46,813 nucleotides of DNA from Kiloniellaceae bacterium (GCA_021776215.1 JAJFGI010000361.1:1-46813); one strand, 5' to 3'; positions 1 to 46,813 are shown, counted from the first letter of the stretch. Numbers and translations: made by a program. Notes: generated from the sequence alone by a model not told the origin.

Positions 1-252
1 GGCCGGCGAGCGGCAGGTGCCGCCGCGGTCGTTGGCGACCGAACCGACGGCGCCCGACAGTCGCACGGCCGCGGCAACGGCATTGGCCTGGCGACTCGTG
101 CAACCGGCGGCTTGTAGACGTTGGACGGACGCCGTCGCGAGGGATCCCCGCGGGAACGCCCGGAGCACACGGGCGGCTTTGGTGGTGGAGATCGAGGCGA
201 CGGCGGCGACGAGGGGAACGAGCGGGTTATCGGGGCACGGGTTGTACAGCAT
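1..252 (-). CDS. RadC-like (JAB family) protein, N-terminal part; runs off window start
   Basis: Not in ORF track. Manual translation from ATG 252: MLYNPCPDNPLVPLVAAVASISTTKAARVLRAFPRGSLATASVQRLQAAGCTSRQANAVAAAVRLSGAVGSVANDRGGTCRSPA. It resembles the RadC N-terminal HhH region ending in the SP linker. RBS-like AGAAGGA upstream. Confidence 0.55.
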   Translation of the reverse strand, partial: MLYNPCPDNPLVPLVAAVASISTTKAARVLRAFPRGSLATASVQRLQAAGCTSRQANAVAAAVRLSGAVGSVANDRGGTCRSPA

Positions 253-359
253 CGGGTTGCATCCTTCTGCGGCGTCGGGCGCCGCCCCCTGCCCGGTTCT
301 GAACAGATCGAGGCAAGGGGCGAGGCTCGAAGGGGTTCGCCCGGGATGCTGTAGTTTTT

Positions 360-374
360 GACTTCAAAAAGTCT
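360..374. promoter_or_regulatory. Pseudo-palindromic operator-like site GACTTCAAAAAGTCT abutting a perfect TATAAT (374-379)
   Basis: GACTT-N4-AAGTC dyad in an AT-rich patch between divergent genes; exact 15-bp inverted copy at 1993-2007. Confidence 0.6.
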
Positions 375-459
375 ATAATGAGCGACGTGGGAATGACAAC
401 CGCTATTCCCGGCGTCTCTCAAGTGGCCCGGCCGGATCGGGCAGAAGGATGAAACCGAC

Positions 460-1089
460 ATGCATGTAGACGAAACCACCCTGTATCTATCCAAGCCCGA
501 ACTGGTCGCGATGGCGGGGTACATCAGCCGCGATGAAGCCCGACCCGAGCTCGGCGCCATGTTCGTGGATCACGAACACGGTCGGGTGTGGGCGACCGAC
601 GGCCACCGTGCGGCGATCGTGACGGCCAAGGGCGGCGACCATGTGTCGCGGGGCACCCCGTTCGCCGTCGCCGCCGCGACCGTGGATCAACTTGTGCGAG
701 CGGCGAAGGCTCGCGACACGATCGCGATCCGGCGTGTGAAGCGGCGGGTTCAGATCACGGTGTCGGCGGTCGCGGGGGATCCACCGCCCTGCCGGCTGTC
801 GATCTCCGTTGGGTCGGCCAAGGTTAGGCCGGCGCCGATCGAAGCCGTGATCCCCCGGTATGAGTCGAAGGCCGGGCGGCCGGCGCAGTGGGTCGCCCTG
901 AACCCTCGCTACATCGGTGCCTTCGCGGAGCTGTGGAAACTGGGACGCGACGACTCGCGACCCGTGGTGCTTTACCGCGGCGGCGAACTCGATCCGGTGC
1001 TTGGCGTCTTCGAGACCCGCGACGGGTCGCAATGGCGTGTGATCATCATGCCGATCAACCACCGCGCCCCCGCACGAAAATCGGCGTAG
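460..1089 (+). CDS. DNA polymerase III beta-clamp-like protein (truncated, 209 aa)
   Basis: VWATDGHRA motif, ALNPRYI and C-terminal VIIMPI match DnaN domain II/III signatures; shorter than the ~370 aa DnaN; RBS AGAAGGA. Confidence 0.7.
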   Translation: MHVDETTLYLSKPELVAMAGYISRDEARPELGAMFVDHEHGRVWATDGHRAAIVTAKGGDHVSRGTPFAVAAATVDQLVRAAKARDTIAIRRVKRRVQITVSAVAGDPPPCRLSISVGSAKVRPAPIEAVIPRYESKAGRPAQWVALNPRYIGAFAELWKLGRDDSRPVVLYRGGELDPVLGVFETRDGSQWRVIIMPINHRAPARKSA

Positions 1090-1114
1090 GCGGCGGGTCC
1101 CGTGAACCTGCCGC
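1090..1114 (+). terminator. Hairpin after clamp-like gene
   Basis: GCGGCGGGT/ACCTGCCGC stem immediately after TAG, between convergent genes; no U-tract. Confidence 0.35.
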
Positions 1115-1246
1115 GAGCTTGATCGGAGCCGCTTCGGAACGGTGGCCCAGCGGAGAGCCGCCCGAGCAACGTGTCGATCGGATCCCCGTGGGGTTGCCCT
1201 AGGAGTGATGCTTGCGCCGTTGCAGATCGTGCTCGTGAAGCGTCGC

Positions 1247-1696
1247 CTACCAGTAGCTGGCGCAGCTCGTGTCAATCGCGTTGCGGCAAAGGTCGGCACC
1301 CTGGCCCGACGATGGGAAGCTACAGGTGTGGAGTAGGCCAGAAGAGGACGTCAGCCGGCACTCAGGCGACGGGAACCGGTCGGAGCACGTAATCCCGAGG
1401 TGGTCGTTGCAGCTGCCCTGGCAGATGTTCCCATCGCCGGCGATGCTCCAATTATCGGGGTTGGCGCAACCGACCTTCTCCGCGCCGTCGGCTGCGCCGC
1501 TGGTGCGACCGGTTGCTTCATCGCTGCCGTCGGCTGAGTTACGCGTGTCCTCAGTTCCGTCCTGGCCGGTGTCGTTGCTCTCGCTGCTTTCCGTAGACGC
1601 GGTGTCGTCGTCGGAGTCTTTGTCGGCGCACGCGGGGGGCACCAGCAGCGTGACTCCCAGCCCAACCAGTCGAAGACGGAGGATCATGCCTGGCAT
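1247..1696 (-). CDS. Cys-rich lipoprotein (myxobacterial type)
   Basis: Signal peptide MPGMILRLRLVGLGVTLLVPPAC, acidic S/T/D linker, C-terminal domain with 8 Cys; start trimmed from the ORF-track call. Confidence 0.7.
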   Translation of the reverse strand: MPGMILRLRLVGLGVTLLVPPACADKDSDDDTASTESSESNDTGQDGTEDTRNSADGSDEATGRTSGAADGAEKVGCANPDNWSIAGDGNICQGSCNDHLGITCSDRFPSPECRLTSSSGLLHTCSFPSSGQGADLCRNAIDTSCASYW

Positions 1697-1814
1697 CGTC
1701 AACTTGGATGTGTGCGATGCCTGGGACGGCGGGGTCATTCTTTCACGGCAATCTCGCAAACGGAGGCGGGCGAAGCCCCATTGCGTCGGCGGGGAGCGAT
1801 CTCCGGGATCGCCT

Positions 1815-1851
1815 AAAAAAAAGCGCGGTGCGTCCTGAGGGGCGCCCGCGC
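1815..1851 (-). terminator. Rho-independent terminator (minus strand)
   Basis: GC-rich stem 1823-1851 (GCGCGG..GCGTCC/GGGCGC..CCGCGC) followed on the minus strand by T8 (A8 at 1815-1822). Confidence 0.65.
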
Positions 1852-1992
1852 AGGGTTCGGACCGGCCTGTTGGAGCCGCGGCCCGAAGGGACAGGATGCC
1901 TGCCACTGCCGGGCAACGGCACAATAGCGACCGGCCGGCGGGCCGAACAGGCTTCGGTGCGGGATCTCGCCAGATCTCCCACGATCTAGCCC

Positions 1993-2007
1993 AGACTTTT
2001 TGAAGTC
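1993..2007. promoter_or_regulatory. Second copy (inverted) of the 15-bp operator, upstream of rep-like gene
   Basis: AGACTTTTTGAAGTC is the reverse complement of 360-374; extended dyad CCAGACTT-TTTG-AAGTCTGG; partial third copy GACTTCGAAAA at 2010-2020. Confidence 0.6.
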
Positions 2008-2241
2008 TGGACTTCGAAAATGCCAGATGCGTCTCCGCAGGTTTCGCCGGTATCGGTGTTCAGCCCTACGCTTAGCAGCGTTCGACCGGATCCGCGGCCG
2101 ACTGCGGCGATCCCGTAGACGCGACCAGATGTTGTGTGGTCCTCTTCGGCGCGAAGACCACATAAAAGACGAGCCCGCCGAAGTTCCAGCTTCGTCGGGC
2201 TCCGAGAGGTCAGCGAGCTTTTCAATCGGAGCGCCGACTAC

Positions 2242-3765
2242 ATGGGAAACGTACGCCTTTTTTCTGAGGGGTTCAACCCCTCTGCGCACCCGCGCGCTCA
2301 GGAGCATCTTCCTGAAATTCCTAAGGAACTTGTCAGTGCGGACTACGCGCTAGACAATGATCGCCGGGAGTCTCTTCCTGCACTGAAGGCCAGGATGGCC
2401 CGGGCACGTCGCCGTGCCCTGGACCGTGCGGACCCGAGGCAAACGACGCTCCGTGGGGTCTTGGATCCCAACAACGGGTATCGCCGCCATAGCGCAGGGG
2501 GGAAGTTCGAGTCATGGCGTCAGCTCGACGTTGAGCTCGACCACATCGACAAGTTCAAGAACCGCGAAGGCTTCTGGAGGAAGGGCGGCAAGGCGCGCGA
2601 GGCCATGGCCCACGTGCGCGCGCAGACGTTCTCGGCGATCGAGCTCGGCGGCCTCGATGAGGTTCTCCCGGTTTGGATGCGGGGTCGATGGGCCCTGACC
2701 CGCGCCCAGACGGCGATCCTCATCGCGGTCATGAAGGCGTTTCGCTTCAAGGCGGGGGGCGTGATGGAGCGCGAGCCTGTGCTGGCGTCAGACTTGGGGA
2801 TCAGCGAGCGCGCATTTCGGTATGCGCTCAATGGTCGCCGGTACACCGTCGCCGATGGCAGCGAGCGGTGGTCGCCGGGGCTCATCGAGCGGGGCCTCGT
2901 GTATCGGCGTCAACTCAAGCGGCCCGGGACCGATGGCAGGCGTACGGATGACGACGTCCTCCTGCTTCGCGTCGGGCCCGTCGTCGAGAAGCTGATGCGG
3001 CCGACGATGGCGGCCTCGCCCTGGATTGAAGCCACCGACGCGCAGCGCACCAAGGCTCGAGACAGGCTTCAGAAGCTGCGTAGGCAAGGCCGGGCGATGC
3101 GGCGAACTCAGGCGACCGAGGCCTGGGGCCGTCGGCAGCAATGGCGTGTAATTAAATCCGCGGCACAATGTGCCGACAACCCCGCCTCCCCCCCGATGAA
3201 GGGGGGCAGGGGGAGGTTAGGGTTAACGCGGGGGGAAAGGCATAAGCCTTCCCAATCCCCCCGCACCCCCCGGGCTTCGAAAAACACAAACGTCTCGCCG
3301 CCAAAACAGCGCCAGTTGGACAACGAAGCGCTATGCAAGGCCTCACGGCCTGCCGCGCTTCTCCCGCGCTCGACCGATCATGACCAAAATCTTCGAGCGA
3401 CCGAAGGCGATCGCCGAAGACGGCGCGCCCAGGAGGGCGGGTTGGAAATTCCGGCGGAGTTTTCAAGTCGACCGATCCACCAAGAGCGAACGAACAGAAA
3501 AGATCCGGACCTGAATGTTTGGCGAGCGCGTCGCGCTCGCGGTGTTCGAGTTCCGCCGAAAATTGCTGAACGCCTGTTCGACGAGGACTGCGCGAAGGCT
3601 TATTCAGCTCTTTTTGGGGCGGCCCCTCAGGCTTCGCCTGAGGGCGATTCGATCGAGGGGTCCCCTCCCCCTTCCGAACGGTCTGAAACGCCGCCTGCGG
3701 CCAGCGTCGGTCCTCCGGAGAACGAACAATTGTCGGAGGCCGGCGATCGAGAGCGCCCCGGCTAG
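2242..3765 (+). CDS. Putative replication initiator (winged helix-turn-helix protein)
   Basis: wHTH-like LTRAQTAILIA...LASDLGISERAFRYAL...LIERGLVYRR, disordered C-terminus, position directly before repeat array and parA; start uncertain (ORF open from 2134). Confidence 0.55.
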   Translation: MGNVRLFSEGFNPSAHPRAQEHLPEIPKELVSADYALDNDRRESLPALKARMARARRRALDRADPRQTTLRGVLDPNNGYRRHSAGGKFESWRQLDVELDHIDKFKNREGFWRKGGKAREAMAHVRAQTFSAIELGGLDEVLPVWMRGRWALTRAQTAILIAVMKAFRFKAGGVMEREPVLASDLGISERAFRYALNGRRYTVADGSERWSPGLIERGLVYRRQLKRPGTDGRRTDDDVLLLRVGPVVEKLMRPTMAASPWIEATDAQRTKARDRLQKLRRQGRAMRRTQATEAWGRRQQWRVIKSAAQCADNPASPPMKGGRGRLGLTRGERHKPSQSPRTPRASKNTNVSPPKQRQLDNEALCKASRPAALLPRSTDHDQNLRATEGDRRRRRAQEGGLEIPAEFSSRPIHQERTNRKDPDLNVWRARRARGVRVPPKIAERLFDEDCAKAYSALFGAAPQASPEGDSIEGSPPPSERSETPPAASVGPPENEQLSEAGDRERPG

Positions 3766-3848
3766 TCATGCGTCGGTTCGGCGATGTGACGCGCAGAGGC
3801 GATCTGTAGCCCTTCCGACACGCTTTTCCGATCTGGCGAGTCGTGCCG

Positions 3849-4443
3849 GCGACCCGCCCTCGCGCAAAGTCGACAACCAGACTTGTCGCTTTGTCGCCCT
3901 GGCGTCGCGCATCGCCGAGTCGAGGCAGGTCGCAGTGTCGCCTCGTCGGCACGACACGATCTGTAACATCGCCGTAGCGATCTGACTCCGCAGGTCGACT
4001 CGCGTCACCGAAGCGGGTCGACGTGAGCGTGTGAGTCGCCGCGCCTTGGCAGGTCGCCTCGCTTACACGATGTGCGTCGCCGGGGCGACGCGAGTCGCGA
4101 TTGCGCATCGCCTCGGCGACACGGGTCGCCTCGTCACAAAGGCGGGTCGGGTCTCCTTGTCGAGGCGTGTCGCCCCGTCGCAGGAGCAGATCACATCGCT
4201 GTTGCGACGCAGGTCGCTGACCCGAGTCGTGTTGCGCCCGCGACGTGCGTCGCTGCGGCGCCCTGTCGATGTGACTCGCGCCCACGACCTGCTCTGCCTT
4301 GGCGGGTCACATCGCAGCGGCGAGTCGTGCCGCCAAAGCGCCCTTGCGCGTCGACCCGCTTCGGCGTTCTGCGTCGCCTCGCCAGGGCGGATCGTGTCGC
4401 CGGCTCGCTCTTGCGACTTTCTTGGTCGCCTCGCCTCGGCGAC
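3849..4443. repeat. Degenerate GTCGC/GCGAC repeat array (parS/parC-like centromere or iteron origin)
   Basis: About 24 GTCGC/GCGAC by manual count, 8-bp tandem spacings (3885/3893, 3929/3937, 4169/4177) and four GCGAC-N4-GTCGC dyads (4085, 4116, 4204, 4240); no credible ORF; lies between rep-like gene and parA. Confidence 0.7.
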
Positions 4444-4457
4444 GTACAAGCCATTCG

Positions 4458-5108
4458 ATGATCATCGCCTTTTGTGTGGAAAAGGGCGGGGCGGGGAAAT
4501 CCGCGACGTCTGTGGCTGTCTCCCTCGAGTACGTGCTGCGCGGGTACAAGACCTTATTGGTCGACGTCGACCCGCAGCACTCGTCGCTGGACTGGCACCG
4601 CCTGGCGACTGCGAACGGAAACCCGGCACCCAAAGTGATGGCGGCAGGCGAGGGCTTCGAGGACGACCTCGGCCAACTCGCAGGCCAGTACGACCGGATC
4701 GTGATCGATGCGCCAGGGCGCTACGGCCGGATCATGGCCGGCGCGCTCGCCATCTCCGACATCTTCGTGATGCCGACCGTTCCGGGGCGCTACGACCTTT
4801 GGTCGACGCTGCGCACCAGCAAACTCGCGGAGCGTGCGGCGATGGAGCGACCCGAGCTGAAGGTGAGGGCGATGCTGAACAAGGTCGACCGCCGGCGGAG
4901 CATCTCCAAAGAGATCCGGCCCGCGTTGGTCGGTCGCGGAATCGACGTGCTCGACACGGAGCTTTCGTTGCTCGCCGACTACGACGAAGGGACCGAGGAA
5001 GGTCTCGCGCCCACAAACTTGAATCCGACCGGAAAGGCCGCGAAGCAGATCCGCAGCCTTTGCGACGAACTCGATGAACTCTCCAAGGAGCTCCGCCGTG
5101 CCGTCTAA
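4458..5108 (+). CDS. parA: ParA family partition ATPase (short type Ib / ParF-like)
   Basis: Deviant Walker A KGGAGKS, LLVDVDPQ, Walker B IVIDAP; no N-terminal HTH; 216 aa. Confidence 0.93.
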   Translation: MIIAFCVEKGGAGKSATSVAVSLEYVLRGYKTLLVDVDPQHSSLDWHRLATANGNPAPKVMAAGEGFEDDLGQLAGQYDRIVIDAPGRYGRIMAGALAISDIFVMPTVPGRYDLWSTLRTSKLAERAAMERPELKVRAMLNKVDRRRSISKEIRPALVGRGIDVLDTELSLLADYDEGTEEGLAPTNLNPTGKAAKQIRSLCDELDELSKELRRAV

Positions 5109-5553
5109 AAAACGAGGATCGCTATCCGGGGTCGCCCCGTCCGAACTTGCCGACCGCTTGATGAAGCCCGAAGCGGCGCAGCCGTTGTCGGTCGTTGCCG
5201 AGTCGCGGCTGCCTGAGCCACCGGCGATGCCCGAGCCGGCAAGGCAACCGGAGCCGGCGCCCCTTGTCGCTGATCCCGACCCAGGGTTGCAGCCCGCTGC
5301 GCACATTCCGGCGCAAACACCTCCGCGCCCGCGTGCGCCTCGGGCGTCGGCCCCGCGGAAAACCCAGCCGGCCCCAGTGATGGTTGAACCGCCCAAGCGC
5401 GGCCATGCGATCCAAGCGAGCGGGAAGGTGGTCCGGCGGATCACGCTGAGCCTGCCGCCGGACGTAGGTCAAGTGCTTGCGCACTTCTGTGTAGAAAGCG
5501 GCCGTACGCAGAGTGACGTGGTCGCAGAGGCCTTGCGCGAAAAGTTCCGCTAG
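5098..5553 (+). CDS. ParG-like centromere-binding ribbon-helix-helix protein
   Basis: GTG start with AAGGAG RBS overlapping parA end; Pro-rich flexible N-terminus; C-terminal RRITLSLPPDVGQVLAHFCVESGRTQSDVVAEAL RHH pattern. Confidence 0.8.
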   Translation: MPSKKRGSLSGVAPSELADRLMKPEAAQPLSVVAESRLPEPPAMPEPARQPEPAPLVADPDPGLQPAAHIPAQTPPRPRAPRASAPRKTQPAPVMVEPPKRGHAIQASGKVVRRITLSLPPDVGQVLAHFCVESGRTQSDVVAEALREKFR

Positions 5554-5644
5554 CTGGCCACACACGTGCGCTGACGTGCGCTCGACATCGCGCGCCGTAT
5601 CTTCAGTGGCGCGAGGACCCATCCGTGGCCTACCCTGAAAGACC

Positions 5645-5851
5645 ATGGCGTCGAAGGCCAATGCCGCGAAACAGGAAAACGGAGGTCGCACCGGCCGACC
5701 GCCGTCGGACGTCGATCGCGTGCAAACCACGATCTACCTCGAGACCGGACTCCGCGAGAAGCTGCGCAAGTACGCCTTCAAAGAGCGGATGAACCAGAGC
5801 GCCGTCGTCGAAGAAGCGCTCAAGGCGATGCTCCGCGGCAAGCGGTTGTGA
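5645..5851 (+). CDS. CopG/RHH family regulator
   Basis: GRPP...VQTTIYLETGLREKLRKYAFKERMNQSAVVEEAL RHH pattern. Confidence 0.8.
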   Translation: MASKANAAKQENGGRTGRPPSDVDRVQTTIYLETGLREKLRKYAFKERMNQSAVVEEALKAMLRGKRL

Positions 5852-5961
5852 CGTTCGAGCACGTGGCATTCGCAGACCGGATCGACGCTAGATTCGCGGT
5901 TGTGGGCGTGGCCATGCGGGTCAGGCATTTTCGGGTTGGGGGAAGGCGAACCCGTCTGCCG

Positions 5962-7095
5962 TCAAAGCGGGCCTTTGAGGACGAAGCCTATCGGGCCGGG
6001 CTCTTCGAGTTTGCGGCTCGCGCGGAGCACATGGCGGCCGCGTGCGAGGGAAAGTGTGATCTCGAGGTTGGGGTCCGCAGAAACGAAATCCGGATCTTCG
6101 CCGCATCCGAGTCCGCAGGATACGACCTCGATCGTCATGCCGTCACGCGCGTCAAGTTCGAGCCGGTAGTCCCCACTCGCGGGCACGTCCACAGTGTAGT
6201 TTTTCCAAACACGCCCGCGCCGAGGGCCGACCGCATCGGGTGAGCTACATCCGAAGTCTCCACCGCCCTCGATGATGTAGGGAGTCTGGGCCCAGTCAGC
6301 TTCTTGCCATGCGATCGGGTCTGCGTCGCACTCAGCCGCGAGTCGTGAGAAGGCGAGCAGTGAGCACTTCGGGTACGCGGTGTACTCGTCTTCGGTGCTA
6401 TCTAGACCTTCGTTTGTGGTCGCTACGAGCAGCTCATCGAGTGCTGCGTGGTCGCGAATCGCTCCCGCGCTGTCGACGAAATGCTCCATGGCCGACCACG
6501 ACGATTCGATCGCCAGAAACGAAAGCAAGTGAGCGCTGCGATCATACAGCTGTGCCGGGGTGTTCCTTCTGACGTGATCCGGGATGTCAGCGATCGCGAA
6601 GTTGGGGTCCCAGCCGAGGGAGTGATCGTAGTGCAGCTGCGCGAGTCCTTCCTCGAAGAAGTCGGCGTTGCGCTGCGCTCCTTCTTGGAGGTCGCGGATC
6701 GCATGAACGAGCTCGTGCGTGTGTGTGGGATTCGCGGCGTAGACGTGACCGCTGCGCGTGCACGCTGAAGCTGAGCCGCATAGCTCTGGTGGCGCGAGAG
6801 TCTCTGGCTCAAGGTAAAAGTAGCTCACGCGGTGCGCCAGATCGCCGTCTTCGGACTCCTTGAGATATGCGCCTACGAAGTTGTCGAGATACTCCGGTGT
6901 GCCCGTGCACAGCGGCAGCTCTGGCTCGCTCCACAGTGATACGTGAGTTCCTTCGAAGACGGACTGGGTCCCCGAGGGAGTCGGCGCCAAGTCGAAGGGG
7001 TCGGGAGCCGCACAGGCCGCCACAGCCCCTAGCAGTGCGATTCCGCCGCCGGCGCGCGAGCACGATGGTTGGGACGAACGGCGATGCATGCCCAC
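5962..7095 (-). CDS. Lipoprotein with HEXXH zincin-like motif
   Basis: Lipobox AVAAC; HELVH followed by FFEEGLA (gluzincin-like third ligand); Cys-containing beta-rich C-terminal domain. Confidence 0.7.
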   Translation of the reverse strand: MGMHRRSSQPSCSRAGGGIALLGAVAACAAPDPFDLAPTPSGTQSVFEGTHVSLWSEPELPLCTGTPEYLDNFVGAYLKESEDGDLAHRVSYFYLEPETLAPPELCGSASACTRSGHVYAANPTHTHELVHAIRDLQEGAQRNADFFEEGLAQLHYDHSLGWDPNFAIADIPDHVRRNTPAQLYDRSAHLLSFLAIESSWSAMEHFVDSAGAIRDHAALDELLVATTNEGLDSTEDEYTAYPKCSLLAFSRLAAECDADPIAWQEADWAQTPYIIEGGGDFGCSSPDAVGPRRGRVWKNYTVDVPASGDYRLELDARDGMTIEVVSCGLGCGEDPDFVSADPNLEITLSLARGRHVLRASRKLEEPGPIGFVLKGPL

Positions 7096-7123
7096 AGTGG
7101 TTCCGTCGCGCCGTCTCTATGGG

Positions 7124-8266
7124 TCACGGTTGCTCTTCGAGGTGCCGCTCTGCCAGAAGCGTCACCTTCTCCAGCGCTTCGAGCTGCGGATCGTTCAGCA
7201 GCGCACGCACCTTCTTCGCGCGCGGGAGGTCCGCGAGTAGGGCGGCTTGGAGCGCTTCGACTTGGGCGGCGCAGTCGTCGTCGTGCTCGGCGGCTTTCGC
7301 CTTCCTGAGCGCTGTCATCTGCGGCTTGCTCATCTTCTCCTGCAGGCCGAACCACTGGTCTGGCGTGAGGGTATGCAGCAGCGCGCCGACGGAGCGGACG
7401 ACGAGGGTGTTCGGGTCTCCCGGCGGTCGCTTCGGCGTAGCGGCAGCCGGCTCGGCCGCTTCGGGTCTTTCATCAGCGACCTCCGCGTCGATCGTCTGCG
7501 GTCGCGCGTCTTCCTCGTCGCCCTCGATGATCTCCGTCGCTGCGCTTAGTGCCTTCTTCGCCCCTTCGCCAAACTGCAGCGCCGCGACCTGAAGCGGCTT
7601 GCGCAGCGCCCTCCACATTTCGCGGCTGTTCTCGGCTTCGAGCTCGGCCGACTTCGTCGAGAACCGTGCCTCCAAGCTCGCGGTCATCGCCGTCGCCTTC
7701 ATGCGTAGGCCCTCGTTGTATTGCGACACCAGGGTGTCGACAGTTCGCAGCAACGGTTCGACCTGCCCCGATGTCACCCTGGACATCTCGATCACGCGCT
7801 GCGTCAGCGTGTCGTTGTGGGTCATGAGCCGTTCGAGCACGAGGTTGAACTGCGCGCGATCGGCCGAGTACGCCCGCCAAAGGTCCGTGACCTCCTCGAC
7901 GTCGTGCACGCCGGCGCCGCTCGAACCCGGAAGCTCAAACGTGCATGCCTTGCGCGTCACCTTGCCGCCTTTGTCGGCGACGTCGAACTGGACCTTGTAG
8001 CGCGAAGGCTCCCCGATCTCCCCGTAGTGGAGCTGCGCCACGTGCATGATCATCTCGGCGATCGCGTCCTCGCCGTCTTGCGGTGCCTCGCCGGGTTCGG
8101 GGTCTCGCATGCGCAGTACGTTGAGTCTGCGCTCGCCGCCATTGTTCTTGCAGTCGATTCGAACGCGCTGGAGGCCCTTCGGATACCACTGGTGGAGCGC
8201 GTTTCGGATCGCGGGACTCACGATCGGTGGCTCGTTCGGGATGTCAAACGGTTGCTCAAGCTCCAT
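7124..8266 (-). CDS. Hypothetical protein, helical/coiled-coil
   Basis: Long ORF, strong AGGAGGAG RBS before GTG/ATG at 8269/8266; divergent from structural operon. Confidence 0.75.
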   Translation of the reverse strand: MELEQPFDIPNEPPIVSPAIRNALHQWYPKGLQRVRIDCKNNGGERRLNVLRMRDPEPGEAPQDGEDAIAEMIMHVAQLHYGEIGEPSRYKVQFDVADKGGKVTRKACTFELPGSSGAGVHDVEEVTDLWRAYSADRAQFNLVLERLMTHNDTLTQRVIEMSRVTSGQVEPLLRTVDTLVSQYNEGLRMKATAMTASLEARFSTKSAELEAENSREMWRALRKPLQVAALQFGEGAKKALSAATEIIEGDEEDARPQTIDAEVADERPEAAEPAAATPKRPPGDPNTLVVRSVGALLHTLTPDQWFGLQEKMSKPQMTALRKAKAAEHDDDCAAQVEALQAALLADLPRAKKVRALLNDPQLEALEKVTLLAERHLEEQP

Positions 8267-8338
8267 CACCCACTCCTCCTGCAGCGCGGTCCGTATCGAC
8301 CCGTCGCGGATCGATCCGTAACCGATGTGGAGCCGGTT

Positions 8339-8569
8339 TGCAGTCAAGATCGTCCCCGGAAAATTCGATCAACGGGGCGCCAATGCAGCGCAGGGGCTGC
8401 TGCAGCGCACTGCATCCCACTGATCTCAAGGGTTTAGCTTGCACTGCAGTCGTGGCTGCACCGCGTCACTGGAATCCGCTGCAGTTCAGGCCAAAGCTGC
8501 ATCTGCACGTCGGGGCTGCAGTGACGCAAACCTCGCAGCGACGTCCAGCGGACCGCATCGGTCCCTGCA
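8339..8569. repeat. TGCA/CTGCAG-rich intergenic array in divergent control region
   Basis: 12 TGCA copies at 8339, 8384, 8401, 8411, 8440, 8445, 8457, 8480, 8498, 8504, 8517, 8566. Confidence 0.65.
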
Positions 8570-8584
8570 CCAAGGAGAGAAACC

Positions 8585-9013
8585 GTGGCAAACGGAGTTA
8601 CGCGAACAGAACTGATGGGTCGGACCAAGGAGGAGTTGGCCGACGCGGTCGTGCGCGCGGTCGACAAGGCCAAGGTGATGAAAGACAAGGCGGCCGAGGC
8701 CACCGAGGAGGTGCTCGAGTTTCTTTTCGCGGGCCTTGGCGGCGGACTCGGCGGCTACTGGATCGGCTCGATCCAAAAAGAAGTCGACGCGGGGACCGAG
8801 GGCTACGACGAAGAGAGCCTCAAATTCTTCGGCGTCGACAAGGATCTCGGCACCGGTCTGGCGATGGCGTTGGCCTCGCAGGCCAAACAGCTGCGGAAGT
8901 TCAAAGCGCCAATGCGTGCCGGTGGCATGGGCATGTTGGCGTTTTGGAGCGGTCGCAAGGCCTACAACATGGCCCTGACCGCGGTCGACGAAGACGAAGA
9001 AGAAGACGCGTAG
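8585..9013 (+). CDS. Small membrane protein, first gene of virion operon
   Basis: AAGGAG RBS; Gly-rich hydrophobic segments (FLFAGLGGGLGGYWIG; LGTGLAMALA; AGGMGMLAFW); acidic tail. Confidence 0.75.
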   Translation: MANGVTRTELMGRTKEELADAVVRAVDKAKVMKDKAAEATEEVLEFLFAGLGGGLGGYWIGSIQKEVDAGTEGYDEESLKFFGVDKDLGTGLAMALASQAKQLRKFKAPMRAGGMGMLAFWSGRKAYNMALTAVDEDEEEDA

Positions 9014-9079
9014 CCGTCACGGGACGGTCCCGATAGGTCCGGCCCGTCATCGGCAGAGGAGAGTTTTTCGTGGCTTGAG

Positions 9080-9156
9080 TTCGGTCCCCCGAGAGGGGAG
9101 GCCGGAGTAGGTGCCGTGCGCCCAAAGGGGCGGCGCCGAACCTTCTTCGGAAGGAG
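9080..9156 (+). promoter_or_regulatory. Structured 5' leader of candidate capsid gene
   Basis: Three tandem hairpins: CCCC-GAGA-GGGG, GGTGCCG..CGGCGCC, and CCTTC-TTCG-GAAGG, the last overlapping the AAGGAG RBS. Confidence 0.5.
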
Positions 9157-9168
9157 CGAGTAGCAATC

Positions 9169-10029
9169 ATGGACATCAACAACACAGTCCGCCGCTACAA
9201 AGCGAACCGGGACGAGGCCATGCGCCGAGCCCTGGAGCGCGGGGAACTTCCTGATTTCCAGATTGGAATGAAGGGAGCCTCCGCAACTGCGCAACGGCGT
9301 GGAGCCATGCCCACGCGCAGGTCGACGGTCAACTGGAAGGCTCAGATGAGCCAAGGTCCAGTCGGGCGCCGACAACGTGGTGTCGTAGGACAGAGCAGTG
9401 CGATCTACAAACGCCCCCGACTTGGGACGGGGCGTCTCGTTGCAACTACCGGTAGTAGCAACGGGGGTAGCTCGACCTTGCCTCCGTGGGACCCCGGGTA
9501 TCCGCAGGGATACCCGGTGCATCCCGAATGCCCGGAGTACGAGTTGCCTTGTCCGATCGACACTGGTGGGTCCATGCCAACCGGCATGGGCTGTGAGGAT
9601 GTGCCTCCGTGCGGGACGAATGTCATCGGCGGCACAACGCTTGGGACCGTAGGGATCGCTCCTGGCCAAACTGGTCAGGTCGTGATCACTGCGGGCGACG
9701 CGGGGTATTTCCAACCTCGTGCGCTCTACTGGGAAGCACTGCCGTTTGGCAGTGAGAACCTGGTGGATTGCAACGCCCTGCCTTCAGGGTGCTGCGTACT
9801 CCCGAGCCTCCTCATCGACGCAGCGATCGGGCGGGTCTCGATGTTGCGCCGCGGCGGTTCGCCGGACCGGGCACTGACCCAGGGCGGATTCGCCAACACC
9901 AAGGAGCTGGTTGCTCTGGATTGGGGAGAGTTTCTCTCCGTGAACGAGCAGTTCTTGACGTTGTTTTTCTTCAACCCGTGTCAGGACCAGCCGATCCACG
10001 TTTTCGTGGATCTGTGGGGCAACATCTAG
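9169..10029 (+). CDS. Candidate major capsid protein (single jelly-roll-like C-terminal domain, basic N-terminal arm)
   Basis: Arg-rich N-terminus; ~140 aa C-terminal domain with alternating beta-strand pattern (IAPGQTGQVVIT..FQPRALYW..LLIDAAIG..FLTLFFFN..IHVFVDLWG); strong RBS and its own terminator. Fold is inference. Confidence 0.5.
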   Translation: MDINNTVRRYKANRDEAMRRALERGELPDFQIGMKGASATAQRRGAMPTRRSTVNWKAQMSQGPVGRRQRGVVGQSSAIYKRPRLGTGRLVATTGSSNGGSSTLPPWDPGYPQGYPVHPECPEYELPCPIDTGGSMPTGMGCEDVPPCGTNVIGGTTLGTVGIAPGQTGQVVITAGDAGYFQPRALYWEALPFGSENLVDCNALPSGCCVLPSLLIDAAIGRVSMLRRGGSPDRALTQGGFANTKELVALDWGEFLSVNEQFLTLFFFNPCQDQPIHVFVDLWGNI

Positions 10030-10035
10030 CCCTTT

Positions 10036-10064
10036 GCGCCGGGGACGGTCCCCGGCGCTCTTTT
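10036..10064 (+). terminator. Rho-independent terminator
   Basis: Perfect stem GCGCCGGGGA-CGG-TCCCCGGCGC followed by TCTTTT. Confidence 0.8.
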
Positions 10065-10076
10065 CGAGAAACGACG

Positions 10077-11078
10077 ATGCGTAGATCCAACGATAGCGGC
10101 CCCGCCCGCGCGACGTCGGCGTCGATTCGTCCGTGGCGGTTGCTGCAGGAGCCCGTGCGCAGTGTGCTGCGGGAGCAGTCGGCGCACGCGCGGCTGTCGG
10201 ATGGTCGCGGTCGGTTGCGTGAGCGTCCTCGGCAGTTTGGTGAGGTGCAGCTGTTCACACGGTGGACGGCGGCGCCCTCGTCTGCGCAGGCGCTGATCGA
10301 TACTGCGGGTGTCGTCACCTCGGCCGTCAAGCTCGTGTCGGGGGCGGATTGCGCGGAGAGCTGCTGGTGGGTCGTGGATGTCTGCGGACGCGAAGTCGTG
10401 CGCGTGTCGGAGAGCGACGTGCTGACGCCACTGGACAAGGCCGCCGTTGAGGCACGCGGGCTGCAGTCAAGCCGGCTGCGTGCGCGCGTGACCTGGATGA
10501 AGAGCGGCCTCGGGTGTTCGGTCGATCTCGATGTCGGGACCGGCTTCCGGATCGCGATCGAAGGCGCCAACGTCTCGGTGCAGATCCTCGGGCCGACGGG
10601 GCAGATGTTTGATCCGCCGGCGGCTGTCAGTTTACCGCCCGCGTCCGCAGTCGGGGTCCACACTGCGTCGCCGATCCCAGCACCGACGATGCCTGAGCTG
10701 GAGGACGGGATCATCCTCGACTCTGTCATCACCGCGCAGGTGCTCCAGTGCGTAAGCACGAACGCAGATCGGACGTCGAGGCTGACGCAGACGTTCGAGC
10801 GACCGGCCAGTGACGCGGAGTTCCCGGTCGCGATCCCGGCCCGCGCATCTCTGCTTCAAGTCTCGATGCCGGCCCCCGGACTGCTGACGCCGCTGCAGTT
10901 CCGCATCGGGTCAGCGCCGACGTCTCCCATTGTTCGCACCGCGTTCTTCGATGTCTTCACCCTCGTGCGATCGACTGCACTGATCCCCATCCCGAAAAAC
11001 GCGTCGCACGTGACGCTCGGGGCAGCAGACCCGCTGAGCGCACGACGTTGGACGTTGAGTTGGGAGCTCGAGCTATGA
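10077..11078 (+). CDS. Beta-rich putative structural protein (second capsid/penton candidate)
   Basis: Two beta-strand-rich halves separated by a Pro-rich linker; ends in RRWTLSWELEL; ATGA overlap with next gene. Confidence 0.6.
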   Translation: MRRSNDSGPARATSASIRPWRLLQEPVRSVLREQSAHARLSDGRGRLRERPRQFGEVQLFTRWTAAPSSAQALIDTAGVVTSAVKLVSGADCAESCWWVVDVCGREVVRVSESDVLTPLDKAAVEARGLQSSRLRARVTWMKSGLGCSVDLDVGTGFRIAIEGANVSVQILGPTGQMFDPPAAVSLPPASAVGVHTASPIPAPTMPELEDGIILDSVITAQVLQCVSTNADRTSRLTQTFERPASDAEFPVAIPARASLLQVSMPAPGLLTPLQFRIGSAPTSPIVRTAFFDVFTLVRSTALIPIPKNASHVTLGAADPLSARRWTLSWELEL

Positions 11079-11617
11079 CGGTCGGGGAGGGGGATCGGGC
11101 GCTTTTGCGGGACCTGCGGTTTCACTTCCGCTGTGGGGACGACGCAGAGTTCCGGCAGCAAGTTGCCGAGTTCGCCGAGGCGCTGACGCGGGTCAATACG
11201 CTGGAGCTGCTCAAGTACGGCGAGGGGCTGGCGTGCTGTCTGTCGTGCGGGGGCGTGCGCTACATCCCCCCGCCGAGCTGCGGGACTGACCGGCCCTGCC
11301 AAGAGGTCTACGACGTGCTCAACCTGTACGCGCGCAAGCGAGGTACGTGCTTCGATCTGGCCGCTGAGCGGGCCGCGAGGCACCGCGTCGAAGCGATCGA
11401 AGCGGGGGCCGAGTTCCCCGCCGAGGCAGCGGCGTGGGTGGTCGTCGAAGACCAAGTCCAGCAGTCGCCCTACGGCGACGAGTTCAACGAGGTTGTTCCG
11501 GGCCGGTACCACGCCTTCGTCGAGCGAGCGGACGGCGCTGTCGAGGATCCCTCCGAGGAACTGCAAGGCAAGGTCGGCGCGGACGCATGCCAGTGCGGAG
11601 GGCACGATGGCGCTTGA
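11075..11617 (+). CDS. Transglutaminase-like cysteine protease
   Basis: Cys-His-Asp order in motifs GTCFDLAA / YHAFV / EDPS, preceded by GGVRY. Confidence 0.65.
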   Translation: MTVGEGDRALLRDLRFHFRCGDDAEFRQQVAEFAEALTRVNTLELLKYGEGLACCLSCGGVRYIPPPSCGTDRPCQEVYDVLNLYARKRGTCFDLAAERAARHRVEAIEAGAEFPAEAAAWVVVEDQVQQSPYGDEFNEVVPGRYHAFVERADGAVEDPSEELQGKVGADACQCGGHDGA

Positions 11618-12752
11618 TCCCATCGTGCCGGCCGCGGTCGTCGGGACCGCGCTTCTGTTCGCGGCGAGCCGCAAGAAGAAAAGGAAGAAGCGGAAGGGCG
11701 CTTGTCAGCCGGACTACGTCTGCGACGACGGGCTCGAGTTTGACCCTGCGCAAGGCGAGTGTGGAGAGTGTGTTCCGGCGGGTGCGATCGTCGACCCACC
11801 GCCAGGGGGCTGCGGACTGTACCCGTGGCTTCCCGATCAGGTCGATGCGGAGATCGAGGTGCACATCGACGCGGGGACGACGGACCAAGAGGAGTTGACG
11901 CTGCTTGTCGCCCGGTCCGTGTACCCACTGACGCCCGAAGGCGTCCCGCAGTCCTGGCCGGCCGCCGCCGGGGACGCCCGCGCCGAGTGCCTCTGGGATC
12001 GGATCCTGATCCGCGTGAACCTCATCCTCGCCCAAAAAGCCGACGACGATGCGGACGACGACGATGACGACGGCTGGGATCCGTATCCCCCGCCGGGCCC
12101 GGTCGACATCTGGGATTGGGAGCAAGCTGACAACTACCCCGAGCCCGGCAAGTTCCACCAGATCCACTACAAGGGCGAGAACAACTCGGCGACGACGCTC
12201 AAGCACATCGCTCAGAAGGCGATCGCGCAGCGCGTCATGCAGCTCTCCGACGATCTGTCGCTGGCCAAGTCGATTTCGGATGACGCCACGGTCTGGCGTG
12301 CCTACCGGGACTTGATCGACTGCTCGCCGTGGAATGACGCCGCGTTCGGGGTCAAGCACAAGCCCGGTTCGTACAAGTACGACACGCCGCACGGACGTCA
12401 GATAGGGATGAACCCGGTGCACGATGACGTGCGCAAGAAGCTGACGCAGGGGTTGCCGCCGCGCCGGACGGTGCAAACACCGGGCTCGCACAACGGCGGC
12501 GGCCACTTCGCGTACCTGTGGCTGCCGCCGCTCGACGACGAAGCGCTGCTCGAAAGAATCGTGCGGGTCGACCCGGAGTACTGGCGAACCGGCGACTCCA
12601 AGATCATGCCGCCGCCCGAGGTCTTGACGCTTGGGCTGGAAAACGTGCCCAAAGCGCAGACGTGGGGTTGTTTGGGATTCGAGACCACCTTCGAGCCCGA
12701 GGATCCGCCTCCCGCTCCTCCGCTTGAACTCGCGCCGATGGAGTTCGGCTGA
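11607..12752 (+). CDS. N-terminally anchored membrane protein, possible degenerate LysM-like region
   Basis: MALDPIVPAAVVGTALLFAA + RKKKRKKRK; HQIHYKG..TTLKHIAQKA...YLWLPP resembles a split LysM. Confidence 0.7.
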   Translation: MALDPIVPAAVVGTALLFAASRKKKRKKRKGACQPDYVCDDGLEFDPAQGECGECVPAGAIVDPPPGGCGLYPWLPDQVDAEIEVHIDAGTTDQEELTLLVARSVYPLTPEGVPQSWPAAAGDARAECLWDRILIRVNLILAQKADDDADDDDDDGWDPYPPPGPVDIWDWEQADNYPEPGKFHQIHYKGENNSATTLKHIAQKAIAQRVMQLSDDLSLAKSISDDATVWRAYRDLIDCSPWNDAAFGVKHKPGSYKYDTPHGRQIGMNPVHDDVRKKLTQGLPPRRTVQTPGSHNGGGHFAYLWLPPLDDEALLERIVRVDPEYWRTGDSKIMPPPEVLTLGLENVPKAQTWGCLGFETTFEPEDPPPAPPLELAPMEFG

Positions 12753-13543
12753 TGGCGCTCATCTTTCCTTTGGCGACCGGCGCTCCCGTTTCGCACCACA
12801 TCGACAAGGAGGCCTACCGCTACACCGTCGACGCCGCGGGGCTGTTCAAGGCGCTGCGCGATGGCTACGAGCGGATGGACGGGTACCCCGGGCTGCAGGT
12901 CGAGTACATGTCGATCGTCGTCGGTGGGCTTATCCGCATGGTTAACCTGATCGGCAGCATGCGCTCGGCTGTGCGTCTCGGGCAGCGCGGCCTTGCCCAG
13001 TTTGATGCCGACCTGGCGGGGTTTCAGGCCCGGACCCGCGTCTACGCGAGCCAGTTCGAGCGGGACGGGCAGGGGGAGCCGCTTGCGTTCGCTACCGGCG
13101 AGATGACAGCGGACGATTGGGACGACTACCGCAACACGCTCGAGGGGCCGGTCTTGTACTGGAATCGAAAGGAGTGGCTGGAGTCGGGATGGTGGTCCAA
13201 CCCGATCGACGGGCCTCCAGGCTTTCGCCCCGATGGGCTTGAGCAGTGGATGCTGTGGAATCAGGTGTCGGCGATTCGGACGACGCAGCAGCAACTCGTC
13301 CAGTCGTTCTGGGGCTACGTACACTTCCGAGCCAGCGAGTTTGCCGAGGCGACCAGCGGGGCCGCCCGCGAGCTGTGGAGGGGCGTTGCGGACACCGCTG
13401 AGGAGGCGGCGTCCAGCGCCTGGGAGGCAATCCGAGACAACCTCGTGCCGTCGTCGACGGCGGGCAAGCTTGGCGCAGCCGTCGTGATCGGCGGGCTGGT
13501 CGCCGGTGGCGCGTACCTCTGGTTCTCGCCGAGGAGGGCATGA
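12752..13543 (+). CDS. Hypothetical protein with C-terminal TM anchor
   Basis: TGATG overlap; ends LGAAVVIGGLVAGGAYLWFSPRRA. Confidence 0.75.
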   Translation: MALIFPLATGAPVSHHIDKEAYRYTVDAAGLFKALRDGYERMDGYPGLQVEYMSIVVGGLIRMVNLIGSMRSAVRLGQRGLAQFDADLAGFQARTRVYASQFERDGQGEPLAFATGEMTADDWDDYRNTLEGPVLYWNRKEWLESGWWSNPIDGPPGFRPDGLEQWMLWNQVSAIRTTQQQLVQSFWGYVHFRASEFAEATSGAARELWRGVADTAEEAASSAWEAIRDNLVPSSTAGKLGAAVVIGGLVAGGAYLWFSPRRA

Positions 13544-13544
13544 A

Positions 13545-14198
13545 ATGTCCCTGAGCCTCGGAACACTTGCCGTGCTCGGGCTGGGCGCCATCGTCGTCGG
13601 GCGAGAGGCCACTCGGTCTTCGCACCGGTCCAAGCGTCGGCCGCTCGTGCCGGACGGGCCCGGTGGAAACTACAGGCTTGCGGTCGTCGAGAGCGGCCAG
13701 GTCTTAGGCGCCAGCTGCGGATCGTGTGCCTTCTTCGAGCTCGGAGAAGCCGAACTCCCGGCGGACCTGGACGGTCGCTGCGCGTACTGGAAGACCGCCG
13801 CTGGATCGATCTTTGTCTGCGACGAGTACACCTCGCTCGACCAAGACGAGAGCGCAGAGATCCTCTGGGATGACCCGAGCGCTTGCTGGGGATGGTTCCT
13901 GCCCGAGGGCTGGAAGGTGCGGGTCGCCAGGCCGGTGTTCCGCGAAGCAATTGAGGCCGCGGGCGCGGAGCAGTTGGATCCCGTGGCGATGACGCATGCC
14001 GTCCTCGACGACTCCATCGCGGACCACTGTCCGATCCCCCACGGCGACTTCACGCGCTACCAGCTCGACGTGCCCGACGCACCGGACTTCTTCCCGAACG
14101 AGGCCGTGCTCGGTCTCTACTTTCACGTGCTCGATGAGGTCGAGCGCACCCTGTCGCAGATCGTGCAGACCGGAGAAGGGTTGCTGTTCTCGATATGA
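13545..14198 (+). CDS. TM-anchored protein with four-Cys metal-binding-like motif
   Basis: N-terminal TM + basic stretch; CGSCAFF...GRCAYW...FVCDEY; GAGGAGG RBS. Confidence 0.75.
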   Translation: MSLSLGTLAVLGLGAIVVGREATRSSHRSKRRPLVPDGPGGNYRLAVVESGQVLGASCGSCAFFELGEAELPADLDGRCAYWKTAAGSIFVCDEYTSLDQDESAEILWDDPSACWGWFLPEGWKVRVARPVFREAIEAAGAEQLDPVAMTHAVLDDSIADHCPIPHGDFTRYQLDVPDAPDFFPNEAVLGLYFHVLDEVERTLSQIVQTGEGLLFSI

Positions 14199-14210
14199 GG
14201 AGGAACGAAC

Positions 14211-14996
14211 ATGGCGCTTGATCCCATCGTCCCGGCTGCCGTCGTTGGCACCGTCCTGCTGTTTGCGGCGACCAAGAAGAAAAAGAAGAAGGCCAAGGGC
14301 GGGGGTGCCGGCGGCGGCAACGGTGGGCGTACGCCTGGAAGCGGTGGGCCTGGCGACAACGGAAACGGGGGCGGAGGCAGGCTGCCCGGTGGTGGCAAAC
14401 CGCCCAAGGGCAGCGACGACGTGGACCCGTGGGAGCAGTGCCCCGAAGGATGGTTCGAGGAAAACGGCGAGATCGTCTGCCAAGATCTGACCATCGAGGA
14501 CGACGACGTTGAGGTCGATCCGCAGGACGTCTTCATTTCCGACGACTGCCAAGAGCTCATCGAGGGCGACGACTGGTTCGAGGAGGTTTTCGTTCCGACC
14601 GGCGTCGAGTGGATCGACTACGACTTCGAGAACTTCGGCGCCGTCGTGTACCTGATGCGGCAGCTCCTGACGCTTCCGGATCCTGATACCGAAGAGCCGT
14701 GGGTGGAGCCCGAGTGCATCGCGAGCTGGCCGCCGTTCGTGGCACTCGTGGACGACTACCCGGGAGGTCCGATGGACACCGAGACCGAGGCTGGCTACCA
14801 GGCCTGGCTGGACGCTTGGGAGGCGCACGAGGTCGCGTATCCGGTGGTCAACGCCTGGCTTGCGGATGTCGAGAGCCGCGCCTTGGCGCACTCGGTCTTG
14901 GGTACCTACCTCAAGGGCTGGATCGATACGTACGCGGGTACCGATTGGTCGTTCGACCCGGGCTGTGGCGAAGAGTTGGGGATCCCGTGCGCGTAG
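14211..14996 (+). CDS. TM-anchored acidic protein, N-terminus paralogous to 11607 gene
   Basis: MALDPIVPAAVVGTVLLFAATKKKKKK, Gly-rich linker, very acidic domain; GAGGAGG RBS. Confidence 0.8.
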   Translation: MALDPIVPAAVVGTVLLFAATKKKKKKAKGGGAGGGNGGRTPGSGGPGDNGNGGGGRLPGGGKPPKGSDDVDPWEQCPEGWFEENGEIVCQDLTIEDDDVEVDPQDVFISDDCQELIEGDDWFEEVFVPTGVEWIDYDFENFGAVVYLMRQLLTLPDPDTEEPWVEPECIASWPPFVALVDDYPGGPMDTETEAGYQAWLDAWEAHEVAYPVVNAWLADVESRALAHSVLGTYLKGWIDTYAGTDWSFDPGCGEELGIPCA

Positions 14997-15008
14997 GAGG
15001 GAGATGAG

Positions 15009-15380
15009 ATGAAGATCATCGGATTTGAGCGGATCGATCGAGGCCTCGTTGTACATACGCCGGCAGGGACGAGGACACCGTGGGTGGCAACGGGTCCGGA
15101 TGCTTCGGCGGAGCTTGGGAAGTTGGTGCTCTCCGTGGTCGAGGACGAGGCGCAGCCGGAGGCGGCACCGGAGACGCCGGGGCGTCGCTCGAAGCGAGGA
15201 ACGATGGGAGGACGACGACGAAGCGAGCGTTCGCGCAACGTCGATTTTGCGTCCGACATCGATGTCCCCGAGCGACGCCCCGGCGAGACGCACGAGGAGT
15301 ACGTCAATCGCGTCGCGACGAAGCTAGGTCTTGGTGCGGCGAAGAAGGCGTGGAACCTGTTGCAGAGGTTGAGCCGGTGA
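15009..15380 (+). CDS. Hypothetical protein
   Basis: GGAGGGAG RBS; abuts neighbours. Confidence 0.7.
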   Translation: MKIIGFERIDRGLVVHTPAGTRTPWVATGPDASAELGKLVLSVVEDEAQPEAAPETPGRRSKRGTMGGRRRSERSRNVDFASDIDVPERRPGETHEEYVNRVATKLGLGAAKKAWNLLQRLSR

Positions 15381-16115
15381 ATGGGGCGGGACAGCACGGG
15401 CCTGCTCGTCGGTATCGCGTTGGGCGGCGCCGTGCTTCTGCTCGCGAGACCGCGAAGTCGAGAGCGTCGACCGCGGGTGGATCCGCCTTCGGGAGGTGCG
15501 CCCTCGGGCGGTTGGGCCGATGGGTCCGCGCCTGCCCGGATTCGAGACCTCGCCGGCTCTATCGAGCACGTGTCGGGCTGGCCCGGGCTGGGGGACTTTC
15601 TCGTTGCGAAGGCTTGGACGGAGTCGAGGGGCAATCCCCGCGCAGGGAGTGGTGCCTCAAACAACGAGGCCCGCGGTTGGTTCGGCATGCGGCCAAAGTC
15701 TGGGCTGGCGCATTCGCTGAGTCACTACTCGGCGTCGCACCCGAATCTGCTCAAGGACGAGCGCTGGGCCGTGGCGCTCGCCGCCTGGTACGCGTACCGG
15801 CTGCGGCCCTACGCGGCAGCAGGGCAGGGCATCGACTGGCTGGCGATCGCGCGCGGGTGGGCCTATCCGAGTCTCGTCGACGATATCGAGGCGCAGCAGC
15901 AGCGAAGCAAGGACGTGGCGCGAAGGTTTGGGCAAGCCGTTCGCAAGGCTGGTCTCGATCCCGATCATTTCCCGCACCGCCCAGCGTTCCCGGGCGGGTT
16001 CTCGTGGCCGGGGCTGGCGAGTGTTCTCAAGGCGGTCGGCGCCCGGCACCCCGACGAAGTTCACATCGGCGGCGTAGGGAGGGGCGGTAGATGCCGAGCG
16101 TCGTGCATCGGGTAG
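15381..16115 (+). CDS. TM-anchored lytic transglycosylase-like protein
   Basis: AKAWTESRGNPRA (catalytic ES motif) and ARGWFGM (GLMQ-equivalent); N-terminal TM + Arg stretch. Confidence 0.65.
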   Translation: MGRDSTGLLVGIALGGAVLLLARPRSRERRPRVDPPSGGAPSGGWADGSAPARIRDLAGSIEHVSGWPGLGDFLVAKAWTESRGNPRAGSGASNNEARGWFGMRPKSGLAHSLSHYSASHPNLLKDERWAVALAAWYAYRLRPYAAAGQGIDWLAIARGWAYPSLVDDIEAQQQRSKDVARRFGQAVRKAGLDPDHFPHRPAFPGGFSWPGLASVLKAVGARHPDEVHIGGVGRGGRCRASCIG

Positions 16116-16576
16116 ACAAGGGCGGCCGGTTCGACGGTGCTGCGGGCAGCGGATTCGTTCCGTTCGCGGGCCCCGTCGGCGATGACGCCTTCGGGCCGTT
16201 GATCCTGCTTGCTTCGTTGAAAACCGTCGACGGCGCGCGCGTTGGCTCCGGAGAACTTCTCCTCGCGCCGGTCGGATTGGGGTCGGAGTACGGGATTCCG
16301 GTGGCGCAATGGGATCGCCCGCAGCGCGGTTTTCTGGTCGCCAACCTTCCCGTGCCTTCGCTCGCCGGTATGGGCGGTGGCTTGCGAGGCCTCGGTCTGA
16401 TGCTGCGCACAGCCGTGCTCGAGGCCGCGGCGACCTTTACGTGCTGGTGGACGCTGGCGCCAACGCTGGCATCGGCGCGGCGCGGCCCCACCACCATTGT
16501 GCTCTTCCCCAACACGGATCCGTTGGAGGGCGGCTCCGCTGACGTCGTGTCGCTGGCCGCGGCGGCGACGGTCTGA
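16091..16576 (+). CDS. Hypothetical beta-rich protein
   Basis: In-operon ORF with hydrophobic beta pattern. Confidence 0.6.
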   Translation: MPSVVHRVDKGGRFDGAAGSGFVPFAGPVGDDAFGPLILLASLKTVDGARVGSGELLLAPVGLGSEYGIPVAQWDRPQRGFLVANLPVPSLAGMGGGLRGLGLMLRTAVLEAAATFTCWWTLAPTLASARRGPTTIVLFPNTDPLEGGSADVVSLAAAATV

Positions 16577-16590
16577 ACAGAGGTAGCGAA

Positions 16591-17418
16591 ATGGCAACGA
16601 ATCTCCGCATCGTCGTTCTTGACCCCGGTCCGCTGGATGGCGTCACGCCGCTCCCGGCCAACGCTCGGGCGCGGGTCTCCGCGCACCCGCAGCTGGGCAT
16701 ACCCACGTTGACACTCAATGCGGGCGAACGCCTCGGAGTGTTCGACCCTGGCGAGCTGATCTTCGGGCGCTCTGGCAGCTACGTGCTTCGGCACATCGCG
16801 GTCGTGAGCTCCAACGGCACCCCGCACGCGGACCGGACGTATCTTGGGATCCGCAGTCCGTCGCGGCCCGGTGGCGGTGCGACGACCAGGGCGCTGCGGC
16901 TACTCGGGGTGGGGGAGGAGCCAGAGTTCCAAGGGTCCGGCGTCATTCCCGAGGGATCCGCCGTGCCGATCCCGGTCGGGCACTTCGTCGTGGTCGACAC
17001 GACTGCCGACGGAGGCGCCCCCGGTCCGCACATCGTGCAGCTGTCGTTCGATGCCGCCGAGGCTCCGCCGTTTGAGATCAGCGGCTCCGGCCAGACGCGG
17101 AATGTTTGTAGCCCGCCGGGGCTACGGACGATCGTGCCGGACACGATCGTGTTCGGTTCACTCCCAGATCCGCGGCCGCTCACCGTCATCGGTAGCGGTT
17201 TTCTCGGCAGCGATGTTGCGTCGGCCTATCGAATCGTCAATGGGCAGCGGGCCTTTCTGCCGGGCGTGAGTCTGGCCTTCAACACGCCGACGCAGGTCAC
17301 CGTGTCCATCCCGACCGCCGTGGACGCGGGCACCTTCACGCTTCGTGTCGCGCGTGGCGCCCAGGGGAGCTGCTTCAACGAACTCGTCGACGCATTCTCG
17401 ATCACGAGGGCGCCCTAG
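16591..17418 (+). CDS. Putative vertex/spike protein with C-terminal IPT/TIG-like Ig domain
   Basis: LTVIGSGF...TPTQVTVSIP..DAGTFTLRV is an IPT/TIG pattern; N-terminal domain paralogous to 17431 gene. Confidence 0.65.
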   Translation: MATNLRIVVLDPGPLDGVTPLPANARARVSAHPQLGIPTLTLNAGERLGVFDPGELIFGRSGSYVLRHIAVVSSNGTPHADRTYLGIRSPSRPGGGATTRALRLLGVGEEPEFQGSGVIPEGSAVPIPVGHFVVVDTTADGGAPGPHIVQLSFDAAEAPPFEISGSGQTRNVCSPPGLRTIVPDTIVFGSLPDPRPLTVIGSGFLGSDVASAYRIVNGQRAFLPGVSLAFNTPTQVTVSIPTAVDAGTFTLRVARGAQGSCFNELVDAFSITRAP

Positions 17419-17430
17419 GGGATCGAAACG

Positions 17431-18000
17431 ATGGCCATTCACATCCGCATCAATGTCCCCAATCCTCAAGGCCTCGACTCGGCGTCGAGGATCCCCGACA
17501 ACGTTCGGGCGGTCGAGAACGCCGAGGGAATCCGCGTGGTCAACCTTGGGCCCGCCGATCGCTTCGGGCTCTTCGATCCCGGGCGCTTCGTTGCGGGGCA
17601 GAGCGGCAGCTTCATCATCAAGCACCTCACCATCGTGCAGGACCCCAGCGTCCCACTGGGTGCGGGTGATCTGTTCGGCATTGTCGGGCCAGGCTTTGGC
17701 ACGGCGGTCACGCCGGCCCGCCGAGTCCTGCTGGACTTCGGCGCCTTTCCGGTCGACGCCGGAGAGACGACCGGCATCGTGTCCGAGGGCCTGTGCACGC
17801 CCGTGCCGGTCGATCACCATCTGTTCTTTCGGTCGGCCGGCGACAACGGGCCGTTTCTCGTGCAGCTGTCGATCGAGCCGGTCCGCAAGCTGCTCCAGAC
17901 CTGCGCGGAGCCACGGGTCGACGGCGGCGGCGACAATCCGACGTTCCCCGATCCTTCTGCTCCGCCCGCGCCTTCGGACGACAATGGAGACGACACCTAG
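17431..18000 (+). CDS. Paralog of the N-terminal domain of 16591 protein
   Basis: RFGLFDPG..GSFIIKH vs RLGVFDPG..GSYVLRH; PVPVDH..GPFLVQLS vs PIPVGH..GPHIVQLS. Confidence 0.75.
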   Translation: MAIHIRINVPNPQGLDSASRIPDNVRAVENAEGIRVVNLGPADRFGLFDPGRFVAGQSGSFIIKHLTIVQDPSVPLGAGDLFGIVGPGFGTAVTPARRVLLDFGAFPVDAGETTGIVSEGLCTPVPVDHHLFFRSAGDNGPFLVQLSIEPVRKLLQTCAEPRVDGGGDNPTFPDPSAPPAPSDDNGDDT

Positions 18001-18002
18001 CA

Positions 18003-18290
18003 GTGGCCGAGGGCGGTACGAAAGCGGGCAAGGCCCGTCGAAAGCGGCGCGACCTGTCGTGGTTCAGCGATCTTGCGATCACGACCGGCGTCGGGGCGAT
18101 CGTCTCCGCCATCGTGTCGTTCAAGGTCGCCGAGCACTTGGCTCGCCGCCAGAAGGAGGAGAACGACCGCTTGCGGAGCGACCGGGACAGCCTCGCACGC
18201 CTAATGAACCCAGCTCCAGGCCACGCAGGCGCTGGTGCCACCAAAGAGTCGCTCGCGCATGAGCTCGAGTTGATGTTCGAGGAGATGTGA
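18003..18290 (+). CDS. Small single-TM protein
   Basis: GTG start; basic N-terminus, TM LAITTGVGAIVSAIVSF, short coiled coil. Confidence 0.6.
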   Translation: MAEGGTKAGKARRKRRDLSWFSDLAITTGVGAIVSAIVSFKVAEHLARRQKEENDRLRSDRDSLARLMNPAPGHAGAGATKESLAHELELMFEEM

Positions 18291-18293
18291 TCG

Positions 18294-19679
18294 ATGGACA
18301 AGCTACTGCTACCAGCACTCGTTATCGGAGGGGGTCTGCTGATCGCCACCCGGGCGAAGGCGAAGCCGACCGAGAAAACGACGAGGCCGGAGCCCGAGCC
18401 GGTGCCGGAGGTGTCGCCGTTCGAGGCCGGGTCGCATTGCACTCTCCTGGCAGGGGAGGGGGTCGTGGCGCAGTGGTCGGAAGAACGGTTCCGTCCCGCG
18501 GCGTTGATTGTGATTGGAACGATGCCGCTGCCTCGCCCACCGGCGGAGCCTCCCGACGGTGCGGACGACGACGTGTACGAGAACTACGAGAGCGCGTACG
18601 CGAAGTACCAAGACCGAGTCCAAAAGACGCTTCTGAAGCTGACGGATCGCGCGTTGAAGAACTCGCTTTCGGACGCGTGCTACGACGCGAACACCGACGC
18701 GTACGCGGAGGTCTACAAGGCTGCCTGGCTTTCGATTCTCGTCGAGTTCGTGTCGCGAGGGCAGGTCGACGAGGAGATCTCGGACCTGCTGAACATCGCC
18801 ACGACGCCCGGCTTCGACCCGCGGGATCCGGCGACGTATCCCGAGGAGGAGCCGCTGGAGGGCGAAACTCCGGAGACGGGGCCGCCACCGCTTCCGCCAC
18901 CCCTTCCGCCGATTCCGCCCCCGGATCCAGTGCAGGCGTTCAACGCAGTGGCCTTCAATCCGCCACCGCCTCAGGAGCCTGAGCCTCCCGCTGAACCGCC
19001 GACCCCGGAGCTACCGCCGGCAGTCACATGGCCCCCGACGAACGCGGAGGCGCTCCACACGAGGGCCGAGCTGGATTACGTTCGGCTCGTCGACTTGGTC
19101 GAGGCGATCCCCGAAGTGATGGCGCCAAAGGTGCCCGTCTCGCGGATGGTGCTGTTCGCGTACGAGCCAAGCTGGGAGCACTCCGAAGAGATGCTGCAGT
19201 CGATGTACGAGATTGCTGAAGCCAACCCGGACGTCAGCTTCGTGCAGGTTTCGCTCGACGACGTACGCACGGCCTACGGCAAGCCGGCGCCGCACGAGTT
19301 CGTCAGGTTCTTCGTCACCGCGGTTTCCGACGATGGGTATGGCTGGCAGTCGCCAATCTCGGGTGTCGGGCACGCGATCCTGCCCATCCCGCTGCTGCTT
19401 TGGGACAACGTGGTGGAGTACGCCACCAAGCCGCACGTTGGGCAGGCGTTCGCGGCAGTTGCCGGCGTCGGGCGACGAGGCGCCCCGCGATCACAGGCTC
19501 AAGGTGCCGGCATGTCGGCAGCGTTTCGGCGGGTGCTCACGGCGGAGAGGATTCGGGCGATCAACACGATCGCCCGGGTCCGAGATTCGGGGGCCGGCCT
19601 TCGACGAGGATCTACGCCCGGGAGAGGCAAGGTGCGCCGTCGTCGACCTCGGCGGCGCCGTCGGGGGATGGCGGCATGA
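18294..19679 (+). CDS. TM-anchored Pro-rich protein with thioredoxin-like domain lacking CxxC
   Basis: N-terminal TM; poly-Pro linker; MVLFAYEPSWEHSEEMLQSMYEIAEANPDVSFVQVSLDD resembles the thioredoxin core; Arg-rich tail. Confidence 0.7.
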   Translation: MDKLLLPALVIGGGLLIATRAKAKPTEKTTRPEPEPVPEVSPFEAGSHCTLLAGEGVVAQWSEERFRPAALIVIGTMPLPRPPAEPPDGADDDVYENYESAYAKYQDRVQKTLLKLTDRALKNSLSDACYDANTDAYAEVYKAAWLSILVEFVSRGQVDEEISDLLNIATTPGFDPRDPATYPEEEPLEGETPETGPPPLPPPLPPIPPPDPVQAFNAVAFNPPPPQEPEPPAEPPTPELPPAVTWPPTNAEALHTRAELDYVRLVDLVEAIPEVMAPKVPVSRMVLFAYEPSWEHSEEMLQSMYEIAEANPDVSFVQVSLDDVRTAYGKPAPHEFVRFFVTAVSDDGYGWQSPISGVGHAILPIPLLLWDNVVEYATKPHVGQAFAAVAGVGRRGAPRSQAQGAGMSAAFRRVLTAERIRAINTIARVRDSGAGLRRGSTPGRGKVRRRRPRRRRRGMAA

Positions 19680-20230
19680 ACGATGGGCTGACGGCAACAC
19701 AGGCTCGGCGAAATCCGTGTCTGCCATGTCTGTTGCTCGGTAACCCCGGTGTGCTGCCGCTGCCGGTCGAGGCCGCGTATTTGGGCCGGATGCTTGAGCT
19801 CGAGCACGGCGTCCCCGATGGCCGGTTCCTGCGGCATGAATGGACGCCAGAAAAAGCGCCGATCTTGCTCTGGGAGGAGTCTGAGCGGGCGCTGTATGTG
19901 CTGCCCGGAGTATGGCCGAAGAAGGGGGCTAGTCCTGACGCTGCTGCACTGTCCGGACCCGCGGGCGCGGCGTACCTGCGGTGGACGGGCCGGGCCCCGA
20001 AGGGGGCGCTCCGTGCTCGGGGACCGAAGGTGCACGTTCGCCGAGCCGGGGCCGCACGCCACATCGTCTACCGCTCCAACAAGTGGGGGGTGACGGCAAC
20101 GGACTGGCAAAACTACGTCCACCCGTTTGGCGCAGGGGTCGAGGCGGAGCTTGCTCCGGGGACACCACCCGCAGCGTTTCGAGTGTCGGGCGGACGCCTC
20201 CGCCTTACGAAGCGAGGGCTCGAGGGATAG
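19676..20230 (+). CDS. Hypothetical virion-operon protein
   Basis: ATGA overlap; internally repeated pattern (LGRMLELE..RHEW / AGAARHIVY..YVHPF). Confidence 0.7.
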   Translation: MNDGLTATQARRNPCLPCLLLGNPGVLPLPVEAAYLGRMLELEHGVPDGRFLRHEWTPEKAPILLWEESERALYVLPGVWPKKGASPDAAALSGPAGAAYLRWTGRAPKGALRARGPKVHVRRAGAARHIVYRSNKWGVTATDWQNYVHPFGAGVEAELAPGTPPAAFRVSGGRLRLTKRGLEG

Positions 20231-20306
20231 CGCGGTGGCGGACGGCTACACGATGACGATCGTCAATCCGGCAGATCCGCCGGATCGAGACACAGGAGGA
20301 AAGACG

Positions 20307-21470
20307 ATGGCGAATAAGAAGGCAACGAAGCGCAAGGCGTCGAAGAAAACCTCGGCGAGCACCCGAACACGGTCGAAGAAGCGGCCCGCGAAGAAGGCTT
20401 CGAGCCGTGCTTCCAAGAAGAAAGCGACAAAGAAGCGGGTCTCAAAGAAGGCCCCAAAGAAGAGGTCTGCCAAGAAGACGACGAAGAAACGGGCTTCGAA
20501 GAAGTCAGCGAAGAAGAAGGTCGCAAAGAAAACGACGAAGGCGAGGGTCGCGAAGAAAACGACGAAGAAGCGAACCGCGAAGAAGGTGGCGCGAAAGGGC
20601 CGTAAGCCGCGTTCGCCAACGCGCGCGAAGGCAGCCGGACGCGGCAGAAAGACGAAAGCTGGCACGAAGTCGTTGGTGTCGAAGCGCCGAACCGGCTTCC
20701 GATCGCCCGAGGTGGAGAAACTCTATGATCACTTCACCAAGAAGACGGTCCGGGAAGAAGCGCTGCGCTGCCAGGACGTCAAACACTGCGTCAGCTACAT
20801 CGACGAGCTCTTTGACGCGCTGGACAACGTCTTCGCGGCCTGGTTTTCGGTCCGCGACCAGGCCGAGGTCTACGCAGGAGAGATCAGCGACCTGGTGGAG
20901 GCCGTCGATAGCACCGAGGCGGAGCTGAAGGGCCACCGGAAGCAGCTCGCTGCGGCAAAGAAGCGAGACGCCATCGGGGCGGCCGACCTCAAAACGCTCA
21001 AGTCCATGCTGGAGGGGCAGTCGAAGTTGCTGCGACAGATCGTGGCCGATGTTCGGGGCGTAGCGAAGGCCAAGCGGATCCCGGTGGCGCGCAAGAAGGC
21101 CAAGACCGCCACCAAGCAGATGCCACTTCGGGGGCTGTTCTCTCCGAGTGGTCCGGGGTCGGGCGCCGGTTGCAGTCTGGCAGCATCGCGCTGGGGCTAC
21201 AGCGGCAGTCAAGACTGCGCGCCGTACGGCTATCGGGCAGGGGAGGCCGGTCGACGCCTCGCCAACTTGAGGCATCACGGCGTCGCGTTCAATCCCTCCG
21301 AGTACTTCGAAATGGGTCGCGAGTTTGAGCGCAGCAAGAAGCCGAAGCCGAAGCCGGTGAAGCGGCGCGCGCCGAAGCGCAACCCGTCACCCCAACCCAC
21401 AACGAAAGCAGCACCGGCGAAGGACGAACGGCGTAGCCGCGCCTCGCTCTTCCGACGGCTGGGGATCTAA
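20307..21470 (+). CDS. Histone H1-like Lys/Arg-rich protein with coiled coil
   Basis: ~130 aa of AKKTTKKR-type repeats; AGGAGG RBS before MANKK (alternative start 20235). Confidence 0.8.
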   Translation: MANKKATKRKASKKTSASTRTRSKKRPAKKASSRASKKKATKKRVSKKAPKKRSAKKTTKKRASKKSAKKKVAKKTTKARVAKKTTKKRTAKKVARKGRKPRSPTRAKAAGRGRKTKAGTKSLVSKRRTGFRSPEVEKLYDHFTKKTVREEALRCQDVKHCVSYIDELFDALDNVFAAWFSVRDQAEVYAGEISDLVEAVDSTEAELKGHRKQLAAAKKRDAIGAADLKTLKSMLEGQSKLLRQIVADVRGVAKAKRIPVARKKAKTATKQMPLRGLFSPSGPGSGAGCSLAASRWGYSGSQDCAPYGYRAGEAGRRLANLRHHGVAFNPSEYFEMGREFERSKKPKPKPVKRRAPKRNPSPQPTTKAAPAKDERRSRASLFRRLGI

Positions 21471-21476
21471 AGGACG

Positions 21477-21893
21477 ATGAAAACGCACACACACAGACTT
21501 GCGGCAAGGTTGGGTTTGAGCGGGCGTCGCCGGGGCTCCGCGCCGCAGCGTCGTCGGGCGCGGAGTGCTGCCTCCCCCAGGGGTGCTCAGATCGTGACCG
21601 CTCGCGTCGGCCCCCGCGGACACAAACGGGCGACGGTGATTCGCCCGGCACAATCCGTCGCGGGACATCCCGCTGGGTACTTTGAGCATCCCCCACGGTT
21701 CTTCGAGCGAGCGATTCGAGCCCGGGGAGGAAGCGTGGGTGAGAATCCGGGAGCGCGCCGCGTCGTTGCGTCTCGGCCCGCGGTCTACCGCCGGGTGTTT
21801 GTTGTCGCCGCGCCGGGTGGCGCCCGGCGACGCGGCGCGACTGGCCCGATACGGGGACGGCGTTCCTCCGCCGTCCGCCGGAGACGGCGATGA
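21477..21893 (+). CDS. Arg-rich protamine-like protein
   Basis: Fills operon gap exactly, AAGGA RBS; highly basic. Confidence 0.55.
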   Translation: MKTHTHRLAARLGLSGRRRGSAPQRRRARSAASPRGAQIVTARVGPRGHKRATVIRPAQSVAGHPAGYFEHPPRFFERAIRARGGSVGENPGARRVVASRPAVYRRVFVVAAPGGARRRGATGPIRGRRSSAVRRRRR

Positions 21894-21899
21894 GTTGCG

Positions 21900-22580
21900 A
21901 TGGAGCCTGCGACCCTCATTGCGCTGGCCGTCGTCGTTGGGGTCGCCGCGCGGAAAAAGGGACGCAGCAGCCGCTCTTCCGCGTCGGGCCAAGCGAGTTA
22001 CGACCTACCGCGGCCGCTGCTGGTCGACGGCGTTCCCTTCGCGGAAGGGGTAGGGAGGCCGTTCTGGCCGCTTGTCACCCGCCGGAAGCCGGTCGTCTCC
22101 TACCGCGATGTGGACAACAAAGTGCACGGCGGTTGGGGGCGCCGCTTCGTGGCCTCTCGCACGTCCGACGATGGCACGCGTCGCAATCACGTCGGCGTCG
22201 ACCTGTTCGCGGATGTTGGCGATGTCGTCGTAGCCACCGAGAGCGGGTGGATCGAAGCGACGCGGAAGTTCTTCCACGGCACGCATGCGATCTACTTCTG
22301 CACCGACACGGGACTGACCATCAACTACGGCGAGGTCGAGCCGCGGTCTCACCGCGAGTTCGGCTGGGCCGTGGGCGACCGCGTTGCTGCCGGCGAGCCG
22401 ATCGGCCGAGTGGGGCTGATGAGCGGTGGCTCTCACATGCTGCATATCGAAACCTACCGGAGCTGCCGCGACCGGAACCTGCGCTGGTACGCCGGAACCG
22501 ACGCCCCATTAGAGGTTCTCAACCCCACCGACTACCTGCTTCGCGCCTCGCAGCGAATGCCCACGGCGCCCGCCCCATAG
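21900..22580 (+). CDS. M23 family metallopeptidase with N-terminal TM
   Basis: RNHVGVDL (HxxxD), VAAGEPIGRVG, MLHIE (HxH-equivalent). Confidence 0.88.
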   Translation: MEPATLIALAVVVGVAARKKGRSSRSSASGQASYDLPRPLLVDGVPFAEGVGRPFWPLVTRRKPVVSYRDVDNKVHGGWGRRFVASRTSDDGTRRNHVGVDLFADVGDVVVATESGWIEATRKFFHGTHAIYFCTDTGLTINYGEVEPRSHREFGWAVGDRVAAGEPIGRVGLMSGGSHMLHIETYRSCRDRNLRWYAGTDAPLEVLNPTDYLLRASQRMPTAPAP

Positions 22581-22599
22581 CCAACAAAGGACTCTCAAG

Positions 22600-22980
22600 A
22601 TGAGCGACCCAGAAAACAGCAACGCAAATCCTGGACTCCCCGCCGCACCGACAGAGCCGGAGGGAATGGTTGGTGCCCGACCGAGGCAACCGGTACGGCG
22701 GTCGATCTTCGCCTCGCCCGCACGGCCGCCGTTTCGAGGCGCCTCGCAACGATCGGTTCGGCCCCGTCCGGCGCGACGCGGTGGGGTTGTGGGCGCGAGG
22801 GTGCCTCCGCCGGTTCGCGTCATCACGCGAGAGGAGATCGCGACACGATCGGCGAGCTACCAATCTCCGCCAGCAACGCGACGTGCCGGGGCTCCCGCGA
22901 AGAAGCGTCGCAAAAAGTCCGCGATGGGATCCGCCCGGCGCCCGAAGAGCGGCATGGGGACCGGGAGACGCAAGAAGTGA
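22600..22980 (+). CDS. Arg/Lys-rich small protein
   Basis: AAAGGA RBS; GTGA overlap with next gene. Confidence 0.55.
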   Translation: MSDPENSNANPGLPAAPTEPEGMVGARPRQPVRRSIFASPARPPFRGASQRSVRPRPARRGGVVGARVPPPVRVITREEIATRSASYQSPPATRRAGAPAKKRRKKSAMGSARRPKSGMGTGRRKK

Positions 22981-23276
22981 AGCCGGGCCCCGGCCGCCGC
23001 GAGCTACGCCAGGTGCGGGTGAGAGACATCGTCGGTCAGGTGATGCCGCTCTTCCAAGCAGGTGCGCGGACGCGTCCGGGGCTTCCCATGGGAGTGCACG
23101 TGGACGAATGTCAGATCTGGTTGCAGCACTTGCCGGGCCCCGGTCCAGAGTGGCGGTGGCACGCGGAGCGCGACGCACTGGTGATCCGCAAGGGCGTCGG
23201 CGGGAGTCTGGCGCAGGCGTTGACGCGTGCCTTCCGGTACGTCTGCGTGACCCGCCGGGAAGGAGCGATGCCCTGA
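22977..23276 (+). CDS. Hypothetical protein
   Basis: In-operon overlap; globular-looking composition. Confidence 0.6.
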   Translation: MKPGPGRRELRQVRVRDIVGQVMPLFQAGARTRPGLPMGVHVDECQIWLQHLPGPGPEWRWHAERDALVIRKGVGGSLAQALTRAFRYVCVTRREGAMP

Positions 23277-23316
23277 TGTTCTCATTCGCCGCGAATCGAG
23301 CGGGGGAGGGCTTGTA

Positions 23317-25062
23317 GTGCCGATCTGGACGCTCAACGAGCTTGATGACTCCGGCGGAGTCTTCAAGGGGCGCGCCGGAGATCCGTTTGAGTGGTCGTCG
23401 AAACTCCCGGAGGAAAACGTCTTCGGCAGGTTCGCAACCGACCCTGCGTTCCGCGACGACCTGCTCGGGTCCGTGCCGCACTTGGCCGAGGGCGGCTGGA
23501 CGTCGCCCAATCTCGTCGGCCGCCTCGCGATGTACAACGTCGCCTCCGCGCTTCGTATCAATATCGGCCGGATCGCAACCACGCTGGGGTTCCTGTCGAC
23601 GCAGATTCCCGCGGTGCGGTCGACGTACTACGAGCCGCTCGAGGCGGTGGCGCGCGCAGTGGACCTCGCCAAGAAGGTGGTGAACTCCAAGCAGTTCCAA
23701 AATGCCTTGAACGCGCTGGGCTTCATTCCGATCGTGGGGTGGATCATCAAGATCCTCGCGCGCGTCGCTGAGACCGTCATTCGGATTGTCGACGCGGTTC
23801 GGGACAAGCGCGAGGCGAAGGCTCGTCGCGCACTGGCGAAGGTGGCCTCGATCCCCCTCGCGCAGTACATGCAAGGGGCCGACGAGGTTCTGACGAAGGC
23901 GATGATGCTCCGGATCGCGGACTTCGACGCCCAGTGGGTCGTCGAGCCTCGCTACCCGGCGGCTTCGGGGAGCGACTTCGTTGCATTGCAAGAGGAGGTC
24001 GACCCTGGTGACGACCTGTGGGCAGGATGGCTGGTCTACACCGAGCGGAACGCGGTGGGGCTCGACCCGCAGAGCGCCGGTGCCGGGCTCGGGTACGTCC
24101 CCGGTACGCGAAATCTCCATGCGTCGATCGAGCTTCGGACCGGCTACGGCGGTAGCGTCCGCGATCTCGGCGAGTTCTACCCGACCGTGCGAATGGCGGC
24201 GGTTCAGTTCTGGGAGATGCTGGTCAACGACGGGCCCGCGATGTTCGGGGTGGACACGGAGCGGGCCAAGGCAAAGTGGGAGGACTACGCCGCATCCGCG
24301 CACGAGTTCGGATCGGAGATCTTGGGCGGCTGGTCGATGTCGCGAACGGCTTTGGAGATGGGGGCCACCCAGCACCTCTGCGTGCCGGAGATCTACGGGA
24401 TCGGCGACTGCAAGGGCTCCAAGCGCGGCAAGCTTGTCGGCATCCCCGGGAACGGGCATCGCTCGGCGTGGCTCTCGTACATGCGCGAGCTGTTCGATCC
24501 GCGAGAGGTCCACAACGAAGGCCAGCCGTGGACCACCGACAACATCGATTGGTCCTCCATCGCGACGACTCGGGCGCTGGACAACCTCAAAGAGCGCCAG
24601 ATCTCAAAGCTCCAGTCGATCGAGTGCATGTACGTCGACGACGGGCTGGACGAACGGACGGGACTCCCTCGCTATCGCGCGATCGGGACGCAGTCATCGA
24701 AGGGGCCGCTATGGAATCGGTGGTACCAGAGCGTGAAGTCGGTCTTCGAGAGCGGCGACTGGAAGCGCGTCCGGTTTCGAGATGTCCCCGAGGGCCGACT
24801 TAAACAGGAGCTACGGGAGTGGTGCGCCGGGCAGTCCGTCGACTGCGATTCGCTGGGGACGGTCGGTGGCTTTCAGATTGCGGGGCCGAGCTCGCTCGGG
24901 GATCCCGTGCCGCCGGACCCGCCTGACCCCCGCGAGGTCTCGTTCGGGGATTTCGAAGTCGCACCGCCGAAGAAGAGAAAGCGAAAGTCGAGCCCGGCCG
25001 AAGCAGCCGCAGGCTTGGCGCTGCTGGGCGGAGGCGCGTGGGCGCTGAGCAAGGTGCTGTGA
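23317..25062 (+). CDS. Large protein with amphipathic helix and C-terminal TM (candidate DNA-entry protein)
   Basis: ALGFIPIVGWIIKILA hydrophobic hairpin; C-terminal KKRKRK + AAAGLALLGGGAWAL; GGGAGG RBS. Confidence 0.8.
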   Translation: MPIWTLNELDDSGGVFKGRAGDPFEWSSKLPEENVFGRFATDPAFRDDLLGSVPHLAEGGWTSPNLVGRLAMYNVASALRINIGRIATTLGFLSTQIPAVRSTYYEPLEAVARAVDLAKKVVNSKQFQNALNALGFIPIVGWIIKILARVAETVIRIVDAVRDKREAKARRALAKVASIPLAQYMQGADEVLTKAMMLRIADFDAQWVVEPRYPAASGSDFVALQEEVDPGDDLWAGWLVYTERNAVGLDPQSAGAGLGYVPGTRNLHASIELRTGYGGSVRDLGEFYPTVRMAAVQFWEMLVNDGPAMFGVDTERAKAKWEDYAASAHEFGSEILGGWSMSRTALEMGATQHLCVPEIYGIGDCKGSKRGKLVGIPGNGHRSAWLSYMRELFDPREVHNEGQPWTTDNIDWSSIATTRALDNLKERQISKLQSIECMYVDDGLDERTGLPRYRAIGTQSSKGPLWNRWYQSVKSVFESGDWKRVRFRDVPEGRLKQELREWCAGQSVDCDSLGTVGGFQIAGPSSLGDPVPPDPPDPREVSFGDFEVAPPKKRKRKSSPAEAAAGLALLGGGAWALSKVL

Positions 25063-25070
25063 GGGATGCT

Positions 25071-25445
25071 GTGAGCCGACCAAAGTACGAACGAGAGTTG
25101 ATCTTGGACACCGTGGAAGACGTCGCCACCGAGCTTGGCTACGACCGGCGAACGCTGGAGCGCGTGCGCGAGGAGGCCGGGCGTGTCGGCGACAAGCTCG
25201 ACCGGGTCAGTGACACCGACAAGCCCATCGTCCGCGACATCGCCCAGGCAGTCACGGCCTGCGTTTGCGACGTGCTGCACATTTTGGGCGAGGACATGAG
25301 CCCCGTGGCGGTCCGCGGCGTCGCGAGCTTCTTGGTCGGGTTGGTGAAGGTCAACCCCGACGCATGGGCGAAATATCTACGCGATCAAGCGCCGCAGTCC
25401 GTCGCGGACAAGCGGGCACAACTTCGTGACGAGGCAATCCACTAG
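25071..25445 (+). CDS. Hypothetical protein
   Basis: GTG start after GAGGG; helical. Confidence 0.7.
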   Translation: MSRPKYERELILDTVEDVATELGYDRRTLERVREEAGRVGDKLDRVSDTDKPIVRDIAQAVTACVCDVLHILGEDMSPVAVRGVASFLVGLVKVNPDAWAKYLRDQAPQSVADKRAQLRDEAIH

Positions 25446-25459
25446 AAAGGAAGACGACG

Positions 25460-25921
25460 ATGCAAAACAACGAAGGCCCACTACCGTTTCAGGTGGTCAA
25501 GGGCAGGACACCAGAAGAACTGACGACCGAACTCGCCGAAGCGGCTGCGTTTGGGTATGCGCCGATGCCCGGCGGCATGATCAATCGCAACGGCGAGGTC
25601 TGGGTGATCACCGTGCTCGAAGACGAGGCCGGCCACCACCAACACGTCGAGCACCGTTTCGAAGAAGAGGTGAGGGCGGTGGAGATGCGGGCGGAGCGGG
25701 AGATCGAGGAGGCCCGGCGCCGTGCAGAATCAGCACGGGGCAAGGCGGAGCGGGCTGCGCAACGGGGGCCTGCGCCGGTGTCGCCGATGCACGCGAGGCC
25801 CGTTCCGGGCCGTGTCCCCGACGCGCTTCCTGGCTCGGTACCGCAGCTGCAGCAGTTGCCGCCGCCGCCGAGACCGGACGAGAACGTTGTCCCCCCACCA
25901 ATGCCGGCGCCGCATGGGTGA
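25460..25921 (+). CDS. Hypothetical protein
   Basis: AAGGAAG RBS; coiled coil then Pro-rich tail. Confidence 0.7.
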   Translation: MQNNEGPLPFQVVKGRTPEELTTELAEAAAFGYAPMPGGMINRNGEVWVITVLEDEAGHHQHVEHRFEEEVRAVEMRAEREIEEARRRAESARGKAERAAQRGPAPVSPMHARPVPGRVPDALPGSVPQLQQLPPPPRPDENVVPPPMPAPHG

Positions 25922-26154
25922 TCCAAGCGATGAAACGAAGGTCGATCACGCGGGCGTGGATGTCGGGAAGCGGGAGCAGGCCCGTCGGCCGATCGCTGAA
26001 CGGATCCTGGGGGACGGTTTCGAGCAGATCTCGTCGGCCCAACTTGGTAGCATTTTGGTCCGTTCGCGGGAGCCTCGACGTGAGTTCAGAGCAGCAAGCA
26101 GCACATCGGGTTTCGTCGACGGGGCTCACCACGCGCGAAGGGCGGGGTTGAGCG

Positions 26155-26466
26155 ATGGCCTCCGACAGCCCCCTGGCGGCAGCGCTCCACTCGGTGCTCG
26201 ACGACATCGAGAGGACCGACCCACGGGTCGGCAGCGCGGCCCTCGTCGCAGCCGGTCTTTTAGAAGTCGGTGCGGCGATTCGAGACGCTGCGGTGACGCT
26301 GGCGAAGCCGCTGGCCGATATCGCCTTCGAGGCCACGGCGATTCGTCGCAAGGGCGTGGCGCAGTCGTTGGAGGTGGCGCGTGAGCGACGAACCAACGGG
26401 GCAGCCGCCGCTGCAAGTCCCGCAGCCACGACTGGGCCAGCCGCCACGCCCAGTCACGACGCCTGA
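26155..26466 (+). CDS. Hypothetical protein
   Basis: Protein-like Ala-rich helical ORF. Confidence 0.55.
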   Translation: MASDSPLAAALHSVLDDIERTDPRVGSAALVAAGLLEVGAAIRDAAVTLAKPLADIAFEATAIRRKGVAQSLEVARERRTNGAAAAASPAATTGPAATPSHDA

Positions 26467-26473
26467 TGATCGA

Positions 26474-26986
26474 ATGATGGAGGCCTTCGAGGCCTTCGAA
26501 GCGCAGGCTCGACTCGTCGAGGCGCTCGGCGATCTCGACGAGCGTGTTCGGTCGATGCTCTCCCGTCAGCGCGAGGTTGCATGGAGGGCGTCATGGCAAG
26601 CGTGCCGCTCGGTTGAGCAGCCGCGCCTCGGAGGTGAGGCTGTGCCGGGGCCGTCGGTCAGTCGGGTGGCCAACGCGATCGAGCCGAGGAGGGTGGGGGA
26701 CCTCCGGCAGGGCGAGGTCGGTTGGGTCAACCCGTTCATGGCGCTCATCGAGCACGCGGTGCGACCCCGCGGAGGTTCGCTGCGGGATGTCAGTGGGACG
26801 GGTCGGGTTTGGGTCGACCGCCGGGCGACCGTGCTCGACAGCGAGCAAGGCCAGCACAGCGTCGAGGTGGTACGCGAGCACGATCACTGTCTGGCACGCG
26901 GCCCGATCGATCGAACGCGACTGGCCGAGCGAGCCCCGGATGCAGACCCGAACTTCGTGCCGGTTGTTTGGCTCCCTGCTGTGTAA
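26474..26986 (+). CDS. Hypothetical protein, last gene of operon
   Basis: ATG after previous stop; ORF also open from 26381. Confidence 0.6.
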   Translation: MMEAFEAFEAQARLVEALGDLDERVRSMLSRQREVAWRASWQACRSVEQPRLGGEAVPGPSVSRVANAIEPRRVGDLRQGEVGWVNPFMALIEHAVRPRGGSLRDVSGTGRVWVDRRATVLDSEQGQHSVEVVREHDHCLARGPIDRTRLAERAPDADPNFVPVVWLPAV

Positions 26987-27056
26987 GTCGGTTGCGGCGA
27001 GAGACCGTTTCGCGGCTGGTGGCTTTGACCGTCTAGCCCCTACAATCCGTCTGCGG

Positions 27057-28151
27057 ATGACGAAGAAGGTCGCAAAACGGAAGCGTCAGGGCGGCGACAC
27101 GGCGTCTTTCGCCAAGAAGCCGTCGAAGCTGGACATGCCGAGCGACTACGGCGACGTCCTCGCGGACATCCGGCGCCGCATCTCGGACACCCGCACTCGC
27201 GCCGTGCTCGCCGCGAACGCCGGGCTCGTGACGCTGTACTGGGAGGTCGGCGCGCTCATCCGCGAGCGCTTGGACAGCGAAAAGTGGGGCACGCAGGTCA
27301 TCGACCGACTGTCCGGAGACCTCCGAACGGCGCACCCCGAAATGAAGGGGTTCTCCGCGCGGAATCTCCGCTACATGGCGACCTTTGCCGAAAAGTTCGC
27401 GGATCGCGCAATTGTGAAACAGGCTGTTTCAAAATTGCCTTGGGGGCACGTCATCCGCCTAATGCAGCGAATTCAGGATCCGGAGGTCCGCCTTTGGTAC
27501 GTCCACGCCGCCGCCGCGGAGGGGTGGACGCGGGCAACCCTGGAACTCCAAATCGATGCCGACGCGCATCGCCGGCGGGCCAAGGCGCTGACCAACTTCG
27601 ACACCGCGATGGAGCCCGCGGAGTCCCAGGTCGCCCAGGCGGTGTTCAAGGACCCCTACCTGTTCGACTTCCTCGGGACCGCTGACTACCGGCGCGAACG
27701 CGAGGTCGAACAGGCGCTCGTCGACCACATCCAGAAGTTCCTGCTCGAGCTCGGCTCGGGCTTCGCCTTCGTCGGCCGGCAAGTCGCTCTGGAGATCGGC
27801 GACCAGACCTTCATCGTCGACCTGCTGTTCTACCACCTGAAGCTTCGGTGCTTCGTGGTCATCGAGCTCAAGGCCGTGCCGTTCGAGCCGGAGTTCGTGG
27901 GCAAGGTCAACCTGTACCTGTCCGCCGTCGACGACTTGATGCGTCACGACGACGACAAGCCGACGATCGGTTTGCTGCTATGCCGCGAGAAGAACAAGCT
28001 TGTCGTGGAGTATGCGCTGCGGGATGTTCAAAAGCCGATCGGTGTCGCGGAGTGGCAGACGCGGATTGTCGAGAGCTTGCCGGAGGACCTGAAGGGGACT
28101 CTGCCAACGGTGGAGGAGCTCGAGGCCGAGCTGCAGGACGAAGACGACTAG
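27057..28151 (+). CDS. YhcG/DUF1016 family PD-(D/E)XK nuclease-domain protein
   Basis: LYWEVG, KGFSARNLRYM, LPWGH, KDPYLFDFL, FLLELGSGFAFVGRQ, DLLFYH, VIELK, PTIGLLLC. Confidence 0.93.
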   Translation: MTKKVAKRKRQGGDTASFAKKPSKLDMPSDYGDVLADIRRRISDTRTRAVLAANAGLVTLYWEVGALIRERLDSEKWGTQVIDRLSGDLRTAHPEMKGFSARNLRYMATFAEKFADRAIVKQAVSKLPWGHVIRLMQRIQDPEVRLWYVHAAAAEGWTRATLELQIDADAHRRRAKALTNFDTAMEPAESQVAQAVFKDPYLFDFLGTADYRREREVEQALVDHIQKFLLELGSGFAFVGRQVALEIGDQTFIVDLLFYHLKLRCFVVIELKAVPFEPEFVGKVNLYLSAVDDLMRHDDDKPTIGLLLCREKNKLVVEYALRDVQKPIGVAEWQTRIVESLPEDLKGTLPTVEELEAELQDEDD

Positions 28152-28443
28152 CCAAGCTTTCTTGAGCTGTTCTACTCCGAGTTTCGAATCGGCCGGCGGG
28201 CCGACGCGTCCCCAAACCAACAAGCGGACGCTGCGCGTCATGACAGCGAACATGGAGCGGGGGGCAACGAACGACGGAGGCTGATTCGTGACAGGGAACG
28301 ACGTCCGCTCCCCTCAAGTCGGCTACGGCGGCAATGAGCCTGACGGTCATGCTAGCTTCGCCCACGCCAAGGTGCTCGCGGACCGTCGGTTCTTAGGTGT
28401 CGACCGAGCGACCGATGCACCAGCCCAGCAGGAGCACCAAGAG

Positions 28444-29313
28444 ATGACCGAGATCAATTGGACAGAGGAACAGCGCGCTCGACTACAAGACGCGATTGAT
28501 GCCGAGATCGAGAACTCTCGTCTCGCCGACAAGATCATAAGGGCGGTTCCTGTACCCGCCAACGACCGAGCCGTGGCGAGGGACCGCTACATTTACCCCA
28601 ACCCTGGTGCAGCCCCTCCTGTCATCGAGGGCATCGATGAGACGTTTGTGGACCTTGGAGCCGACAACCAGGAGGCCTTCTCCCTCACGAAGTTGCAGAC
28701 CGAAGACCCGGACCTCTCACGGGCGCTTGTCCGGGTTCGGCGCGCGACGCAACAGCTCGCACGGAGCCACGACACGTCCGTTTTTCGGGTCGCTATTCGC
28801 GATGAACTAGACCGCGAAGCCCCTGGCCCCGGAGCGCCGTCAGTTCCGGGCTACCACAACATCGTGGCGATCTGCGAGGATGTCCGAGGGTCAGGCCGCT
28901 ACGGAGACGGCCTGGCGACCGCAGCCGCCGAGGCAGTAGCGGAACTCGATGGCGAAGGATACCGGTCTGGCTTCGTGATGGTCGCAGGTCAGGCGGTGTT
29001 CCGCCAACTTCACCAGCGTGTTCCCGGCGCGGCAGACCTCCCCGTAGTGGCCGTGCGTGCGCTGCTAGATGACGGCCCGATTCACCGTTCTGCTGTTCTT
29101 CCCCAGGACGAGGCGCTTGTGCTCTCGATTTCCGGTGAAGAAGTCGATCGGGCGGTCGCGGTCGGGCCCACACTTGAATTTCTCCGAGTCGGGGCGAATG
29201 AGAACCGAGAGTTCCGCGTATACGAGCGCTTCCTGACCCGTTTCAAGCAGACCTACGCGGCCGTGTTGCTTAGGTTGGCACCGGCACCGGCACCGGCACC
29301 GGCGGGTCCGTAG
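28444..29313 (+). CDS. Family 1 encapsulin-like (Linocin M18 / HK97-fold) shell protein
   Basis: N-terminal WTEEQRARLQDAI..E...SRLA; RRATQQLARSHDTSVF; AVAELDGEGYRSGF; FRVYERFLTRFKQTYAAVLL; 289 aa; CAGGAG RBS. Confidence 0.75.
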   Translation: MTEINWTEEQRARLQDAIDAEIENSRLADKIIRAVPVPANDRAVARDRYIYPNPGAAPPVIEGIDETFVDLGADNQEAFSLTKLQTEDPDLSRALVRVRRATQQLARSHDTSVFRVAIRDELDREAPGPGAPSVPGYHNIVAICEDVRGSGRYGDGLATAAAEAVAELDGEGYRSGFVMVAGQAVFRQLHQRVPGAADLPVVAVRALLDDGPIHRSAVLPQDEALVLSISGEEVDRAVAVGPTLEFLRVGANENREFRVYERFLTRFKQTYAAVLLRLAPAPAPAPAGP

Positions 29314-29353
29314 GGCTGGTTGATCGACCTCGCATCGAACACGAGCGCAAACA

Positions 29354-32300
29354 ATGTCGAGACACCAACTCGAAGTCGGTGAGGTTTGGTTCGGGACCAA
29401 CGATGCACCGGTGCCCTCGGGCCCCCGCGAGGTCAGCACTCCAAGCGTGACGGTTGGTGTTTCGCCGGTGTTGGAGGACCCGGTCGTTCACGTCCGGTAT
29501 CGGAGGCGCGGTGGCACGTGGAAACGACTACAACTTCGTCCGGTCCGCAGCGGGCCAGAGGGGCAGTTCCTCGCAGCGACGTTTCCGCCCCTGCCATCGG
29601 GCGCACGCATCGAGTACGCGGTTTTCTTTCGCAGCGGCGGAAGGCGCCCGACAGCCGAGCGCAGAGTCGGCGAGAGTCTCTCGTTCCAGGTCAGCGGCAG
29701 CCCACCACGACCCTCTTCACCAAACGCCACGCCGGCTGCACCGGGCCCTGGGCGGTCCGGCACACCTGCGGCCGCGGTCCCTGAGCTGGCGCGGAGCCCG
29801 GTAGGCGAGCGTTCCCAGCGAGACGCTGCGTTGGAACCCGACCGGGAGGCACGTCGCCTCTCGTCCAATGATGTGGCTGCGTCACGATTGCTCGAGGCTC
29901 TGGAGCGGCACGGAATCGGCCGGCTTGAGGAGCTACGCAAACTCTCGGCAACAGATCTCAGAGATTTGCTCGATTCGGCAGGACCTCTTGCAAGTGGGGC
30001 GTCGACTAACGCCGAGCTGGTCGGCAAGACTCCCGTACCGAAGAGAGGATCGCGGTCTGGTGCAGCTCCCGAGAGCGAGGCCGGCTCCCCTGAAGCTACT
30101 GCCCCCGCGGACTCGGCCCGTCCGCCCGCAGATCACGACGGGGCAATCTCGGGCCTTGTGCTCCGCCCGCGTGGTTTTTCGCAGCTCGAAACGATCGAGA
30201 TTCGAGCGTACGCCGACCCCGACCTGAGCCAGGAAATCGGCACGAGTCATTGTGATGTGACGGGTCGCTTCGTCGTCGCCGTGTCTCGGGCGGCCGAGGC
30301 GCGCCCCGCTTGGTTCCGATGGTCCACAGAGGAAGCGTTCGGGCGGACCCCCGTCTTCGAACCTCGACTGCCTGGCCAGCCGTTCTGGGTCTGCCCGTAT
30401 CGGTTGGCGGTCCATCCCGGGGCTGCGGGCCGGTTGACGCGGCGGTCGGGCCGAGTTCTCGCCTCAACTGGCGCACCGGTCGTGGGGGCCCAGGTGTGGT
30501 TGGTCGAACACGCATTGCGGGGATGCCAGTACCTGACGAGCACCGAAACCAGTGATGACGGGTCCTTTCGCCTCGCTTTTCCCACCGACGCGCTCCTTGA
30601 CGCTGCACAGCCCGATCTTCGCTTCCTGGCTTTCGGCGGACCGGCTCGACCACTGATCGCGAGCCGATCAGCGGACCTGGTGCTTCCGGTTGAGAGTGTC
30701 GACGTTCGGAGCCTGTATGAAGATATCGGAGATGCCGTGCGACGCCACTCGCACGAAGGCGATCCGCGTCTTGCCCCCGAACAGGCGGCGTACATCGAGC
30801 GTCGCACTGGAGTCTCGGCGCGCGCGATTCTGGCGTTCGAACGCGCGCAGGAGTTGGCGTTAGCCGCGGGTGCCGATCCCGCAGTTGCGTTTGCGCTGCT
30901 CAGGGCACCCGTAGCCCACGACTTCGAGGCAATGCTTCTGGATAGTGTGCATCTCGGCGTTGTCCCTTCGACGGTGTTGTCCAGACCGGCGCAGCAGTCG
31001 CCTGGAGTCGCGGAGTTGTCGGGCGACAGCGGGCGTCTGCTTGACGTTATGCGTGGCCCCGAACTCGGGGGAGTCTGGGCCGAGATCAAAACACCGGAGG
31101 AGCGCCTGGCGCTGCTTCGACGTTGGAACGACGCGGCGACGCCCGATGACTTTGAAGACCAACTCCGCACCGATGCGGAACTTCGATCCGCCGCACCGCG
31201 GCTTCGTCGCATGCTCGAGTTGTCCAACACGGTGGGAGAAGCCCCGGAGCTCGTCAAGAGTCTGGTCGCGTCTTTGCCGGAGAGCGAGGGTCTCGGCACT
31301 CTTGCAACTTGGTCGGTTGGGCGTTGGGAACACCACCTGACCGAGGCACGTATCACTCCTGTCGCAGCGTTCGGTGGCGGCGAGGACGGACTACGCGCCT
31401 ACGCAGGTCACCTGTCCAAGAGGTTCGCAGCCCGCTACCCCCTGAGCGCCGCTGGCGAGTTGGCCCTTCGGTCGGACCGTGACTTCGCGCGTCTGGATCA
31501 CGCGAAAGTCGTGGACACCCGTGCCGCCGCTACGTTCGGTGGGATCCGGTCGGCGTCTCGGAAGAAGCGTACGAAGAAGCTCCACGCCGCCGCGTCAATC
31601 CAGGCTGTGGCGGGTCAGGTCGAGGCTGCATCACGCTTGCTTGAGGACGGCGTCGGCACTGCGCGCGCAGCCGCCCGAATGGGCCGTCGAGAGTTCACGA
31701 GCCAGTTCGGAGAGGCGTTCGTTGGTGGAGAGGTGGACGCGGCCGTGGCTCACACTCGCGCGAGACGGACCGCGGCGCTCGGGAACTATGCGTTCGTCGC
31801 CCTCGCAGGCAACGCTACTGCTGCGCGCGGGCTTGCGTCGCCGGAGCTCAAGGGTAAGCAGCGGGAGCGCGCGTCCGAAGCACTCAAGATCAGGGACCCC
31901 GTTGAGCTCGACCGAACCTGGGAGGAGCTCTCTGGCCGATTCGGGCGGTCATTTTGCGAATGTGCCCACTGTCGAAGCATCTTCGGACCGGCTGCCTATT
32001 TGTTCGACATGCTGTTGTTCCTGCACCGGTTTACGACTGCGCCGGAGCCCCACTCGATGATTGGGAAGCGTCTGCTGCAGACACTAATGGAACGTCGAGT
32101 CGACGTGCTCCAGCTGCATCTGTCCTGCGAGAACACCAACGTTGAGGTTCCGCAGATCGACCTCGTAAACGAGCTCCTCTGGGACCTGGTCGACGCATCC
32201 GCCCCTGAACCCAGTCGGCCACTCCCCGTCGTGTGCCAAGACAACGAGGAACCGATTGGCCCGATCGAATGCGCCGCCGACGTTCCTCCCAGCTCGTCAT

Positions 32301-35300
32301 CTCCCAAGGGCGCCGAAGAAGCTGAGAGGCCGGACGGTGTCGTCACCGACAACCGCTTTCGTTGCGCGGGCCCCGAACGCGAAACGCAGGGGACCTCAGC
32401 GGAGCGACGCGCATCACCTCAGAACGAACCGCCGCCGTCAGTACTCAACAGGCTCAAGGGCGCCGGCTTCCCTTGGACGCTCCCGTATGACCACACGCGC
32501 GATAAGGCTTGGCAAGCGACCAACGCTCTCGCTGTTGATCGGGCGGAGCTTGCCCTTGAGCTTTGGCGGCTCGCCGAAGCAGGCGCGCAGGACCAAGGCT
32601 TAGCGGCGCTGGAGACCCTCGCAAGCCAGTTTCTGAATCTGAGCGACGGTCAACGGGCGCTGTTGGTGACGCCTCCGTACAGCTTGGCCGATGTATGGGG
32701 CCCGGCCGTTGCGGCGGCGGTAGTCGACGGATCGGGGCCAACGCTGGACTCTCTACGCGTCGCGGGAGAACTCAATTTTTCCGCTCTGGACGCAGCCCTG
32801 ACGTCCGTTTTTGTGAGCGGGGAGGGCGAGCGGACCTACGAGCTTCTTCCGGCGTTCTCCTGTGATGCCAGCGACGTTCGTCTCGTCGGAGCAAAGAAGG
32901 AGCTCTGCCGAATCCTCGACAGACTTCACCGCTTCGAGCGGCTGCGTCGTCACCTCGGCTGGCCCGTTCACGTTCTTGACGGTGCTCTGGATTGGCTAGG
33001 CGGCGAGCTGGGAGACGAGGTGCTTGTGGCGTTAGGCGCCCTGAAGTTCCTTGAGGCAAAGCTAGACGTGTCTCCTCAGCAGGTGCTGGCGCTCTTCCAC
33101 GACCCAAGCGCGACACGGCGAACGAGCCTCGTCGCCGGGAAGACTCACGAATCCAGCTTCAGCAAGTTGTTTGGCGACGCCGGGACGCAGCTGCCGTTGT
33201 CCGATGACCCCGAGGCGGCGATCTCTTTGATCTCGGGACTGTCTGGGGAAGAGCCGAGCGCCGTCCGGTTCGTCCTTGAGCAGGGATACGCCGACTCCGT
33301 CGACGAGGAATTGAGCGGGTCCGCGAACATCTTTGCGTTCGCTGACCCGCACGCGACGATCCGGCGAGCAGCCACAGCGACGTGCCGAGCGACACGGCTC
33401 GCGCGGGCCGTCCGTCTCCCTGCTGCCGACCTCGTCCACCTGATCAAGACGTTCGATGCCGATCCATTCCCGTGGCCGGGGAATGCCGTCCCACCTCAGA
33501 CGCGCATTCTCAATGCCGTCCGACTTCTGTCATTGGCGGATGAGTCCCGTTCGTGGCACCTAGATCCGGTCGATGTTCGCTATGTAGCCACGACCGATAG
33601 GTCCATTGAGCGTTCGCGAGGGCTCGATGCTGAGGTTGTGGGTCAAACGTGGTTGGCGTTGCTGGCCGCGGTTGCGGAGCGGCAGAGCAAACACGAGACG
33701 GAGTCGCTCAGTGGTCGGGCACTGCTTCGCCAGGCTCTCAACGAACTGCTGCGGCCTGCTTCTCCGGACGGTGCGACTGCGACGGCCCTCGAATCCACCG
33801 TTTCTCGGCTTATGGACTTGCTGTCGTGGCACGCCCTGTTCCCCGAGTTGCTCGACCATGCCGTCGCCCTCTTGCCGGCGAGTATCCCAGCCACCGAGTA
33901 CCCAGTGCCCGAGGAAGCGGCCGACGGCCTGTGGGATCCAATCGCTGGGCAGCTAGCGGGTTGGATCGAGGCAGGGTTCCCCGACGCGCGGGCTGATGTG
34001 CCCGCGGCCGACGACGATGAGACAACGGAATCCTGCGTCTGCCCGTCGGAAACTGGCGAAGCGACGGTCGCACCGCTCACAGATGGGGAGGAGGGGGCCG
34101 GCGTGCTTCAGGTCGACGTCGGCACGGCGGCCTACGCCACGGCGGAGGGAGACTTGTTCGCCGCGGCGCAACAGTATTTGGCGCTTGGGAGCGAGGCCGA
34201 CCAGACCGAACTCGTCGCATCTTTGGCGAATCTACTCTCTTCCCTTGGAATCGACCTGGAGCCCAGCGGGGTCGCCAGCCTGGCGGCACGCTACGTCCGA
34301 CGCGCCGTGGAATACGCAGCGAATTCGCATGCTGAGTCTCTCGAAGCCAGCGCACAGCTCTGGTCGGACGTCTTGTTGGTGGCGGCAACGCGCCGCGATG
34401 TTGAGGACTTGGTCGCTGCCGCATTGGCGTCGCTGTGCTCCGTCGACCAAGAGGTCGTTGAACTCCTGCTGAGGATCTTGTGCGAGCCCGACACGGAGTC
34501 TCCGCTGCTGCGCGCTTTCGTCGCTGAAGATGGAACGATCCCGAGAATCGCGCAGTCGCTTCCGACGGCCCACTATTCGCGACAGTCCGCGGCCGCCGAC
34601 GTGCTGCCGAATGAAGCGTGGGTTCGGGCCGAACCCAGCCTCCATCTCGACTGGACATCAACGCCTCCCCCTGACGGTCTGGGCGTCAACGAGTTCTCGG
34701 TGCAGCTCGAGGCGCGGTTCTCGGTCGACAGTTTGCTCGAATCTGGCCGCGCAGCCTCCCTCGTCCTGGGGACGACAGGCACCGCGACCCTGGGTCTCGT
34801 TGCGACGACCACGGACGAGACAGTCCTCATCGCCGACGGCGAGGGAGCGTTGGAGTTCATCGACGCTCCTGCTGGTCGCGTTGACACATTCATCGCCGGG
34901 CTCAGCGGACGGCAAGAACTGGTCACGCTCCGCGTTAGCTACGAGGCGCCTGCGGCCCCAGGCGCGGCGGTCCTTCGCGTGACTGCCCGTGCTGACGACG
35001 AAATACTGGAGACAGCCTGGCCCGGCAACCTACGGGACTCCATCCTGCTGCTCCACAAGGCCACGCGAGTCGTCGGCGCTGCCAAGCTACCCGCACAGAT
35101 TTGGCAGGCGCTCCCCACATCGTCGACCGAGATCGATCTCGATGCGCTCCCACTGAAGCCGACGGAACCCCGCTGGACTAACGCGTGGCTGCAGTTGTCA
35201 CGACTCCCGGAAATCTGGAGCCGACGCGCCTCGGACGACCTCTGGCCGGAACTGTTTGCGCTTGTCGGCGCAGAACCCCTGTCGTTTCCGGCGACGAGCC

Positions 35301-38300
35301 AGGCACTCCTCGGACTGTCCGATGGTGAAATCGAGCAGCTTCGGTCGCAATCGGAGCCCCAGTCTTCAGGCCCGCGGTTTCCTGTCGGTCGTCGACTCCC
35401 GCCGCGCCGGGCTTTGTTGCCCGCGCGCCCGCCCGCCCCACTTTCGCCAACGATGCCGGCGCTTGAGCCGGCGGCCGCGATGCCAACCGGGCTTACCGAC
35501 GCTCAGGTTGAGGGCCTGCGAGGCTTGGCAGTCGACGCGTCCGACCGACGGCGGTCTCGGCGTGACCCGATCCGCGTGCGGCAACTTCCGCAGGCTCTGC
35601 GGCTCATAGATCTGTCGCGGAGACTCGGTGTCTCGTTCACGGTGCTGCTCCGGTGGGACGAGCACACGAGTCGTGAGCGCTACGCTCACAGTGTCGGTGC
35701 ATTGCGGTCGCAGCTGCCTCAGCCCGGATGGTTTGAGGCTCTTGCCACCATCAACGACCCGGTTCGAGAACGCCTCCGCGACGCAATGGTCGCGTGGCTC
35801 ACCAGCCACTCCCGCATCGTGTCTCCGCCGGGTCAGCCGCCTTTGCAAACGGTGCCGCCATTCGAGTCAGCGGAGGTGCTGAGCGACTCGCTGTTCACCG
35901 ACGTTCAAGTTTCGTCTTGTCTGCAGACGTCTCGGGTTCAGTTCGCATATTCAGCAGTGCTGCGGTACGTCGATGCGATGCGCCTAGGCTTCGAGCCAGG
36001 ACCGCAGCCCGGCGAACGGGAGCGCTTCGAGCGAGAGTGGTCCTGGAGGCGGCAGTATCGTCTCTGGGAAGCCAATCGGCGGGTGTTTGTTCACCCGGAG
36101 AATTGGCTCGAACCGGACCTGCGGCCGGAAAAAACCGAGCTGTTCGGGCACTTCGAAGATGAACTGATGTCTCGCCCACTAACGTCTCGGGCCGGTGAGC
36201 GTGCTCTGGTCGGCTACGCAAAGGAGCTGGCTGGCATCGCGCGCCCCGAGGTCATCGCGATCGTCGACCAGCAGGAGCAGCCGGATCTTCATGTCCCCTA
36301 CGGGTTCCGGGACCCTGACCTCGCAGGAACGCACGTGTTCGCCCGGACGCGAACCCAGCCTCGGAAGATCTACTATCGGCGTCGTCATCCTACTCAAGAT
36401 GGACGTTGGACTCCTTGGGAGGAACTCCCGGCGGAGCTGCCCGGCACGCACTACCTTGCGGTCGTGGTGTTCGGACGAGTCCGGCTTATCGCGGCGACTG
36501 TTGAGGCTGTGAGCCCAAGCAAGCGCGGGAAGTGTGAACCCCCAGAGGCGAATGCGGGTCTCCCTGACTCAGGCGGGCCGAATCCGGAGACGGAAGTCTC
36601 CTTCACGTGGATGGATCGGCAGCACGGCCAGTGGACTCCACCGGCAAGCATGCAGCGATATAGCGTGACGGCGGAGCTTGAGGCCCAGGTCTCGCACGAG
36701 GAGATTTGGAACGCGAGCTTCCCATGGGGGGAGTTCGAAGCCCTTTCGTGGGATCTTGGCTTGCTCGACAAGTTAGACGTAAGAGTCAAGTTTGGAGCGA
36801 ATGGTCCGGCCAAGGGCAGCAAGCTGAACGTCAGTCTGAAGTCGGCTGGCAGCAGCAAGTTACTCAAGGCGTGGAAGGCACCGAGCAACTACGCGAACAA
36901 GACGCTCACGGTGAGCAACACCCTCGCTGAAAACGACGATGTCTCGAGCGCAGAAGACGTCCTGGGCATCCAGCTGGACTGGAGGCCCAGGACCGACCAC
37001 GTCGACTACTGGATAGCATATGGCATCGCTTTCCCCTTCATCGGGGAGCCGATAGCCACCGGGATCGCCGCGGCGATCATCGCGGACCAGGGGTTGGAGC
37101 GCGACGACGTCGAGATCACGGGTGTCTCGGTTGTGTTCAAGAATGATGCGCTTGGTCGAACCCTGCCGGCCATAGACGTCCCAATGGAAACCGACAGGAC
37201 ACCTGCGATGTCCCGGCGACCGAGCAAGAGTTCAGCGATCTTTGAGGCGAAGGACGGCTTCCCCGTTTGGCTGACGGCTGGTCCCAGATACGCAGGCATA
37301 TCGTTGGGGAGTGCTTGGCGGTACTTTGAGGCACAAGTACAGGTATCGCCTGACGCCATCCCGCCGCAGCCGTCGATGTTCGAGTCCTGCGCTACTCCAA
37401 AGCATCACTCGGTCGACCTTGGCCGTGCGCTCAGCCTAAGAGTCGAGCGTCTTGCTGACGACTCCTTCGACATTGTCGTCCGAGTAAACGACCGCACGTT
37501 CGAGCACGGCGAGGCAGCCACAAAGTTCGCGCTGACGAACGACGCCGTTGTGGCCAACCCAGAGACCTGTGCGTGGCGAGACAAGGGCTGGGTGGACGGT
37601 GCTCCGCTGTGTACGAAGCTGAAAACCCGCCCGAGAGACGCCCTGACGCTGCGTGTCTTTGCGGACGGAAGCTCGGCCCGTATCGCGTTTGGCTCGTCAG
37701 GACAAGTCGAGCATGAAGGCACCCGGCGGGATCGGCAGGACCTTGTGACCGAGAAGGCGTGCCTAGAAACGCCTTCGTGGATGTCCACTGCGTTCCCGAT
37801 GTACTGCTCAGGCACCCGAGCGGTATCCGCACCCACCTGCTACCGGCTCGTCGTACCGTCAGATGAGCCGGTGTCGAGTTTCCACGGCCCGAAGGTGGTC
37901 GACGAGGATAGCACCGAGGACCAGCTCGGCAGGACGTTCTTCGTTGAGCGTATCTGGGAGCCTGGACCGGAGAAAAAGAAGTCCGCGGGAATCGCAGAGC
38001 GCTGCTACAAGGTTCCGATCTTTGAGGGCCCGGAACCCGAGCTGGGGTGGGAGGAGCAGGTCCACGGCGCGCCCGTGAAGTGGCCCGAAGTCAACGGCCC
38101 GCTGACCCAGTCCCCGCCGGATTGGCGACTCGGGCCGGGTGGAAAGTTCGCCAAGATGCCTGGTCACGTGGTGCGCAGCTGGGACTCTGTTCCAGCCGGT
38201 TTTCCTCCCATCGTGGACTTCGAATCCGGTGGGTTCATGCAGCCAGTTGGAATTGACAAGGGATTGGCGCTCATGTCGGGCGGTACCATCGAGGACTGGC

Positions 38301-41300
38301 AGGTCGGCAAGAAATTCAAGGTCGAAGTTGTCTGTGTTCCGGCCGGGACGGCACTGGCTTTGAAAGCCACCCAGAAGATCGCGCTCGAGGAAGGCATCCG
38401 GTCGAGCAAGGGCCAGATGATGGTCGCTTCCAGCGGACAGTCGGAGAACCTCGTCGAGAAGTGGGCGTTCCGCACCTTCTGGCATCCGCAAGCCGTCGGC
38501 TTGTTGCGTACCGCTGAAGGGCTCGGGGTGCCGAGAATGTTGGCATACCGTAACCAGGCTCTCGATTCGTCGAGTGATCTGCAGGTCGAAGCTGCACGTC
38601 AGGATTTCTTCAGCTGGTATGACCCTTCCGGCGTCGTGTCGAACGATTGGCCGACCGCGAAGGTCGACTTCTCTGTCGATGGCGCGTACGCCGACTACAA
38701 CTGGGAACTCTTCTACCACTGCCCGTTGTTGATCGCGCAACGCTTGAGCGAAGCCGGGCGATTCGAAGAGGCGGAGCGGTGGTTCAGACTCCTATACGAC
38801 CCCACGCAAGGTCGGCTAGTGAACGACCCCGCGCTGGCCAACCAGACGTTCCCGCTGAGGCATGCCGAAGATCGACGCGTTGAGGACATGCTTCACCTCC
38901 TCGAAAGCGGGAGTGTCCGAGAAGAGTTCGAAAAGCAGGTCGAGCGGCTCAATCGATACCCGTACCAGCCGCATCTGATCGCGCGGCACCGTGTTTCCGC
39001 CTACCAAAAGGCGCTTTTTATGCGCTATCTCGATCATCTGATCGCATGGGGAGACATGTTGTTCCGACGCGCGTACGGGTCCGACAACCGCAGCGACCTA
39101 GAAACTGCCTCAGCTCGCTACGATCTCGTGGCCAAGCTCCTAGGGAAACGGCCCGACTCGATGCCGGATCGTACGGGGGGCACGGTCGGATGTTTCATTA
39201 GCCTCATCATGGGGTCGGGGGCTACGAGCATCGAGGACGTCCGGCTGTGGGATCCGGTCGCTCGCTTTTCCGAGCTCATCGATGGAACTCGGGTGACGAG
39301 TGGCCCGCTCGCCAACGACGGGGAGGGGGTGCCGGAACTGTATTTCTGCGTTCCGCACAACGACAAGCTCCTTGAGTACTGGGACACCTTGGCAGAGAGG
39401 CTCTCGAACCTCAGGAACTGCAGAGACATCGAGGGCGTCGAGCGGACCCTGTCTCTGTATGGCGCAAGGATCGACCCCGGACTGCTCGTCCGAGCGACCG
39501 CGGAGGGGCTCGACATCGACGTCTTGCTCGGATACCTGTCGGCTCCCCTGCCGCGCTTCCGCTTCACCGCGATGTTGCAGCGTGCCCGTGAAGCGGCCGA
39601 TCGCGCGCGCAGTTTCGGGGAATCGCTGCTGTCGGCGATTGAGAAGCGCGAGAGTGAAGGGCTTGCTCGGCTCCGAGCTGGCCAAGAGCTGTCGCTGCTC
39701 AAGGCGGTCAAGCTAGTTCGCAGCGAGCAGCTCGATGAAGCACGGGAGTCGCTCAAAGCCCTCCGGAAGTCGCTGGCAGCGGCCGAGGTGCGCCTGGACT
39801 TCTACACCTCGCGCGACCGCATCAGCTTCAAAGAACGGAGCGAGGGCGAGGCGCTGAGCGAGGCGGGCTCGGCCGAGCAGCAAGCAGCTTCTGCGGCGGC
39901 GACGGCGTCGGATTGGGCCTGGGTACCGAACCTTGAGATCACGGCGCGGGCGGGCGTTACGGCCACGCCACCGTACTACTATGCCGAGGCTGGCGTCGGT
40001 TCGAGGTACTCCGTCGGCGGCGACACCGGCGTCAAAGTCTACCAAAACAAGGCTGATGGACTTCGCAACGAAGCCGCGGCACAGAGGGTCAAGGCGGCTC
40101 TCGTTGGCCGGCAGGGAAGCTTCGACCGACGCTGGGAAGACTGGGAACTCCAGGCCGACCTGGCACGCAAAGACATTCAGCAGATCGGGCGGCAGATTAC
40201 CGCGGCAGAGATCCGAATCGCGATTGCCGAGATCGAGCGCGACAACCAACAGCTGCAGATCGACAACGCACAGGCAGTGGACGCCTTCCTGCGGGACAAA
40301 TTCACCAACGCGCAGCTATATCGGTGGATCGAGTCGCGCTTGTCGCGTGTCTACTACCAGCAATACCGACTCGCCTTTGACCTCGCACACAAGGCGCAGC
40401 GCGCCCTTTACTACGAGCTGGGATTGGCCGACGCACCCCCGCTGCCTGATGCATGGGACGCCCAGAACCGCGGGATGGAGGCCGCCGCGATGCTCCAGCA
40501 CGAACTTCAGAAACTGCAGCAGACGCACATCGACGCGTGGCGACGCGAGCACGAGAAGACAAAGATCTTCTCGTTGTATCGTCGACAGCCGTTGGCCTTC
40601 ATCGACCTGCGGGAGACCGGGTCATGTGTGTTCGAGATCGTCGAAATGGACCTGGACGAGGACGAGCCAGGGGACTACTTCCGGCGCATCAAGGCGGTCT
40701 TTGTCGATATCCCCTGCGTTCGGGGGCCAGACGTATCTGTGAACGCACGGCTGACCTTGCTGAGAAGCACGGTGCGGACGCAGTCTCACCGGGCAACCGA
40801 TCCCTACTATCCTCGCGAGGAGGGCTCAGACGGGATCGAGGACAAGCGTTTCCGTGACGACCCCGGTGGAGTCGACCACATCGTGACCAGCAGTGGCGTG
40901 AACGATGCTGGCCTCCACGAGGCAAACCTCGCCGATGAGACCCGGCTCCCGTTTGAAGGGGCCGGGGTCATCAGTACGTGGTGCCTGGAGCTGCCATTGG
41001 AAACAAATCTCTTCGACCGAGCCTCGCTGAGCGACGTCAAGTTGAGGATTCTCTACACGGGCAGGGCAGGGGCCGAGCCGGCAAGGGCCGCGGCTCTCGA
41101 TGCAAGACGGGCTACGATGGCGGATCGGCCCAAGCCTGTGATGTTCGACCTGGGGACCAAGGCGCCGGACGAGTGGCATCGTTTCGTGCACGGCGGCGTC
41201 GACGGGCACGAGCTGAACTTGAGTGTGACGCGGGATGACCTGCCGCGAGGCGTAGGCGACCCACGGATCGTTGCGACGGATGTTTGCTTCGAAATGCAGG

Positions 41301-41482
41301 ACGGCGAGACGCTTCAGGTCGTCGGCGGTGACGCAGTCGGGACGATTCGCTCCGAGCGCGGGATGACATGCCTCAAGCTTCGTTCGCCGTTGAGGCTGGG
41401 AGAAGAGTTGGTTCTCCGCCTTGCGGCTAACTCTGGCGTTCCGGTGCGAGCCGACCTGCTCGTCTGGCTGCGCAGCGAGTAA
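29354..41482 (+). CDS. Tc toxin complex subunit A-like protein (4042 aa)
   Basis: VRP1/SpvA-like CECAHCRSIFGPAAYL; ABC-toxin N region TSRVQFA..YRLWEANRRVFVHPENWLEP; YNWELFYH; FCVPHNDKLLEYWD; RRWEDWELQ; KFTNAQLYRW; TcB-binding RRIK..IPCVRGP..LPFEGAGVISTWCLELP. Confidence 0.92.
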   Translation: MSRHQLEVGEVWFGTNDAPVPSGPREVSTPSVTVGVSPVLEDPVVHVRYRRRGGTWKRLQLRPVRSGPEGQFLAATFPPLPSGARIEYAVFFRSGGRRPTAERRVGESLSFQVSGSPPRPSSPNATPAAPGPGRSGTPAAAVPELARSPVGERSQRDAALEPDREARRLSSNDVAASRLLEALERHGIGRLEELRKLSATDLRDLLDSAGPLASGASTNAELVGKTPVPKRGSRSGAAPESEAGSPEATAPADSARPPADHDGAISGLVLRPRGFSQLETIEIRAYADPDLSQEIGTSHCDVTGRFVVAVSRAAEARPAWFRWSTEEAFGRTPVFEPRLPGQPFWVCPYRLAVHPGAAGRLTRRSGRVLASTGAPVVGAQVWLVEHALRGCQYLTSTETSDDGSFRLAFPTDALLDAAQPDLRFLAFGGPARPLIASRSADLVLPVESVDVRSLYEDIGDAVRRHSHEGDPRLAPEQAAYIERRTGVSARAILAFERAQELALAAGADPAVAFALLRAPVAHDFEAMLLDSVHLGVVPSTVLSRPAQQSPGVAELSGDSGRLLDVMRGPELGGVWAEIKTPEERLALLRRWNDAATPDDFEDQLRTDAELRSAAPRLRRMLELSNTVGEAPELVKSLVASLPESEGLGTLATWSVGRWEHHLTEARITPVAAFGGGEDGLRAYAGHLSKRFAARYPLSAAGELALRSDRDFARLDHAKVVDTRAAATFGGIRSASRKKRTKKLHAAASIQAVAGQVEAASRLLEDGVGTARAAARMGRREFTSQFGEAFVGGEVDAAVAHTRARRTAALGNYAFVALAGNATAARGLASPELKGKQRERASEALKIRDPVELDRTWEELSGRFGRSFCECAHCRSIFGPAAYLFDMLLFLHRFTTAPEPHSMIGKRLLQTLMERRVDVLQLHLSCENTNVEVPQIDLVNELLWDLVDASAPEPSRPLPVVCQDNEEPIGPIECAADVPPSSSSPKGAEEAERPDGVVTDNRFRCAGPERETQGTSAERRASPQNEPPPSVLNRLKGAGFPWTLPYDHTRDKAWQATNALAVDRAELALELWRLAEAGAQDQGLAALETLASQFLNLSDGQRALLVTPPYSLADVWGPAVAAAVVDGSGPTLDSLRVAGELNFSALDAALTSVFVSGEGERTYELLPAFSCDASDVRLVGAKKELCRILDRLHRFERLRRHLGWPVHVLDGALDWLGGELGDEVLVALGALKFLEAKLDVSPQQVLALFHDPSATRRTSLVAGKTHESSFSKLFGDAGTQLPLSDDPEAAISLISGLSGEEPSAVRFVLEQGYADSVDEELSGSANIFAFADPHATIRRAATATCRATRLARAVRLPAADLVHLIKTFDADPFPWPGNAVPPQTRILNAVRLLSLADESRSWHLDPVDVRYVATTDRSIERSRGLDAEVVGQTWLALLAAVAERQSKHETESLSGRALLRQALNELLRPASPDGATATALESTVSRLMDLLSWHALFPELLDHAVALLPASIPATEYPVPEEAADGLWDPIAGQLAGWIEAGFPDARADVPAADDDETTESCVCPSETGEATVAPLTDGEEGAGVLQVDVGTAAYATAEGDLFAAAQQYLALGSEADQTELVASLANLLSSLGIDLEPSGVASLAARYVRRAVEYAANSHAESLEASAQLWSDVLLVAATRRDVEDLVAAALASLCSVDQEVVELLLRILCEPDTESPLLRAFVAEDGTIPRIAQSLPTAHYSRQSAAADVLPNEAWVRAEPSLHLDWTSTPPPDGLGVNEFSVQLEARFSVDSLLESGRAASLVLGTTGTATLGLVATTTDETVLIADGEGALEFIDAPAGRVDTFIAGLSGRQELVTLRVSYEAPAAPGAAVLRVTARADDEILETAWPGNLRDSILLLHKATRVVGAAKLPAQIWQALPTSSTEIDLDALPLKPTEPRWTNAWLQLSRLPEIWSRRASDDLWPELFALVGAEPLSFPATSQALLGLSDGEIEQLRSQSEPQSSGPRFPVGRRLPPRRALLPARPPAPLSPTMPALEPAAAMPTGLTDAQVEGLRGLAVDASDRRRSRRDPIRVRQLPQALRLIDLSRRLGVSFTVLLRWDEHTSRERYAHSVGALRSQLPQPGWFEALATINDPVRERLRDAMVAWLTSHSRIVSPPGQPPLQTVPPFESAEVLSDSLFTDVQVSSCLQTSRVQFAYSAVLRYVDAMRLGFEPGPQPGERERFEREWSWRRQYRLWEANRRVFVHPENWLEPDLRPEKTELFGHFEDELMSRPLTSRAGERALVGYAKELAGIARPEVIAIVDQQEQPDLHVPYGFRDPDLAGTHVFARTRTQPRKIYYRRRHPTQDGRWTPWEELPAELPGTHYLAVVVFGRVRLIAATVEAVSPSKRGKCEPPEANAGLPDSGGPNPETEVSFTWMDRQHGQWTPPASMQRYSVTAELEAQVSHEEIWNASFPWGEFEALSWDLGLLDKLDVRVKFGANGPAKGSKLNVSLKSAGSSKLLKAWKAPSNYANKTLTVSNTLAENDDVSSAEDVLGIQLDWRPRTDHVDYWIAYGIAFPFIGEPIATGIAAAIIADQGLERDDVEITGVSVVFKNDALGRTLPAIDVPMETDRTPAMSRRPSKSSAIFEAKDGFPVWLTAGPRYAGISLGSAWRYFEAQVQVSPDAIPPQPSMFESCATPKHHSVDLGRALSLRVERLADDSFDIVVRVNDRTFEHGEAATKFALTNDAVVANPETCAWRDKGWVDGAPLCTKLKTRPRDALTLRVFADGSSARIAFGSSGQVEHEGTRRDRQDLVTEKACLETPSWMSTAFPMYCSGTRAVSAPTCYRLVVPSDEPVSSFHGPKVVDEDSTEDQLGRTFFVERIWEPGPEKKKSAGIAERCYKVPIFEGPEPELGWEEQVHGAPVKWPEVNGPLTQSPPDWRLGPGGKFAKMPGHVVRSWDSVPAGFPPIVDFESGGFMQPVGIDKGLALMSGGTIEDWQVGKKFKVEVVCVPAGTALALKATQKIALEEGIRSSKGQMMVASSGQSENLVEKWAFRTFWHPQAVGLLRTAEGLGVPRMLAYRNQALDSSSDLQVEAARQDFFSWYDPSGVVSNDWPTAKVDFSVDGAYADYNWELFYHCPLLIAQRLSEAGRFEEAERWFRLLYDPTQGRLVNDPALANQTFPLRHAEDRRVEDMLHLLESGSVREEFEKQVERLNRYPYQPHLIARHRVSAYQKALFMRYLDHLIAWGDMLFRRAYGSDNRSDLETASARYDLVAKLLGKRPDSMPDRTGGTVGCFISLIMGSGATSIEDVRLWDPVARFSELIDGTRVTSGPLANDGEGVPELYFCVPHNDKLLEYWDTLAERLSNLRNCRDIEGVERTLSLYGARIDPGLLVRATAEGLDIDVLLGYLSAPLPRFRFTAMLQRAREAADRARSFGESLLSAIEKRESEGLARLRAGQELSLLKAVKLVRSEQLDEARESLKALRKSLAAAEVRLDFYTSRDRISFKERSEGEALSEAGSAEQQAASAAATASDWAWVPNLEITARAGVTATPPYYYAEAGVGSRYSVGGDTGVKVYQNKADGLRNEAAAQRVKAALVGRQGSFDRRWEDWELQADLARKDIQQIGRQITAAEIRIAIAEIERDNQQLQIDNAQAVDAFLRDKFTNAQLYRWIESRLSRVYYQQYRLAFDLAHKAQRALYYELGLADAPPLPDAWDAQNRGMEAAAMLQHELQKLQQTHIDAWRREHEKTKIFSLYRRQPLAFIDLRETGSCVFEIVEMDLDEDEPGDYFRRIKAVFVDIPCVRGPDVSVNARLTLLRSTVRTQSHRATDPYYPREEGSDGIEDKRFRDDPGGVDHIVTSSGVNDAGLHEANLADETRLPFEGAGVISTWCLELPLETNLFDRASLSDVKLRILYTGRAGAEPARAAALDARRATMADRPKPVMFDLGTKAPDEWHRFVHGGVDGHELNLSVTRDDLPRGVGDPRIVATDVCFEMQDGETLQVVGGDAVGTIRSERGMTCLKLRSPLRLGEELVLRLAANSGVPVRADLLVWLRSE

Positions 41483-41530
41483 GCTGGTGCGGTGCTCTAG
41501 CGCTTTCCTCCCTTCCTCCGCGCGGCTTCG

Positions 41531-41941
41531 CTACTTTGGCAGGCTAGCCTGGTAGCGCTCAAGGAACGCGGCGAGGTCTTCCGTCAATCCTGCGAAGTCG
41601 ATCTCTCTGGCCAGCGCGTTCCCCGATGACTGAAGCACTGCCGGAGCGTCGGCGACTGCAGTGGCTATTCTCTCCTCCAAGTTGCTTCTGTCGTCCAGCG
41701 TGCATCCGATATCGATAGAGATGTACTTGCCGCCGACGTCGACATCTACGTTACCGGCCCCAGACAGCCCGTACTTGCTGATGTCGCCATCAACCCGCAG
41801 CACGAATGCAAGCTTCCGCACCGGGAACGCTCGGATACCTCCGCCGCCGCTCGCGGCCCGAAGCGCCTTGAAGTGTGGGAGCACGGCCTGCGCGGCGTCC
41901 CTGCCACCGAACTGAGCGGAGACGTCAAGTACGGCCCTCAT
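41531..41941 (-). CDS. Immunity protein, Imm12-like
   Basis: Starts 1 bp after toxin stop; FVLRVDGDIS..G...KYISIDIG pattern. Confidence 0.7.
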   Translation of the reverse strand: MRAVLDVSAQFGGRDAAQAVLPHFKALRAASGGGGIRAFPVRKLAFVLRVDGDISKYGLSGAGNVDVDVGGKYISIDIGCTLDDRSNLEERIATAVADAPAVLQSSGNALAREIDFAGLTEDLAAFLERYQASLPK

Positions 41942-41942
41942 C

Positions 41943-44900
41943 TCAGGGGTTGCTCCGCTTCCCCGCCCAGGGTTCGCGATTCAATGGTCCTGGGCTCACC
42001 TCAACGAGGTTCCGTTCAACCTTCAGCATGTCTCGTCTCGGTCCGCGTTGTGTCTCGATCAGATACCCACCGTCGAGTTCTCCCTGAGAGTACCGCCGGC
42101 TGGGATCCTGCGAAATCCCGTGCTTCAAGAAGTTGTCGTCGGCGTCGTATCGTTCGTAGAGTACAGCCTCCTGGTCGCCGGCTGTGTTTCCGTGTGTAGA
42201 GCTACTTGAACGCTCTTTCGGTCCGCCGTCGGGTGCGAAGGTCCCGTCGCGATTGCGCAGTCGGCCGTTCGTATCTCGGAACTGTCCTGCAGGATCTCCG
42301 CCGGAACCCTTCTTCCGGTCCAACCAGCCCTGCAGGCGCTTCACCAGCCCCGGAGCCATCTTCTTTGCAAACACGACCGCCGCGGCCACCAGCGCGCCCG
42401 CCATCAGGAGCGATGCAGCCTCCATCGATAGGCCCTCGCCCGCCTGCAAACGCTCGTAGGCGGCCATGACCTGCTCGCCGGCCGCGCCAAGCCCGTCCAG
42501 CATGTTGGGCAGATTCTGGACGAGCTCCTTCAGGTCGTACGCGATGCTGCCAGCAACGAAAGCCTGGCCCACAAGCGGGAAGAGCGCGATGACGCCACGG
42601 ATTCCCTGCCCAATAATGGCTTCGCGCAACGCCTCATACGCAGCGTCGCCAAGGATCTCGACGGCACCGGCGAGCGCCGTCGCCCAGTCTGTGATCGATC
42701 CAGGATCAAAGAGCTCAGCTTCTGGAGGCCCGCGTGCGCCGCCGCCACTGCTCGAAACCGGGTCCGGATGCTCCGAGGTCAAGGACATGCCCATCTCGTT
42801 CTCGAGGGCAGTGGAAGGAGGCGTGGTGGTCTGGGTTCCCGTCGCGTCGACGTATCGGACGGGGTTGTTCCGCGCGTAGCGGTAGAGGTTCAAGCCGTCG
42901 ACTAGCCCGGCGGGGTCGGCAGAGCACCAACGGCCCAACCACGGGGCGTAATACCTTGCTTCGCAGTAGTCGAGACTCGTCTCCTCGTCCCGCTCTTTCC
43001 CGTTGTACCTGTACCGTTTGGCCGGGGCATCGACGCCGGACCGTGCTGCCTGATACGCAGTACCTCCGAAGGGATAGTACTCCTCGTACGAGATGATCCT
43101 GCCGTCTCGGTCGGTCTCGATCACACTCGAGCCGAGGTGATTGCTTGCCTGAAAGCGTTCGCGCGCAGCCAGGACCGGCACGTCACTTCCGTCTTCTCTG
43201 ATTTTCGTTTCAAGAAGGCAGGCCCGCCCGGTCCCGTCGCTGATGTCGAGCGCGGACCGTTCGAAATCCAGCGTGCCGTTGGCGTGTCTTCGAAAAGTCT
43301 CGTAGCCGCCGAAGTAGATGCGCTCCTCGGTGTGGGTCGACTTCACCACCAGCTTCCGTACCCGGCGCGCGTCGGCGCCGTAGCTGTAGTGCGCGGTTCC
43401 TCCGCCACCGAGATCAGCTGTGACCAGGCGGTCCGCATGGTCCCACCCGATCGACGGGAGATGCTGCATCGCAGTCATGTTCCCGTTCGGGTCGTAGGTG
43501 TACGGCGCCGAGTACGGGCGAGAGGCCGTTGACGCGCAATGCTGCCCTTCGTTGGGGACCTCGTCGCCCGGAAGACTCGTGCAGAGCAGTCGGTTGCTTA
43601 GCGCGCTGCCTGCATCATCGCACTCGTACGCGTAGTAGCGCGTCCAACCCAGAGTGCCCGCTTGATGTGCGACCTTCTGCAGGTTGCCTGAATCGTCGTA
43701 CTCGTAGCGCTCAACGTAGCGCTGCAGTGCCTGCCCATCGTTGGGATGGCGCAGGGGGCGGGTTCCAAACCTTTGGGAAGTCGGCTGCTGTGCCGAGTGC
43801 TCCCGGCCCTCGGCGTGAATCAGCTGGTACAGCGCGTCGTACTCATAGCGCGCCGTGGCCTCGACAACCGCACCGTCGAAGAATGTTGTCTGCTGGGCTG
43901 CGTCGCGAATCTCGACAACGTTCCCCACCGCGTCATGGGCATACGTGAGGTCCTGCAGGCTATCGCCAGGCCCGCGGACGGTGCGGAGGCGGGTCAGCCG
44001 AAACGTTTCTCTGTCGAAGGTGCGGTGCGTCTGCGTGCCGTTTCCATAGGCGACTCGGGTGCGTTGCCCGCGTTCGTTGTAGTCAATCCCATCGACGATG
44101 GGGATCGGGTCGCCAACGCCACGAACCTGGACCACGAGGCTCTCCAGCAGACGCGACTCATTGTAGACGGGCGTCGATACGCTGCCGTCGGGGGCGATGC
44201 TGAGCGCGACCCGATCGAGTGCGTCGTATCGGCTGCGAATGGAGAACACTTCGGACTCGAGGCTTGGCTCCGATTCAGACCTCGCGGCAGCGGGGCTGAG
44301 CTCGGGTGCCAGGGCAGCCCAGTTCGGGATGTTCGTCGCGTTGCGAGTGAGTCGACGCGTGCTCTGGAGGAGATTGCCCTTGAAGTCATACGCTACGTTC
44401 TCCGCAGCCCCGGCTCCGTCGTATTCAAGATAGACGCGGCCGCGGAGATTGAGGCTCGCATCAGGGGCATCTTGCGCATCACCGTAGAGGATCCGGTGCA
44501 CCAGCTCTGGCGTCTGCCCGGTGGCTGCAACCCAGACGTGGGTCAGCCTCTGAAGTTGATCGAACTCGCGTCGGAATCTCTGGCCGAGGCCGTCCCAGGA
44601 GCGAACTGGCTTGTCCGCGACATCAAGAAGACTCAAGCGTTCGCCGCTATCGGAGGAGCGGCTCCACAGGACCCGCCCCGCAGCATCGAACTCTTGACGG
44701 AGCACCGTTACACCCCGGCCGTCGACAATGGTCGTTTGGTTGCCCTCCACGTCGAGCTCCACTCGCACCTCCGTATATCGATCCTGGGACATACCGAGCT
44801 GCTCGGTGCGATTGTGCGTGACTGTGAGGAACGCGCGACCGAGGGAGTCCAGCGCAGAGACCGTCGGCGTACCTGAGTGCTTTGCAGTCAGCCGTGCTGC

Positions 44901-46813: not shown

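Follow-up and report, generated by a model that had tools for sequence, protein, structure and literature searches.

A Tc-type toxin locus with a predicted URI-fold nuclease cargo and a likely cognate immunity gene, possibly directed at bacteria

Layout of the Tc-type locus

The window, by which we mean the whole stretch of DNA analysed (46,813 nt), is one whole contig of its assembly. At its right end a TcA gene on the plus strand and a TcB-TcC fusion on the opposite strand run tail to tail, with a small gene between their ends. The features used below are as follows.

28288..29313, plus strand: encapsulin-like gene directly upstream of TcA (PF04454, E 1.6e-6)
29354..41482, plus strand: TcA-like subunit of 4042 aa in an unbroken frame, facing the TcB-TcC and immunity genes tail to tail
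41531..41941, minus strand: 136-aa product, likely the cognate immunity protein, soluble and alpha+beta, with no Pfam or NCBIfam family
41943..46813, minus strand: TcB-TcC fusion, 1622 aa visible, its 5' part lying past the contig end
41946..42836, minus strand: cargo, 297 aa and 31.4 kDa, with an acidic N-terminal half (pI 4.2) and a basic tip (pI 9.3)
41952..42203, minus strand: predicted URI/GIY-YIG-fold nuclease domain (Tox-URI2-like), from conservation, VIA and ESM Atlas
42369..42425, minus strand: hydrophobic segment 2, cargo residues 138-156, Kyte-Doolittle 19-residue peak 2.03
42540..42596, minus strand: hydrophobic segment 1, cargo residues 81-99, Kyte-Doolittle 19-residue peak 1.84
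42837..42917, minus strand: end of the RHS core, where a predicted aspartyl autoprotease motif (DPAG...PVRYVDATG) retains its two aspartates

The TcA-like protein was matched by PF18276 (E 7e-86), PF20220 (E 1.1e-27) and PF18413 (E 2.7e-17); the first, which marks the TcB-binding C-terminal domain, scored 288 bits against a cut-off of 25. It retains the ABC_toxin_N and neuraminidase-like domains and matched solved TcA chains, namely YenA2 (E 2e-76), XptA and TcdA1 chains, and a profile scan returned no peptidoglycan-binding domain in it. This protein and the fusion, separated by 460 nt, are each the only one of their kind detected in the assembly. The stop codons of TcA and the 136-aa gene are 48 nt apart, and no orphan cassette occurs in this interval, such cassettes being present in relatives. 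An encapsulin-like homolog before TcA was found in one other of the loci scanned (L040), and it is uncertain whether this gene is part of the Tc system. Rfam gave zero matches, and promoter and terminator scans of positions 41300-43200 stayed near chance level.

The TcB-TcC fusion was matched by PF12255 (E 5.6e-34), PF05593 and TIGR03696 above cut-off, and by TcdB2-TccC3 chains at E 1.5e-103; a tblastn search found no missing 5' piece elsewhere in the assembly. Its RHS core terminates in NNPVRYVDATG at 42837. A TcB middle region is joined to a core carrying PxxxxDxxG and two aspartates, and the Tc-type RHS core claimed by the first-pass annotation is borne out, with an intact autoprotease motif. 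The aspartates are spaced by 23 residues, as are D651 and D674 of TccC3, which we take to be their counterparts. Those two residues are named in the available text of Song 2021 (PMC7861908). A second full TcB-TcC fusion with a tip of the same family (P0180) shares 38% identity with that of the window over 1418 aligned positions and was matched by SpvB at E 2.3e-89; SpvB and a beta-propeller make up the N-terminal part of TcB by which it docks on TcA, a part that in the window would lie past the contig end.

The cargo, its predicted nuclease tip and the adjoining gene

The cargo of about 297 aa that had been proposed to follow the RHS core measures exactly 297 aa (42836 to 41946), and at 31.4 kDa it falls under the limit of about 40 kDa given for Tc cargos in the accessible part of Song 2021 (PMC7861908). 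The two hydrophobic helices attributed to it likewise correspond to two Kyte-Doolittle peaks, in segments that are Ala/Gly-rich and moderately hydrophobic. The suggestion that these helices aid inner-membrane passage fared less well. At least one such peak occurs in 13 of 39 related cargos and two in a single one, and among 26 proteins carrying the same tip 5 have hydrophobic peaks. The idea of the helices as a translocation module used generally at the inner membrane was rejected and, because the helices are not general among related cargos, the comparison lends no support to a role in membrane passage. Against the 39 related cargos and the fetched proteins, BLAST found no match for cargo residues 1-175.

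Conservation within the tip, numbered over the last 121 aa of the cargo, follows the URI pattern (Y51, K62, G64, R72, E98 and N110). Eight residues (Y51, K62, G64, R72, Y73, E98, E103 and N110) each occur in 97-100% of 160 aligned sequences, and the Y, KxG, [EQ] signature that the available text of Zhang 2012 (PMC3482391) gives for Tox-URI2 is present as Y51, K62-x-G64 and E98 in 99-100% of them. Tox-URI2 (PF15653) itself had no match at the Pfam cut-off in the proteins of the window or of its own genome; it was weakly matched by 2 of 50 tip homologs (best E 0.0089) and did not appear in the 25 families listed for another 76 homologs.

The tip model (pLDDT 85.7) had GIY-YIG or GIY-YIG-like domains as its five best VIA matches (Z 4.5-5.7), the top four being the GIY-YIG nucleases I-TevI (Z 5.7, rmsd 2.6, 66 aligned), UvrC (5.3), T4 EndoII (5.1) and PD-T4-3 (5.1); a VIA Z below 8 may reflect a common arrangement, and it is the agreement among the top rows that we take as informative. 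Foldseek placed UvrC first (E 0.56), and in ESM Atlas 10 of 30 tip matches fell in Tox-URI2 clusters (0.93; 42% of the members of the best cluster), with GIY-YIG at 0.88. By hhalign the tip reached 50.6% against a mixed GIY-YIG set, an uncontrolled comparison, and 1% against UvrC alone, where its score of 14.5 against 15.8 for the best of 30 column-shuffled controls was not above chance; alignments of the tip and of the immunity protein returned nothing significant among PDB sequences. The match to the GIY-YIG fold is thus a middling one (Z 5.7, Foldseek E 0.56), consistent with that fold in the predicted model.

Relative to I-TevI, the N-terminal domain of UvrC and T4 EndoII, the predicted fold is alike (Z 5.1-5.7, rmsd 2.3-3.1 Å, 63-66 residues) and the order Tyr, Gly, Arg, Glu, Asn is shared, whereas the tip has Lys in place of the second Tyr, lacks the DNA-binding modules, carries a C-terminal PGPxNxEPWAG motif and is only 11-17% identical. 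We regard it as a predicted URI-fold nuclease close to Tox-URI2 and not a formal member of that family; 'Tox-URI2-like', the wording of the first-pass annotation, is fair for the tip as a remote likeness. At E<=0.001 the tip family comprises 558 representatives, carried by RHS, HINT, PT-TG, MafB, DUF637 and eCIS-core proteins, which are mostly interbacterial delivery systems.

A gene immediately after the tip had also been announced, and the 136-aa reading frame indeed starts 1 nt past the cargo stop codon (TGAGATG). Its modelled product (pLDDT 94) has four strands and five helices, with no hydrophobic peak, and the 23 homologs found in one search are named at most 'hypothetical'. In a profile scan, 16 of 20 other loci, whose carriers (RHS, HINT and unplaced proteins) are unrelated, had a homolog as the next reading frame after the tip, although five of the 16 (L008-L012) are close kin. 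In the 15 of these loci that were measured, the homolog starts between -11 and +16 nt from the tip stop. The other four loci did not score: the tip of L005 is truncated, the small gene is a different one in L015 and in L019, and L020 gave a match of 24 residues where its contig ends. With L001, a HINT carrier in a genome labelled Myxococcota, the tip and the immunity gene together form a single alignable block of 599 nt at 73% identity.

The predicted complex of tip and 136-aa protein scored 0.90, against 0.23 for the best of three controls, a level attained by 116 of the 157 solved complexes and by 2 of the 215 mismatched pairs; the runs agreed in 100% of contacts, the partner pLDDT was at least 92, and both R72/Y73 and the conserved motif SAQFGGRD lie in the predicted interface, all of which supports binding of the 136-aa protein to the tip. 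The gene is very likely the cognate immunity gene because a homolog follows the tip in 16 of the 20 loci and binding is predicted, and we hold with high confidence that the two form a true toxin-immunity pair. This reading is well supported by conserved coupling, exchange as a DNA cassette and a predicted complex over a conserved arginine.

Family assignment of the immunity protein is a separate matter. Imm12 (PF15560) had no match in the proteins of the window or its genome and none among 24 close homologs. Among 14 homologs from the loci, a distant one matched Imm12 (E 0.017) and another Imm44 (E 0.034). In the available text of Zhang 2012 (PMC3482391) both are listed as Tox-URI2 partners, the families paired with that toxin being Imm9, Imm12, Imm39 and Imm44, and an alpha+beta protein beside a Tox-URI2-type toxin is the setting seen here. 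In the phylum of genome G365, Imm12 was detected in 0 of 301 genomes and Tox-URI2 in 0 of 251, counts that are uninformative, as the controls were equally silent. YbeY-like proteins and Wss1, the best structural matches of the immunity protein, were not taken as homologs, the matches being middling (Z 6.1 and 5.7, rmsd 5.0 and 3.9 Å). The earlier description as an Imm12-like immunity gene therefore stands for the pairing and is weak as a label, and the HMM check suggested with it came out negative for both Pfam models, Tox-URI2 and Imm12, in the window proteins.

Origin of the contig and related Tc-type cores

The window contig is a compositional outlier within its assembly (G000) and rich in unplaced genes, and the host is uncertain because of that composition. 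Among 60 relatives, only two (G016 and G057), neither of the same genus or family, carry a Tc-type core, and their cores are placed elsewhere in the core tree (91 sequences, FastTree, midpoint root). The window core falls in an 18-tip clade (SH support 0.94) with eight loci of the phylum Myxococcota and nine metagenome contigs, its nearest neighbours, L126 and L159, being without a coupled small gene. A myxobacterial origin of the contig is likely. The DNA of the window was also found in three metagenome runs from a single biofilm study, with zero differing letters across the region; no listed contig from those runs spans it, and one run may be the source sample. No RNA dataset was present among the listed holders of this DNA.

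Searching with the window RHS core (E<=1e-40), we detected a Tc-type core in 22 of 301 genomes of the Myxococcota, the phylum of L001, where cargos are mostly 250-500 aa and the tips differ. When 43 tips were scanned (41 from this phylum set and 2 from relatives of the window assembly), six matched toxin families above cut-off, namely GH-E, Tox-SHH, WHH/colicin DNase, Tox-MPTase5, Tox-REase-7 and Ntox28. Nine of 37 downstream reading frames in the phylum set had any match (SUKH twice, once above cut-off; DUF2019, ankyrin and HEAT; colicin-immunity and Imm1, both weakly; and others, among them a transposase and one or two more weak matches that carry no information), the remaining 28 having no Pfam match. 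We scored a coupled small gene as one with an ATG start, 70-220 aa and a start between -14 and +45 nt, a rule that misses the real cases L050, L067 and L068 and admits the doubtful L048 and L146. Such a gene was present at 14 of 21 scoreable phylum cores, counts that include kin and are not independent, against a chance rate of 209 in 2880 random positions (7%). Metagenome cores had one in 17 of 61 cases, and one of 24 such metagenome reading frames matched an immunity-type family (SUFU).

In several genomes a full gene is followed by orphan TcC cassettes, and in relatives these form arrays in which each cassette has its own small gene. TcA adjoins the Tc-type core in several related loci, and in one contig (G351:C143) TcA, TcB-TcC and a SUKH-like gene are consecutive. 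PF18276 was undetected in 5 of 10 genomes picked for their Tc-type cores, including two with megabase contigs (G274 and G204); such cocoons may therefore work without TcA. A peptidoglycan-binding domain was present on 11 of 46 N-terminal segments of related TcA proteins, most of them at loci without a coupled small gene, and one TcA-linked tip matched VanY above cut-off.

Proposed target and comparison with known systems

In order and content the locus resembles a polymorphic toxin, with a toxin followed by an immunity gene, tightly coupled and conserved together, the same tip recurring on RHS, HINT, MafB and other carriers and different tips on related cores. Tc-type injection machines are known as killers of insect cells. 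A payload accompanied by its antidote is typical of interbacterial weapons, so the machine may be aimed at bacteria. By analogy with Tc and RHS biology, the cargo would be cleaved off inside the TcB-TcC cocoon, the cocoon would dock on a pentamer of the neighbouring TcA, and TcA would thread the cargo across the target membrane; the tip is predicted to cut DNA in the target cell, and the 136-aa protein to cover its active-site arginine in producer and sibling cells. For this locus, assembly of TcA with TcB-TcC and translocation are inferred from adjacency only. The weakest step is the bacterium as a target reached through TcA, for which the complex would have to pass an outer membrane and wall, and we put it forward as a possibility held at somewhat under even confidence. 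No Tc toxin is known to us to cross the envelope of a bacterium.

Several observations favour a bacterial target: where the tip comes from, the presence of immunity genes, the arrays of cassettes, the peptidoglycan-binding domains on some related TcA proteins and the VanY-type tip. Against it stand the use of immunity for self-protection, the window TcA without a peptidoglycan-binding domain, the fact that TcA is not always present, its position here on the opposite strand, the close gene spacing that is normal in operons, the absence of orphan cassettes from this locus, the middling fold match, the smaller share of metagenome cores with a coupled small gene and its lack at the two nearest core neighbours, and the eukaryotic targets of characterised Tc toxins. 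On balance a bacterial target by whatever route appears moderately probable, and one reached through TcA is a tentative proposal; it is with the same reserve that we read the whole locus as TcA and TcB-TcC with a URI-fold nuclease cargo and likely cognate immunity, aimed at bacteria. More speculative still is a generalization in which bacteria of the Myxococcota type would have adapted the Tc syringe as a polymorphic weapon against other bacteria; TcA would deliver swappable nuclease cargos, and immunity genes and orphan arrays would serve kin discrimination or predation.

The principal competing account, which we consider rather unlikely, is an ordinary Tc toxin against eukaryotes (protist grazers, fungi or small animals) that acquired a nuclease cassette out of the common RHS pool and kept the immunity gene because a cytoplasmic nuclease would harm the producer before enclosure. 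Characterised Tc toxins do act on eukaryotic cells according to the available text of Song 2021 (PMC7861908), a DNase finds its substrate in any cell, the TcA retains its ABC_toxin_N and neuraminidase-like domains, and tip and immunity gene move as a single cassette irrespective of carrier, as also described in the accessible part of Zhang 2012 (PMC3482391). However, the arrays of orphan cassettes with small genes in relatives fit kin competition better than self-protection alone, and the same part of Zhang 2012 takes URI toxins and their immunity as intra-bacterial weapons even in amoeba symbionts.

Less probable again is an antibacterial polymorphic toxin in which TcB-TcC is a stand-alone, RHS- or teneurin-like cocoon working without TcA, the neighbouring TcA being optional or meant for other targets. 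The convergent orientation at the window locus would suit it, as would the five core-bearing genomes without a detected TcA, several of which, however, are fragmented; in their available texts, SpvB/RHS 'TcdB/TcaC' carriers have immunity-paired tips with TcA not required (Zhang 2012, PMC3482391) and teneurin-like cocoons are known to come with immunity genes and occur commonly in Myxococcaceae (PMC13018210). It is opposed by the 460 nt that separate the only TcA and the only TcB-TcC detected in the assembly, by the intact TcA with its TcB-binding domain and by the adjacency of TcA in several related loci. A recent or decaying mobile-element acquisition with no current role is very unlikely. 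The outlying composition of the contig with its unplaced genes, the lower GC3 of the tip (0.64 vs 0.76 in the core) and the TcB-TcC 5' part out of view would agree with it, but the frames are unbroken over 4042 and 1622 codons and every conserved tip residue and both autoprotease aspartates are present.

Returning to the reading of a Tc machine directed at bacteria, its truth would make this the first Tc class to inject into bacteria, by an undescribed envelope-crossing route. If TcA does deliver such cargos into bacteria, Tc injection serves a second range of targets, and predatory or social bacteria have a weapon that was overlooked; if it does not, these loci nonetheless reveal Tc cocoons that recruit toxins from an interbacterial pool, and they supply an unnamed family of predicted URI nucleases and an immunity family. 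They also depart, as the first-pass annotation had anticipated, from the published view of Tc loci. In the available text of Song 2021 (PMC7861908), a survey from which B-C fusions were excluded identified no immunity proteins, and this absence is taken as support for exclusively eukaryotic targets; Table S1, as available, has no GIY, URI, nuclease, Ntox, DNase or HNH entry. The window locus and its relatives contradict the statement on immunity genes at least for the B-C fusions that were excluded. A literature search, with most subscription papers outside its scope, returned no demonstration of Tc delivery into bacteria, and the available part of a 2026 preprint (10.64898/2026.09.22.753552) reports 'a Tc toxin delivery system' for a few homologs of an antibacterial DNase.

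With the Tc toxins of Photorhabdus (TcdA1/TcdB2-TccC3) and Yersinia entomophaga (YenTc), the window locus shares a TcA with TcB-binding and neuraminidase-like domains, a TcB middle region, an RHS core with PxxxxDxxG and two aspartates and a cargo under 40 kDa; it differs in its natural B-C fusion, convergent 4042-aa TcA, URI-like tip and coupled immunity gene. The polymorphic toxins of Zhang 2012 (PMC3482391, available text) share the Y/KxG/E motif, the order of toxin then immunity gene and the RHS and HINT carriers, although Tox-URI2 appears there only under T2SS and T6SS and the window proteins fall below the Pfam models for Tox-URI2 and Imm12. The same text describes a 'TcdB/TcaC' export class with several immunity-paired nuclease tips, including Tox-URI1, which is defined by SpvB and a beta-propeller and not by TcA. 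T6SS Rhs effectors (RhsA-RhsI; PMC8765631, in the part available) likewise have a cocoon, autoproteolysis, a C-terminal toxin and a downstream immunity gene, the window having a TcB-type N-terminal region and a TcA neighbour in place of PAAR, TMD or VgrG. Bacterial teneurin-like proteins, which are enriched in Myxococcaceae, also combine a cocoon, a variable C-terminal toxin and a matching immunity gene, but belong to a different shell family and are assigned no TcA partner in the accessible text (PMC13018210). The idea of immunity-paired Tc-type carriers thus has partial bioinformatic precedent, and the window locus is one example of a wider set, a Tc locus laid out like an interbacterial polymorphic toxin.

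Provenance of the contig and its left part

Within its own Kiloniellaceae assembly, four 10-kb pieces of the contig rank 2, 3, 5 and 10 of 176 as tetranucleotide outliers, and neither of two same-genus genomes contains a match to TcB-TcC. In a tree, the TcB-TcC core of the window clusters with loci of the phylum Myxococcota. Either the contig was mis-binned or it is a mobile element, which leaves its host uncertain.

The first ~26 kb (1-26400) consist of genes nearly all lacking a family match, with no Pfam match among the 50 ORFs tried, many of which are shadow frames; PHROGs supplied the first three assignments below. In many products of this region the N-terminus combines a hydrophobic anchor with a basic patch, and these proteins are also Pro-rich. 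The region may be a phage or an integrated element of a kind not yet described. Between it and TcA lie a nuclease gene with a GC3 far above that of the adjoining genes and an encapsulin-like gene that scored under the cut-off of NF041155. By BLAST, a homolog of the latter occurs at a single scanned locus, L040, where it precedes TcA; a TcA 5' end was present at 53 loci.

Features of the window and the encapsulin-like homolog
460-1089, clamp- or RusA-like gene
4299-5108, ParA
21900-22580, endolysin/metallopeptidase
26544-28151, YhcG/DUF1016 PD-(D/E)xK nuclease gene, GC3 0.86
28288-29313, encapsulin-like gene, immediately 5' of TcA
L040:10229-11185, encapsulin-like homolog, immediately 5' of TcA in genome G016

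TcA peptidoglycan-binding domains and other cargo tips

An N-terminal peptidoglycan-binding domain was detected in 11 of the 46 TcA proteins scanned (L040, L041, L126, L136, L143, L146, L163, L166, L171, L193 and L215), where it could anchor TcA to the wall of the producer or bind that of the target. At two of these loci, the Tc cargo tips match VanY carboxypeptidase and DddA-like deaminase, and a coupled small gene is absent at both.

Tc cargo tips with these matches
L136:6947-7456
L166:11720-12229

Association of tips with immunity and small genes

Two proteins carry the tip in other arrangements. P0038 is a single 465-aa reading comprising the tip and the immunity homolog; the fusion is a stop loss or a sequencing error, and the joint reading provides a further tie between the two. 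In P0035 (1123 aa), which contains DEAD and ResIII helicase domains, the C-terminal end is a tip of the window type (71% identity).

Orphan TcC cassettes, additional to the full TcB-TcC gene, occur downstream of Tc-type fusions at six loci in relatives (L080, L083, L084, L087, L088 and L222). The first ~200 cargo residues are 96-99% alike between some of these cassettes and the full gene, and at L080, L083 and L084 every orphan cassette has its own tip and its own small gene.
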